Origin: Candidatus Berkelbacteria bacterium | GTDB lineage: Bacteria; Patescibacteriota; UBA1384; 2-12-FULL-50-11 | Length of the DNA stretch: 45,809 nt | Direction of reading: 5' to 3' | NCBI GenBank assembly: GCA_030650195.1 | Contig: JAUSEP010000086.1 | Coordinates: 1-45,809, forward strand | Shown: one piece after another, positions 1-45,809 of the stretch | How the letters are laid out: every line of letters begins with the position of its first letter | How positions within the stretch are numbered: position 1 is the stretch's first letter | The notes under the pieces: model-generated | Database searches by the model: none | Seen by the model: only the letters and a program-made list of their open reading frames with translations | Told to the model about the DNA's origin: nothing | Translations under genes and position numbers: made by a program

Positions 1-1
1 C

Positions 2-376
2 GCCCTAGTGCACGATCGACTAAAAACTCTAGGAGAGATAGAGGGTTTGATAGATTACTTTTTTGTCACTCCTTCCTACGAGCCAACGCTTCTGATTGCA
101 AAAAAATCTACTAAAGAGAATACGCTTTTGGCACTCAAGGCAGCTATTAAAGTTATTACGGAATTAAAAACCTTAGGCCTAGATCAAGTTGAGCCAGCTT
201 TAAGAGGTGCGGCCCAAGACTTGAAAATTAAAGATGGTGAATTGCTTTGGGCAGTTCGTGTTGCTCTGTCTGGCCGTGACGCTTCTCCCGGCGCGTTTGA
301 GTTACTTAGTGTAATAGGCAAAGAAGAGTCGATTGAAAGACTCAATACTGCTCTAAAAAAACTTTCAGCCAAGTAG
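2..376 (+). CDS. gltX: Glutamate--tRNA ligase, C-terminal anticodon-binding domain (partial, starts before window)
   Basis: VRVALSGRDASPGAFELL...GKEESIERL matches the GluRS C-terminus; frame open from window start; followed by tRNA-Gln. Confidence 0.9.
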   Translation, partial: ALVHDRLKTLGEIEGLIDYFFVTPSYEPTLLIAKKSTKENTLLALKAAIKVITELKTLGLDQVEPALRGAAQDLKIKDGELLWAVRVALSGRDASPGAFELLSVIGKEESIERLNTALKKLSAK

Positions 377-414
377 TGACTGGTACACCTGTTTCTGGTA
401 AAATTTCAGAGTAT

Positions 415-486
415 TGCCGGGTCGTCTAGCGGTAGGACGTCTGCCTCTGGAGCAGAAAATCGAAGGTTCGAATCCTTCCCCGGCAG
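415..486 (+). tRNA. tRNA-Gln(CTG)
   Basis: Acceptor TGCCGGG/CCCGGCA, anticodon arm TCTGC-ctCTGga-GCAGA, T arm GAAGG-TTCGAAT-CCTTC; CCA not encoded. Confidence 0.96.
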
Positions 487-498
487 CAACCTATTAGT

Positions 499-531
499 AA
501 AAAAACACCCCCAGGAAGATTCCCTGAGGGT
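499..531 (-). terminator. Intrinsic terminator for the minus-strand gene ending at 550
   Basis: Imperfect hairpin ACCCCCAGG...CCTGAGGGT next to an A7 tract (U tract on minus strand). Confidence 0.6.
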
Positions 532-549
532 AAAGCGTCGCATGACTCG

Positions 550-1830
550 TCACGAGGCATGCGGCGGAATGTAAAATGGGTCGAAGGCACTGGCCTGGAC
601 AGCTATCTGCCGATAGCAATACAGGACATCTATGTCGTCGCCGGTTGGACGAACCCGGCTGGGAAATATTGGCTCGACGACCAGTAGGGTCATCGGCGCT
701 TTCTTTCCTCCAGTGGGTTGTGTTGGGAACGAGATGACTCGTGACAAGTCACGGCCGAGTCTTTCGCAAGCGGTGGCGATACTTACTGTGTTACCGTCAG
801 GCGAAAGGCAGTCATTTCGCGCCTTGATAAGCGGATCGAGCTGGCCGACGGTGTGGCCCAAGAAGTTCCACGTCGTTGCACCGAGACCTCTTGGTACTCG
901 GGAGAAGTCGCCCTTGAGGGCTCGTCTCCGTAGCATCATAACGTGACTCGTCAGGCTATTCACAGCTTCTGCTTCGTTGTTCCAGTGCTTACCCTCAGGG
1001 GCTTCGCGACTGATAGCAATAGCCATAATGCCGGTATCGCTTCTGATGAAATACATCATGGTCGAGACTGCCTTGATCACTCGCACCATAGTGTACTCCG
1101 ACGCCGGACGGAGCGGTTCCGCCTTCTTGGCCTTTGCTTTGGCTTTGCCTGATATTCGGCCAACGAAGTGCGCAATGACGCCTTCGTTGTCATCGCCAGT
1201 TTTGGCTAAAGTCAGATCAGCTGGCTCAGGATTAGTGAGTCTCTTCACCTGACCGGTGACAAACTTAGTTCGACCGAAGAACGTGTAGGCGTTCAACCTA
1301 TTGACGTTTCCACCAGTTTCTCGAACGCTCAGTAGAGCTGATCGGAGACCCTGGACAAGACCGCTAACTTCCAAGTCACGTTCGGGATTGAACAGAGCCA
1401 TCCGAGTTTCAGCAGCGCCGATTTCACGTTCCTTCTGCTCAGCAAGCTGTTTGGTTTGGTGCAGTTCAGCGCTGACTTCGGACAACTGTCGCCGAATAAT
1501 CGACACTTCGTCGTCCGTCGTTTCTGCCTGTAATCCACCCAGGAACCTCACGCCATCTGAGATCGGACTCTCGATTGGTGCAAGAAACTGTTCGACGGCA
1601 GCCATCTGCTCCTCTTCGGTTAGTCCGTCCCAGGTGTCGAACGGTCCGGTGACCTCAGAGTACTCGCTTGCCGTAACCCTTCCCCGGTTTTTATCCGGAT
1701 GGAGTGTTAGAGCTAAGCCATTCTTGTGCCTCCTTACCAGGTCAATAACCAATTGCGGATCTCGAGAAGCGAGGCTGAAGAGTTGCCTCCCCAGCCCCAT
1801 CTTGAATAAAGGGTTTTCCTCTCTTTCCAT
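550..1830 (-). CDS. Hypothetical protein with degenerate J-domain-like HPD motif and coiled coil
   Basis: ATG at 1830 with AGGAG SD; LALTLHPDKNRG near N-terminus; heptad-rich segment IRRQLSEVSAELHQTKQLAEQKEREI. Confidence 0.6.
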   Translation of the reverse strand: MEREENPLFKMGLGRQLFSLASRDPQLVIDLVRRHKNGLALTLHPDKNRGRVTASEYSEVTGPFDTWDGLTEEEQMAAVEQFLAPIESPISDGVRFLGGLQAETTDDEVSIIRRQLSEVSAELHQTKQLAEQKEREIGAAETRMALFNPERDLEVSGLVQGLRSALLSVRETGGNVNRLNAYTFFGRTKFVTGQVKRLTNPEPADLTLAKTGDDNEGVIAHFVGRISGKAKAKAKKAEPLRPASEYTMVRVIKAVSTMMYFIRSDTGIMAIAISREAPEGKHWNNEAEAVNSLTSHVMMLRRRALKGDFSRVPRGLGATTWNFLGHTVGQLDPLIKARNDCLSPDGNTVSIATACERLGRDLSRVISFPTQPTGGKKAPMTLLVVEPIFPSRVRPTGDDIDVLYCYRQIAVQASAFDPFYIPPHAS

Positions 1831-1834
1831 GTGT

Positions 1835-2545
1835 TTACTCCTGGTAGCGAAGCACGTTCTCCACAAAACGTGCGGTGTCGTCGTCGAAGCGGCCAGAGCC
1901 GTTATCGAACAGTAAGTCTTCGTCAGCTTCATCCGGGATGGCGATTTCCTGCCGATGCAACTTGATGGTCGCATCGTTGCGAGAAACCTTCCCAAGAATA
2001 AGCTGAATAAAAAGTCTTTCGTCATCTACGGCCATGTGATATGCCTCGAGGACGTTGTTGCCGAATTCCTCTTCGACACGGTGATAGACGCGGTGAACGG
2101 GGAAATCCCCGCCAATCCGTTCGGCAATCTCCATGAACAGTTCGAGGATGGCGACAACACTTTCGGGAATCTCTTCTACTTCGGTAGGAGTGTGTTCACT
2201 GAAACCCATTTGAGCGAGGTAACGACTGATGAGTATGACACTCATTTGATACATGCCGTACTCATCTCGGATTCCAAGACACAGCTTCAACCTTGGCATG
2301 GAGATACCCTTCTTGGTGTGCCAGGTGACAATACTTGTGATATTGCTCTTGTGGCGTTCGGATAATTCCAGGGCCAAGTCCAACTTTTTACCAACAAACC
2401 CCGCCGCGATATACCGCGCCAGAGTCTTGTCGGTCAGGTTGGGCATGACACGACGAATCTTGGCGACGGCTCGTCGGTTTTCTAGCGGCGCTAGCTCACC
2501 GACGATTCTCGCAAGGACGAGAGATTGTTTGGTTTGTTTCTGCAT
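1835..2545 (-). CDS. Hypothetical protein
   Basis: 236-aa ORF from ATG 2545 downstream of a strong promoter; stop 4 nt before the next start; no family recognised. Confidence 0.6.
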   Translation of the reverse strand: MQKQTKQSLVLARIVGELAPLENRRAVAKIRRVMPNLTDKTLARYIAAGFVGKKLDLALELSERHKSNITSIVTWHTKKGISMPRLKLCLGIRDEYGMYQMSVILISRYLAQMGFSEHTPTEVEEIPESVVAILELFMEIAERIGGDFPVHRVYHRVEEEFGNNVLEAYHMAVDDERLFIQLILGKVSRNDATIKLHRQEIAIPDEADEDLLFDNGSGRFDDDTARFVENVLRYQE

Positions 2546-2571
2546 GTTAATGATGCCCCAAAGACTCGTGG

Positions 2572-2601
2572 ATTTTAACATAGTTTTAGGCTATTTGTCA
2601 A
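2572..2601 (-). promoter_or_regulatory. Sigma70-type promoter
   Basis: TTGACA-18 nt-TAAAAT with TG extension on minus strand. Confidence 0.65.
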
Positions 2602-2687
2602 CTACCAACGATCAAGATTTGTTTAAGGATTTACTCTATCCCAGGTGAATGGACTGGTTCAACCTGTAAGGGGTCTTGCCCCTGTAG

Positions 2688-3455
2688 CTAGTTTCTCTTC
2701 GTCAGCTCGGTCCAGACACCTTTGCAGAACTCTCGCAGGTTGTGTGCAATGACGGCATCGTGAATTTCCACCAAGTAATGTGGGGAGCGGTTAGTTACCA
2801 CCATAATCATATAGTCTCCCACGGCCCAGCTCGTGGCTGTGATCTCTTTAATCGGTTTCCAGAAGCGAATCTCCCGATTCGGGTGGCCTGTAACTCGCTT
2901 TTCAATTTCAGCTTCACTGGAAAGTAGTTTGCCGTGCATGTCAGCGCTAGAGGGTTGCTGCCAGTAGGTCTCAATCCAGTCTATGTACTGCTCTACCAAT
3001 GTTGGGTCTTGGTAGCCCCACCAGGTGCTGTCAACTGCTTTGGCACTCGCATTCCAAATCGGAGTTTGCTGGCGCAAAAAGCGATTAATATCTTCCTCGG
3101 CGATAAATTGAATTTTAGGGACTGGGTACTGAACGGTCGCGGCTTCCTTTTCTAGTGCCGCAATCAGTGGAGAGAGTTGTTTTTTCTTTTCATCGACCAG
3201 GCGTTGCTCTTCCTCGACTAGAGTTGCTAAGTGCTTGGGCGGCACGGCGGTGAGTCTGGCTGTTTTTCGGCTTAAATCTTCGGCGATTAAGCCACGCTTG
3301 ATCAATTCTTTTGCAGCGGAGTAGACCGTCGTGCGTTTGATTCCGGCAGACACCGCAACCTCGGCGGGGGAGATTATCCCAGCTTTGAGCACCGTTAAGT
3401 ACACCCCTGTTTCGGTGTCATTTAATCCGAACATCTTGAGTAGTTCGTTTGTCAT
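2688..3455 (-). CDS. TrmB-family transcriptional regulator
   Basis: N-terminal wHTH pattern FGLNDTETGVYLTVL...GIKRTTVYSAAKELIKRGLI, coiled linker, PKIQFI effector-domain start. Confidence 0.88.
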   Translation of the reverse strand: MTNELLKMFGLNDTETGVYLTVLKAGIISPAEVAVSAGIKRTTVYSAAKELIKRGLIAEDLSRKTARLTAVPPKHLATLVEEEQRLVDEKKKQLSPLIAALEKEAATVQYPVPKIQFIAEEDINRFLRQQTPIWNASAKAVDSTWWGYQDPTLVEQYIDWIETYWQQPSSADMHGKLLSSEAEIEKRVTGHPNREIRFWKPIKEITATSWAVGDYMIMVVTNRSPHYLVEIHDAVIAHNLREFCKGVWTELTKRN

Positions 3456-3461
3456 GTTTGA

Positions 3462-3559
3462 ACTATAGCATTTTGACGAATATTAGTCAACATACGTAAC
3501 TGTAAAGGATAGAAATTTGTTGTAAATGTATTGACATATACTATTAACCGTGATAATAT
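3462..3559. promoter_or_regulatory. Divergent promoters with palindromic candidate operator
   Basis: Minus: TTGACT(3490-3485)-17-TATAGT(3467-3462). Plus: TTGACA(3531-3536)-17-TAATAT. Inverted repeat TTGACgAATATTaGTCAA at 3473-3490. Confidence 0.65.
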
Positions 3560-3595
3560 ATGCAGGTAATGAAGTCCTTTAAAAGGAAACCCAAC

Positions 3596-4309
3596 ATGAA
3601 AAAAATAGACAAAAGATTTGCAGACAAGATTGGTACCGAGTACGCGCTTTTCCAACTGGCCTCGCCGCATTATATGGAGTGCCAGAAGCTGGTGGCGAGC
3701 ATCACAGCGCAACATACTAACGATACACCTCGTATTCTGGAGATCGGCTGCGGCACCGGGCTAACGACGCTCGAGTTGATTAAGGCAATTCCCGGCGCCA
3801 AGATCACCGCGTTTGATGCCGAGGAGGCGATGCTTGCTCAAGCTAAAAAGGTTCTGCCGAAAAGCGTGGAGCTTGTTTGGGCCGATGTGCAATTTTGTCT
3901 CAACAATATGGACCAGACAGGGAGCAGTCATCGCCAGAGCTACGACGCTATTGTGTCGGCGTTCTGTCTTCACAATATCGCGGCGAAGTACAGAGATACT
4001 ATCTACTACCATCTAGGACGGTTTTTGAAAAGTGGTGGGATTTTTGTGACGGCAGACAAAATTGCTGAGGAAGATCCAATGAAACACTGGCACGCGTTTC
4101 GCGACCAAATTGAAGCGTTCTCGGTCTTCCAGGGAACTGATTATCCCGAGTTGCAGGCCGAGTGGACCGTCCACTATCTTGAGGACGAGGTAATTAAGCT
4201 CACTGAGCGAGAGCTACGGCATCAGCTGAGAGACAGAATTGGCTGCAAGGAGGTCCAGTTCCACCAGCGCTGGGGAATGGACGCGGTGTTTAGCGGCGTC
4301 AAGCAGTAG
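3596..4309 (+). CDS. Class I SAM-dependent methyltransferase
   Basis: ILEIGCGTG motif I, FDAEEAML, YDAIVSAFCLHN; AAAGGA SD before ATG 3596. Confidence 0.9.
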   Translation: MKKIDKRFADKIGTEYALFQLASPHYMECQKLVASITAQHTNDTPRILEIGCGTGLTTLELIKAIPGAKITAFDAEEAMLAQAKKVLPKSVELVWADVQFCLNNMDQTGSSHRQSYDAIVSAFCLHNIAAKYRDTIYYHLGRFLKSGGIFVTADKIAEEDPMKHWHAFRDQIEAFSVFQGTDYPELQAEWTVHYLEDEVIKLTERELRHQLRDRIGCKEVQFHQRWGMDAVFSGVKQ

Positions 4310-4387
4310 GCGCGCTTCAGAGTTCATATCCGGCCGGGTAACTCCCGGCCTGAAATTGAGGGCTGAAGGCCCTGGCACGTGAATAAG

Positions 4388-5080
4388 ATGAAACAGCTAC
4401 TCCTATGTACTCTCGTCATTGGCCTGGGCACTTTTTGCAGTGCGCAGGCGCCGTCCATCGATATCGGCTACAACAGGTTGTATCTAGGTGGCGACACCGG
4501 CGTGTTGATCTCTAAGGATCCGACCGTCAATATCTCACTCACCTGGGCCGGCCGTGACGGCTACTTCAACATTTGGCGTTCCTTTGACGCCGGAGGTAAC
4601 CCAGGCTACGGCAACGAAATTGACTTCAGTGTTGGCAAGACGCTACTGCGTACGAAAGGCTGGTCGATCTCGGGCGAAGCTGCCTATATCGGGCTTTATC
4701 CGTTGACAACGGTACCGGGCGATCTGTTGTCGTTCAAAGTAGTCTTTGCATCGGAAAGAGGGACGTGGAGGCCTTACCTGTCGCTCCAGAGAATGCTTCC
4801 GACCGATGTCGAAACTCTGAAAGGAGGCGGCTTATATCGCCTCGGTGTCCGGCATTTCTTTAAGCAAGGAGCTGTCGCTGACCTGTCCGCGGTGGGTCAC
4901 GACGGCGTCTTTGGGCGTCGGCCAGAGTCCCTGAGCTCGTTGCGACTGAAGCTATTCGTACCGTTCGGGCATGGCAAGAACGCGATGTCGGGCTACATTA
5001 CCTACCAACGTGGCGTGGGGCATTCCGACGGGCTCTCGCCTCGCTCATGCTGGGTAGCGGGCTGCACTTTGCGGCTCTGA
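4388..5080 (+). CDS. Secreted protein with beta-barrel-like pattern
   Basis: Signal peptide MKQLLLCTLVIGLGTFCSA; alternating amphipathic strands; NEIDFSVG reminiscent of TorF-like porins. Confidence 0.5.
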   Translation: MKQLLLCTLVIGLGTFCSAQAPSIDIGYNRLYLGGDTGVLISKDPTVNISLTWAGRDGYFNIWRSFDAGGNPGYGNEIDFSVGKTLLRTKGWSISGEAAYIGLYPLTTVPGDLLSFKVVFASERGTWRPYLSLQRMLPTDVETLKGGGLYRLGVRHFFKQGAVADLSAVGHDGVFGRRPESLSSLRLKLFVPFGHGKNAMSGYITYQRGVGHSDGLSPRSCWVAGCTLRL

Positions 5081-5120
5081 CAAGCGACAAATTAACTACA
5101 AAGACAGGTCAGGTGAAACC

Positions 5121-5149
5121 GCCCTCCCGTAAAACGGAGGGCACTTTTT
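5121..5149 (+). terminator. Intrinsic terminator
   Basis: GCCCTCC(C)GT-AAA-ACGGAGGGC hairpin followed by T5. Confidence 0.7.
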
Positions 5150-5195
5150 ATATCCTTCACCGGTAGCCAAAACCCTCAGTACGGTTGCCTAGGAG

Positions 5196-5933
5196 TTACT
5201 TCTTGGCTTGCTTCCAAAGACCCATGAAAAACTGTCGCATCAGCTTAGCAAAAGAGCTGCTCTCGATCCGCATACCGAAGTCTTCTTCGATCGGAGAGAA
5301 GAAACAGACCGCTTCATTCGCGATGATTATACCCATACCAAGCTCAATATCCTCGGTAAGATAGCGAGCTTCTCGCAGGGCGGCTTCACGCTCTTCGGAA
5401 CCTTCGAAGGGTATCTCTGTGCTGTGGGAGCGTAAAGTCTTGGTGTGGATACCCTGTTTTATGCGTTCGTTTATTACTTCTACCATTTCGCTTTTGCCGA
5501 AAAGAGCAGCCATATATTTACTAGGGAAGTATGTGAGAATCTCTTTGGGGTGTGACTCAATACTCAATCTATAAAGGTTACGTAGCTGTTCTGGTCCCTC
5601 GTAGTATTCGATCTTAGGTTTTCTCGTGCCCATAGCCGATAAGGCTAGCATTGCTGGTAGGGCCTCTCTTAGTAAACTCTCTTTTTGTTTTAGATATACC
5701 ACCAATTGTTTGGGCTCAATGGCGGCATAGAGTTTACGTTTACCCGAAAGGGTCACTAGCATTATGCCCTCGTCCACAAGCCGTTCCAAAAGCCTGTAAA
5801 GCATCGGACGATGCATCTTAGCTGTTTTGGCCAACGACAAAACGGAAGAGGGTCCTAGTTGGAGGGAAGCAAGGTAAAGCTGAGCCTCTTTAGGAGTGAG
5901 TCCAATCTGTTGAAGGATTTCGGCAGTATTCAT
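5196..5933 (-). CDS. TrmB-family transcriptional regulator
   Basis: LQQIGLTPKEAQLYLASLQLG...HRPMLYRLLERLVDEG; PKIEYYEG; paralog of 2688..3455. Confidence 0.9.
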   Translation of the reverse strand: MNTAEILQQIGLTPKEAQLYLASLQLGPSSVLSLAKTAKMHRPMLYRLLERLVDEGIMLVTLSGKRKLYAAIEPKQLVVYLKQKESLLREALPAMLALSAMGTRKPKIEYYEGPEQLRNLYRLSIESHPKEILTYFPSKYMAALFGKSEMVEVINERIKQGIHTKTLRSHSTEIPFEGSEEREAALREARYLTEDIELGMGIIIANEAVCFFSPIEEDFGMRIESSSFAKLMRQFFMGLWKQAKK

Positions 5934-5935
5934 GT

Positions 5936-6054
5936 TGTACTAATAGTAATACAAAAACTATACAATGTCAAGTGGTAGAACAATTCTATAACTGAAAGCT
6001 AAATGAAAAATAGTGTACTAAAGTATTGACAGAAATCGTAATCTGTGTTACACT
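5936..6054. promoter_or_regulatory. Divergent promoters with repeated candidate TrmB operator
   Basis: Plus: TTGACA(6026-6031)-17-TACACT with TG. Minus: TTGACA(5971-5966)-17-TACTAT. Related boxes TGTACTAATAGTA (5936) and TGTACTAAAGTA (6014) each overlap or abut a promoter element. Confidence 0.65.
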
Positions 6055-6100
6055 GCGCTACAGAATTCCGGTAACGCGGAACCTTAACAAGGAGCAACAA

Positions 6101-7054
6101 ATGTATAATCGTTTTGAAGAAATCGAGCGGAGCTTCGCCATCGGTAACACGCCGCTCGATCAGTTGGCCGCTCCCGGTTCCGGGAACCAGCTGTTCGTCA
6201 AGCTCGAATACGCCAACCACACCGGGAGTCATTACGACCGGGTGTATCTTCACCTGCTTCGGCAGCTTGAAGAGGGTGGCAAAATTATTCCGGGGGTTAC
6301 GACTCTTGTGGAGACAACCTCGGGTAATGCCGGTGCTTCCTGCGCCTTCATGGCTCGTCAGCTTGGTTACGACTGTCTGATCTTTGTTCCTGAGAATCTC
6401 CCAGAGAGACGAAAGGATCTGATCCGGCGGTACGGTGCCAAGCTGAGGGAAACGGCAGGCGAGCAATATATCCAGGGATCTGCCGCGGCAATGCGCCAGT
6501 TTCTCAAGGATACGTCCGGCGAGAAGGTGGATGGGGTGCGCAAGTACTACTCTCCCAACCACTCGCAAGTGGAGGCATCCTGCGAAGCGATGACCGCGCT
6601 GGCATCTGAGGCGCTGTCGCAGGCAGAAGGAGCCTTTGACTGCTTTATCGGAGCCGCCGGTAACGGAACAACTCTGAAGGGAATCGGGAGAGTGTTGAAA
6701 AGCGCTAATCAGGCGCTTCACGTAATCGCTTTCGATCCGGCAGAGTCACCAGTTGCCTACTGTCTCAAGTACGGGCAAGAAGTGGCGGAGCCGTTCCATC
6801 AGCACGGGATGTACGGCGCTGGCGCTTGGGGAGTCACCTTTCCTCACTTAGAGGAGGCGGTCAGTCAGCTGGTCGAAGAAGTAAGACTGGTGGAAGACGT
6901 CCAATGGCAGAAGGCTCAGCAGGAGTTACTCCTTCTTGGCTACGCTGTCGGACCGACGTCGGCCGCTTCTTACTTTCTCGCCTGCCAGTACTGTGAAACA
7001 CGGTCGGATAAGCGAGTGTTCATTGTTTTCTACGACCAAAGCGATCGGTACTAG
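6101..7054 (+). CDS. Cysteine synthase-like fold-type II protein with the PLP lysine replaced by Tyr
   Basis: IGNTPL, KLEYANHTGSHYDR, ETTSGNAG, GAAGNGTT, VGPTSAAS, YDQSDRY; AAGGAG SD before ATG 6101. Confidence 0.85.
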   Translation: MYNRFEEIERSFAIGNTPLDQLAAPGSGNQLFVKLEYANHTGSHYDRVYLHLLRQLEEGGKIIPGVTTLVETTSGNAGASCAFMARQLGYDCLIFVPENLPERRKDLIRRYGAKLRETAGEQYIQGSAAAMRQFLKDTSGEKVDGVRKYYSPNHSQVEASCEAMTALASEALSQAEGAFDCFIGAAGNGTTLKGIGRVLKSANQALHVIAFDPAESPVAYCLKYGQEVAEPFHQHGMYGAGAWGVTFPHLEEAVSQLVEEVRLVEDVQWQKAQQELLLLGYAVGPTSAASYFLACQYCETRSDKRVFIVFYDQSDRY

Positions 7055-7077
7055 AGCCGAGAGCGAGGATCGGTCTT

Positions 7078-7106
7078 GGGGGTGGCTATTTGCCGCTCCC
7101 TTTTTT
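7078..7106 (+). terminator. Intrinsic terminator
   Basis: GGGGGTGGC-TATTT-GCCGCTCCC then T6. Confidence 0.8.
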
Positions 7107-7163
7107 GCTTTTTCCCGGCAGCAACTATTGACTGTCTCCGAACCCAAGTCTAGTGTTTGGCTT

Positions 7164-7334
7164 ATGAACAAGGCCTTCTACTGGGTAGCGGTATTAGTAG
7201 CGATAGTGTTAATAGTTCTTGGTGTACTTGCTAGCCGCAAGACACCAACACAGACCGATACGAACAATAATGGCGACTCTTTTAATGCCGATCAGCTCCA
7301 AGACGCTGCAGATAAGACTCCGGCCACCAACTAA
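7164..7334 (+). CDS. Small single-pass membrane protein (56 aa)
   Basis: Hydrophobic N-terminus and polar tail; promoter TTGACT(7128)-17-TAGTGT(7151) ends 7 nt before the ATG. Confidence 0.65.
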   Translation: MNKAFYWVAVLVAIVLIVLGVLASRKTPTQTDTNNNGDSFNADQLQDAADKTPATN

Positions 7335-7385
7335 TTCCTAACCACTCTTTTGGGGTGAGCTCCAAAATCCGTTATCGTGGTATTG

Positions 7386-10097
7386 ATGGTGTCATCAAAC
7401 ACAACTCACTCTCAGGGTATTCCGGAGAATTTCTGGGCACAACCAAAGAGCCGAACTTTAGATGAGCTCCGAACTAATGAACACCACGGTTTGAGTCAGG
7501 CCGAAGCTCGCTTCCGGTTGAACCAGCACGGGACCAACGAACTCAAGCACGACCAACACGTTTCTAAATTAGAACTGCTTTTTCACCAGCTCAACAGCCC
7601 ATTTGTTTATATCTTAGTTGTAGCTGCAATTATCTCTGGTTACCAAAGCCGTGTTACCGAAACGGTAGTTATCATCGCAGTAATTATTATCAATTCCGCC
7701 ATCGGATTTTTTGAAGAATATCGAGCCGAAAAAACTATTAGTAAGCTACGTGGTATTTTAGCGCCCCAAGCTCGAGTTATTCGCGAATCTGTCGAACAAA
7801 AAATTCCCGCTCGTTACCTAGTGCAGGGAGATATTATTATTGTCGAAGCAGGTGATCGAGTTCCAGCCGATGCCCGGATCTTAGAAGCTCGAGGTTTACG
7901 AGTTAACCAGGCACCATTAACCGGAGAGTCTATGCCCTCTCATAAGCGAGACACGGTTATATCTGCTTCTTCTGCTTTGATCGACCGACAAAATGTCATT
8001 TATCTATCAACCCTGGTGGTGTCTGGTCAGGCCACCGCCGTGGTTGTGGCAACGGGCATGCAAAGTGAGCTAGGAACGATTGCTCGTGAGGTGATCCAAG
8101 TCAGGGAAACACCAAGTGATTTAGTAAAAAAATTACGCCAGCTCGGAAGGTTCTTAACAATCGCTTCAGTTGGCCTGGCTCTTTTAGTTCTGCTCGTTGG
8201 TTATCTCTCTGGCCGAGAGCTACTAGATACATTCCGTGTCACTTTAGCCTTACTAGTTTCGATTGTGCCAGAGGGTCTACCGATCGCCTTAACCGTAACG
8301 CTTTCAGTTGGTCTAACGAGAATCTTCCGTCACCACGCCTTAATACGTCGTCTGTCGGCGGTGGAAACTCTTGGTAGCGTGACGATAATGTGTATCGACA
8401 AAACCGGTACCTTAACCGAAGGGGAGATGATGGTGGAGCGTCTGGTTTTGCCAAGCGGACAATATCGGGTTTCGGGTCGAGGCTTTGCGTTAAGTGGTTC
8501 GTTCTACCAGGATGACGAAGCCGTTAGTGTGGCCAAACATCCTGAACTTAGCCAACTGCTTGAGCTGACCAGTCTAGCAACAATGTCGACTATCTCGAAA
8601 GAAGATCTCAAACGAGACCAAGCTAAACAATTAACGGATCCGACCGAGACAGCTTTAGCGGTCGTAGCGGCCAAAGCCGGTTACTACGCCTTTGAACGAG
8701 AAGAAGATTATCCAGAAGTCCTGGAGCTCCCGTTTGATCAAGAGCAACGTTACTCAGCCTCTATCCATCGCGTTAAAGAGCAGTACCGGGTTATAGCCAA
8801 AGGAAGTATTGAACGGATTATTGGTTTAAGCCAATACATCGATCGGGGCAAAAGACTGAGAATGACTAAAGACACCCGTGAGGCGCTAGTTAAACAGGCT
8901 GAACAATTAGCCACTCAGGGCTATCGGGTTGTGGCGCTTGGTTATACCGATCATCCCCGTAACGCCAAGCTTGGAGCGGAACTAGTAAATAATCTGACTT
9001 TTGTTGGTCTTATAGCGATGACCGACCCGATTCGACCGGAAGCCCGGGGAGTTATAGAGAAAGCCCTTTCTGCTGGAGTTAGAACCTTGATGATTACGGG
9101 GGACCATTTACTAACTGCGGCCCATATTGCCCGTAAGATTGGTTTAGATACCCAAGGCGAGATAATCCATGCTCAGGACTTAGAGCACCATGATCTAAAA
9201 GGTGTTGCTGTGATCTCCCGTGCGACGCCACGAGATAAGTTGTTGATTGTCGAGAAACTCCAACGACGAGGCGAGATAGTAGTTATGACGGGAGACGGAG
9301 TGAATGACGCTCCGGCTCTAAAAAAGGCAGATATAGGGGTGGCTATGGGTAAGAGCGGTAGCGACATTGCCATCGAGACTTCAGAGATGGTACTGCTTAA
9401 CGACAACATCACTGGTATTGTAGCGGCAATTTCTGAAGGGCGGCGTATCTGGGAAAACATCAAAAAAATTGTTTACTACCTTGTTTCGACAAACTTAGGG
9501 GAGGTTATGCTGATCGTGGCGGCGCTGGCAATGAACTGGCCGTTACCAGTCCTAGTGGTCCAGATTCTTTGGTTGAACTTAGTAACGGATGGCGTTACCT
9601 CGATGGCTCTAACAGTTGAACCAGCCGAAGGAGATCTAATGAGTCGACCCCCAAGAGACCCTAAGGAATCTATCGTCAGTAGCGGTAGTTTTGGACGGAT
9701 GCTGTTAGTCTCAGCTGTTATGGCAGTCGGGACCCTGTTGGTTTTCAGGCTCAATATTGATGATTTAACTTATGCTCGAACCTCTGCCTTGACGACCCTA
9801 ATTTTCTTCCAACTGTTTAATCTCTTTAATAGCCGCTCAGCAATCCAATCCGTCTTTAATCTCAATTGGTCAGCAAATAAGTTGCTTGTAACAATGTTTG
9901 GTTTGGCTTCGGGGCTACACCTTATTGCCGTCTACTACCTTCCTTTGGCAGGAATATTGGGACTAACAGCCCTAAGTTTTCCAACGTTAGTGGTCTGTCT
10001 TGCAGTAGCACTGTCGATTGTATTAGTTGACGAGCTACGTAAATTGGGGCGAGTAATAGTACTATCTTGGGCTAAAACCCAAACAGTTTTTGATTAA
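7386..10097 (+). CDS. Cation-transporting P-type ATPase (type II, Ca2+-ATPase-like)
   Basis: TGES, PEGLP, DKTGT, MITGD, GDGVNDAPALKKADIG, QILWLNLVTDG; start could be 7377. Confidence 0.95.
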   Translation: MVSSNTTHSQGIPENFWAQPKSRTLDELRTNEHHGLSQAEARFRLNQHGTNELKHDQHVSKLELLFHQLNSPFVYILVVAAIISGYQSRVTETVVIIAVIIINSAIGFFEEYRAEKTISKLRGILAPQARVIRESVEQKIPARYLVQGDIIIVEAGDRVPADARILEARGLRVNQAPLTGESMPSHKRDTVISASSALIDRQNVIYLSTLVVSGQATAVVVATGMQSELGTIAREVIQVRETPSDLVKKLRQLGRFLTIASVGLALLVLLVGYLSGRELLDTFRVTLALLVSIVPEGLPIALTVTLSVGLTRIFRHHALIRRLSAVETLGSVTIMCIDKTGTLTEGEMMVERLVLPSGQYRVSGRGFALSGSFYQDDEAVSVAKHPELSQLLELTSLATMSTISKEDLKRDQAKQLTDPTETALAVVAAKAGYYAFEREEDYPEVLELPFDQEQRYSASIHRVKEQYRVIAKGSIERIIGLSQYIDRGKRLRMTKDTREALVKQAEQLATQGYRVVALGYTDHPRNAKLGAELVNNLTFVGLIAMTDPIRPEARGVIEKALSAGVRTLMITGDHLLTAAHIARKIGLDTQGEIIHAQDLEHHDLKGVAVISRATPRDKLLIVEKLQRRGEIVVMTGDGVNDAPALKKADIGVAMGKSGSDIAIETSEMVLLNDNITGIVAAISEGRRIWENIKKIVYYLVSTNLGEVMLIVAALAMNWPLPVLVVQILWLNLVTDGVTSMALTVEPAEGDLMSRPPRDPKESIVSSGSFGRMLLVSAVMAVGTLLVFRLNIDDLTYARTSALTTLIFFQLFNLFNSRSAIQSVFNLNWSANKLLVTMFGLASGLHLIAVYYLPLAGILGLTALSFPTLVVCLAVALSIVLVDELRKLGRVIVLSWAKTQTVFD

Positions 10098-10098
10098 A

Positions 10099-10467
10099 AT
10101 GCGACAAAAAAGAATTCTTTTAGTTGAGGATAACGAAGAACTAAGACATCTCTACAAGGAGGCGTTCCACCATAACAACTTTGAAATTTTTGAAGCTAGT
10201 GATGGTTTACTGGCAATAGACGTAGCCCTATTACATATCCCAGATATTATTCTGCTTGACTTAATGTTGCCCAAACAAGGAGGGCTGGGAGCTCTTAAAA
10301 TCTTTCGAACTCTACCGGAAACCAAACATATCCCAATTATTATCCTCACAGCCTTACCGAACCCTGACTATAAGGAGCAGGCCAAAGGTAGGGTTCAGGG
10401 ATACTTCTTAAAAACCGAAATAACTCCCAAAGAATTAGTTGCCAAAGTCCGGGAGCTTATCGACTAA
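10099..10467 (+). CDS. Single-domain response regulator (CheY-like receiver)
   Basis: ILLVEDN, PDIILLDLMLP, IIILTA, YFLK. Confidence 0.9.
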   Translation: MRQKRILLVEDNEELRHLYKEAFHHNNFEIFEASDGLLAIDVALLHIPDIILLDLMLPKQGGLGALKIFRTLPETKHIPIIILTALPNPDYKEQAKGRVQGYFLKTEITPKELVAKVRELID

Positions 10468-10507
10468 AAACTAATTTTGGGCTAAACTATCAGAGCAAGT
10501 TTACTTT

Positions 10508-10581
10508 GGTCCCATCGTCTAGTGGCCTAGGACGCCTGGTTCTCATCCAGGAAATCACCGGTTCGACTCCGGTTGGGACCG
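10508..10581 (+). tRNA. tRNA-Glu(CTC)
   Basis: Acceptor GGTCCCA/TGGGACC, anticodon arm CCTGG-ttCTCat-CCAGG, T arm ACCGG-TTCGACT-CCGGT. Confidence 0.96.
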
Positions 10582-10634
10582 CAGAGAAGCCTGAAGAGGG
10601 TTTCTTGCACAGCACTAACAACAAGGAGACAGAG

Positions 10635-11432
10635 ATGAAAGATGCCTTAACGGTGCTCTTGTCACAAACCAAGCGGCCGCTGTTAACAATCGAAGAAGAG
10701 ATTCATCTAGCCTGGCTTCTACGGTCAGGCGGAGAAGGTGCCCAACAAGCACGAAAAAAACTGTTCGAACACAATATCGGCTTGGTAGCTTCTATCGCCA
10801 AGAAATTTGGACCAAGGTCTAGAGAGGACCTTATAGGAGAAGGAATATTAGGATTGGAAAGGGCGTTAGAGCACTACGATCCTAGAACAGGCTATCGGTT
10901 CTCGACCTATGCAACGTTCTGGATTATGAGAGAGATTAGAATCGCGAGAATCAACTTCTACAACGAGCGCAACGTCGCCCGGATCCCGATATATCTCATC
11001 GAAGCTCTCAGCAAGCTCGAAAAACTTATCAGGCGATCGCCAGAGCTTGAGGACGAACCAGAAGCGTTAGCGATTGAGCTTGAAATTAGCCGTGAGGGGA
11101 TCGAGGATATTCTCTTTGCTCGAATGGGTGGATATATTGCCACCTCGCTTGACGACATATCCGACGATCATCCCGACACACCGCTAAAGGACCTGATTCC
11201 GGAACCGACAGTCGAGACTCGTCTCGCCGACCGCGTAACCATGCTGACAGACCTCCTGACAGATGAGGAAGTCGAGGTACTCCAGTTGTCCTGCTGTGAC
11301 GGGCTCACAATGAGTCAGGTTGCATCAGAGCTCAACATCTCCGTTAACCGAGTACGAGGATGCCGAAGAAGTACGAAACGAAAGATTGAGGCGAAGTATC
11401 CAACGTTTGCCCACGTCTCTCTTGACCCTTAA
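10635..11432 (+). CDS. Alternative sigma-70 family sigma factor (regions 1.2-4, no region 1.1)
   Basis: LLTIEEEIHLA, LFEHNIGLVASIAKKF, DLIGEGILGL, YDPRTGYRFSTYAT, C-terminal HTH; AAGGAG SD before ATG 10635. Confidence 0.88.
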   Translation: MKDALTVLLSQTKRPLLTIEEEIHLAWLLRSGGEGAQQARKKLFEHNIGLVASIAKKFGPRSREDLIGEGILGLERALEHYDPRTGYRFSTYATFWIMREIRIARINFYNERNVARIPIYLIEALSKLEKLIRRSPELEDEPEALAIELEISREGIEDILFARMGGYIATSLDDISDDHPDTPLKDLIPEPTVETRLADRVTMLTDLLTDEEVEVLQLSCCDGLTMSQVASELNISVNRVRGCRRSTKRKIEAKYPTFAHVSLDP

Positions 11433-11461
11433 GACCGCCTAACCATGGCGGTCCCTCTTTT
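11433..11461 (+). terminator. Probable terminator
   Basis: GACCGCC-TAACCAT-GGCGGTC followed by CCTCTTTT. Confidence 0.55.
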
Positions 11462-11481
11462 ATCTGGCGTATAGTTAGACT

Positions 11482-12369
11482 ATGGAGGTAATTGTTTTTT
11501 GGATGGTGCCGGTAGTCTTGCTAGTAGTTTTAATTTTGCTAACCCTCCAAATTATTAAACATAATCGTAAGCAAGAGATTCATATTATTGAGCCCCTGGG
11601 ATTTTTGGCTAACAGTTGGCAGGTGGCTCGGTTCGAACCTGACAGTCAAACTCTTAAACAAGTTTTTAAATTGTTAGCAACGAGCAATCTTTCTAAGGGA
11701 ACACTACTAGAACAGATAATTACCTCATCTAGTAACTCGGTATCTTTAAAATCTAAAAGTAGTACCGGAACACTTGTTGAGCACCAATCTTTCGGAGCTC
11801 TATCGGAACGATTTGTCTTAGAGGCTGGTAATAAGAAGAAATCCTTTCTTATAGGGCCATTAGAGCAAATAGAGGAATTTATTGAAGACGAAAAGATTGC
11901 CAAATATCGAACCTTGTCTCAAAAAGCGACAGAAAACGGTTACTTAGCTTTAGTTATTGCTACGTCTTTTGTTCACGGGAACAAAACGAAGAAATCTAAA
12001 TATCAGATTGAAGGAATGGTTATGTTGGAGCCTGTGGTAAACCAGGACTTTGTTGCCATACTCCAAGGAGCTAGCCAGAAACCGTCACGATTCCTTACTG
12101 TTTTACCAGTTGGAGTAGCGTCACATCTTTTCTCCCAGGTATTTCCAAGCAAGGCGCATTTTGACCTGAACGCTAAAGAGTTAGAGACGCTATTGCCTCC
12201 TAAGTTTGCCGAAGTCGATCTAGAAAAAGCCACTATTGTTGGTGGAGCGGATTTGATAGCTCGGCACCAAACGCTCCGAGTTTGGCAACGAGAATTTGAC
12301 TGCATTGTCGTTAGTCGTAATCCCGAAGATCGAGACCTGCCTATTACCCCACGCCACGACATCTCTTAA
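11482..12369 (+). CDS. Membrane-anchored protein resembling degenerate P-type ATPase cytoplasmic (N/P) domains
   Basis: One N-terminal TM helix; several colinear blocks similar to the nearby ATPase with catalytic motifs missing. Confidence 0.6.
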   Translation: MEVIVFWMVPVVLLVVLILLTLQIIKHNRKQEIHIIEPLGFLANSWQVARFEPDSQTLKQVFKLLATSNLSKGTLLEQIITSSSNSVSLKSKSSTGTLVEHQSFGALSERFVLEAGNKKKSFLIGPLEQIEEFIEDEKIAKYRTLSQKATENGYLALVIATSFVHGNKTKKSKYQIEGMVMLEPVVNQDFVAILQGASQKPSRFLTVLPVGVASHLFSQVFPSKAHFDLNAKELETLLPPKFAEVDLEKATIVGGADLIARHQTLRVWQREFDCIVVSRNPEDRDLPITPRHDIS

Positions 12370-12400
12370 GTAACCACTCCAAATCGGTTAGAATGCAGGA

Positions 12401-13642
12401 GTGGAAAAAGAAAATTTACTACCGTTGTCGGGGTTTCGAGATAACTTAGGCCCAACTAAAAGTTGGGTGATTAGTGAACTACAAAAAACTTTTCAGGAGT
12501 ACGGCTACCAGGCACTAGAGACCCCGGCAATCGAACGCCAAGAGATTCTTCTTGGTAAATTAGGAGAAGAAGGGCAAAAACAACTTTATCTTTTTGAAGA
12601 TAACGGGAAGCGGAAAGTTGGTTTACGGTACGACCTGACAGTACCCTTAGCTCGTTTTGTTGCCGGCAACCTTGGCCAGTTAGCCCTCCCCTTCAAGCGC
12701 TACGAGATCGGATCGAGCTGGAGAGCGGAACGACCACAAAAAGGTCGCTACCGTCAATTTACGCAGGCTGACGTAGATATTATTGGTGCTCCCGAACCAT
12801 CTAGCGAACTGGAGTTGTTCTCTGTCGTTAGTTCTGCGGCCGAAAGATTGGGCCTGAAACTTACGTGCCTGATAAATGACCGCCGAGTAGTTAGCGAGAT
12901 TTTCGATTCTCTCAAGATTCAAGATTCTGAGAGATCTAAGCTCCTCCAACTTTTTGATAAGAAAGATAAGTTACCAGAAGCGGAGTTTACAAGCCAATAC
13001 CAAAAATTCTCTTTAACCGATGTTCAGTCACGCCAACTCTCTGCTTACTTTTTGGCTGAAGGTGAGGAAGCACTGGCATCTACGGAACACCTAATAGGTA
13101 AGTCAGAGTCTCTCACAACAGTTAAGGCCATGCTTGCTTGGGCAAAGCGTCGTGGTGTCAAAGCCGAATTTGCTCCATCGATGGTACGAGGATTAGATTA
13201 CTACACCGGTACAATTTTTGAATTCAAAGCAGATAACTACGATGGCGGAACTGTTGTTGGAGGTGGTCGGTACGATTCCCTAATTGAGGGATTAACGGGA
13301 CAAAAGGTACCGGCAGTAGGCCTGTCTTTTGGTGTTGATCGTTTGAGCGATTTACTCTCAGGCGAAGCTCAAACAGACACTCTTTTTATTGTCCGCTTGC
13401 CGGAAACAACCGTTGAGCTGAACAATTGGGTACGGGAGCTACGGAAAGAGGGTCGCAAAGTTGAGGTTTACTTAGATGAGACCGTTGAGTTAGGTAAACA
13501 GATTAAATACGCAGATAAACGAGGTTACAAAACAATTATTATTCCGCTTGAAGAAGCCTGGAAAAAAGGTCAAGTAGAAATTAAAAATCTTGAAACAGGC
13601 AAGCAGGAAGCGGTTAAGAGAGACGAAATAGCAAATGGCTAA
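12401..13642 (+). CDS. hisS: Histidine--tRNA ligase
   Basis: LRYDLTVPLAR, RAERPQKGRYRQFTQ, RGLDYYTG, GGGRYD. Confidence 0.97.
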   Translation: MEKENLLPLSGFRDNLGPTKSWVISELQKTFQEYGYQALETPAIERQEILLGKLGEEGQKQLYLFEDNGKRKVGLRYDLTVPLARFVAGNLGQLALPFKRYEIGSSWRAERPQKGRYRQFTQADVDIIGAPEPSSELELFSVVSSAAERLGLKLTCLINDRRVVSEIFDSLKIQDSERSKLLQLFDKKDKLPEAEFTSQYQKFSLTDVQSRQLSAYFLAEGEEALASTEHLIGKSESLTTVKAMLAWAKRRGVKAEFAPSMVRGLDYYTGTIFEFKADNYDGGTVVGGGRYDSLIEGLTGQKVPAVGLSFGVDRLSDLLSGEAQTDTLFIVRLPETTVELNNWVRELRKEGRKVEVYLDETVELGKQIKYADKRGYKTIIIPLEEAWKKGQVEIKNLETGKQEAVKRDEIANG

Positions 13643-16472
13643 GCCGGATTTCTCGGGCGACCACAAGTCGCTTTTTGAAGTTGAAGAAAAAGTTTTAAAA
13701 TTTTGGGAAGAGCAAAAGATTTTCCAGAAATCCCTAGATAAGAACCCTAAGGAAAATATTTTTTCTTTTTACGATGGGCCTCCTTTTATAACAGGCATTC
13801 CGCATTACGGAACTCTTCTACCTTCAATAGCAAAAGATATTATTCCTCGTTACCAAACAATGAAGGGTAAATATGTTCGGCGTACCTGGGGATGGGACAC
13901 TCATGGGCTACCTGCTGAGAACCAGGTTGAGAAACAGCTAGGCTTAAAAGTTAAAAAAGATATTGAAGAGTTAGGAGTAGATAAGTTTATTGAAGCCTGT
14001 AGAGCTTATGTTGGTGAGGTGTCTGATGCCTGGAAATGGTATATCGATCACATCGGTCGTTGGGCAGATATGGATAATGCGTACCGAACAGATTCCTTGG
14101 AATTCATGGAAACAGTTATTTGGGTTTTCAAACAACTTCACAACAAGGGTTTGATATATCGTGGTCGTCGAACTTCTCTTTACTGTCCGCGTTGTGCTAC
14201 GGCCTTAAGTAAGTTTGAAGTAACGATGGATGATGATTCGTACCGGGACGTCGAAGACCCAGCCGTAACGATAGCCTTCAAGATGAATTCCGAGGATACG
14301 TATTTATTGGCCTGGACGACTACACCTTGGACGCTACCAGCCAACCTTGGTTTAGCAGTGGATGAAAAAGCCGAATACGTAAAAGTAACTGATGGTAAAA
14401 AGCAATACATTTTAGCTCACGAAGCCCTGCCTCGTTACAGTGATTGCGACTTTGAAATACTGGAAACATTTAAAGGCAAAAAACTAATTGGTCAGAAATA
14501 CGAACCGCTTTACAGTTTTCTACCAACAAATCCCGAAAAAGATTTTCAAGTGTATCCAGCAGATTTTGTTTCTATGGACGAGGGAACGGGAATTGTCCAT
14601 ATAGCCCCAGGATTTGGAGAGGATGATACTAAACTAGGTGAAAAAGTAGGGTTATCTTTGCATGAAACAGTTGATGAAGCCGGACATTTTATTCCTGAAA
14701 TTAAACCATGGGCCGGACAGTATTACAAAAAAGCAAATCCATCAATTTCGGAAGACCTTACTAAACGAGGATTGCTCTTTAAGGAGTCTACCGTTACTCA
14801 CTCCTACCCACACTGCTACCGTTGTTCGACGCCACTCATATATAAAGCCCAAGTTTCTTGGTACATGTCGATCGAACCGCTACGGAAGGAGCTACTTGAT
14901 AGTAACAAGAAGATTAACTGGATTCCTAAACATTTTGGTGACAAGAGATTTGCCCACAACATTACCAATGCTCCTGATTGGTCCATAAGCCGAACACGCT
15001 ACTGGGGAACACCGTTACCCGTCTGGGAGACCGAAGATGGTGAAGTTTTTGTACCAGAGTCAGTCGCAGAACTAGAAAAACTTAGTGGCCAAAAGATTAC
15101 AGATTTGCATCGTCCTAAGATAGACGAGGTTGTACTAACGCTATCTAACGGTAAGAAAGCACATCGGGTGAAGGAAGTTTTGGATTGTTGGTTTGAGTCT
15201 GGTTCTATGCCGTACGGGCAAGATCATTATCCTTTTGAAAACAAAGAAGAGTTCGAAACACATTTTCCAACAGATTTTATTATTGAATATACCGGACAGC
15301 TCCGAGGTTGGTTCTACTATCTCCATGTGCTATCTAATGCTCTTAAGGGAAGTATCGCTTTTAAAAATGTTGCTGTGAACGGAGTGCTGATGGGTAACGA
15401 TGGCCGAAAGATGAGTAAATCTTACGGTAATTACCCAGACCCACGTGGAACAATTGAAAAATATGGTGCTGAATCTTTACGACTCTACTTTATGAGCTCA
15501 AAGATTATGGTCGGAGAAGATCTGGCTATTAGTGAAGAAGATATCCGAGAGCAATCTCGTCTCCTTAACGTCTTCCACAACTCTTTGAAATACTTTTTAA
15601 CCTATGCAGGAGTTGCCGCTTGGCAAGCTGGTAAAGAAAGCAAAGCCGAAAAAACCGTTCTTGATCTCTGGATTGAAGCTCGACTTGAGGAGGCGATTAA
15701 GGAATATGTTGAAGGCTTAGACAATTTTGACTTCCAAGCCTCAACCAAAGCCGTTAGACCGTTTATTGAAGATCTCTCTACCTGGTACATCCGCCGTTCT
15801 CGAGACCGGTTTGTCCAGGGCGATGAGGCGGCTTTAGCTACACTTGGTAGCGTCTTACTTCGTTCAGCAATAGCTTTTGCCCCAACCCTACCTTTTACCA
15901 GCGAATATTTTTACCAGATGCTAGGAGGCCAAAAAGAATCTGTGCACTTAGAAAGTTACCCAGCATTTGACGAGGCAGTCCTAAAACACGAACAAGAAAC
16001 AATTACAGTGATGCGAACGGTTCGTGAAGTGGCTTCTATTGCTCATATGCAACGGGCCGAGGCTAAGATGCCGTTACGCCAACCACTTCCGAGCTTAACC
16101 GTTGCGGGATCATCAGAACTTGCGAAGCGAGAAGACCTTATCGAAGTTTTACGAGACGAAGTGAATGTTGAGCGAGTTGAGTTTGGTAAAGAAACAAATA
16201 TAGATACAAAACTGACTCCGGAACTCCAGATGGAAGGGCGTTACCGTGAACTAGCACGTAAACTTCAGGAAGCTCGTAAGAAAGGTGGTTTAAAAGTTGG
16301 GGAAATGGCTAGCTTCCACTACTTTACCCGTGACGATGACCTACGAGAGCTTATCGAAAAGCATTCATTGGAGCTTTCTAAAGCCGCTACACTTCGTTCA
16401 ATTGAACCGATCGCCGATCAATCAGGTTTAACCAAACTTGATGGCGAGGAACTGGCCTACAAATTTAAGTAA
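13635..16472 (+). CDS. ileS: Isoleucine--tRNA ligase (type 2)
   Basis: FYDGPPF, HYGT, GWDTHGLP, WTTTPWTL, SRTRYWGTP, KMSKS, STWYIRRSRDR. Confidence 0.96.
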   Translation: MAKPDFSGDHKSLFEVEEKVLKFWEEQKIFQKSLDKNPKENIFSFYDGPPFITGIPHYGTLLPSIAKDIIPRYQTMKGKYVRRTWGWDTHGLPAENQVEKQLGLKVKKDIEELGVDKFIEACRAYVGEVSDAWKWYIDHIGRWADMDNAYRTDSLEFMETVIWVFKQLHNKGLIYRGRRTSLYCPRCATALSKFEVTMDDDSYRDVEDPAVTIAFKMNSEDTYLLAWTTTPWTLPANLGLAVDEKAEYVKVTDGKKQYILAHEALPRYSDCDFEILETFKGKKLIGQKYEPLYSFLPTNPEKDFQVYPADFVSMDEGTGIVHIAPGFGEDDTKLGEKVGLSLHETVDEAGHFIPEIKPWAGQYYKKANPSISEDLTKRGLLFKESTVTHSYPHCYRCSTPLIYKAQVSWYMSIEPLRKELLDSNKKINWIPKHFGDKRFAHNITNAPDWSISRTRYWGTPLPVWETEDGEVFVPESVAELEKLSGQKITDLHRPKIDEVVLTLSNGKKAHRVKEVLDCWFESGSMPYGQDHYPFENKEEFETHFPTDFIIEYTGQLRGWFYYLHVLSNALKGSIAFKNVAVNGVLMGNDGRKMSKSYGNYPDPRGTIEKYGAESLRLYFMSSKIMVGEDLAISEEDIREQSRLLNVFHNSLKYFLTYAGVAAWQAGKESKAEKTVLDLWIEARLEEAIKEYVEGLDNFDFQASTKAVRPFIEDLSTWYIRRSRDRFVQGDEAALATLGSVLLRSAIAFAPTLPFTSEYFYQMLGGQKESVHLESYPAFDEAVLKHEQETITVMRTVREVASIAHMQRAEAKMPLRQPLPSLTVAGSSELAKREDLIEVLRDEVNVERVEFGKETNIDTKLTPELQMEGRYRELARKLQEARKKGGLKVGEMASFHYFTRDDDLRELIEKHSLELSKAATLRSIEPIADQSGLTKLDGEELAYKFK

Positions 16473-16509
16473 GTTGACAACAGTAGAGCAGGTTAGGAAT
16501 GATAACGGT

Positions 16510-16632
16510 ATCTAGAGGTGACCGTCCTCTGGAAATCTAAAAGGAGGTGGAATCTCCTAAGCAAAATCTGGTAGTTTCGAGTTTGGACGTACAACGGGGT
16601 GTCACCATGATGGTGCGCCCCGACTAATTTTT
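16510..16632 (+). ncRNA. Candidate small structured RNA (~120 nt); boundaries approximate
   Basis: TTGACA at 16474; hairpin TCTAGAGG/CCTCTGGA; AGGAGGT-gga-ATCTCCT hairpin; closing GC-rich hairpin CGGGGTG..CGCCCCG then T tract; no start codon at SD distance. Confidence 0.5.
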
Positions 16633-16977
16633 AGGGCTTGACAGCACATTTTCCAGAAGAGTAGCATTACTTCGTAAGCGAGTGTGCGCACACGCTAGCT
16701 TCGGACATTCTACAGACCTTTGGGTCACAGGCTGCTTGAACGGGAGGGTAGCACATGAAAATGTGCGGCGACCGTATGAGTCATTCTGCCAAAAGAGGCC
16801 CTGTCAGGTGTGGGTGCTGATCAGATAGGGCTGGCTCGCAGGCACCAACACTGAAAACCAATGGCGTTAGCTCCACTGAGCTTTGCCATCAACGGTAGTA
16901 GGTGAACGAACGGGGTTTTACTCCCGTTGTTCCGGCAAGACCGGAAGAAAAGCGGTTTGGGCCGATCTCCTAAGCAA
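16552..16977 (+). repeat. Exact 13-nt direct repeat ATCTCCTAAGCAA, one copy in each candidate RNA (16552-16564 and 16965-16977)
   Basis: Read directly from the sequence. Confidence 0.9.
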
Positions 16978-17080
16978 TGCCTTAAGAAAGCACTGCTTGG
17001 CAAGCATCGTCCCAACCAGAAATCATTTCCATACTTTCAAGTTTCCGTTCTCCGGGGGCCGCGCGTAGCGCGGCCTTTCC
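16674..17080 (+). ncRNA. Candidate large structured ncRNA (~400 nt), unassigned; boundaries approximate
   Basis: TTGACA(16638)-18-TAGCAT(16662); many hairpins and nested stems; terminator at 17054-17080; no convincing ORF. Confidence 0.6.
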
Positions 17081-17124
17081 CTTATGCATAAAAAAGCCGC
17101 CCGCTTCAGAATCCGAAGCGGGCG
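17054..17124. terminator. Back-to-back convergent terminators
   Basis: Plus: GGCCGCGC-GTA-GCGCGGCC-TTT. Minus: CGCCCGCTTC/GAAGCGGGCG next to A6. Confidence 0.8.
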
Positions 17125-17133
17125 TCACGAGTT

Positions 17134-18879
17134 TCAGGGTTTTGAATGGGAGGGGGCGGGTCCCATCAAGCCAAGGCCGGTGCCATTATGCGAGCGGCCC
17201 CCGCGAGTATCTGGCGGACTCGGCCTATAAGTGTCGTAGTTACAAACGACGTTGCAACTTGCCTGGATCAGTCGGCCATCTTGCATACCGATCACAGACA
17301 GTACGGTTGTTTGGGCTCGTTGATTGACCGGAGCGTTCCAGATATATCCTCGGTCGTGACTGGCCCAGTTGAAGAAGCCCGACGAGGGCGAGAAGGTCTC
17401 GCCTGGTCCTAGCGTTACGTTCCATTCGGCATAACGTGACGGGAAGAACTCACCCGTCGGGGTGTAGGGGTCGTACCACTGCACACCAAGCCAACTACTG
17501 TCCATACCAAAGTTGTCGAACGTCAGCACCTTGAGAAGCATCGAACTGCTCGTGTTGTTGCGCACATAGGGCACGTAGTACCAGCCGTAAGAGTCGGCTT
17601 CAACGGTACTTGGTATCGTCCAGATTGATAGTTCGTTGTCGAACGTCAATCTAATTGAGTTGAACATCGAGTCGATCAGACTGGTGTCAGACTTGATGTT
17701 GAAATGTGTTGCGCTTGGCAGGTCGTAGGTATAAACCGGACCGCCAGTCAGCTCCCCAAGCTGTATGCCGTTGGCCAAGGCGCTGTCGCGCTCAACGACC
17801 CAGTCCTTACCGCCGGCAAAGAGGTGGTAGGTCACCACTCCTCGTTGGGTTGAATGGTAAGAATTGAGTTCGGTTAGAAACGCGCTGCCTGGTCGCAACT
17901 CCTCGATAGCCGGGTCGTCCACGTCCGCCGTAAAAGGCGAACAACTAAATGTACCGTTGAGCCAGAGCTTGCTGATATTGAAGGCGAAATCCGCCGTATC
18001 GGCTAGGTGGCTGCCTTTATTCGGACCAACAATCGAAACAAGGTTCCGTACTGAGGCCGTTGCGCCGAGTCGCTCTAGAGCGTAACGAGCCGTTAGTTCC
18101 CCCTGTGAGTAACCAACGAATGTCACGTTTTTGAGTTTGTCTTTGTACGGGGCTAACAACGCCGCCAGCTGGATACCAGCTTCTTTTGCTCCTTGTTTCC
18201 AAGGAGAAGCAAACGAGAAGACGTTAGAACCGCCGAGTATTACCCTTGCTCGACTACCAATGGTTTTCATCGATTGGTAGTTGTCCAAGACGCCGTGAAA
18301 GCACAGGATTGTGCCGGGATCGGCAAAGTTGGTAGTACCCTCCAGCTTTTTGATGGCGTACTCGGTGTCGGACAGGTTGTCCTTAACCAAGCCGATCACC
18401 CACTCCCAAACCTTTCCGCCTCCGCGGTCAGCAGAACGGCCTAAGGCAGCTGGTAGAGTGAAGCTGACTTTCCCGTTAGACTTAACTCGATCGAGCGGTA
18501 GCCAGACATCACCAGATTTGATTCCGGCAATGTATTCTTTACCGTCGTCGATAACCGAGATAGTAATGTCCTTCTGGGGAGTCTCACTAGAAGTTAGTTT
18601 TAAAGCTGGCTTGCCAAGAACGAAGTTCTGCTCCGGAGGTAGCTGGGGTGCTTGGGCAGTTTGGTAGAGTGCAAGGCTCGAGCCGTTGGGAAAAGTCCCT
18701 GCGGCCTCGAACTTAATACCGATCTCCCCATATGTCTTGTCAAAACCTTCGTTAGCTGCGACTGAGAAGGGGTCCGTTCGTGGCTGAAATCCTCCGCCGT
18801 TACCGGTCCCACCGCCACCACAACCAACAAGAGTGAGAGCTAGAACACCGAAAAGTGTCCAAAGTTGGAATCTCATCAT
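17134..18879 (-). CDS. Lipoprotein with alpha/beta-hydrolase (lipase/esterase) domain
   Basis: Lipobox LVGC and Gly linker; CFHGVLD oxyanion segment; GYSQG nucleophile elbow; GGKDWVV and ATH as candidate Asp/His; GGAGG SD. Confidence 0.8.
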   Translation of the reverse strand: MMRFQLWTLFGVLALTLVGCGGGGTGNGGGFQPRTDPFSVAANEGFDKTYGEIGIKFEAAGTFPNGSSLALYQTAQAPQLPPEQNFVLGKPALKLTSSETPQKDITISVIDDGKEYIAGIKSGDVWLPLDRVKSNGKVSFTLPAALGRSADRGGGKVWEWVIGLVKDNLSDTEYAIKKLEGTTNFADPGTILCFHGVLDNYQSMKTIGSRARVILGGSNVFSFASPWKQGAKEAGIQLAALLAPYKDKLKNVTFVGYSQGELTARYALERLGATASVRNLVSIVGPNKGSHLADTADFAFNISKLWLNGTFSCSPFTADVDDPAIEELRPGSAFLTELNSYHSTQRGVVTYHLFAGGKDWVVERDSALANGIQLGELTGGPVYTYDLPSATHFNIKSDTSLIDSMFNSIRLTFDNELSIWTIPSTVEADSYGWYYVPYVRNNTSSSMLLKVLTFDNFGMDSSWLGVQWYDPYTPTGEFFPSRYAEWNVTLGPGETFSPSSGFFNWASHDRGYIWNAPVNQRAQTTVLSVIGMQDGRLIQASCNVVCNYDTYRPSPPDTRGGRSHNGTGLGLMGPAPSHSKP

Positions 18880-18929
18880 ACCCTCCATGTGAAAGAACCA
18901 ATCCTTCACGTACTACGATTACTGTAAAC

Positions 18930-18965
18930 AAAAAAGCGGCCGGATTGAAACTAATCAATCCGGCC
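18930..18965 (-). terminator. Intrinsic terminator
   Basis: 11-bp stem GGCCGGATTGA/TCAATCCGGCC beside A6. Confidence 0.8.
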
Positions 18966-18983
18966 CTGGAGATGGCGATGTGA

Positions 18984-19670
18984 CTAACCGCCGATTCTGA
19001 TCTTGACGCCTCGAGCTTGCATCTTGTCGAGCCAAGGCTGGATAGCCTTTCCTAGAGACAAGAGCCCGGCCTTAGCTTCGTGATCGGTTTTTGGACCACC
19101 GGAGAAAGCCGAGATAGGCGCTAGGAACAGATCCACGGCTATTCTCCAGTCAGGCGCCTTCTCGCGAGAATGGCTAAAGATACGCTCTTGCTTCAGGGCG
19201 AACTCGGAGCTGGCTACGTCAACGATCCAGAGATCGACCGTGGCGTCTGCTCGGGTTTTCGGTCCGAGACCCTGCCAGTCGGAGCGAACGTTATAGCGAC
19301 AACGAGAAACCACTACGTAGTCGGCGCCCAGCTTTTGACCGAGCTTGACCAGGTTGGCAGGATCTGGTAGCTCGAAAGCCGCGGTATCGAACACAGCGCC
19401 TTTCAGCTCCCGCCAGGCAAAGTTGACCACGGGACCAAGCCGTTCCATGCCAAGCCGCTCGAAGGCTCCGTACAGGGCTTTCTCGTAAGGCTCGCGAGCT
19501 GACTGGGTGTACTCCCTTTCGCCCTTGTCGTTCTCTTGGAACATCAAGGGTAGGAACGCCACCTTTGGTTGCTTGGCCGCAGTTCCTGTTGCGGACACAC
19601 CAATCTTCTGCGCGCTGAGAATTGAAGCTAATGCTCCCATTATGGCGAGCATGAGAAACAACTTCTTCAT
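18984..19670 (-). CDS. Secreted protein, possible CsgG/TolB-N-like fold
   Basis: Signal peptide; KVAFLPL, LGQKLGADYVV, ATVDLWIVDV; GGAGGAG SD. Confidence 0.6.
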   Translation of the reverse strand: MKKLFLMLAIMGALASILSAQKIGVSATGTAAKQPKVAFLPLMFQENDKGEREYTQSAREPYEKALYGAFERLGMERLGPVVNFAWRELKGAVFDTAAFELPDPANLVKLGQKLGADYVVVSRCRYNVRSDWQGLGPKTRADATVDLWIVDVASSEFALKQERIFSHSREKAPDWRIAVDLFLAPISAFSGGPKTDHEAKAGLLSLGKAIQPWLDKMQARGVKIRIGG

Positions 19671-19748
19671 GTCAATCTACTCCTCCCCCGATTGGGGTTT
19701 TGCGAGGTTATTATACTGAAAAGCTGGTAAAGAATGAATAGTTTCAAC

Positions 19749-19786
19749 AAAAAGAGCGCGTCAGCAGGGGGTCTGCTAACGCGCTC
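19749..19786 (-). terminator. Intrinsic terminator
   Basis: GAGCGCGTcAGCAG/CTGCTaACGCGCTC stem beside A5. Confidence 0.75.
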
Positions 19787-19802
19787 GGGTCGAAGTGGGA
19801 GC

Positions 19803-20405
19803 TCAGGTCTTCTTAACGGGGTAGGACTCAAGCCACTTCTTCAGGATGTCGTTGATGGTGTTTCGCACCGCCACGACTTGACGCTCGCTTCCCTTGCCGG
19901 GCACGAAGCCACCACCTGTCGACTTGCCTTGGAGCTTTACGGCATTGAAGATCGCTTCCTGCTTGTTGGCATCGACCAATGTGAGCTTCACGGTTGCGAA
20001 GCCGTTCGTACGCGAGGTGAGAATCGTGGTATTCGTTGTCTGCTTGCTTTCCACGATGACGACGAAGAAGACGAGGGTCGCCCCACATTCGTTGCCGACC
20101 TTGAAGAGGTTAGCCCGAGTGCGCTGTTCGTCGTCGTTGAAATCGATCCCCAGCTTGGCGATTGCCTTGTTGACATCTTCGCCGTTGACGAGGACGAAGC
20201 CGCGAGTTGCAAGCGTTTCGACGAGGTACTTGGTACCCTCGGCCTTCTGCTTATCCTTCAGCTCCTGCCACGGATCAGCGGAGTCGTTGATGATTGGCAC
20301 AAGCGCAACCTTGGTTGTCGCCGGATCGTAGTTCTGGGCTGACACGGCCGCAATGGCCATCAGCGCGATGACGATAAACACCAGGAGCTTGCCTAGGTTT
20401 TTCAT
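19803..20405 (-). CDS. Secreted protein, paralog of 18984..19670
   Basis: ATG 20405 with GGAGGG SD; signal peptide ending AVSA; KVALVPI, VGNECGATLVF, ATVKLTLVDA. Confidence 0.65.
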   Translation of the reverse strand: MKNLGKLLVFIVIALMAIAAVSAQNYDPATTKVALVPIINDSADPWQELKDKQKAEGTKYLVETLATRGFVLVNGEDVNKAIAKLGIDFNDDEQRTRANLFKVGNECGATLVFFVVIVESKQTTNTTILTSRTNGFATVKLTLVDANKQEAIFNAVKLQGKSTGGGFVPGKGSERQVVAVRNTINDILKKWLESYPVKKT

Positions 20406-20536
20406 GAGCATCCCTCCATGAGATGAGATTTGGAACGGTTGAATTGTAGTGGAATTAAGAGAAAAGATCAATACGAGGATACGGAGACTGGTTAGACGGA
20501 CTTGCAATACAATATGGAGGGAGTAATATATTTATC

Positions 20537-20617
20537 ATGATCCAGTTAGCAGTTACAAATTGGCGCCGTCATTTTAGCGCTTTTCAGGGAGCGACTGCTG
20601 ATTTTGATTTGGACTAA
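20537..20617 (+). CDS. Candidate attenuator leader peptide MIQLAVTNWRRHFSAFQGATADFDLD
   Basis: 26-codon ORF directly after TTGCAA-16-TAATAT; overlaps the antiterminator strand. Confidence 0.55.
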   Translation: MIQLAVTNWRRHFSAFQGATADFDLD

Positions 20618-20670
20618 AAAACTAAACTAAAAAATCGAAAGTAGCCGCCGCTCTCTGGGAGCGGCTTTTT
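20585..20670 (+). promoter_or_regulatory. Transcription attenuator (terminator/antiterminator)
   Basis: Terminator GCCGCTC/GAGCGGC+T5 at 20647-20670; CAGGGAGCG (20585-20593) can pair with CGCTCTCTG (20649-20657). Confidence 0.65.
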
Positions 20671-20704
20671 GGTAGTAGGGCCAAAAGTACTCGCACGTTA
20701 GTAA

Positions 20705-21295
20705 ATGGAGTCGATAATTATGAACACGCCGACACTTATGGGTTATTCTCTCCGCACGATGGGGATACCCAAGGAGCTAATTAGTTGGTGGACGTTCCAG
20801 ATGGGACGAGAACCACATATGTTAGGAGAAAGCGCAGAACGGGTGATTGAGACAATTGAGTATGCATATTTCTTCTTCGACGATAATGTGCCAATCGCAG
20901 CGTCGGGTCTCTTCGGGGCAAGATCTAAAACAAAAGAGTGTCTTCGCTTCGAAGGAACTCGTGTCGTTGAAGTTGGGTCGAGCGTCGTTGAGCCAACGTA
21001 TCGAGGACGCGGGCTTGGCAAAAGAGTCATGAAGGAATGTGTAGAAAAGGCTTGGGAAAGAGAACTACTGCCTGTAGGAGTGTCTTCCAACCCAATCGTA
21101 CACCATATCTTCGAAAGCTTTGGCGGGTTGTCGATGGATGACGATCAGCGGTATCAAGAGCTACGTCAACAGCTTTGTTTGTGCGAGCAGGTGTCACCTG
21201 ATTGCAGGTTGTGTCCGCTTGCCGAACGCGGTGGCTGGATTTTCTTCCCCCACGCGCGTCAGCGCCGTGAATATTCAGATTTTCACGGTCTCTGA
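20705..21295 (+). CDS. GNAT-family N-acetyltransferase with C-terminal Cys cluster
   Basis: VVEPTYRGRGLGKRVM acetyl-CoA motif A; CLCEQVSPDCRLC. Confidence 0.85.
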   Translation: MESIIMNTPTLMGYSLRTMGIPKELISWWTFQMGREPHMLGESAERVIETIEYAYFFFDDNVPIAASGLFGARSKTKECLRFEGTRVVEVGSSVVEPTYRGRGLGKRVMKECVEKAWERELLPVGVSSNPIVHHIFESFGGLSMDDDQRYQELRQQLCLCEQVSPDCRLCPLAERGGWIFFPHARQRREYSDFHGL

Positions 21296-21305
21296 CTAAT
21301 ACAAG

Positions 21306-21339
21306 CTCCGGTCTGGTGAGGAGACTCATCAGACCGGAG
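21306..21339. repeat. 15-bp intergenic inverted repeat with GAGA loop
   Basis: CTCCGGTCTGGTGAG-GAGA-CTCATCAGACCGGAG; no U tract on either strand. Confidence 0.8.
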
Positions 21340-21360
21340 ATTAACTAGAAAAGGAAAATT

Positions 21361-22170
21361 ATGAAAAAATCAATAATAGAAGTTAAGGGATCCAAACCGG
21401 GTGCAACACTAGCCATTTTTGCGGGTATTCACGGCAATGAGAAAGCGGGAGTAATAGCTTTGGAGCAAGTCGTTAGCGAGATAAAGATAGAAGCCGGGAA
21501 GGCGTATTTCGTATTTGCTAACCCACCGGCAATAAAAGCCGACGTTAGATTCGTTAAGAAAAATCTGAACCGGTTGTTCTTATCTACTAATAAGGGGAGA
21601 TCGTGGGAAGATAAGCGAGCACGAGAATTGATGCAGCTTTTGGATTCTTGTGATGCTTTGCTTGATCTACACGGCTACAACAGTCCGGAAGATACGCCGT
21701 TTGTGATTACAGGCGGCCCTGGGTTAGAAGTAGCTAAGATCTTTGACGTAGATAAGGTTGTAACTGGAATAGATCAGATCGTTCCAGGAGGCACCGATGG
21801 CTACATGCTTAATTGCGGTAAGGTTGGGGTCTGTCTAGAGTGTGGCTCAAACTTGAATCCAAAAAAGTATGTTGGAATGGCGAAGGGTTCAATCCGCAAG
21901 TTCTTGAGCTACTACAAGCTTACGAGCTCAAGGGTAGAAACCACACGTTCCTCCCAGCAGGTTCTGAGGGTTGTGAAGATGGTGAAAAAACAAACAGAAC
22001 TCTTTGCCTTCGACAAGCCCTACAAGAACTTTGATGCTCTTGAACCAAACTGTGTATTTGCAACAGATGGGGACACTCAATATGTTGCAAAGGAAAACCA
22101 ATTCATAATCTTCCCACATGAGAATGAGAAAATTGGCCAAGATGTATTTACGATAATTCGACGAGGGTAG
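21361..22170 (+). CDS. Succinylglutamate desuccinylase/aspartoacylase family (M14-like) zinc amidohydrolase
   Basis: GIHGNE, NLNR, LLDLHG, LECG. Confidence 0.9.
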   Translation: MKKSIIEVKGSKPGATLAIFAGIHGNEKAGVIALEQVVSEIKIEAGKAYFVFANPPAIKADVRFVKKNLNRLFLSTNKGRSWEDKRARELMQLLDSCDALLDLHGYNSPEDTPFVITGGPGLEVAKIFDVDKVVTGIDQIVPGGTDGYMLNCGKVGVCLECGSNLNPKKYVGMAKGSIRKFLSYYKLTSSRVETTRSSQQVLRVVKMVKKQTELFAFDKPYKNFDALEPNCVFATDGDTQYVAKENQFIIFPHENEKIGQDVFTIIRRG

Positions 22171-22180
22171 CGATAACCCA

Positions 22181-22209
22181 TTGACGACATGCCCGTTCGA
22201 GCGTAGACT
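22181..22209 (+). promoter_or_regulatory. Sigma70-type promoter
   Basis: TTGACG-17-TAGACT. Confidence 0.65.
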
Positions 22210-22277
22210 TTTAGCCATACTAGCTAGTCTTTGGCGAGTGTAGCTCGCCGCCGATCTATGCTAGGAGGTACATAGAC

Positions 22278-22484
22278 ATGACAAAAAAGAAACATGAACT
22301 CAACGATCCGAAGAACGACCGACGTATCATCAAGCTTTGCGGCGTGCAAGGCTGCTGCCCTGAACTCCGATTCGAAAAGGATGAAGTTCACATTTCCGAT
22401 GACTTCGGCGGCACCGTCAAGATGACGGCGGTGCAGTTCGAAGACCTCAAGAACAAGATTCGCGCTGGCGAGCTCGACGTCTGA
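22278..22484 (+). CDS. Small Cys-containing protein, DUF397-like; possible radical SAM substrate
   Basis: AGGAGG SD; CGVQGCCPEL...VHISDD...KIRAGELD resembles the DUF397 pattern CVEV...V.VRDS...VK.GEFD. Confidence 0.7.
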   Translation: MTKKKHELNDPKNDRRIIKLCGVQGCCPELRFEKDEVHISDDFGGTVKMTAVQFEDLKNKIRAGELDV

Positions 22485-22508
22485 AGCTCTTCAGCACAAG
22501 CGATGCCC

Positions 22509-22540
22509 GTGGCCCAGTGACTTCTCTGGGCCGCTTTTTT
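22509..22540 (+). terminator. Internal terminator between the small gene and the radical SAM gene
   Basis: GTGGCCCAG/CTGGGCCGC then T6. Confidence 0.8.
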
Positions 22541-22555
22541 AAGGACAACAAGACA

Positions 22556-23902
22556 ATGGAAGATCCCCAATTCTCTCGATTCTTAGAGTGTTGCATACGT
22601 GGAGATTTGGTAGCAGTCTACCATCGTCTCCACCCGACACCGCTCTACCTATCTTCTACCGAGTGGGAGAGTACCCGTACTCGACCGCTCAGTTCCTTTT
22701 CTCCTGACTTAGCCAACGAGTTTCTTAGACGAGGACTCATTGCAACTCAGAGCGAAGACGAACAAGACCTTCTCAACACTCAGTCGATGCTAAAAAGGCA
22801 ATTGGCACGTCCAACCATCCTGTACTTAATGATGGCGCAACATTGCAACTTTGAGTGCACGTACTGTCCCATCCCGGAGCTAGCAAAGAAATACGGACCC
22901 AGGCTCCTGACGATACGGGATGCAAAAGCTGGGATAGACTTGTGGGCAAAGCAGCTGAGAGGCTGGGAAGATGACGGCGATGAATTCTTTGCCATATTCT
23001 ACGGTGGAGAACCGTTGCTCAACAAGAAAACTCTACGCTCTGCCGCTACATATATACGCCAGCTCCAGCAGATCGGTAAACTGCCTAGGGAACGGATACG
23101 TCTGCTTCTCTCAACAAATGGCTCTTTGCTTGACGCAGAGATGGCAAGGTTCTGCCGTGATGAGGAAATCGCAGTTGTGGTTGGAATTGACGGCATCGAC
23201 GGGACCAACGACCTAACGAGGGTGGATAGGCTTGGGCAAAGTACTTTTGCCCGAATCAAGGAGGCTTTTGTGCTTCTTTCCGACCACGGTGTCCCTTCCT
23301 TCGCATCGGTAACAGTTACGCCTGGTAACCTCGACGAACTTGGTGAGCTCTCGTCATTTCTCCGTTCCGTTGGAGTGGAGAAGGTTGGTCTCAACTTCTT
23401 GAAGGGACGAGCCCTAGTACAGATGCTAGGTGGCGAGTCACCTGAATCTTTCTATCGCCGCTCATCTCGGGTCATGATCCAGCTCTTTCTCAGCCTGAGT
23501 GAACCCAGTTTCGAGTATCAGATAGAAAAGAAGCGATTGGCCTTCTGTGAAGGACGGTTCTTTCCACCCGATTGCACCTGTTATGGTAACCAGGTAGTGA
23601 TACAGGCGGATGGACGGGTAACAAACTGCCCGTTTCACCGTCACGATCAGGGCCACGTCAGGGCGTTACCGGCGGATTTCAGAATTGCGGAAACGCAAAT
23701 CGTCCAGAATTGGCAAAAGCGTATTCTCGATCTCGAGGGCAGCAATCGCTCATTTCACGGACAGGCTCTCTCCGGAGGAGGGTGTGCGTGGAGTTCTCTA
23801 GAGCAAAACGGGAACTGTCTTGCGCCAGACCTGGCGAGTCAAATATTCACAGAGGAGGTATTCGATGAGCTCATCTGGACTAGCTACACAGAAGGTGCCT
23901 AA
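22556..23902 (+). CDS. Radical SAM protein with SPASM/twitch-type C-terminal domain
   Basis: CNFECTYC, FYGGEPLLN, STNGSLL, GIDG, CTC-x15-CP, GGGC; ATG 22556 after AAGGA. Confidence 0.92.
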   Translation: MEDPQFSRFLECCIRGDLVAVYHRLHPTPLYLSSTEWESTRTRPLSSFSPDLANEFLRRGLIATQSEDEQDLLNTQSMLKRQLARPTILYLMMAQHCNFECTYCPIPELAKKYGPRLLTIRDAKAGIDLWAKQLRGWEDDGDEFFAIFYGGEPLLNKKTLRSAATYIRQLQQIGKLPRERIRLLLSTNGSLLDAEMARFCRDEEIAVVVGIDGIDGTNDLTRVDRLGQSTFARIKEAFVLLSDHGVPSFASVTVTPGNLDELGELSSFLRSVGVEKVGLNFLKGRALVQMLGGESPESFYRRSSRVMIQLFLSLSEPSFEYQIEKKRLAFCEGRFFPPDCTCYGNQVVIQADGRVTNCPFHRHDQGHVRALPADFRIAETQIVQNWQKRILDLEGSNRSFHGQALSGGGCAWSSLEQNGNCLAPDLASQIFTEEVFDELIWTSYTEGA

Positions 23903-24701
23903 GCTTGGCATCATCGGCGGCTCAGGTCTGTGTACTTTCCCCGAATTAGGAGCCGTGGAAAGAGTCCGACCCGAAACCAAATACGGGCTACCGTCTGACG
24001 ACATACTTATTGGTCAAGTGGCGGGTCAGGCAGTTGCCTTTCTTCCTCGTCACGGGAGCCGACACGACCTACCCCCACACCACGTACCATATCTAGCGAA
24101 CTTAACGGCCCTAAAGGAGGTGGGAGTTGAGTTCGTAATTGCAACCTGCATCGTAGGGAGCTTGAAACGTGAGATTCCTCCGGGGAGTCTTGTTACTCCC
24201 GACCAGTTCGTTAACTTAACGTGGGGACGAGACGACTCGTTCGCACCTGGTGGTTCTTTCATGCATCTAGCAATGGGGGAACCGTATTGCGACACGCTTA
24301 GACGTCTAATAGCTAAAGTAGCTGAAGATATAGGCGAGGTCGTGATGCCCAGAGCGACGGTAGCAGTTATCCAGGGGCCAAGATTCTCGACATTTGCCGA
24401 GAGTCGGTGGCTTTCGAGTAACGGTTGGGACTTGGTCAACATGACCCAGTACCCAGAGTGTTACTTTGCTAAAGAGCTGGGTCTCTGCTACGCCAGCATT
24501 GCAGCCGTGACAGACTACGATGTAGGCCTGCATGAATCCCTGATCATTGACCCGGCCAATATGGGTCCAGTGTTGAAGGTTTTCAGACGCAACGTTGAAC
24601 GCACGAAGGCATTACTACTCTCTCTAGCCGGGTCGTATCAGCCGGAGATAGATTGCGGATGTGCCCGAAATTTGGTTCGAACGTATTACGAACAGGCTTG
24701 A
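23865..24701 (+). CDS. mtnP: 5'-methylthioadenosine phosphorylase (PNP/MTAP family)
   Basis: GIIGGSG, FLPRHG, QGPRFSTFAES, VNMT, VTDYD; GAGGAGG SD before ATG 23865; overlaps the radical SAM gene end. Confidence 0.9.
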   Translation: MSSSGLATQKVPKLGIIGGSGLCTFPELGAVERVRPETKYGLPSDDILIGQVAGQAVAFLPRHGSRHDLPPHHVPYLANLTALKEVGVEFVIATCIVGSLKREIPPGSLVTPDQFVNLTWGRDDSFAPGGSFMHLAMGEPYCDTLRRLIAKVAEDIGEVVMPRATVAVIQGPRFSTFAESRWLSSNGWDLVNMTQYPECYFAKELGLCYASIAAVTDYDVGLHESLIIDPANMGPVLKVFRRNVERTKALLLSLAGSYQPEIDCGCARNLVRTYYEQA

Positions 24702-24704
24702 GCC

Positions 24705-24738
24705 AATCCTCCCGAGATCGCATTTCGGGAGGATTTTT
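24705..24738 (+). terminator. Intrinsic terminator
   Basis: AATCCTCCCGAGAT/ATTTCGGGAGGATT then T tract. Confidence 0.85.
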
Positions 24739-24829
24739 GTGTCTCACCATTGATACTTCATAAAATCGCTGTTAGAATTCAACCAGCTCATTAACAGTTG
24801 TATAATCACTGGGACGAGAAGGAGAACTT

Positions 24830-26500
24830 ATGTTAAGGGTAACCAATCTAAATAAGAACTATGGACCGCAAACGGTTCTAGAAAACATTGACCTTACCCT
24901 TTCACGAGGGCAGAAGGTTGCGTTAGTCGGCTCCAATGGAGCTGGCAAAACCACGTTGCTGAAAATCATCGCCGGGCTAGAGGAACCCGATGGTGGAAGA
25001 ATCGAATTCGAAAAAGGTGCTATGATCGGCTACTTACCACAAGACACAAGTCTGTCAGGTAGCCAAACTGTTGCCGCGTACCTTGAAGAGGTTACCGGCA
25101 TAGCTGCATTGGAACGAAGGATGGGTGAGTTAAGTAATGAGCTTGCTGATCCGCAGGTCAAGAAAGACTATGACGACGTAGTTGACCAATACGAACGACT
25201 CGATGGTTACACGTTTTCGCACCGCATGGAGACGATTCTACTCGGATTTGATCTTGGTAAGGAACTAGTCGAGAGACCGTTAGATCAACTCAGTAGTGGC
25301 CAGAAGAGCAAGGTCTTTTTAGCGGGCATCCTTCTGCGCGGCGTTGACTTGTTGCTACTTGACGAGCCGACCAACAACATCGATCTTCCAACCCTCATAT
25401 GGCTGGAGGACTTTCTGATGCGATCCCAGGCAGCGTGCTTGATCGTATCTCACGACAGACGTTTCCTGGACAGGATAGTCAAAAGAGTCTTTGAGCTAGA
25501 TCCTCAGACACGCTCAATCAATGTTTCAAACGGCAAATACAGCGACTATTTGGATCTCAAAGTGAAGAATCTAGAGAGACAAAAGGAGCAATACCGTTTG
25601 CAGCAAGATGAGATCGAACGTCTTGAGGCCCAAGCCAGAACCAAACGTGTCGAGGCGGAAAAGGGTTCGAAATGGATGGGCTCCGACAACGACAAATTTC
25701 TTCGCGGTTTCAAGCGAGACCGGGCTGGCAAGTCGTCCAAGGTAGCTAAGTCCATAGAGAAGCGGATCGAGCAAATGGACAAAGTCGATCGTCCGATCGA
25801 GAAAGACATTCTATCGATCAAACTCAATGCAGCCGACGTATACGGTTCGACCACCGTGAAGCTGACCGAGGTGACAGCTGGCTATGACGGGTTCAGTATT
25901 GGCCCAATGTCGCTGGAAGTCCGTCTCGGAAATAGGGTTGCTATTATGGGGCCAAATGGTGCCGGTAAATCCACCTTACTCAAGGTGGTGACCGGTGAAC
26001 TGACTCCTCTGAGCGGGACTGTTGAGGTTGGCTCCGGAGTGAGGACGGGTAACATGATGCAAGAGCATCAAACCCTACCACGGGACTTGTCGCCGCTGAG
26101 CTACCTAATGGAACAGGCAGGATTGGATCTTTCATCTGCCTATTCCAAGTTGGCACAGTTCGGTATCGATGAAATCTCATCTAGAGGAACCATCGCCGAA
26201 CTTAGCCCCGGTGGTCGCGCTCGTCTTATCCTGGCGCACTTTTCGGCAGTCTCGATTAACACGCTGGTTCTTGACGAACCCACCAACCATCTTGACCTCG
26301 AGGCCCTCGAAGCCTTAGAGCAAACAATCTCATCTTACGAGGGGTCTGTGATCCTCGTATCCCACGATCGTTTCTTTCTTGAAAAAACGAACGTAGACTC
26401 GGCCTACTTGCTCACTGAAGGCATATTGCGCAAGGTTACATATACTGAGTACCTGGCCCAAGCCGAACAGCGAGCCCGACGATTGTTGAAGATGTTTTGA
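24830..26500 (+). CDS. ABC-F family ribosome-associated ATPase
   Basis: Two ABC domains (GSNGAGKTT, GPNGAGKST, LDEPTN twice, SHDR twice), no TM; promoter TTGATA(24750)-17-TAGAAT. Confidence 0.93.
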   Translation: MLRVTNLNKNYGPQTVLENIDLTLSRGQKVALVGSNGAGKTTLLKIIAGLEEPDGGRIEFEKGAMIGYLPQDTSLSGSQTVAAYLEEVTGIAALERRMGELSNELADPQVKKDYDDVVDQYERLDGYTFSHRMETILLGFDLGKELVERPLDQLSSGQKSKVFLAGILLRGVDLLLLDEPTNNIDLPTLIWLEDFLMRSQAACLIVSHDRRFLDRIVKRVFELDPQTRSINVSNGKYSDYLDLKVKNLERQKEQYRLQQDEIERLEAQARTKRVEAEKGSKWMGSDNDKFLRGFKRDRAGKSSKVAKSIEKRIEQMDKVDRPIEKDILSIKLNAADVYGSTTVKLTEVTAGYDGFSIGPMSLEVRLGNRVAIMGPNGAGKSTLLKVVTGELTPLSGTVEVGSGVRTGNMMQEHQTLPRDLSPLSYLMEQAGLDLSSAYSKLAQFGIDEISSRGTIAELSPGGRARLILAHFSAVSINTLVLDEPTNHLDLEALEALEQTISSYEGSVILVSHDRFFLEKTNVDSAYLLTEGILRKVTYTEYLAQAEQRARRLLKMF

Positions 26501-26525
26501 GCCTACCCTTGCTGGTAGGCTTTTT
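26500..26525 (+). terminator. Intrinsic terminator
   Basis: AGCCTACC/GGTAGGCT then T tract. Confidence 0.8.
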
Positions 26526-26553
26526 ATAACCCAGGCCTTGGGATGCCGAAGTG

Positions 26554-27681
26554 TCAGGATTGCGATTGTATAGCTGGCTTAAGCCTCTCGGCTACTAGCT
26601 CCCAGACGTGAATAAAGCGGTGGTTACCATATTGCTTCATTTGCTCCAGGTAATTCTGATAGTTACATTCAGTTTTTAGGTAAACTCCCAGATTTTCGTT
26701 GATGCTACTGATATAGGCCAGGGTTTGTTTGCACGATTCAGATTCCGCAAAGACTTTTTTGAATTCACTTTCGTCTTGGCAATTGTTCTTTATGACGATT
26801 GAGCCTAGGATAAGATCTCTAGTAAGAGACGGGGGACCTAGATTACCAGTTGCAATAATAGACTCTCCACGAGAGGCTTCTTCCATTCTCTCAAGTAGAG
26901 AATCTCTAATAGCAGCGTCTTCTTTATCTTGGGTAATAATGGTCTGGTTCAAGGCGTTGATTACATCATAGGATAGCGGGAGTTTCTCCCCATCTTTTTT
27001 TCTGATAACAGAAAGAACTTTTTCTGCGATCCTTTGAGCTGTAGAGAAGCCCATAAACCTCGTAAGGAGTGCAAGCTCGTTATATGTATAGTTACCACTC
27101 TCGCCACCCCTTAGGGTAACTGTATGCCACCCTTCTGCTGAAGAAGAATGCATTTCACTGTCGAAGATTGCTAGTCCCGGCTTGATTTCACAAACCCTGA
27201 CATCCTTATCTCCAAATGATCTTGAAAGGAGTGTTAACATTGACGTCCCAATTCCAGCAAACGCAGCCTTGTTAATAATCGGAAGATTTTCGAGCCTTTC
27301 CCCGTGAGTAAAGGGAATATCCAAACCCAGACCTCCTGATCCAGTAGTACCAATCTGGATGTATTGGATAGGTGGATCAAGCTGTTTAAGAGTCTTGTAA
27401 AGCTCAAGGTAGAACGCGATTAATTTTGAGTAATTCTGCGCGGGTGAACCAGAAAAGATTGTGGCAATGTTAATACAGTTGACAATGACGTCCGGTTTCA
27501 GAGAGACGATAAGCTCAAGGGTTGCCGGGTCAGTAATGTCGGTCTTTTTATAAGGTATGTTAGTAGATGATTGCGGTGATATATCGAGCGAAGTTACTTG
27601 GTAGTCCTGAGCCATCCTTAAGGCAACTTCTCTACCGATCAAACCATTACCACCGAGAACAAGTGCAATTCCTTTCTTCAT
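26554..27681 (-). CDS. Atypical NAD(P)-binding SDR/epimerase-like oxidoreductase
   Basis: LVLGGNGLIG Rossmann motif, DITD, PDVIVNC; no clear YxxxK. Confidence 0.7.
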   Translation of the reverse strand: MKKGIALVLGGNGLIGREVALRMAQDYQVTSLDISPQSSTNIPYKKTDITDPATLELIVSLKPDVIVNCINIATIFSGSPAQNYSKLIAFYLELYKTLKQLDPPIQYIQIGTTGSGGLGLDIPFTHGERLENLPIINKAAFAGIGTSMLTLLSRSFGDKDVRVCEIKPGLAIFDSEMHSSSAEGWHTVTLRGGESGNYTYNELALLTRFMGFSTAQRIAEKVLSVIRKKDGEKLPLSYDVINALNQTIITQDKEDAAIRDSLLERMEEASRGESIIATGNLGPPSLTRDLILGSIVIKNNCQDESEFKKVFAESESCKQTLAYISSINENLGVYLKTECNYQNYLEQMKQYGNHRFIHVWELVAERLKPAIQSQS

Positions 27682-27736
27682 AAGCTCGAGTATATTCTTT
27701 GGCAGTCTCTTGGGGAATGGTGTATGATTTCTTCGG

Positions 27737-29263
27737 ATGGAACTCCGTATTAGAAAGAGATCGGCGGCAGAATACTACGAAAATTTTTTGTCGTGGGATG
27801 TTGAAAGGCAAGCAGCCGAACTTACTCATAGAACTCCTGAGTTTTGGGAGAGAATAGGTGGAGAAAAAGCGCTAGAAACTTTTCATGATGCGGCGGAAAA
27901 GGTACCAGCTTACAAGAAATTCCTGGCTGAGAATGGTATTGACCATCGGGAGGTTGTTTCTCTCGATGATTTTAAAAAAGTACCACCAGTTAATAAGGAA
28001 AACTACCTGCGTCGCTACCCCTTACACGAATTATGCTGGGACGGTGCGTTAACCAAAATGAACGTTATCTCAGTTAGCTCTGGGACTAGCGGTAAACCCT
28101 TCTTCTGGCCCAGAGACATCTGGCAGGAACATGAGGTCGATCACTACTATGAGCTGACACTGAGATACTTATTTGGGGCACACGAAAAGAAGACCCTAAT
28201 ATTAGTTGCTTTTGCTATGGGGATGTATATAGCTGGCCCATTTACCTTTGCGTCATGCTTAAGAATTGCAGAGAAGGGTTATCCGATTTCTATTGCAACT
28301 CCAAGCAATGACATCGAAGCCATTCTTAAGGTGGTTCAAGATCTTTCCGGAGAGTTTGACCAGGTTATTATTGGCGGATACCCACCACTAGTCAGAGACA
28401 TTATTGATTCTGGGGTGAGAGCGGGAATCGACTGGAAAGAAAAGAATACCAAGTTATTCTTTGGAGGAGAGAGTTTTAGCGAAAAATGGCGTAACTATAT
28501 ACTTTCACTAATCAATGGCGGAAGCTCACTAGACTCGGCTGTAAATATGTACGGAACCGCTGACGCAGCACTGCTTGGGATCGAAACTCCCACATCTATT
28601 TCGCTTCGAAAAGTAGCTGCAGCAGACCCAAAATCACTCAAGGAGATTTTTAATAGCGAACGGTTGCCGTCGGTACTCTCCTACAACCCACTGCTTAACT
28701 ATTTCGAAACTACCGAATCGGGAAATCTACTCTTCACCTCTTCTTCTGGCGTACCCCTCATCCGTTACAGCATTGGTGATGTTGGCGGGACTGTCTCGTA
28801 TGATAATGCAATGAGAGTAGTCTCGGAGAATAGTGACCTCTTCCAAGAATACGAGAAGCGAGACATAGACTGGAAACTGCCTCTTGTTTACCTATTCGGT
28901 AGAGACGACTTTACCGTCGTCCTTTATGGCGCCAATGTCTACCCGGAAAATATAAAAGAAGCTCTTGACGACCCTAGAATTAATCATTTGGTGAGTGGGA
29001 AGTTTATTCTCAGCAAGGGAGATCGACGCGATCTTTCCCCATACCTAGATCTGAAGATCGAGATGGCTCAAGGCATCAAGCCCGAAAGGTCTATGGTCAA
29101 TCTCATAAAGAGGGCTGTGGTAGAAACTATAAGGAGCCATAACTCTGAATACAACTTTATCCACGAGACTATAAAGAAAAAGGCCGAACCACGGATCAGG
29201 TTGGAAGAGTATGGTAGCAAGGACTTCAAATTCGGCATCAAACACCGTTGGGTCAATGCTTAA
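27737..29263 (+). CDS. Phenylacetate--CoA ligase (PaaK)-family adenylate-forming enzyme
   Basis: SSGTSGKP, YGTAD, PLIRYSIGD, GRDD, GANVYPENI. Confidence 0.88.
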   Translation: MELRIRKRSAAEYYENFLSWDVERQAAELTHRTPEFWERIGGEKALETFHDAAEKVPAYKKFLAENGIDHREVVSLDDFKKVPPVNKENYLRRYPLHELCWDGALTKMNVISVSSGTSGKPFFWPRDIWQEHEVDHYYELTLRYLFGAHEKKTLILVAFAMGMYIAGPFTFASCLRIAEKGYPISIATPSNDIEAILKVVQDLSGEFDQVIIGGYPPLVRDIIDSGVRAGIDWKEKNTKLFFGGESFSEKWRNYILSLINGGSSLDSAVNMYGTADAALLGIETPTSISLRKVAAADPKSLKEIFNSERLPSVLSYNPLLNYFETTESGNLLFTSSSGVPLIRYSIGDVGGTVSYDNAMRVVSENSDLFQEYEKRDIDWKLPLVYLFGRDDFTVVLYGANVYPENIKEALDDPRINHLVSGKFILSKGDRRDLSPYLDLKIEMAQGIKPERSMVNLIKRAVVETIRSHNSEYNFIHETIKKKAEPRIRLEEYGSKDFKFGIKHRWVNA

Positions 29264-30461
29264 GAACAACTCCCGAAGGGATGCTTCTGATTATCTTCCC
29301 GGGCTCTTTAGGGATCCTGCCGATCCTAATCTACTAAGTCTTAAAGATGACCCGAATATTGAACAGGTCGATACTCTTTCTCATGCCATCAACGAGCTTT
29401 TCGACATAGAACATCCTTGGCTAAAACCAGGTAACCCAGTATACGATCGAACCAGAGAATCTTTTATTGATAGGCGGGCAAGGGACCTAGATCTGAGCAA
29501 GCAAGGAGTTTGGGTCTACTACCCATGGGCTAGCAAGCTCGTCCATATTCCTGAGGAGAGCGTCTTCGTTCGTCTCAGGGGCTCGAGAAACCGTAATCTG
29601 GTAACTGAAAAAGAACAAAAAGTTATCCAGTCTAAGAAGGTTGGTATTGCGGGAATGAGTGTCGGCTCGAATATACTAAACGCTCTAGTTCTCACTAATG
29701 GGCCCCGACACTTAAAAATAGCTGATTTTGATGAAATCTCTATTCCAAATTTGAATCGGATTATGGCACCAATTCACGCTGTTGGGCTCAATAAGGCTAC
29801 TTTTTTTGCCAGGAAATCGTTTGAGGTTGATCCTTATCTGAATATTGACGTTTTCAATCACGGATTAGCCACAAAAGATTTCGACCAATTCTTTAAGCAG
29901 CCAAAACTAGACCTGTTTATCGAAGAAATGGACAACCCTTATCTTAAGATCCAATCACGAAAAGTCGCTCGAGCAGAGCGAATCCCTGTAATTATGGCGG
30001 CCGACAACGGTGACGGTGTGTTGATAGACGTCGAAAGATTTGACCTCGAGCCAGAAAGCCCGTTATTCCACGGCTGGTTGGACGATATGGATCTCGACAA
30101 CATATCCGAGAACCTTAGCTTCTCCCAAAAACTAACTATCATTGCTAATATGGTTCGTCTAGAGCAAGCAACGCCGCGAGCTCAAAACTCACTCGAAGAG
30201 GTGGGAACGGTGCTAAACACATGGCCCCAATTGGGCACCGCCGCTCTACTGGCTGGGGTCGCGCTGACCTTTGTTACTCGCAGGATACTATTGGGGCAGC
30301 CGATGCCATCCGGGCGCTACTCAATAGGCCTTGAAGAACATTTAGTACCTAACCACAATTCTTCCTCTGAGGTCTCGGCACGGAAGAACCACACCAACCA
30401 TATAATGAGCAATTTCCGTTCCTTCCAGCACTTTATAGAAGAAATCGGAAAAATAAAATGA
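29256..30461 (+). CDS. ThiF/E1-like adenylyltransferase (Rv1355c/MoeY-like)
   Basis: WVYYPW N-terminal extension, VGIAGMSVGS, IADFDEISIPNLNR, DVERFDLEP, WPQLG; start overlaps the upstream stop. Confidence 0.88.
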   Translation: MLKNNSRRDASDYLPGLFRDPADPNLLSLKDDPNIEQVDTLSHAINELFDIEHPWLKPGNPVYDRTRESFIDRRARDLDLSKQGVWVYYPWASKLVHIPEESVFVRLRGSRNRNLVTEKEQKVIQSKKVGIAGMSVGSNILNALVLTNGPRHLKIADFDEISIPNLNRIMAPIHAVGLNKATFFARKSFEVDPYLNIDVFNHGLATKDFDQFFKQPKLDLFIEEMDNPYLKIQSRKVARAERIPVIMAADNGDGVLIDVERFDLEPESPLFHGWLDDMDLDNISENLSFSQKLTIIANMVRLEQATPRAQNSLEEVGTVLNTWPQLGTAALLAGVALTFVTRRILLGQPMPSGRYSIGLEEHLVPNHNSSSEVSARKNHTNHIMSNFRSFQHFIEEIGKIK

Positions 30462-31492
30462 ATATTAGCTCGAATGTTTGGGACATTAAACCACGAGATT
30501 TTCCTGCAAAAGCTATCAACGCAGATAAGATCTCCTATTTACTCAGATACGCAATCTTGGCACCTTCGGCACACAATGTTCAGCCCTGGCAATGCAAGAT
30601 TGTTAATAACGGAGCAGAGATTCATCGTCATCCGACCAGAGCTCTTGACGTCTCAGACCCAACAAAAAGGCAGACAACCATTTCGTTGGGTGCCTTCGTC
30701 TGTAACTTCGTTACTGCTGCTAGTGCTTTTGGCATAAAATCCCAAACTGATTGGTTTGAATCGGGAGGCGAGGGGGGAATGGTAGCGAAAGTTGCACTTT
30801 CGGGATTAGAAAACGCTCAACTCGAGCCTAAAAGAGCCCAAGACTTAGAAAATATTATTGGGAGACGGGTTAACCGAACGGAGTATTCTGCGAAGAAGAT
30901 TGATCGGGCAACGCAGGACAGCATCTTACAACTAAATGCAGATCCAGATCTACAGATACATTTGGAGGCAGATACAAACGCAATAGATAAATTGGCACAG
31001 GTAGTTGAGACTGGTACTAAATTCGCTTTCAGTAATCCAGCCTTCAGGCTAGAACTTTCTGGATATGTTACGCCTAACAATAGTAGCCGCAGAGATGGAA
31101 TTCCTGGTTATACCGCTAATCTAAATCTTATCTCATCCCATTTTCTTCCATGGCTAATGAAGAGAGTTGACATTGGCTCCCCCCAGGCAAGTAAGGAGGG
31201 GCGGATGATAAGGAATTGTTCTCATGTATTAACAATTTCGAGTTCAACTGATAACGAGCTAGCTTGGCTAAATTCCGGATTCTTGTTTGAAAAAGTTGCT
31301 CTATTTTTAACAGAGAGGGGAATATCTATCAGTTTGTCTGGCGCAGCCATAGAACCACCACTTGCTCCTAATGTCGTCCAGAAAATTATAAAAACAGATT
31401 TCAGGCCACAGATCCTGTGTCGTTTAGGATATTCCAACAAGCTACCGCGCCACTCCCCTAGATATCCCGTAACTGATATATTGTTGAAGTAA
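30458..31492 (+). CDS. Nitroreductase-superfamily FMN oxidoreductase (Acg-like)
   Basis: ILAPSAHNVQPW, RRVNR, PQILCRLGY, SPRYP; ATGA overlap with the ThiF gene. Confidence 0.88.
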   Translation: MNISSNVWDIKPRDFPAKAINADKISYLLRYAILAPSAHNVQPWQCKIVNNGAEIHRHPTRALDVSDPTKRQTTISLGAFVCNFVTAASAFGIKSQTDWFESGGEGGMVAKVALSGLENAQLEPKRAQDLENIIGRRVNRTEYSAKKIDRATQDSILQLNADPDLQIHLEADTNAIDKLAQVVETGTKFAFSNPAFRLELSGYVTPNNSSRRDGIPGYTANLNLISSHFLPWLMKRVDIGSPQASKEGRMIRNCSHVLTISSSTDNELAWLNSGFLFEKVALFLTERGISISLSGAAIEPPLAPNVVQKIIKTDFRPQILCRLGYSNKLPRHSPRYPVTDILLK

Positions 31493-31510
31493 GGAGGGAA
31501 ACTGCTCGAA

Positions 31511-33784
31511 TTGAGCATATTGGTTGTAAGTGCTCTTGCTAATTTGGTTCTGGCTTTACTGACGTATCACGGTAATCCCAAAAGCCACACAAATAGACTT
31601 TTTGCCACGGTGGTGGTGATTACGATCTTTTGGCTTTTCGCAAACTATATAGAGTTCAGCTCAACAACAGAAGGACTCGCTTTGATCTCTGTAAGAATTG
31701 TTATGTTTTTTGCTACTGCTCAAATTTACAGTTTATTTTTACTAGTACACACCTTCCCGGGCGAGAAAATTACTCTAAGAAGGCCAATCTTATTTATCAC
31801 GCTAATTTATACAATTTTTGTAATGCTCGTCACTCTTTCGCCCTACCTATTTACGTCCATAAAGAGCTTTGATCCAATACCAAACCCAACTGCAGGTCCG
31901 GGTATGATATTCTTTGCGCTTCTAGTGCTAGGGATATTTGGTAGCACAATAATTATTTTAATAAAAAAGACTTTTCGGGCGTCGGGCATATTAAAAACTC
32001 AGCTTTTCTACCTATCGCTTGGGATAATTTCAACTTTTGGCCTAATAGCTATTAGCAATTTTCTTTTGGTGCTAGTGTTCAATAACACAACGCTACTTCC
32101 CTACACGCCTCTGTACACTCTTATACTGGTTGGGACAACAACGTATGCTATCGCCAAACACGGGCTATTCAACGTTAAAGTTGTTCTTGCGGGAGTAGCC
32201 GCTGTCGCCATCATCTTTATCAACCTACTGCAGGTATTTTCTGCTGAAAATTCCAGCCAACTTATCTTCCGATTGATCGTTTTGGTTTTGATTACCATAT
32301 TTAGCTATCTGTTCTTCCGTTCAGTTCAAACTGAGGTAAAGAGACGCGAGGAGGTTGAAGTATTGGCCAAGGAGAAAACAGCAGCATTGGGTGAGATTGA
32401 AGAACGTAATAAAAACCTAGCAACGCTACAGCGAATTTCCGACATCGTTCTAAACGAAAGTGAGATGAAGATAATGGCGCAGAAGATTTTGGATGAGATA
32501 CCAAAACAACTAGAATCGTGCGCAGGGGCAATGCTTTCAGTTGTTAAAGACAGCCAGTTAGTAGCATACGCACTGTCACAACATCAGTTCTCCGCTAAGA
32601 TACTATCCTTGGTTGGAGGTGATTTAGAAAAATACAGCTTCCCAGTTAAAAAAGATTTTAACTTAAGCCACACGGTACTGGTAGACAAAGAACCTCATGA
32701 TTCAGATTCTTTGAGTGATTTTATTAGTCCACCAATTTCTAAAGCAGTTGCCTTAACAATTCAAAAAATGATTGGTGCCAGACATATCGAAGCATTCCCA
32801 CTTTATGCTGGAGGTGAACCGTTCGGAGTAATGATGTTTGTTTTCACGGAATCTAAAGATCAAGTTCACGAACAAAACCATTCAATTGCTAAAGCAATCT
32901 CTGATGATATGTCTCTTGCTATTCAGAGAGCTCAAGCCTACACAAAGCTTAAAGAAGCTAATGCGTATTTAGCTGACCTAGACAAACTTAAAGACGAATT
33001 CATATCTATGGCCTCCCACGAGCTAAATACGCCTCTAGCGGCCATTGAGGGCTACCTATCTATGGTTCTAGATGAAGGGTTAGGTAAGGTAGATCCCAAG
33101 GCCAAGGAATATTTAAACCGTGCTTATGATTCTAGTAAACGTTTAGCGGAATTAATCTTAGATCTTCTTAATGTATCTCGTATTGAACAGGGTAGATTAA
33201 AGATGAAGTTTACTAAGACTAATTTTGCTTCCCTAGTTGATTCCGTTATCAAAGAATTACAGCTTAAGGCAGATACGAAGAAGTTATATCTAAAACTTGA
33301 AACATCTAAGACCGAACTTCCCGAAACTTTCTGTGACCCAGACCGAATCCGTGAAGTTTTTGTTAACCTAATCGGTAACTCAATTAAATTCACAGACAAA
33401 GGTGGTATTACGGTTAAGCTATCTAAACCAGACGACCACATTCGAGCAGAAGTAGTAGATACCGGTCGAGGTATTGCCGAAGCCGACCAGAAGTTATTAT
33501 TCCAGAAGTTCTCCCAAGTAAAGCGTGAAATAGACGAACACCAAGGAACCGGATTGGGTCTGTATATCAGTAAAAACTTTGTGGAGTTACATAAAGGTCG
33601 TATTGGTGTCACCTCAGAACAAGGCAAGGGAGCAACATTCTTCTTTGAGATTCCAATTATGAAATCTGCACCAAAAGAAGTAGCTGGGGCGATGCTGGAT
33701 AAACCAGTAAACGCTGCCCAAATTGAAAGCGGTCCAAAAGGTGTACCAGCAATAGTGGCCGAGTCGAGCAAGGTGAAAGTGTAA
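31511..33784 (+). CDS. Membrane sensor histidine kinase (multi-TM N-terminus, GAF-like domain, HisKA, HATPase)
   Basis: About 8 hydrophobic segments; SHELNTPL, NLIGNSIKFT, DTGRGI, GTGLGL; AAGGAGG before TTG start. Confidence 0.93.
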   Translation: MSILVVSALANLVLALLTYHGNPKSHTNRLFATVVVITIFWLFANYIEFSSTTEGLALISVRIVMFFATAQIYSLFLLVHTFPGEKITLRRPILFITLIYTIFVMLVTLSPYLFTSIKSFDPIPNPTAGPGMIFFALLVLGIFGSTIIILIKKTFRASGILKTQLFYLSLGIISTFGLIAISNFLLVLVFNNTTLLPYTPLYTLILVGTTTYAIAKHGLFNVKVVLAGVAAVAIIFINLLQVFSAENSSQLIFRLIVLVLITIFSYLFFRSVQTEVKRREEVEVLAKEKTAALGEIEERNKNLATLQRISDIVLNESEMKIMAQKILDEIPKQLESCAGAMLSVVKDSQLVAYALSQHQFSAKILSLVGGDLEKYSFPVKKDFNLSHTVLVDKEPHDSDSLSDFISPPISKAVALTIQKMIGARHIEAFPLYAGGEPFGVMMFVFTESKDQVHEQNHSIAKAISDDMSLAIQRAQAYTKLKEANAYLADLDKLKDEFISMASHELNTPLAAIEGYLSMVLDEGLGKVDPKAKEYLNRAYDSSKRLAELILDLLNVSRIEQGRLKMKFTKTNFASLVDSVIKELQLKADTKKLYLKLETSKTELPETFCDPDRIREVFVNLIGNSIKFTDKGGITVKLSKPDDHIRAEVVDTGRGIAEADQKLLFQKFSQVKREIDEHQGTGLGLYISKNFVELHKGRIGVTSEQGKGATFFFEIPIMKSAPKEVAGAMLDKPVNAAQIESGPKGVPAIVAESSKVKV

Positions 33785-33819
33785 AGGGGTCTTGACAAAG
33801 TATTTAGTCCATATAATAA

Positions 33820-33838
33820 TTGTATGTAATGAATACAA
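33820..33838. promoter_or_regulatory. Candidate toxin-antitoxin operator
   Basis: TTGTAT-7 nt-ATACAA inverted repeat just downstream of TTGACA/TATAAT and over the antitoxin start. Confidence 0.55.
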
Positions 33839-34071
33839 AGATTGTTAATTTATCTTTACCAAAGAACCTACTTGATATGGTTGATGAAGCGGCCAAGGCG
33901 GAGTATCGAACTCGAAGCGAGTTAGTCCGGGAAGCCCTACGACAGTACGTTGGAAGAGAAAAGTTCTCAAAACTGACAACCTCACTTAGGGAGTTCGCTG
34001 CCCAGCAAGGGTTTAAGCCCGAGGATGTGAACAGGCTGATTAAAGAGTACAGAGCAGAAAAAGCTAGTTAA
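33829..34071 (+). CDS. Ribbon-helix-helix (CopG-like) antitoxin
   Basis: IVNLSLPKNLLDMVDEAAKAEYRTRSELVREALR. Confidence 0.85.
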   Translation: MNTKIVNLSLPKNLLDMVDEAAKAEYRTRSELVREALRQYVGREKFSKLTTSLREFAAQQGFKPEDVNRLIKEYRAEKAS

Positions 34072-34472
34072 TGAAGGTTGTACTCGACACAAACATTATT
34101 GTGTCGGGGTTGTTGTTCGGAGGTAAACCCCTCCAGATCCTTGAAGGGGTCGTCGACGGTAAAATTGAGGTGTATACCTCAGAAGTGTTAATGGATGAAT
34201 GTTTGCGTATTTTGGAAATGAAATTCGGACTATCCAGAGATCGTTTAACGGAGACAGAAGAATCGTTGAGGGAGAACTTTAAAATCGTGCGTCCACAGAC
34301 AACCGTTAAAATAGCTCGTGATACAGACGATGATGCTGTTCTAGCGGTTGCGCTTGAAGTTGGTGCAGACTTTCTAGTATCGGGTGATAATGACTTGTTA
34401 GTATTGAAGCACATTGCCAATATCCCTATCGTTGATCCCGGACAGTTCCTGAGTCAACTTACTCAAAGGTAA
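34071..34472 (+). CDS. PIN-domain toxin (VapC-like)
   Basis: VVLDTNIIVSG, RDTDDDAVL, VSGDNDLL; TAATG coupling to the antitoxin. Confidence 0.9.
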   Translation: MKVVLDTNIIVSGLLFGGKPLQILEGVVDGKIEVYTSEVLMDECLRILEMKFGLSRDRLTETEESLRENFKIVRPQTTVKIARDTDDDAVLAVALEVGADFLVSGDNDLLVLKHIANIPIVDPGQFLSQLTQR

Positions 34473-34473
34473 C

Positions 34474-35442
34474 CTAAGAGGATTTCCGGAAGATACTATC
34501 GATCATCTGCTCTAAGGGAACAGACTCCATATGAATATCAATCAGGTTTTTACCTTTGTTTAGCCCTTCAACAAGTGAGACAACATTATCCTCCGGTACT
34601 TTAATTAGGAAGTTACCGTTATCGTGCTCAAGAATCTTGCCGTATTTTTCCAGCTCTTCTTTGGGCGGGCCGTTCTCAAAAACTAGTCGAACATAGCGCT
34701 CTTTCTGGTACTGTGCAGTTAGCGCCTCGATCGAATCATCGTAGACTTTAACGCCGTGATTAATAACAATAACTCGATCACAGACATGCTCTATATCATC
34801 CATATCGTGGCTGGTCAGAACGAGAGTGACGTTGTTCTCTTTCTGGACTTTACGCAAAAAAGTCCGGATGTTCTTCCTGGCAGTAATATCTAGGCCAATA
34901 GTTGGCTCATCTAGGAAGAGAACTTCGGGATTGTGGAGGATGGCGCCGATCAGTTCGACCTTCATTCGCTCACCTAACGAGAGGCGACGAAGTTGCGTCT
35001 TAAGATGCTCTTGAACATCGAGTAACTCCGTCAGCTCCTTGAGTCGCGTTTTGTAGGCCTCGTCAGGAATTCGGTAGATGTTCTTTAAGAGCCAAAAACT
35101 CTGCTCAGGTGTAAGATCCCAACTCAGGCCGGATTTGTTACCCATCACCAAGCCGATCCGACGTAAAAATGAGTGGTCTCGCCCGAACGGGTTATAGCCA
35201 AGGACCTCAACGGTTCCGGCAGTTGGGTGGATTAGTCCGGTCAGCATCTTGGTTGTAGTGGTTTTCCCGGCACCGTTTGGTCCTAAGAAAGCGACAGATT
35301 CGCCCCTCTGGACGCTAAAAGTTATATCGTTGACAGCCTTTACCTCTCGTTTTTTTGGATTAAACAGACCCGTAATCAGATTATTGTTCTGACGCAGGGT
35401 AAATGTTTTGGTTAAATTTTGGACTTTAATTACACTTTCCAT
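34474..35442 (-). CDS. ABC transporter ATP-binding protein
   Basis: GPNGAGKTT, LSLGERMK, FLDEPTIGLD, TSHDM. Confidence 0.93.
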   Translation of the reverse strand: MESVIKVQNLTKTFTLRQNNNLITGLFNPKKREVKAVNDITFSVQRGESVAFLGPNGAGKTTTTKMLTGLIHPTAGTVEVLGYNPFGRDHSFLRRIGLVMGNKSGLSWDLTPEQSFWLLKNIYRIPDEAYKTRLKELTELLDVQEHLKTQLRRLSLGERMKVELIGAILHNPEVLFLDEPTIGLDITARKNIRTFLRKVQKENNVTLVLTSHDMDDIEHVCDRVIVINHGVKVYDDSIEALTAQYQKERYVRLVFENGPPKEELEKYGKILEHDNGNFLIKVPEDNVVSLVEGLNKGKNLIDIHMESVPLEQMIDSIFRKSS

Positions 35443-35444
35443 TT

Positions 35445-36248
35445 TTATGACGAGGCCGAAGTATAGTTTTTTAGAGCCATCTTCCATCCCCATAGCCTGA
35501 GTAACATGAGCACTATCGTAACAAATAGCGCGATAACCAGCATAACGCTGGCGTTTGTTTTACCGAGCACTACAGAGGTAGGGATGGCAGCAGCGAATAG
35601 GACGGGTAAAAAATAGGTTAAGGAGAATTTGAGAAGTCTCGGGAAGCCTTCGTAAGGCAGGTCGAAGTCAGATATGCCGTAGATTAAGCTGGATATCTCG
35701 GCGGATTCACCGAGCCAAAAAACAGGGATGGTTAGAAGAAACTGAATGCAATGAAAGATAATGATGCTTAGAAGAAAGATAATAACCCCCGCTAGAACAG
35801 GCCAGAAACTAAGATGTAGTGCCGGCCAATTAATTGTAAGGGCGATGATGAACATTGGAAGACCTGATTCTTTGGCTAGCCCTAAGAGGCTGATACTTCT
35901 GGTTGAAACGTAAAAAAGCAAAGGCATTGGCTTGGTTAGTAATAGATCGAGATTACCTCGATTGACGTCAAGTCGGAGCTGATCGAGACTGTCGTAGCAC
36001 CACGTATAAAGCACAAAGAAGGTGACTGTTCCAGCAAAGATAAAGAAAAGAATCTCATTGTGGTTATAACCTGCTACTGTCTGAACTTTGCCGTAAATAA
36101 CGCCTATAAACAACAGGTAGGTAAGAGCGTAGGTGACTGCCGATAAGACGCTAAAAATATTGGTCCAAAAGTAGGCAGTGTCGTAACGAAAGGTGTTAAC
36201 AACGTTGATCCTTAAAACGTTCAAGCGATCGCTAAATGCCGATAGCAT
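35445..36248 (-). CDS. ABC-2 family permease
   Basis: About 6 TM segments; GNLDLLLTKP motif; adjacent to the ATPase. Confidence 0.85.
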   Translation of the reverse strand: MLSAFSDRLNVLRINVVNTFRYDTAYFWTNIFSVLSAVTYALTYLLFIGVIYGKVQTVAGYNHNEILFFIFAGTVTFFVLYTWCYDSLDQLRLDVNRGNLDLLLTKPMPLLFYVSTRSISLLGLAKESGLPMFIIALTINWPALHLSFWPVLAGVIIFLLSIIIFHCIQFLLTIPVFWLGESAEISSLIYGISDFDLPYEGFPRLLKFSLTYFLPVLFAAAIPTSVVLGKTNASVMLVIALFVTIVLMLLRLWGWKMALKNYTSASS

Positions 36249-37017
36249 CGTAACTCCTTAAAGCTCTTTTCCAGAGATAGCTAGTGGCTACCCAAAGAAT
36301 AATCACCCACGTTATCCCAACCAGAAACATTTGGGGGTGAGTAAAAGTCAGGGTAGAGGGCGCAAAAACCGATGCTGGGCCGTAGATGGCCATTGGGAAT
36401 GGACTGAGCAGAAGTATCTTCTGCCAGACGTGGGGAAAGAGAGACAAAGGTATCATAGCTCCTGAAAAAACGTTAAAAACATGACCGATAGACCAGCGTA
36501 GAGGAGCGGAGTCGATGACATAAAAAGAGATAATTCCAACCAGAATGTTGAAAAGCGTAATTATTAGGAAGCCAACAACAAAATAGGCCAGAAATAACAG
36601 GACGTAGGCAAGCGTTAAGGATGCCGAGCCAATCACGATGCCTGCAACAAGCGTTGCCGAGGAAACTATGGCCGTAATTGCCCTTTCTCCAGAGAACATT
36701 GAGTAGAAGTAAGGGATCAGCGAAACGGGTTTAATAAGGTAATTGTTAATATCGCCTCTTCTAATCATGTGGTTGATAAACCCAGAAAACATTAACCCCG
36801 TGCCGCCAGTGATACCAGTAATCGATCTGGCAATTAGAATGTACGATATGATTTCCCTAGTGTTAATTGTGCCATTTGAGCTATGAGCAACAGCTAGCCA
36901 AAATAAGACGAAAAAACCAACCTCAACCAAGCGCCTAACGACAATCGCCACCATCTCTAGCGGGTAAGTAAAGTATCGTAGTACCTCGAAGTAGAAAACC
37001 CGGAAGTATAATCCCAT
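36232..37017 (-). CDS. ABC-2 family permease
   Basis: About 6 TM segments; GDINNYLIKP, FSGAMIPLSLFP. Confidence 0.85.
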   Translation of the reverse strand: MGLYFRVFYFEVLRYFTYPLEMVAIVVRRLVEVGFFVLFWLAVAHSSNGTINTREIISYILIARSITGITGGTGLMFSGFINHMIRRGDINNYLIKPVSLIPYFYSMFSGERAITAIVSSATLVAGIVIGSASLTLAYVLLFLAYFVVGFLIITLFNILVGIISFYVIDSAPLRWSIGHVFNVFSGAMIPLSLFPHVWQKILLLSPFPMAIYGPASVFAPSTLTFTHPQMFLVGITWVIILWVATSYLWKRALRSYDAIGI

Positions 37018-37171
37018 CGTCTAATAGTATACATCCGAAAACTAACCTAGTGGCCGAACCCTAACGGCCTGAGTAAACATCTTCTTTGAGAGTAGCTTTT
37101 TGTAGCGCTTTCTTGCCAGTTGAGAAAATAGTACTTGTCTCTGGCGAAGAATCTGCTAAATTTACATTGAA

Positions 37172-37597
37172 ATGACAGACACATTCAAGAGCATTTTACT
37201 GGTAGACGACGACATGACCTTGCGAGAGATGTACGCCGAGCGGCTCAAAGCCGAAGGTTTTCAGGTAAATACCGCTAAAGACGGTGAAGAAGCCTTGCAG
37301 ATGGCAACGGATAACCATCCAAACATTATTTTACTAGATATCATGATGCCTAAGATCAACGGTTTGGATGTATTAAAAAAACTCAAAGAGCAAACAGACA
37401 CCAAAAATATTCCCGTTATTGTTCTAACAGCCTTAATCCAAGATCGAGAACGGATGGAATCTGTTACCAGAGGAGCCGATGACTACATCGTAAAATCTGA
37501 AACGATGCCTGGTGAAGTAATCGCCAAAGTCCACGCTCTTATAGACAAACCTCGCACTACCGGCCAAGAACAGCCAGCTACGCCGTCAGCGGCGTAA
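37172..37597 (+). CDS. Single-domain response regulator
   Basis: ILLVDDD, LLDIMMP, VIVLTA, GADDYIVK. Confidence 0.92.
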   Translation: MTDTFKSILLVDDDMTLREMYAERLKAEGFQVNTAKDGEEALQMATDNHPNIILLDIMMPKINGLDVLKKLKEQTDTKNIPVIVLTALIQDRERMESVTRGADDYIVKSETMPGEVIAKVHALIDKPRTTGQEQPATPSAA

Positions 37598-37607
37598 AGG
37601 CAGAGTG

Positions 37608-38930
37608 ATGGCCAACAACGATTTAATTAGATTACGGGGCGGTAAACCTCTAGTAGGAGAGATTCATTTGCGTGGAGCTAAGAATACCGTACCTAAGAAT
37701 ATGGTAGCGGCTCTTCTAACTGATGAACCAGTAATTATTCGTGATGTTCCTAAGATTGAAGACGTAGATATTATGTCTAGGCTCTTTCAACGCTTAGGTG
37801 TTGAGGTAGAGGAGATACGCCCAGGAACGCTCCAGATTATTGCTAAGAAATTACGACAACCAACTCGCCAAGATCTCGCAGACATTACTGGACGAAGCCG
37901 TATTCCGATACTTACAGCTGGACCTTTACTACACCGTTTCGGAAAAGCCTTAGTACCTAAATTAGGTGGTTGTAATATAGGACCAAGACCAGTAGATTTT
38001 CACGTCAAAGCCTTACGTGAACTGGGCGCTGACTACGACGAGAACGAAGATAGCGGTGTTTTTAAAACTAAGGGCTTAAGAGGAGCAAAGATCATTCTTG
38101 AGTACCCTAGTGTGGGAGCTACGGAACAGGTAATTCTTTCTAGCGTCCTAGCAGACGGCCAGACCGAGCTTCATAACGCTGCAGTGGAACCAGAAATCAT
38201 GGACTTAATCGCCCTGTTACAGAAAATGGGTGCGATAATCTCTGTGGATACCGACCGAACTATCTATGTAGAGGGTGTAAAAAAACTCAGTGGAGCTACA
38301 CACTCAGCTATGCCAGATAGAATAGAAGCTGCCTCATGGGCTTGCGCAGCCCTCGGAACAAACGGCCGTATTCTTGTACGTGGAGCCAGACAACTAGATA
38401 TGATGACCTTTCTAAACAAATACCATCAGATAGGCGGGGGATTTGAAGTTAATCGAGATGGTATTACTTTTTACCGAGAAAAAGAAAAATTATCTTCTAT
38501 TACTGTCGAAACAGATGTTCATCCAGGATTTATGACTGACTGGCAACAACCACTTGTAGTTGTATTAACTCAAGCCGAAGGACGCTCAGTCGTCCATGAG
38601 ACCGTTTATCCATCTAGATTTGGATATATCGACGAGCTAAATAAGATGGGAGCCAAGATTAAATTGTTCGAAGAATCACCGGAGATGATTAAATCTAAGT
38701 TTGGTAAACGTAATTATCGTCAATCCGCTCAAATCGATGGACCAACAAAACTACACGGTTCGGAGATGACAGTCCCAGATTTACGAGCAGGTTTTTCATA
38801 TATCGTCGCTGCACTAATTGCAGATGGTGAAAGTACAATCCATGGATTCAGCGTACTTCAACGTGGCTACGAGCACTTAGTGGCAAAACTCCAGTCGCTT
38901 GAAGCGGAAATTATCGAAGTCAAAGCCTAA
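37608..38930 (+). CDS. murA: UDP-N-acetylglucosamine 1-carboxyvinyltransferase
   Basis: GAKN, GGCNIGPRPVDFH, SVGATE, PDRIEA, PGFMTDWQ, DLRAG, RGYE. Confidence 0.96.
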   Translation: MANNDLIRLRGGKPLVGEIHLRGAKNTVPKNMVAALLTDEPVIIRDVPKIEDVDIMSRLFQRLGVEVEEIRPGTLQIIAKKLRQPTRQDLADITGRSRIPILTAGPLLHRFGKALVPKLGGCNIGPRPVDFHVKALRELGADYDENEDSGVFKTKGLRGAKIILEYPSVGATEQVILSSVLADGQTELHNAAVEPEIMDLIALLQKMGAIISVDTDRTIYVEGVKKLSGATHSAMPDRIEAASWACAALGTNGRILVRGARQLDMMTFLNKYHQIGGGFEVNRDGITFYREKEKLSSITVETDVHPGFMTDWQQPLVVVLTQAEGRSVVHETVYPSRFGYIDELNKMGAKIKLFEESPEMIKSKFGKRNYRQSAQIDGPTKLHGSEMTVPDLRAGFSYIVAALIADGESTIHGFSVLQRGYEHLVAKLQSLEAEIIEVKA

Positions 38931-40342
38931 AGAATCGGCTCTTCTTTCCAACTAAGAATTGCAAACGAACCTGTAGTGGGGAACTGGGGTGGTGGGTTTA
39001 AGGCCAGATAAGTATCGTAGGTCTGAACAGTCGTCTGATAGCCAGAAGTAACCTGGTTATTGCCGTTGACCCAGCTCCAGGTCCACCAGGAAGCCGAGCC
39101 TATACCGCCATAAACACTAATCTTAGTTTTAACATTACTCGGGTAGTACGGCCGAAAAACTTTACCTTTCTGACTTAAAAGAAAGGCGTCGATGTTGAGA
39201 TCGGCTTCGGAGGAAGAGTTAACTACCAAATCACTTTGACTAATAAGTCCTAGGGCTACTGAACCATCTTTAACGGTATAGTTAATATCATTTTGCAGGA
39301 AGATATTGGTGTTAGTGCCATTAGAATCTGGTAAACGACCAGAAGCTAAAGTGATCCTCGCACCAATTGTGCCCCAAACCCAAGCGTTGTCTGCAACAAA
39401 GATAACGCCGTTTGCCGGAAGATTTCTGCTGGTTGGTTCCCACACGGTGGTCTGCATTAAAGAGTTTAAGCGACCGTGGTTTACACACGAGCCACCTGTG
39501 CCACCGTTATCACGACTAGCGGTGACTTTACCGATAGTGATGGTATTACCAGCATTGAAGCGAATGGCATAGCCGGAGTAGGTTTTTTGTGACTGTCCGT
39601 TAACGAGGGTTGGCAGAAAAATTCCGTTAGCTTGAGCGGCCAATTGCAGATCTCCAAGATCACTTGTCAGTTGATTAAAATCAACCTGGGGCACAGGAAA
39701 CTGCCAGTAGGTAGTTGGTCCTCCTATTCCCCAAACACCGTTATGCGTTTGTCCGTCACCACCGAAACAATTAGCCGGTACGTATGTACTGACAGCAGAA
39801 GCGACAACACCGTTAGCAGTACCATCGTAATGGATACCACGATTAGAGTGAACCAAACCGTTAGTGAACTCGGTATCTCCAAACCAGGCTTCAGAGTTAG
39901 TAACAAACGAGTACTGCGCAAAGGAAGGAATGCCTAACGTTGCAACGACCGTTCGTTTCTCCCCACTAACAGTAACACCTTCGGCCCGTACCGATACGAC
40001 GGTATTGCTTCCTTGCGGTGGGGTGATTGTAATATTGTAAGTACCCAAAACTTCTCCCGCAGTGTTCTTGTAAGTGTGAGTGTAAGGCCCGTACGGTCCG
40101 GTGCCCTGACAAGCCTGCCCATCACAATAATCAAGGTTGTTATGAGACAGATGCCAAAGATAATAGTTAATTCCTGCCTCAGCGATACTCAAGGCTTGGT
40201 TAGACTTAACTTGCCTTTTAACGACTGTGTAGTTGTTGTAGTTTAAGCTCATTATTGCCCCGGTCGTAATAAGCATTACTGCCGCAAAGGCCAACAACAT
40301 CGGCAAGAAATAACCAGGTTTACTTTTAAAAATCTTTTTCAT
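38927..40342 (-). CDS. PilX-like minor pilin/assembly protein
   Basis: Pilin-like N-terminus PGYFLPMLLAF lacking Glu5; ALSIAEAGINYY; ends SWKE. Confidence 0.8.
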   Translation of the reverse strand: MKKIFKSKPGYFLPMLLAFAAVMLITTGAIMSLNYNNYTVVKRQVKSNQALSIAEAGINYYLWHLSHNNLDYCDGQACQGTGPYGPYTHTYKNTAGEVLGTYNITITPPQGSNTVVSVRAEGVTVSGEKRTVVATLGIPSFAQYSFVTNSEAWFGDTEFTNGLVHSNRGIHYDGTANGVVASAVSTYVPANCFGGDGQTHNGVWGIGGPTTYWQFPVPQVDFNQLTSDLGDLQLAAQANGIFLPTLVNGQSQKTYSGYAIRFNAGNTITIGKVTASRDNGGTGGSCVNHGRLNSLMQTTVWEPTSRNLPANGVIFVADNAWVWGTIGARITLASGRLPDSNGTNTNIFLQNDINYTVKDGSVALGLISQSDLVVNSSSEADLNIDAFLLSQKGKVFRPYYPSNVKTKISVYGGIGSASWWTWSWVNGNNQVTSGYQTTVQTYDTYLALNPPPQFPTTGSFAILSWKEEPIL

Positions 40343-40917
40343 AGGTTTGTCTTAAAGTTACGTAAAGTTATTTTAGTTGTCACTATTATCGGGCTTTTTA
40401 AGATATTTCCCGTATCAACTGCGCTTAGTGTTGGCTCAACGATTTTTATACTCGAGACAGAAACAGGGAAGCTAAGTAGAGCGTTTTGGTCGTTGTAGTA
40501 ACGAAATGCGGGATTGTTAACAGCGTTGGTCGTCTTGCCGACCAAGCTATACGTCTTAGCGTCAGCTTCGCTGTAAGTGTAATTTGGTGCTTGGCCTGTA
40601 GGTGGAATAACAGAATATCTAAGTGCCGTACCATCAAGATAAAAATTAATTTCACTAGGAGCGTTATCCGCAGCATTAGGATAGCCACGAATTTTGAAGT
40701 TAGTTTCCGTCGCCTCCATAATCAGCGTTGAACTGCGCAAAACCCGACTTAAACGATCAATTGCAAGATTAAGCTCTGTTTGAACAACTGACTGAGTCTC
40801 AACCAACTTATTATTTGAGTAGCTTTTTATAATGGTGCTGGAAACAAGACCACCAAATAAGGAGACGATGAAGATAACGACAATCAGTTCAAGTACGGAG
40901 AATCCTCTTTTCATCAA
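40339..40917 (-). CDS. Type IV minor pilin (PilW-like)
   Basis: KRG/FSVLELIVV prepilin cleavage motif. Confidence 0.85.
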   Translation of the reverse strand: MMKRGFSVLELIVVIFIVSLFGGLVSSTIIKSYSNNKLVETQSVVQTELNLAIDRLSRVLRSSTLIMEATETNFKIRGYPNAADNAPSEINFYLDGTALRYSVIPPTGQAPNYTYSEADAKTYSLVGKTTNAVNNPAFRYYNDQNALLSFPVSVSSIKIVEPTLSAVDTGNILKSPIIVTTKITLRNFKTNL

Positions 40918-42320
40918 GAGACTATGAAACCACTAATTTGGGTTACTACCTGTCCGTTGGAGTCAAGTAATAGATCCCAACCACCCGTTACCGCTCCGGT
41001 CAAATCAAAAGTTGCATTTACAGACTTTTGGTTCGGATCAACGTTGATAACGGCAGGGAGAATATCAGAGCTACCTGCCTTGCGAAGAAGAACAGTCGTA
41101 TTACCAGTAAAATTAAATCCTTCTATAACGACCTCGACAGATGCCCCGCTAGTACCAGATGCAGGACTGACGCTTTCAATGCGTGGCCAGTTAGGATTAG
41201 CGGTAACAACCATTGTGACGTCTAAAGTTGTACCCGGATTGACGGAAACGTTCTGGTACGGACTGGTGCTTACAATATAGTAGCTACTGCCAACTGTTAG
41301 TGCGTAACTATCCCACTCGATATTACTAAAAGTATTAGCACCGCCAGCACCAGCTTGGGTGTAAATATTTTTTGGAGTATCAGGGTTGGTGGCAGTTAGC
41401 TTGCTTGACGTAGCCGTGACAGCGAGGCCCGCAATTGGCAACCCTACCTGGTCCGTTAGATTTACATTCATATTAGATAGAAAATCAATAGATAATGTTT
41501 GGATTGTTACTTGCTGAACATTGATGTCTACGTCAGGCTGAATCTGGTTGGGGTTTTGACTGGTCCGACTGGTAGTGAAGTCTGTCGAAAACCCTGTTTT
41601 AGTCGCAACGATATGATAACCATTCTGATTATCCGGCAATAAATTAGCAACGAAAACATAACCCTGATCGTTTGTTAGGCCAGTGAGGAAAATACTTTCT
41701 TCCGTATTCTCGATAGTGACCGTAGCGGAAGAAACTGGTAACCCCTGGGCGTTAATAACCTTAACTAGCATCATCCCTGTTTGCGACGGAGTTTCCGCGG
41801 CTTTAGCGGCGGCGTTACTCGAAAGTTTAACTAAAACAGTTGGGGTACCCACCTTTAAGGCCTCTACATTTACACGCTTGTAATCCATGGGAACTGGATC
41901 ATAAGTTGCAGAAGTTCCACCGTCGGTACAGCTCCACAGAGAGGGATTGCCCTCAACGGGAATCACGCAACCGTCAAATGGATCGTCAACAAATATTACG
42001 GCGGTATTGAGGGTGAAGCTAACCCCACCCCTAGTAACAGTTTGGGTATCTGGAATACTGCCCTGAGGGAGAATTGTGCCACCTTGAGTGGAGAGTGAGT
42101 CGTAAGGGAGGTTACGTAAATATTCCAACTGTTCGTTGGCCAAAGCCCCAGCCATTGTTCGAATTTTGCCGGAGTTGGTAGCGTTTAACATTACTAAGAA
42201 AGATCCGATCACTGCACCGAAAATAACGGTAATTACAAAGGCATCAATAATTAACTCAATGAGAGTAAATCCGTTCTTTTTACGGCCTTCGTTACGGGAG
42301 GAACGGATTGCTTTTGCCAA
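40914..42320 (-). CDS. Type IV minor pilin (PilV-like) with C-terminal beta-sandwich domains
   Basis: NG/FTLIELII; LANEQLEYLRNLPY; C-terminal PRIESVSPASG (IPT/TIG-like). Confidence 0.85.
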   Translation of the reverse strand: MAKAIRSSRNEGRKKNGFTLIELIIDAFVITVIFGAVIGSFLVMLNATNSGKIRTMAGALANEQLEYLRNLPYDSLSTQGGTILPQGSIPDTQTVTRGGVSFTLNTAVIFVDDPFDGCVIPVEGNPSLWSCTDGGTSATYDPVPMDYKRVNVEALKVGTPTVLVKLSSNAAAKAAETPSQTGMMLVKVINAQGLPVSSATVTIENTEESIFLTGLTNDQGYVFVANLLPDNQNGYHIVATKTGFSTDFTTSRTSQNPNQIQPDVDINVQQVTIQTLSIDFLSNMNVNLTDQVGLPIAGLAVTATSSKLTATNPDTPKNIYTQAGAGGANTFSNIEWDSYALTVGSSYYIVSTSPYQNVSVNPGTTLDVTMVVTANPNWPRIESVSPASGTSGASVEVVIEGFNFTGNTTVLLRKAGSSDILPAVINVDPNQKSVNATFDLTGAVTGGWDLLLDSNGQVVTQISGFIVS

Positions 42321-43059
42321 AGTTTCCCTCCTTTGTTACGTCTGGAGCCTCGGCGTAAGTTTGGTAGCCAGCAAACAAGGTTTCAGCCTGGTTCAAAAGT
42401 TCTTTTACCGATCCAGAAAACTCTAACTTACTGGAAGGCGTCCAAAAGACTTTCCCACTAATAGTAGCCGTGGATTTATCAGCGGTTTTAGTTAGATCAA
42501 TACTAGTAACAGTGTTCCAGCGAATGAAAGTTTTTAATTTCGTAAGCAAGTTTAGCGCTGTTGGATAGTCCCACTCACCGCTTAAGGAAAAATCAGTACC
42601 TGTTCCAGTACCCGAGCTAGTAATAATAGGTTGCGTTCCCCCCGCTGAACCAGACCCTGGCTTAATATCGTTTTCGTCTTTTGGTGAAGCGGGTGTTGCA
42701 ACCTGAGCTGCTAAGGCCCCTTCCGAGAAAGGAACGGTGATAGTGGCATTCAATCCCAGACTCTTGGTGAGGCCATCGAATTGCAACAAGAGTAGATCGG
42801 CCGAAGGAGAGCTCGGTAGAGCGGTCGTGGCGGTATCGTACAAATCAGCTATTGTTGATTTTGCGGCTACCAAGTCCTTGACGGTGGATGCTTCTGCCTG
42901 ACTGGATTTTATCTGTTCTGTAAGGGCGTTGGACTGTACTTTATTTTCATTAAAAGTCTTCAGTACGGGAGGGAAGAAAAACCAAATGATTGCAATGGTG
43001 ACAACTAAAAACAGGCCGGTTATAACAATGAAATATTTACTATTAAGTAAGTGATGCAT
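42292..43059 (-). CDS. pilO: PilO-like pilus assembly protein
   Basis: N-terminal TM plus coiled coil; position after pilM and pilN. Confidence 0.65.
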   Translation of the reverse strand: MHHLLNSKYFIVITGLFLVVTIAIIWFFFPPVLKTFNENKVQSNALTEQIKSSQAEASTVKDLVAAKSTIADLYDTATTALPSSPSADLLLLQFDGLTKSLGLNATITVPFSEGALAAQVATPASPKDENDIKPGSGSAGGTQPIITSSGTGTGTDFSLSGEWDYPTALNLLTKLKTFIRWNTVTSIDLTKTADKSTATISGKVFWTPSSKLEFSGSVKELLNQAETLFAGYQTYAEAPDVTKEGNFGKSNPFLP

Positions 43060-43060
43060 T

Positions 43061-43624
43061 TTATTTTTTAGTTATTGAGACGCTAATTGAGAAAGTATAA
43101 GTTTTGTTAGTGTCGGAAGTTGACTCAGTTAGACTAGTGATACCGGCACTAGAAATTAGTTTGTTTGTGGCAAGTTTGTCTTTGAATAAGATTATGGATC
43201 GTCGGTCAGTAGACTCACCGCTAAGAGTTATTGTTGGAGGCTTAGTAGTATCGCTACTTATTTTGATTGAAGTTAAGTGAGTATTTGAGGGGGTAGATTC
43301 GGCAATAGCGTTTAAGACTAGATTCCAATCATAACTTGACCGGTAAGTAGCGGCGTTCTTAACTCGACTCTGAACGAACGCGGCCTGGCTCAGGAGTGTT
43401 TTATCTTTATTCTTATCGGCAGCTAAGCGTTCTATTTCAGCCTGTTGGCTACCTAAATAGATTTTCTGGGTGTAGTTGTAGGTTGCAAGTCCAGCCAGCC
43501 CTAACACTAAGGCAGAACTAATAACAATATAGGCAAGCGTTACAACATAAACGAGCGACTTCAGGCCCTTACGTTGTTTAATTTCTGGTGGTACTAAATT
43601 AATCATTTTTATATTATTCTGCAC
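43061..43624 (-). CDS. pilN: PilN-like pilus assembly protein
   Basis: INLVP motif, TM, coiled coil; follows pilM. Confidence 0.8.
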   Translation of the reverse strand: MQNNIKMINLVPPEIKQRKGLKSLVYVVTLAYIVISSALVLGLAGLATYNYTQKIYLGSQQAEIERLAADKNKDKTLLSQAAFVQSRVKNAATYRSSYDWNLVLNAIAESTPSNTHLTSIKISSDTTKPPTITLSGESTDRRSIILFKDKLATNKLISSAGITSLTESTSDTNKTYTFSISVSITKK

Positions 43625-44657
43625 TTCTCATCGCAAGACCAATTGCGTCTGCGAAGGTATGAGTTAACTCTACAGGAACTGGGAAATGATGGGTATCAAC
43701 ACTCTTAAAAGGCTCAGCCAATGTTGTTGGTAAGCCAGTCTCTTTTTGAACAACTTCAACAACGTTAGGAATGCCAGCACCAGTACCGGAAACGATAAGC
43801 TGTTCAATTTTTAGTCCTGGACAAACGCGGTTTTCAAAGAACTTGGTAATGTGCACCAACTCGTCAAAAACAGGTGCAAGACGTTCTCGTAGATCGGGCA
43901 CAGGCGCCGTAATAGTCTGAGCAATTGTGTGAGTACCCCAAGGAACGGTAGAGGTTACGCGTAAACTCTGTCCTTCCGCTACCGAAGCGCCGGTTCCCCC
44001 AACTCCCATGTCAACAACTATCCGAGCTTTTTGATCGTTGGCGGGCATAACAGAACGAATAATTGCCCCTGGTTTAATATCTATCCCAGATAGCTCCAGA
44101 TGAGCCTTCTCACATAACTCAACTATCGAATTGACAAGAGTTTTTCTTGTAGCGGCGGCAAAAACCGTAATTTGCGGTAGGTTCGGTGTGCTAGGTTTAG
44201 CGGGAGCCTCTTTAGAAGATTTTATGGAATCAGCTTCCAGAAGTTTGCCGGCAGTAGCCTGGTCGATCGGCTTACACTTACTAGAAACTTTTTCGTAATC
44301 TATATGGTAGTCCTCGGGATTAATTGAAAGTCGTTCTGCTAGTTCAAACGGTAGAGCTTTCTCAAGCTCATCCTTAGGCAGATCTGGCATCGTCAGGGTA
44401 GCAGAGAAAATTACAGATTCAGGTAAGGCAAACATCGCTTTTCGTGTGGTAATAGCGTGTGGCTTGGCGATTCTCATAGCCTCGATAACTGTCTTTGCGA
44501 TCTCGTCTATGTTATCGATCTTGTCAATTTTCCAAGACCCAGGTGGAATATTTGCTAGATGCATTCCCTGCAAGCGAAAACGCTTACCTAAATGCTCAAG
44601 ACTAGCAATCTTGACGGTCTCGTGACCAATATCTACACCAACAACAACTTGTCCCAA
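43614..44657 (-). CDS. pilM: Type IV pilus assembly protein PilM
   Basis: VGVDIGHETVKI, VVDMGVG, VSGTGA, AIGLAMR actin-like fold motifs. Confidence 0.9.
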   Translation of the reverse strand: MGQVVVGVDIGHETVKIASLEHLGKRFRLQGMHLANIPPGSWKIDKIDNIDEIAKTVIEAMRIAKPHAITTRKAMFALPESVIFSATLTMPDLPKDELEKALPFELAERLSINPEDYHIDYEKVSSKCKPIDQATAGKLLEADSIKSSKEAPAKPSTPNLPQITVFAAATRKTLVNSIVELCEKAHLELSGIDIKPGAIIRSVMPANDQKARIVVDMGVGGTGASVAEGQSLRVTSTVPWGTHTIAQTITAPVPDLRERLAPVFDELVHITKFFENRVCPGLKIEQLIVSGTGAGIPNVVEVVQKETGLPTTLAEPFKSVDTHHFPVPVELTHTFADAIGLAMRSAE

Positions 44658-44705
44658 ATTCCCTCCCTAGATACATCTTGCCGTGTTGCTTGATTGCCGT
44701 CAAAT

Positions 44706-45809
44706 CTAGAAGGCGTTTACCAAACTGTAGATCGGTCCAAGGACTGAGGCGACTACAAATCCAATACCAACACCCATAACAATCAACATGATCGGTTCAA
44801 GTAGTGTAGTTAGGTTCTTTGACATCGTATCTACTTCCTTGTCGTAAAAATTAGCAACATCTAGTAGAACAGATTCCATACTGCCAGATTCTTCACCTAA
44901 ACTAATGAGCTGACTAACCATAGGTGGAAAAAGCGGCTCCTTACTCACTGAAACCGACATTGTTTTACCAGACTCAACTTCGTGCTGAATCCGTTCGAAG
45001 GCCCGATCGTAATGAACATTACTGATGGTCTTGCGTATGATTTCTAATGACTCCAGGATCGGTAAGCTGGCTTTAATTAACATCGCCATGGTTCGGGCAA
45101 AACGTGCCATGTAAACTTTTTTTGTCAGACCACCAAAGATTGGCAGAGTGAATTTCATTTTGTCGTAGATCTCTCGACCAGGAGTAGTACCAACCCAAAG
45201 CCTGAGCAAAAAGTACAAACCAATCATTGCGGGAATAATAATCCAGTAGTAACCACGAATTACCTTACTCAACCCAAGCAAAAGACGAGTTAGTACTGGT
45301 AGGGTAGCCCCAGACTCTGTGAATATACTTTGCAAAGACGGAATAACAAACACAACGATTAAAACCAAAACAGCAATCAGCAAACAGAAAATAACAGCCG
45401 GGTAGATCATGGCGCCTTTAACTTTTCCTATAAGGTCAGCTTCCTTTTCCTGTTGTTCAGCTAAGTTCAACAAGACTTCTGAGAGTTGACCTGTTTGCTC
45501 CCCGGCCTTAATAACGGCCGTATATACATCAGCAAATACCTTAGGGTGACGTGTCATGGCCTTGGACAGAACAGTTCCGCCCCTAACCTGTTCGATCAGA
45601 TCATGAATAGTGTCCTGAAAAAGTTTGTTTTCAGTTTGACGACTTAGCGACTCCAAAGCCTTAACAATAGATAATCCAGCCTTAATCATCACGGCGAGCT
45701 GACGAGAAAAGATGATTTTTTCTTTAAGAGGAACTTTCTTACGTTTAAAACTAAAACTTAACGGTGAGTGGGACTTCTCCTCATAAGGGGAGATATGTAG
45801 AACGATTAA
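44706..45809 (-). CDS. pilC: Type II secretion F family / PilC platform protein (partial, begins beyond window end)
   Basis: FSRQLAVMIKAGL, AGEQTGQL, GAMIYP, GEESG, LLEP; frame open to window edge. Confidence 0.93.
   Translation of the reverse strand, partial: LIVLHISPYEEKSHSPLSFSFKRKKVPLKEKIIFSRQLAVMIKAGLSIVKALESLSRQTENKLFQDTIHDLIEQVRGGTVLSKAMTRHPKVFADVYTAVIKAGEQTGQLSEVLLNLAEQQEKEADLIGKVKGAMIYPAVIFCLLIAVLVLIVVFVIPSLQSIFTESGATLPVLTRLLLGLSKVIRGYYWIIIPAMIGLYFLLRLWVGTTPGREIYDKMKFTLPIFGGLTKKVYMARFARTMAMLIKASLPILESLEIIRKTISNVHYDRAFERIQHEVESGKTMSVSVSKEPLFPPMVSQLISLGEESGSMESVLLDVANFYDKEVDTMSKNLTTLLEPIMLIVMGVGIGFVVASVLGPIYSLVNAF

Follow-up and report, generated by a model that had tools for sequence, protein, structure and literature searches.

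The locus between ileS and the gene that converges on it raises two questions: whether the stretch is a gene for an independent noncoding RNA and, if it is, what kind of RNA is made. The DNA analyzed here (the window, 45,809 nucleotides) is contig C94 of the source genome G000, a 0.79-Mb Patescibacteria genome (787,523 bp in 100 contigs, 93% complete). The neighboring features frame the problem as follows.

13635-16472, plus strand: ileS (Pfam tRNA-synt_1, E 6e-129), the last gene of a same-strand run
16473-17133: gene-free gap of 661 nt
17098-17124, minus strand: terminator of the convergent lipoprotein gene, called by the scanner and lying outside the large RNA
17134-18909, minus strand: lipoprotein gene of 591 aa, convergent with ileS and the RNA locus

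The product of the lipoprotein gene carries a lipoprotein signal (LVGC) and an alpha/beta-hydrolase domain, and comparison of the two downstream proteins with PADLOC and NCBIfam returned a weak esterase match and nothing more. An earlier reading made from the letters alone (the sequence-only reading) had placed in this otherwise compact genome a roughly 400-nt RNA that has its own promoter and terminator and is possibly of an undescribed class. The genome is indeed compact, with a median gap of 117.5 nt between ORFs of at least 100 aa, and the gap in question ranks 23rd by length among the 498 such gaps. With about even confidence, we take 16638-17080 to be a genuine, independently transcribed noncoding RNA gene on the plus strand, the second of a tandem pair, and infer that its product is a trans-acting regulator.

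The signals that delimit the large RNA are these.

16638-16667, plus strand: promoter P2, TTGACA-18-TAGCAT, score 10/12
16672-17080, plus strand: large RNA of about 400 nt, its start inferred from the -10 box and its end set by the terminator hairpin
17054-17078, plus strand: GC-rich terminator hairpin of the large RNA, present in the predicted fold; the homologue in species G004 is called as a terminator

The promoter and the closing hairpin claimed by the sequence-only reading are thus both real. Three promoter-like sites occur in the region against 0.6 expected from shuffles. Genome-wide, 49 of the 71 TTGACA-N16-19-TANNNT sites fall in the 22% of the DNA outside ORFs of at least 100 aa, and by this enrichment in noncoding DNA the pattern is the working promoter type of the organism. 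The terminator scanner was silent on the hairpin at 17054-17078 because the U-run that follows it is interrupted (UUUCCCUU). The large RNA is present as a single copy in the source genome. Its own promoter and terminator lie on one strand, as expected of an independent noncoding RNA gene, and the same signals recur in G004 and G002, two of the five other species of the genus (G001-G005) that were compared together with matching contigs from three metagenomic runs (X2, X3, and X4). The fold-energy z-score of the large RNA is -3.0, and none of 100 shuffles was equally stable; the value is -2.3 when the terminator is removed, -2.6 for the reverse strand, and -0.7 for the RNA at this site in G005. 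As the reverse strand is nearly as stable, stability is modest evidence and does not pick out the strand, which was assigned as plus from the G-U pairs and the orientation of promoter and terminator.

Directly upstream lies a second RNA gene, which the sequence-only reading missed (16474-16634), as it did a short ORF at 16755-16820 that is discussed below.

16474-16503, plus strand: promoter P1, TTGACA-18-AATGAT, score 10/12, starting 2 nt past the ileS stop
16506-16634, plus strand: small RNA of about 125 nt
16552-16564, plus strand: first copy of the 13-nt motif ATCTCCTAAGCAA, in the small RNA
16965-16977, plus strand: second copy of the 13-nt motif, in hairpin P3 of the large RNA, an exact direct repeat of 16552-16564

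The small RNA is laid out as a 5' hairpin, an AGGAG/CUCCU hairpin, the single-stranded AAGCAAAAUCUGG, a GC hairpin (16595-16622), and a U-run (16628-16632). Its fold z-score is -3.05, and that of its positional homologue in G004 is -3.75; the hexamers and spacing of P1 are identical in that species. BLASTN of the small RNA against 41 genomes found it in its own genome only (0 of 40 relatives). The 13-nt motif links the two RNAs: by our estimate, about 0.003 repeats of this kind would arise by chance in 666 nt. The complement of the motif contains AGGAG, which makes it anti-Shine-Dalgarno-like. The large RNA of G004 retains only CUAAGCAAUGC of the 13 nucleotides. When five RNA segments were compared with 737 translation-start regions, no distinctive target emerged, and the top scores were the extremes of an ordinary distribution.

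The large RNA is predicted to fold into the following parts, all on the plus strand.

16671-16705: H1, the 5' hairpin of the MFE fold, poorly conserved in G004 (33% identity over alignment columns 1-40)
16715-16726: hairpin H2 (GACC/GGUC); GCAC/GUGC in G004, with both sides changed in 2 of 4 pairs
16733-16844: core domain, closed by HJ and containing H4, H3, H5, and H6
16733-16738 with 16839-16844: helix HJ (UGCUUG/CAGGCA); in G004, all pairs but a broken terminal one are identical (5 of 6)
16740-16775: H4 (ACGG/CCGU), around the internal loop GAGGGUA and H3
16751-16766: H3 (GCACAU-GAAA-AUGUGC), closed by a GNRA tetraloop
16778-16837: H5 (GAGUCA/UGGCUC) of the predicted fold, around a small hairpin and H6
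16798-16805 with 16824-16831: H6; G004 has 5 identical pairs, 1 compensatory pair, 1 one-sided change, and 1 broken terminal pair
16812-16821: conserved loop of H6, GGGUGCUGAU, which reads GGGUGCCGAU in G004
16861-16946: variable middle hairpins H7 (16861-16889), H8 (16909-16928), and H9 (16930-16946)
16954-17017: P3, a long 3' hairpin (GGUU-GGG-CGAU/AUCG-CCC-AACC) that bears the conserved CUAAGCAAUGC as well as copy 2 of the 13-nt motif
17018-17053: pyrimidine-rich tail (AAAUCAU...UUCUCC), predicted to be mostly unpaired

All of the short-range pairings proposed earlier are found in the sequence, and most of them appear in the MFE or centroid fold. The long-range pairing suggested between GAACGGGA (16738) and TTCCGTTC (17043) can likewise be found in the letters, but it is not conserved: the X4 contig, which is about 90% identical, lacks 7 nt at 17044, and no equivalent was seen by eye in G004.

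Comparison of the individual helices with G004 points to a structure that is partly maintained. Both strands of HJ are conserved blocks. H3 reads ACACAU-GCGA-AUGUGU in G004, with one compensatory pair and the GNRA loop retained, and a strain variant in the same helix (16761 A>G) preserves its pair as U-G. H4 becomes UGAU/AUCG, so that both sides of all four pairs have changed, in a register that was chosen by hand. All 11 pairs of P3 are retained, one of them by compensatory change, and one P3 pair occurs in four states (U-A in G000, C-G in G004, G-C in G002, and U-G in the X4 contig). The middle hairpins are only 35-47% identical to G004, and H8 alone has a recognizable counterpart. The pyrimidine-rich tail differs in length and sequence in the X4 contig, and a CA-N-UCAU element with a C/U-rich tail, read by eye, is comparable in the other four RNAs of the genus.

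The core also offers an alternative fold. The H6 loop (GGUGCY) can form 6 of 6 pairs with the GGCACC of AGGCACC (16840-16846) in both G000 and G004, one of them with a one-sided change. The three invariant core strands CUGCUU, GGGUGCYGAU, and AGGCACC can therefore enter two mutually exclusive pairings, either CUGCUU with AGGCA, as in HJ, or the H6 loop with AGGCACC.

Across all 39 pairs of the helices placed by hand (H2, HJ, H4, H3, H6, and P3), 37 are kept in G004: 27 pairs are identical, 9 have both sides changed, 1 is changed on one side, and 2 are broken, both at helix ends. Of the 9 compensatory pairs, 4 come from H4 with its hand-chosen register. When G000 and G004 were aligned with MAFFT and the raw alignment was folded by RNAalifold, 70 pairs were predicted, and in 19 of these both sides had changed. 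With columns shuffled within conservation classes, the full-length alignment had a z-score of -5.06 (0 of 100 shuffles); the 3' domain alone reached -4.33 (0 of 300), and the 5' domain -2.36 (6 of 300). The search for homologues urged by the sequence-only reading thus yielded compensatory pairs, but from two full-length sequences and one partial sequence, a number with which covariation statistics of the R-scape type are impossible. The near-identical X2 and X3 contigs show 8 differences across the large RNA, among which 2 in confident helices keep the pair and 4 fall at unpaired positions; one at 16671, which probably precedes the transcription start, breaks a likely pair, and another breaks a pair with a probability of 0.13.

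The primary sequence behaves differently from the pairs. The large RNAs of G000 and G004 are identical at 217 of 400 positions (54%), whereas four-fold degenerate sites of ileS are identical at 148 of 264 (56%), so that the sequence as a whole is without visible constraint. The 3' domain is better conserved (51 of 70 positions, 73%; P = 0.003 against 56%), and the best-conserved stretch, alignment columns 321-360, reaches 88% identity.

Identity at the level of synonymous sites and a modest fold z-score are what one would expect if the gap were a fast-decaying, functionless spacer, in which promoters and hairpins are kept to insulate or terminate convergent transcription or are relics of a lost gene; the absence of the RNA from G001 and the varying content of the site among species agree with such a spacer. 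We consider this quite unlikely. A perfect TTGACA is found in five species even though identity at four-fold sites is only 55-56%, compensatory pairs outnumber broken ones by 9 to 2, and the 3' domain exceeds the conservation of neutral sites. Moreover, a gap of 661 nt is an outlier against the median of 117.5 nt, and no conserved ORF remnant is present in it.

Transcription signals recur in the relatives. The G004 locus is syntenic throughout, with ileS, P1, small RNA, P2, large RNA, terminator, and convergent gene in the same order. Its P2 reads TTGACA-18-TATTCT at the same place, and its homologous terminator hairpin, followed by a T-run, is called by the scanner. The remaining species differ downstream of ileS.

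G002, downstream of ileS: a single promoter, then an RNA of about 340 nt with its terminator
G003 and G005, downstream of ileS: a perfect TTGACA-18-TAGCCT or TAACCT, an RNA-sized stretch, and GC hairpins, all read by eye, with promoters that the scanner did not call
G001, downstream of ileS: no RNA, and a shared terminator directly after the ileS stop

The promoter-to-terminator layout is conserved in at least three species, and the fold appears to be held in part by compensatory change. BLASTN of the large RNA in 41 relatives found a single homologue, the full-length one in G004; a 29-nt match in G027 was set aside as chance because it falls within a 440-aa ORF. R1, a covariance model built on the 3' hairpin domain, recovered G002 at the expected place with 19.2 bits (E 0.004), which makes G002 a homologue in the 3' domain only, the rest of its RNA being almost unrecognizable. 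The RNAs of G003 and G005 could not be aligned to the large RNA and were not detected by R1, and an nhmmer profile of G000 and G004 run over 43 loci matched at the G000 and G004 loci only.

Further afield, a search of 151 class genomes with R1 found nothing beyond the genus, apart from two weak matches (E about 1e-3) that both fall within ORFs, and nothing new in 19 genomes of the family. The whole-genome pre-filter missed even G002 in the latter search, so that R1 genome searches are insensitive to weak homologues and absence further out is not proven by them. Scans of metagenomes and genomes with the C terminus of IleRS returned only loci matching G001, G002, and G003, and BLASTN against phages found no match. 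A pattern scan of viral contigs gave one match, in the coding region of an AT-rich contig, which was taken as chance, and a second pattern gave none. The implication of the sequence-only reading that a conserved family is present is not supported by the BLASTN and R1 results and the 54% identity. The RNA is instead, as far as its letters and those of its relatives tell, an orphan, lineage-specific, fast-evolving structured RNA that belongs to no Rfam family. The proposal of a large RNA of undescribed class stands in that no known family matches, and is narrowed in that the only homologues found were G004, over the full length, and G002, in the 3' domain. The RNA pair is new and undescribed, but evidence for a broad new RNA class is thin and the class itself undemonstrated.

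A short reading frame within the core could suggest a messenger rather than a noncoding RNA.

16755-16820, plus strand: candidate short ORF of 21 codons, with GGAGG 7 nt upstream and its AUG inside H3

The large RNA might accordingly be a messenger for a small basic peptide of 21 codons in G000 and 24 in G004, or a dual-function RNA that chiefly yields this peptide, with the structure serving as a UTR. The G004 counterpart likewise has GGAGG 7 nt before its AUG, and a GGAGG-preceded AUG with a short ORF occurs in 4 of the 5 RNAs of the genus (27 codons in G005, 15-19 in G002). The frame is retained between G000 and G004, as indels within the ORF total 6 nt. This reading is unlikely in our judgment, since the peptides of the five species have no recognizable similarity and the differences between G000 and G004 at codon positions 1, 2, and 3 (7/5/5) show no third-position excess and are not codon-like. 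Both strain variants in the ORF alter the residue (Met>Val and Gly>Ser, by our own reading) yet preserve base pairs. Furthermore, the AUG is buried in H3, the best-conserved columns lie outside the ORF, and the GAGGG motif is present in all five RNAs, although by eye no start codon follows it in G002 and G003. No long ORF was found in the locus, including under alternative code 25. We prefer a noncoding RNA.

Known families were examined at several levels of stringency. At gathering thresholds, Rfam 15 found only two tRNAs in the whole window, and a permissive scan of 16400-17200 with 4227 families gave a best score of 17.8 bits against a cut-off of 60, with none reaching a third of its gathering score. 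ARAGORN on 16300-17300 reported neither tRNA nor tmRNA. RNase P RNA (RF00010) had no match up to E 10 in 16400-17200 and tmRNA (RF00023) had no Rfam match at the locus; as the sequence-only reading had anticipated from missing hallmarks, the large RNA is neither of them, and the genome copies were found on other contigs (C73:2332-2880, 138.2 bits, and C56:315-698, 140.1 bits, respectively). 6S RNA (RF00013), a rod-shaped RNA of about 180 nt that has a large bubble at its center, also had no match up to E 10, and the predicted fold here is multi-branched. A T-box or riboswitch leader had no Rfam match and has no same-strand gene downstream; because the next gene (17134-18909, minus strand) is convergent, the large RNA is not a leader of either type. 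SRP RNA (RF00169, RF01854) was found neither in the source genome nor in 41 relatives, no Ffh M domain was found, and the SRP54 GTPase domain scored at most 25.8 bits in the 41 relatives and gave no match in 81 phylum genomes at E 1e-10. As neither the SRP RNA nor the SRP proteins were found, an SRP RNA reading is excluded. In agreement, ffh and ffs are described as undetected in Parcubacteria (PMC4508563). Two local motifs were also considered, mimicry of the tRNA-Ile anticodon loop by the H6 loop and a GAAA tetraloop paired with a CCUAAG receptor, and both were dropped for want of support from the G004 sequence or the loop sizes.

It is nevertheless conceivable that the large RNA is a divergent member of a known family (SRP RNA, 6S RNA, T-box, or a paralogue of RNase P RNA or tmRNA) that Rfam models miss in Patescibacteria, where they can be insensitive; the genome contains no SRP RNA anywhere. 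We rate this as very improbable, as all scores are below a third of the gathering value, RNase P RNA and tmRNA are encoded elsewhere, SRP proteins are absent, and there is no downstream gene to lead. In the literature searched, we found no paper on noncoding RNAs of Patescibacteria or Saccharibacteria, nor a regulatory RNA described from Patescibacteria.

The large RNA was also compared with well-known RNAs. Long regulatory RNAs with multiple hairpins from Gram-positive bacteria, of the Staphylococcus RNAIII type, are several hundred nucleotides long and have their own promoter and intrinsic terminator, like the large RNA. They also combine many independent hairpins with a short ORF inside the RNA and with C/U-rich segments able to base-pair with Shine-Dalgarno sequences, all of which have parallels here. 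However, the large RNA has no sequence or Rfam similarity to RNAIII, no quorum-sensing locus nearby, an unconserved peptide, and no known targets. Classical trans-acting sRNAs consist of a seed and a Rho-independent terminator, a layout shared by the 125-nt small RNA, and both RNAs here carry the anti-Shine-Dalgarno-like 13-mer. The large RNA departs from this class in its length, 3-4 times that of typical sRNAs, and in a multi-helix core that includes a GNRA loop, and its target prediction is undistinctive. Similar to OLE, ROOL, GOLLD, and raiA, large structured bacterial RNAs whose function is unknown or has been found only recently, it is intergenic, has its own promoter, is multi-domain, and is kept in a small genome. 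Those RNAs, in contrast, occur in many genera with dozens of covarying pairs, whereas the large RNA is restricted to one genus among the genomes searched, matches none of their Rfam models, and diverges at about the synonymous rate. A similar length (about 400 nt) and multi-helix appearance are found in RNase P RNA and tmRNA, but both are encoded elsewhere and have no match here.

We consider a regulator acting in trans the most likely role of the large RNA. Transcription from a promoter of the sigma-70 type would begin near 16672-16676, and the resulting RNA of about 400 nt would end at the GC hairpin at 17054-17078. The transcript would present 5' hairpins, a multi-helix core with the GNRA hairpin and a purine-rich GGAGGG internal loop, and variable middle hairpins, followed on the 3' side by the long hairpin with CUAAGCAAUGC, the pyrimidine-rich tail, and the terminator. 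It may regulate together with the small RNA or in competition with it. It may contact its targets through conserved strands that are left single and exposed, such as the anti-Shine-Dalgarno-like AUCUCCUAAGCAA common to both RNAs; these could pair with ribosome-binding regions of mRNAs or bind a common protein. The locus would evolve quickly, as a cassette with the neighboring surface lipoprotein gene.

The case for such a cassette comes from the pattern of divergence. IleRS is 83-91% identical between the source genome and G002-G005, with G002 the closest (89-91%). Identity of the lipoprotein, on the other hand, falls from 79% in G004 to 55% in G005 and to about 30% in G002 and G003. RNA divergence tracks this adjacent gene and not ileS; the RNAs accordingly belong with the lipoprotein gene to a single variable segment that probably recombines.

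The same pattern might indicate that the RNA is a cis-linked regulator of the variable lipoprotein cassette, either an antisense or 3'-overlapping RNA formed on terminator read-through or a dedicated trans regulator. The RNA can be aligned where the lipoprotein is 79% identical and cannot be aligned in G005 or in G002 and G003, the two genes are convergent, and their terminators lie 20 nt apart. We nonetheless find this improbable: each gene has a strong terminator hairpin of its own, the lipoprotein start region ranks only 143rd to 687th of 737 for pairing with the five RNA probes, and linkage within one recombining variable segment can explain the co-divergence. A trans-acting RNA, as outlined above, is preferred. 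A bolder extension would make the core a conformational switch of a new kind of trans-acting RNA, which together with the small RNA co-evolves with and controls a hypervariable lipoprotein cassette that the symbiont may use for host interaction; this we offer as speculation and consider a long shot.

A genome of less than 1 Mb with a median gap of about 118 nt spends 661 nt on two promoter-driven RNAs beside a diversifying lipoprotein. If expressed, the pair would be an entry point to post-transcriptional control in uncultured Patescibacteria symbionts and an example of RNA genes that turn over at the speed of synonymous sites with local structure kept. The mosaic pattern seen among the species recurs in one metagenomic contig, which matches from 16954 onward only. 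DNA of the window was also found in groundwater and soil metagenomes.

Immediately 3' of ileS lies a second, separate RNA gene, upstream of the large RNA gene. Two features of the ileS-downstream region, besides the large RNA gene itself, are as follows.

Positions 16474-16634, immediately 3' of ileS: small RNA gene of ~125 nt
Positions 17134-18909, minus strand: convergent lipoprotein gene, with an LVGC lipobox and an alpha/beta-hydrolase domain

The small RNA gene has its own promoter (TTGACA-18-AATGAT) and a terminator, and its RNA contains a hairpin, AGGAG/CUCCU, that resembles a Shine-Dalgarno/anti-Shine-Dalgarno pair. This layout is kept in G004, the congener with a syntenic full-length homologue of the large RNA. 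The small and large RNAs also share an exact 13-nt repeat, ATCTCCTAAGCAA, with copies at 16552-16564 and 16965-16977, respectively, and the complement of this repeat includes the Shine-Dalgarno-like AGGAG.

The ileS-downstream sites of two other species of the genus were also inspected. In G001 (locus L019), a run of N just 3' of ileS, bordered by a duplication of the 3' end of that gene, looks like a scaffolding gap; in L045, its gap-free metagenomic counterpart, no RNA gene is present at this site. In G002 (locus L017, ~1330-1511 in the ileS orientation), several copies of AAGTCT are followed by several of the complement AGACTT between ileS and the RNA promoter, an arrangement that could represent either a group of binding sites or an element built of inverted repeats.

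Within the genus, identity of the lipoprotein is very uneven (79%, 55%, and ~30%), whereas that of IleRS is steady at 83-91%, a disparity that marks a variable surface-protein segment.

Neither SRP RNA, the Ffh M domain, nor an SRP54-type GTPase was found in the source genome, 41 relatives, or 81 genomes sampled phylum-wide, which agrees with the absence of ffh and ffs that PMC4508563 had already reported for Parcubacteria.

Elsewhere in the source genome, the RNase P RNA match on contig C73 (2332-2880) takes up 549 nt to cover positions 13-319 of the model and reaches the contig end, which suggests that this RNA carries a sizeable insertion and that its 3' part is absent from the assembly. 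Besides the full tmRNA on contig C56, a second, short match to the tmRNA model (136 nt; 61.7 bits, above the model cut-off) occurs on the minus strand of contig C75 at 8825-8960.

Follow-up and report, generated by a model that had tools for sequence, protein, structure and literature searches.

Does the run of co-oriented genes at positions 27737-33784 of this DNA, which encode an adenylate-forming ligase, a ThiF-like protein, a nitroreductase, and a membrane histidine kinase, constitute a unit in which a small molecule is both made and sensed? The window analyzed here, the whole stretch of 45,809 nucleotides, comes from a groundwater member of the Patescibacteria with a genome of 0.79 Mb (G000; 93%-complete). 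According to excerpts of two sources, N-acyl oxazolones are made by TrzS, OxzB, and TyzBC, and a signaling role has been suggested for them but not shown (PMC12856293; bioRxiv 10.1101/2020.06.11.147165).

Organization of the locus

An earlier note on this DNA had described four co-oriented genes, with successive overlaps of 8 nt and 4 nt followed by a gap of 18 nt, and the coordinates of the ORFs on the + strand (27737-29263, 29256-30461, 30458-31492, and 31511-33784) bear this layout out. For the second gene, the longest ORF runs from 29211, and alignment places the beginning of its homologues at the ATG at 29256; the start of the ThiF-encoding gene was therefore set at 29256, which yields the 8-nt overlap with the ligase gene. 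A promoter-like site on the + strand (27699-27728; TTGGCA, 18 nt, TATGAT; 10 of 12 matches) lies closely 5' of the ligase start codon, but constitutes weak evidence because the whole scan was without enrichment (9 sites versus 18.9 expected). Among listed RNA sequencing runs, none contained this DNA. Clustering of 909 ORFs from 71 related loci and the window returned the kinase, ligase, ThiF, nitroreductase, and receiver as the five commonest families, a grouping beyond chance.

A PaaK-family ligase and a variable first enzyme

The first gene (27737-29263, + strand) encodes a 508-aa adenylate-forming ligase of the PaaK family (PaaKL), as indicated by TIGR02155, PDB, and Foldseek matches and by invariant motifs. 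No Pfam family matched this protein, even at an E-value of 10. The score against TIGR02155 PaaK (1.8e-18, 66.3 bits) is well under the equivalog cut-off of 646.3; PDB PaaK 2y4o was matched at 8.9e-9, and the AF2 model (pLDDT 88) matched PaaK1 2y27 with a Foldseek E-value of 3.7e-23 and a TM-score of 0.79 by target. The model and the alignment display the PaaK/ANL fold with its P-loop and C-terminal catalytic lysine, and the adenylation motifs (SSG.G.P at residues 114-121, YG.AD at 272-276, D348, and K502) are unchanged in all 20 homologues aligned. The motifs are shared with PaaK-family enzymes and the fold with PaaK and with AMP-ligases of benzoxazole pathways (6tm4, 1.3e-18; 9s3l, 1.0e-17; Foldseek), whereas about 80 additional residues, the score below the equivalog cut-off, and the lack of a Pfam match set the protein apart from PaaK. 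Among its Foldseek neighbors are the PaaK-family AMP-ligases NatL2, AjiA1, and ClxA, which bind aromatic acids and operate without CoA. Searches of the 93%-complete genome for CoaE (PF01121) and PP-binding domains (PF00550, ACP) gave no match, whereas they matched 11 of 14 control genomes, so that the CoA-dependent metabolic context expected for PaaK was not recovered. We propose that the ligase is CoA-independent; a host might, however, supply CoA by scavenging.

Divergent from the ligase gene, across a 55-nt spacer, is a gene (26554-27681, - strand) encoding an extended-SDR (epimerase-like) NAD-binding oxidoreductase, which matched Pfam Epimerase (2.8e-6) but no NCBIfam model and whose atlas neighbors all belong to PF01370. 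In 7 of 69 loci, a member of this family is encoded no more than three genes away from the ligase, and counterparts adjoin the ligase in a genome of the same genus, G003 (58% identical), and in G026 (48%). The SDR gene belongs to the cassette as its fifth gene and occupies a variable "first enzyme" slot that elsewhere holds an aromatic-amino-acid ammonia-lyase, a class I/II aminotransferase, or a Leu/Phe/Trp-type dehydrogenase. Amino-acid-converting genes were present within three genes of the ligase in 36 of the 69 loci.

A ThiF-like enzyme and an optional flavin oxidase

The second gene (29256-30461, + strand) encodes a stand-alone, 401-aa ThiF-like enzyme of the Rv1355c/TrzS/OxzB cyclase type. 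The protein matched PF00899 ThiF at 3.3e-17 and, at 1.1e-98, positions 25-349 of the NF005901 "Rv1355c family" profile; its score of 331 bits lies below the cut-off of 476 bits, which was set for a fused protein of 722 positions. Identity is 35-37% to eight aligned ThiF-nitroreductase fusions, five of which are named "Rv1355c family protein", and 36-44% to the 120 fused proteins among the matches listed. The residues G.SVG, AD.D, N.NR, D219, D226, and D.ER.D are invariant in all 16 ThiF sequences aligned, including the eight fused ones. Profile and alignment thus support the relation to OxzB, TyzB, and Rv1355c that the earlier note had raised: the protein is homologous over its full length to the ThiF half of Rv1355c/TrzS family members.

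The third gene (30458-31492, + strand) encodes a 344-aa monomeric flavin oxidase of the nitroreductase fold and Acg/FDO type, which scored 204 bits against NF047509 ("Acg family FMN-binding oxidoreductase"; cut-off 199) and matched PDB Acg 2ymv at 7.3e-14. Among 40 aligned sequences, each residue of the PS..N.QPW motif is kept in 39-40, the Ala before it in 38, R136 in 39, and R140 in all 40. Membership of the nitroreductase in the operon holds for the window, where its gene overlaps that of ThiF by 4 nt, but not as a core feature: only 35 of 80 loci encode the enzyme near the ligase, and searches of five genomes (93-100% complete) whose cassettes are without it yielded no copy elsewhere. The nitroreductase is an optional member of the cassette.

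The kinase and its putative receiver

The kinase gene encodes two distinct parts. Residues 1-270 (31511-32320, + strand) form the hypervariable, multi-helix membrane sensor domain (HisKA_7TM), with nine helices in the AF2 model (pLDDT about 90), and residues 271-757 (32321-33784, + strand) form the conserved part, comprising a signaling helix, a putative GAF-fold domain, HisKA, and HATPase_c. The Pfam scores were 40.8 bits for HisKA_7TM (PF16927; cut-off 28.6), 66.8 for HisKA, and 97.4 for HATPase_c. GAF_2 scored 20.8 bits, below its cut-off of 28.6, and the GAF region (about residues 319-479) resembles GAF structures (best 3w2z, E-value 4.2e-5, TM-score 0.63 by target), with residues 358-413 modeled at a pLDDT <50. 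Of the earlier description as a multi-TM GAF kinase, the multi-TM HisKA_7TM assignment stands, but GAF is not a constant part; because about 23 of 52 cassette kinases lack this domain, sensing more likely resides in the membrane domain.

Two lone receivers had been suggested as partners of the kinase. A toxin-antitoxin pair and an ABC-2 transporter lie between the kinase and the 141-aa single-domain receiver encoded at 37172-37597 (+ strand; PF00072, 1.6e-26). The proteins that match this receiver best in G026, G030, and G040 (55, 50, and 68% identical) are encoded directly downstream of the cassette kinase, and the receiver is 92% identical between the window and G003. The other, at 10090-10467, lies with a P-type ATPase both in the window and in the same-genus genome. 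Judged by its homologues, the receiver at 37172 is the probable cognate partner. It carries no DNA-binding or other effector domain.

Distribution of the cassette in Patescibacteria

An independent sample of 201 evenly drawn Patescibacteria genomes contained 22 genomes with the ligase and 179 without. In 20 of the 22, which span many families, a HisKA_7TM kinase is encoded within about 5 kb of the ligase on the same contig and strand. In 43 non-cyanobacterial loci with enough flank, the region within 6 kb of the ligase encoded ThiF in 40 cases, the N-terminus of a homologous 7TM kinase in 37, a receiver in 26, and a nitroreductase in 25. The kinase is therefore syntenic with the enzymes by both counts, as the earlier note had anticipated, and the ligase and the 7TM kinase are the constant pair of the cassette. 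The computational checks proposed in that note all favored its interpretation. This type of ThiF was identified in 17 of the 201 genomes, every one of which also encodes the ligase (0 of 179 without it); conversely, ThiF was not found (E<=1e-25) in five of the 22 ligase-bearing genomes, and hence an oxazolone cannot be the universal product. HisKA_7TM kinases were also present in 66 of the 179 genomes without the ligase, so this family of receptors is not exclusive to the pathway. The adjacency survives changes of gene order within the cassette, and clustering of ORF families revealed no conserved exporter or transporter. The cassette is patchily yet widely spread in Patescibacteria.

The claim that the operon has an adenylate-forming ligase in place of an N-acyltransferase also held: no FeeM/OxzA-type acyltransferase (PF13444) is encoded in the cassette or was found in the 93%-complete genome, and ThiF is accompanied by the ligase in 17 of 17 genomes. 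The absence of PF00765 is uninformative, as the control search for this family matched 0 of 14 control genomes.

Co-variation of the enzymes and the membrane domain

The window was compared with G003 at the syntenic position, as one same-genus pair. Identity in 30-residue windows is 83-100% across kinase residues 271-757 (71% in the 7-residue stub that ends the protein); residues 1-270 are 23-57% identical, with the break at the end of the last membrane helix. The ligase, ThiF, and nitroreductase are 39, 43, and 26% identical, respectively, and IleRS and MurA 85 and 92%, on a baseline of window-G003 identity that is itself uneven, from 30 to 92%. In the tree of kinase cores, the window and G003 are sisters (SH-aLRT 99), whereas in the ligase, ThiF, and 7TM trees the window groups with loci L019 and L020 and not with G003; a clade uniting the window with G003 was rejected by AU tests on the ligase (p 2.5e-7) and on ThiF (p 2.3e-4). 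Across 49 loci, the rows of which are not independent, the nearest neighbor was shared by the ligase and the 7TM domain in 25 and by the ligase and the kinase core in 13. The ligase and 7TM domain agreed against the core in 12 of these non-independent rows, and the ligase and core against the 7TM domain in none. By this one same-genus pair and the neighbor counts, with the clade of the window and G003 not rejected by the AU test on the 7TM domain (p 0.23), the membrane domain of the kinase appears to vary in step with the enzymes and not with the kinase core. Both halves of the kinase gene are nearly saturated at third-codon positions, and the membrane domain may therefore have drifted fast in place.

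Proposed pathway and alternative explanations

The cassette enzymes probably build a small amino-acid-derived molecule. We place slightly better than even chances on a CoA-independent synthesis of an N-acyl-amino-acid or oxazolone-type signal, with the membrane domain as its sensor and the receiver at 37172 as the next relay; in this scheme we infer the chemistry and the sensing, including the product rather than a precursor as ligand, and self-signaling. The variable first enzyme, here the SDR-type oxidoreductase, would supply an amino-acid-derived carboxylic acid, which the PaaK-family ligase would adenylate before handing the acyl group directly to an amino acid to give an N-acyl amino acid. 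Such direct transfer is probable because the genome shows neither CoA/ACP machinery nor an OxzA-type acyltransferase. The TrzS/OxzB-type ThiF would then adenylate and cyclize the N-acyl amino acid to an oxazolone-type ring, which the FDO oxidase, where present, would desaturate. The ligand would be this lipophilic product (the N-acyl amino acid in versions without ThiF), which the kinase would sense through its multi-helix membrane domain; the kinase would then phosphorylate the single-domain receiver at 37172. The output would be non-transcriptional and may be the type IV pilus machinery.

Co-variation and synteny fit equally well with a membrane domain that responds to an aromatic or amino acid from outside the cell, perhaps from a host, a compound that the adjacent enzymes take up, convert, or detoxify; enzymes and sensor would then co-vary because of a common substrate rather than ligand synthesis. 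The variable upstream genes act on amino acids, and bacteria with genomes as small as this one (0.79 Mb) commonly depend on hosts for metabolites. We nevertheless regard sensing of a substrate as unlikely, since two ATP-consuming adenylating enzymes without downstream catabolic genes would make a poor assimilation route, a transporter is not conserved in the cassette, and the nearest characterized ThiF-FDO systems are described as biosynthetic in excerpts of the literature (PMC12856293, PMC10404671). The product might instead be an antimicrobial, a membrane lipid-like compound, or a stress metabolite, with the kinase as a co-inherited regulator responding to envelope or other cues. Oxazolones and N-acyl tyrosines are discussed, in excerpts of one source, as lipids or antimicrobials whose role is not known (PMC12856293), and HisKA_7TM kinases are common where the ligase is missing (66 of 179 genomes). 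A non-signaling product is quite improbable, however, as it leaves unexplained why the membrane domain of the kinase alone diverges with the enzymes, and the receiver has no DNA-binding output able to regulate the operon.

Known ThiF-like enzymes mostly act on proteins, peptides, or tRNA, with OxzB a noted exception in excerpts of PMC12596934, and the ThiF protein could accordingly be an E1 or MccB-type enzyme acting on a peptide or protein C-terminus to which the ligase adds a group, in a RiPP-like or ubiquitin-like system. The 8- and 4-nt overlaps, the 18-nt gap, and the 55-nt divergent spacer leave no room for a precursor gene in the window cassette, no small conserved ORF family was found among ORFs of at least 70 aa, and ThiF is far nearer the small-molecule Rv1355c family (1.1e-98) than ThiF or MoeB (7e-15 or weaker), all of which makes such a modification system very improbable. 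Chance or purely historical adjacency is strongly disfavored, to the point of being barely credible: gene order is compact in small genomes and neighbors need not be functionally related, but 20 of 22 ligase-bearing genomes, which represent many families, repeat this arrangement, it persists through rearrangement of the cassette, and the co-occurrence of ThiF with the ligase is perfectly nested (17 of 17).

The favored reading, CoA-independent synthesis of a signal sensed by the kinase, can be extended tentatively, as a possibility that we consider doubtful, to a phylum-wide and horizontally exchanged form of communication. A CoA-free oxazolone or N-acyl-amino-acid autoinducer would be read by the 7TM membrane domain, pherotypes would arise by swapping of the first enzyme-ligase-ThiF-sensor block, and the bare receiver would act on type IV pili and thereby on attachment to hosts or kin. 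To our knowledge, no chemical communication system has been described in Patescibacteria; if true, this would be the first cell-cell signaling system in the phylum and would provide the first receptor for the oxazolone class.

Comparison with known systems

The cassette resembles the FlxA/FlxY pair of flexirubin biosynthesis (a tyrosine ammonia-lyase and an acyl ligase) in that an ammonia-lyase adjoins the ligase in 11 of 69 loci. The one ammonia-lyase representative scanned had FlxA as its best NCBIfam match (575 bits), and the window ligase weakly matches FlxY (6.5e-6). However, both matches fall under the equivalog cut-offs, polyketide genes are absent here, and the window copy has an SDR rather than a lyase.

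Like OxzAB (Pseudoalteromonas rubra), TyzACB, and TrzAS (Rv1356c/Rv1355c, Mycobacterium tuberculosis), the window encodes a ThiF of the ATP-dependent cyclase subfamily, with conserved adenylation residues, adjacent to a monomeric FDO/Acg-type flavin oxidase with a conserved FMN motif. In contrast to these systems, no FeeM/AHL-synthase-like N-acyltransferase was found in the window cassette or the 93%-complete genome, and a PaaK-family ligase is the obligate partner of ThiF (17 of 17). ThiF and FDO are separate genes, unlike in the Rv1355c-type fusion, and the FDO is often absent; moreover, an amino-acid-converting gene often lies 5' of the ligase and a dedicated 7TM kinase lies 3' of the enzymes. 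Excerpts of the literature on these oxazolone pathways mention no receptor.

Synthase-receptor-kinase cassettes are familiar from quorum sensing, as in the agrBDCA and comCDE pherotypes, luxM-luxN, and cqsA-cqsS. The enzymes and sensor fold described here are unrelated to those of the quorum-sensing cassettes, the ligand is probably a non-peptide amino-acid derivative, and the response regulator is without a DNA-binding domain, so that no autoinduction loop is evident. The likeness lies in the arrangement: the synthesis genes adjoin a polytopic membrane histidine kinase (20 of 22 genomes, 37 of 43 loci), and, in one same-genus pair, a hypervariable block appears to extend over the synthesis genes and the sensor half of the kinase, next to a conserved transmitter half and a conserved receiver.

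Organization of the cassette and assignment of its genes

The genome that carries the window comprises 787,523 bases on 100 contigs, of which the window is contig C94, and is 93% complete; records of its relatives bear the names Candidatus Saccharibacteria and those of further Patescibacteria. The one run listed for the stretch is groundwater metagenome DNA, which may be its source, and no RNA run is listed. The ORF coordinates bear out the arrangement described in the earlier note: a ligase (27737–29263), a ThiF protein (29256–30461), a nitroreductase (30458–31492), and a histidine kinase (31511–33784) are encoded co-oriented on the plus strand, the first two junctions being overlaps of 8 and 4 nt and the third a gap of 18 nt. 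The ThiF start at 29256 is backed by alignments of homologues.

The ligase gave zero matches to Pfam even at E 10, and it scored far under the cut-offs of PaaK models (66 bits vs 646 for TIGR02155), but it matched the PaaK structure 2y4o (8.9e-9). Its AF2 model (pLDDT 88, pTM 0.87) matched PaaK1 (2y27, E 3.7e-23, TM 0.79 by target) as well as further AMP-ligases of the PaaK family, namely BT_0428, NatL2 (6tm4), AjiA1 (6wuq), ClxA (9s3l), and HCL (6hdw), and neither the adenylation motifs nor the C-terminal lysine K502 vary among the 20 homologues aligned. The second protein matched ThiF (PF00899) and the N-terminal half of the Rv1355c family profile (NF005901, 1.1e-98). Stand-alone ThiF proteins of the same subfamily (P0190 and P0175), 40–44% identical to that of the window, were observed in a Streptomyces strain and a Verrucomicrobiae MAG. 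The third protein scored above the cut-off for Acg family FMN-binding oxidoreductases (NF047509, 204 vs 199 bits) and matched both the C-terminal half of the Rv1355c profile (1.3e-19) and the Acg structure 2ymv. The kinase contains HisKA_7TM, a weak GAF_2, HisKA, and HATPase_c domains.

Conservation of the cassette in Patescibacteria

Synteny was examined at three scales. When 41 genomes were searched (40 close relatives and the window's own genome), the ligase was found in 10, and a kinase adjoins the ligase in six of seven loci fetched from these 10, the seventh being a 5.9-kb contig. A pattern scan of public genome contigs resulted in 304 ligase relatives, of which 80 loci were retained. 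The tblastn matches lying no more than 6 kb from the ligase were to ThiF (54 of the 80 loci), the 7TM N-terminus of the window kinase (53), the nitroreductase (35), and a receiver (32); for the 43 non-cyanobacterial loci whose flanks reach 3 kb or more upstream and 6 kb or more downstream, the corresponding numbers were 40, 37, 25, and 26. When 909 ORFs from 71 loci plus the window were clustered blindly, the five largest families were those of the kinase, ligase, ThiF, nitroreductase, and receiver. Finally, in an independent, evenly drawn sample of 201 Patescibacteria genomes, the ligase was present in 22, HisKA_7TM in 87, and window-type ThiF in 17, all 17 of which carry the ligase, with window-type ThiF in none of the 179 ligase-less genomes. 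Judged by coordinates, a 7TM kinase lies within about 5 kb of the ligase, on the same contig and strand, in 20 of the 22 ligase-bearing genomes; of the two exceptions, one (G086) has no 7TM match and the other (G124) has its 7TM kinase on another contig. The kinase part of the proposed four-gene synteny was thus confirmed, both in these 20 of 22 genomes and in 37 of 43 well-flanked loci.

The receptor family extends beyond the cassette, since 66 of the 179 ligase-less genomes likewise encode HisKA_7TM kinases. In 3 of 16 loci examined from such genomes, a HisKA_7TM kinase follows a different adenylating module (L115:3720–9802, L116:3309–8745, and L112:5152–10128). In one of these modules, a classic AMP-binding enzyme is joined by a 250-aa unknown protein and a methyltransferase; in the other two, that unknown protein is found with a short 260-aa ThiF and a small ORF. 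Synthesis genes of several kinds may be partners of the HisKA_7TM receptor family.

Outside Patescibacteria, full-length ligase homologues, 34% identical to the window ligase, were found in nine loci of Rivulariaceae-type cyanobacteria (Calothrix, Rivularia, Richelia; L068, L070, L074, L077–L081, and L088; e.g. L079:3413–9548). No ThiF, nitroreductase, 7TM kinase, or receiver was found within 6 kb of the ligase homologue in any of the nine, where the homologue is instead divergent from two adjoining membrane Ser/Thr protein kinases. As all are close kin (85–91% identical among themselves), they were counted as a single event and not as support for the cassette.

Constant and optional components

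The nitroreductase proved to be an optional member: five genomes (93–100% complete) with nitroreductase-less cassettes contain no NF047509 match anywhere. With the window ThiF as query (E ≤ 1e-25), five of the 22 ligase-bearing genomes of the sample gave no ThiF match; a cassette without ThiF is exemplified by genome G040, where the order is ligase, kinase, receiver, receiver.

The kinase had been described as a multi-TM GAF kinase, and only the first half of that description applies throughout. Among 52 cassette kinases, 29 are of a long form (697–935 aa) with a middle domain and 23 of a short form (455–617 aa) in which the membrane domain, present in both forms, leads directly into HisKA; it is thus the membrane domain, and not the GAF, that is the constant part of the sensor. 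In the predicted structure of residues 1–480 of the window kinase, nine helices extend to about residue 272 (pLDDT about 90), followed by a long signalling helix and a GAF-like fold. Foldseek of this model returned GAF domains only (best 3w2z, E 4.2e-5) and zero fold matches for the membrane part.

The first enzyme and the acyl chemistry

One of four enzyme families is encoded within three genes of the ligase in 36 of 69 loci; nine of the remaining 33 have less than 1.3 kb of sequence upstream. These families are an aromatic-amino-acid ammonia-lyase (PF00221, 11 loci; best NCBIfam match FlxA tyrosine ammonia-lyase, 575 bits), a class I/II aminotransferase (PF00155, nine loci), a Glu/Leu/Phe/Val-type dehydrogenase (nine loci; best match ScyB tryptophan dehydrogenase, 275 bits), and an extended-SDR oxidoreductase (seven loci), the window copy of which (26554–27681, minus strand) is divergent from the ligase. 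Because three of the four families convert amino acids to carboxylic acids, we infer that the ligase substrate is an amino-acid-derived acid. A few cassettes also contain SAM methyltransferases and an alpha/beta hydrolase. By eye, no obvious relation was seen between the presence of the flavin oxidase and the type of upstream enzyme.

The proposal that the ligase takes the place of an N-acyltransferase was considered at the level of the whole genome (93% complete). The FeeM/OxzA-type N-acyltransferase fold (PF13444; PMC10404671), PP-binding, and CoaE were not found, although 4, 11, and 11 of 14 control genomes, respectively, were matched; the PF00765 profile also gave no match, but it matched none of the 14 controls either. 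These absences of CoA-type functions, together with the obligate pairing of ThiF with the ligase (17 of 17), support the idea that the ligase replaces this acyltransferase. NatL2, AjiA1, and ClxA are CoA-independent ligases, and a PaaK-family ligase used instead of an acyl-CoA N-acyltransferase would constitute a CoA-free route to N-acyl amino acids. Whether the product is an N-acyl-amino-acid or oxazolone-type molecule we regard as evenly balanced.

Co-divergence of the enzymes and the sensor domain

A cassette at the syntenic place in a same-genus genome (G003), where P-type ATPase, receiver, sigma factor, HisRS, and IleRS genes likewise accompany SDR, ligase, ThiF, nitroreductase, and kinase, allowed the divergence of each part to be compared. 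Identity between the two is 85% for IleRS, 92% for MurA, 92% for the receiver at 37172, and 30–79% for other flanking proteins, and 58% for the SDR, 39% for the ligase, 43% for ThiF, and 26% for the nitroreductase. The kinase itself is split, with 43% identity over residues 1–290, 89% over 291–480, and 86% over 481–757; in 30-residue windows, the switch from 23–57% to 83–100% identity falls near residue 270, where the last membrane helix ends. The opposite pattern was seen with G026, a genome from a different family, for which IleRS (42%) and MurA (40%) lie below the cassette parts (ligase 56%, ThiF 61%, 7TM 50%).

Trees were built for 52 loci (42 for ThiF). The window and G003 are sisters in the kinase-core tree (SH-aLRT 99), whereas the 7TM tree places the window with L019 (98) and L020 (97) and G003 elsewhere, as do the ligase and ThiF trees. 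In AU tests of a window+G003 clade, which was chosen after the pairwise identities had been seen and before tree building, the clade was rejected for the ligase (p 2.5e-7) and ThiF (p 2.3e-4) and not rejected for the 7TM alignment (p 0.23). Among 49 loci, the nearest neighbour by identity was shared by ligase and 7TM in 25, by ligase and core in 13, and by 7TM and core in 21. There are 12 rows in which ligase and 7TM agree against the core, perhaps seven independent groups given that reciprocal pairs are included, and no row in which ligase and core agree against 7TM. A second candidate mosaic, L046 vs L050 (core 91%, 7TM 55%, ligase 47%), was set aside because each locus has two kinase paralogues, which the closest-kinase rule may mix.

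Third codon positions of the window and G003 kinases are 27–47% identical in codons 1–270 and 27–57% identical afterwards, near saturation on both sides of the break, and replacement of the sensor and its divergence in place are therefore not separable. With either, judging from these comparisons, the membrane domain's mode of divergence is common to the enzymes and not to the rest of the kinase. The agr and com specificity groups show this pattern. That the enzymes and the kinase's membrane sensor constitute a single functional module we consider highly probable. Of what the sensor would detect, the product of the enzymes is the reading toward which we lean, if only somewhat; the main rival, that the kinase senses their substrate, appears improbable.

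Receivers and candidate outputs

By tblastn, the window's genome encodes two histidine kinases and three receivers, the third of which is on contig C56. The two lone receivers of the window had both been put forward as possible kinase partners, and the case for them differs. For the receiver at 37172–37597, the best matches in genomes G026, G030, and G040 (55, 50, and 68% identical) each lie directly downstream of the cassette kinase. The receiver at 10090–10467 adjoins a P-type ATPase in both the window and G003 and is the less likely partner. All receivers compared, including the matches in the three genomes, are without an output domain. The ATPase is a cation ATPase of 906 aa, and its stop codon overlaps the start codon of receiver 10090 (125 aa; pair at 7377–10467); the pair, an unusual combination of transporter and receiver, is kept in the same-genus genome (68 and 79% identical).

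Two elements separate the kinase from its likely receiver, 37172. An RHH (CopG/VapB-like) antitoxin and PIN toxin pair (33820–34472), which has a strong promoter-like site of its own (TTGACA, 17 nt, AATAAT at 33792–33820), looks like an insertion, as the receiver directly follows the kinase in G026, G030, and G040. An ABC-2 transporter (34474–37017, minus strand; one ATPase and two ABC2_membrane_6 permeases) is not kept beside the cassette in other loci and is thus probably not a dedicated exporter.

Pilus genes, encoding a receiver-PilB fusion (PF00072+PF00437) or PilC (PF00482), were found in the flank of 6 of 69 loci; in L028, L032, and L089, a receiver-PilB/GspE ATPase fusion and then a PilC/GspF platform protein directly follow the cassette receiver. 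A link from the signalling system to type IV pili is possible and is offered as a lead only.

Elsewhere in the window, a sigma-70-like protein (regions 2 and 4) is encoded at 10506–11432; its longest ORF begins inside tRNA-Glu (10508–10582), so the true start must be further downstream. Three consecutive genes at 38927–42320 (minus strand; 471, 192, and 468 aa) have none or weak Pfam matches, the third showing CarboxypepD_reg below cut-off and an Ig-like domain, and may encode surface proteins.

Comparison with known systems

As far as sequence reaches, the interpretation of the earlier note is supported, with corrections on the nitroreductase, the GAF domain, and receiver 10090. Patescibacteria are ultrasmall and host-dependent and have very few regulators; a self-made signal, possibly pilus-linked, would be relevant to the way in which they locate hosts or kin. 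Some cultivated Saccharibacteria are genetically tractable. In a literature search mostly outside subscription journals, the cassette was undescribed for Patescibacteria with oxazolone, ThiF, or phenylacetate-CoA ligase and under Patescibacteria quorum sensing or histidine kinase, as was the grouping of ThiF, PaaK, kinase, and nitroreductase, and no described signalling molecule was found for Patescibacteria. For HisKA_7TM, an archaeal census and a review were the only literature found, and the available text of the census names no ligand (PMC5847659).

The closest chemistry is that of the N-acyl oxazolone pathways. TyzA is FeeM/AHL-synthase-like, TyzB is a ThiF protein, and TyzC is a flavin oxidase (PMC10404671), and OxzB has been described as the one known case of a ThiF-like enzyme with a small-molecule substrate (PMC12596934). 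According to the OxzB paper, hydrolysis of oxazolones takes place within hours, and bacteria exposed to them showed no phenotype (bioRxiv 10.1101/2020.06.11.147165). Their role is given as unresolved, with signalling suggested (PMC12856293); the available portions of the oxazolone papers make this suggestion without reporting a receptor or phenotype. The cassette makes the question directly testable, since the same type of cyclase is tied to a dedicated receptor kinase with sensor-specific co-variation. TrzS (Rv1355c), which together with the acyltransferase TrzA yields N-acyl tryptazolones and which needs D217 (cyclase) and R540 (desaturase), is a fusion of ThiF and flavin oxidase (PMC12856293), whereas in the window the two are encoded by separate, adjoining genes; the reported mass changes for TrzS are a loss of 18 Da and then one of 2 Da. 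The cassette is of a known kind, that of a synthase, receptor, and kinase encoded together; what is new is the enzyme set, the lineage, and possibly the class of ligand.
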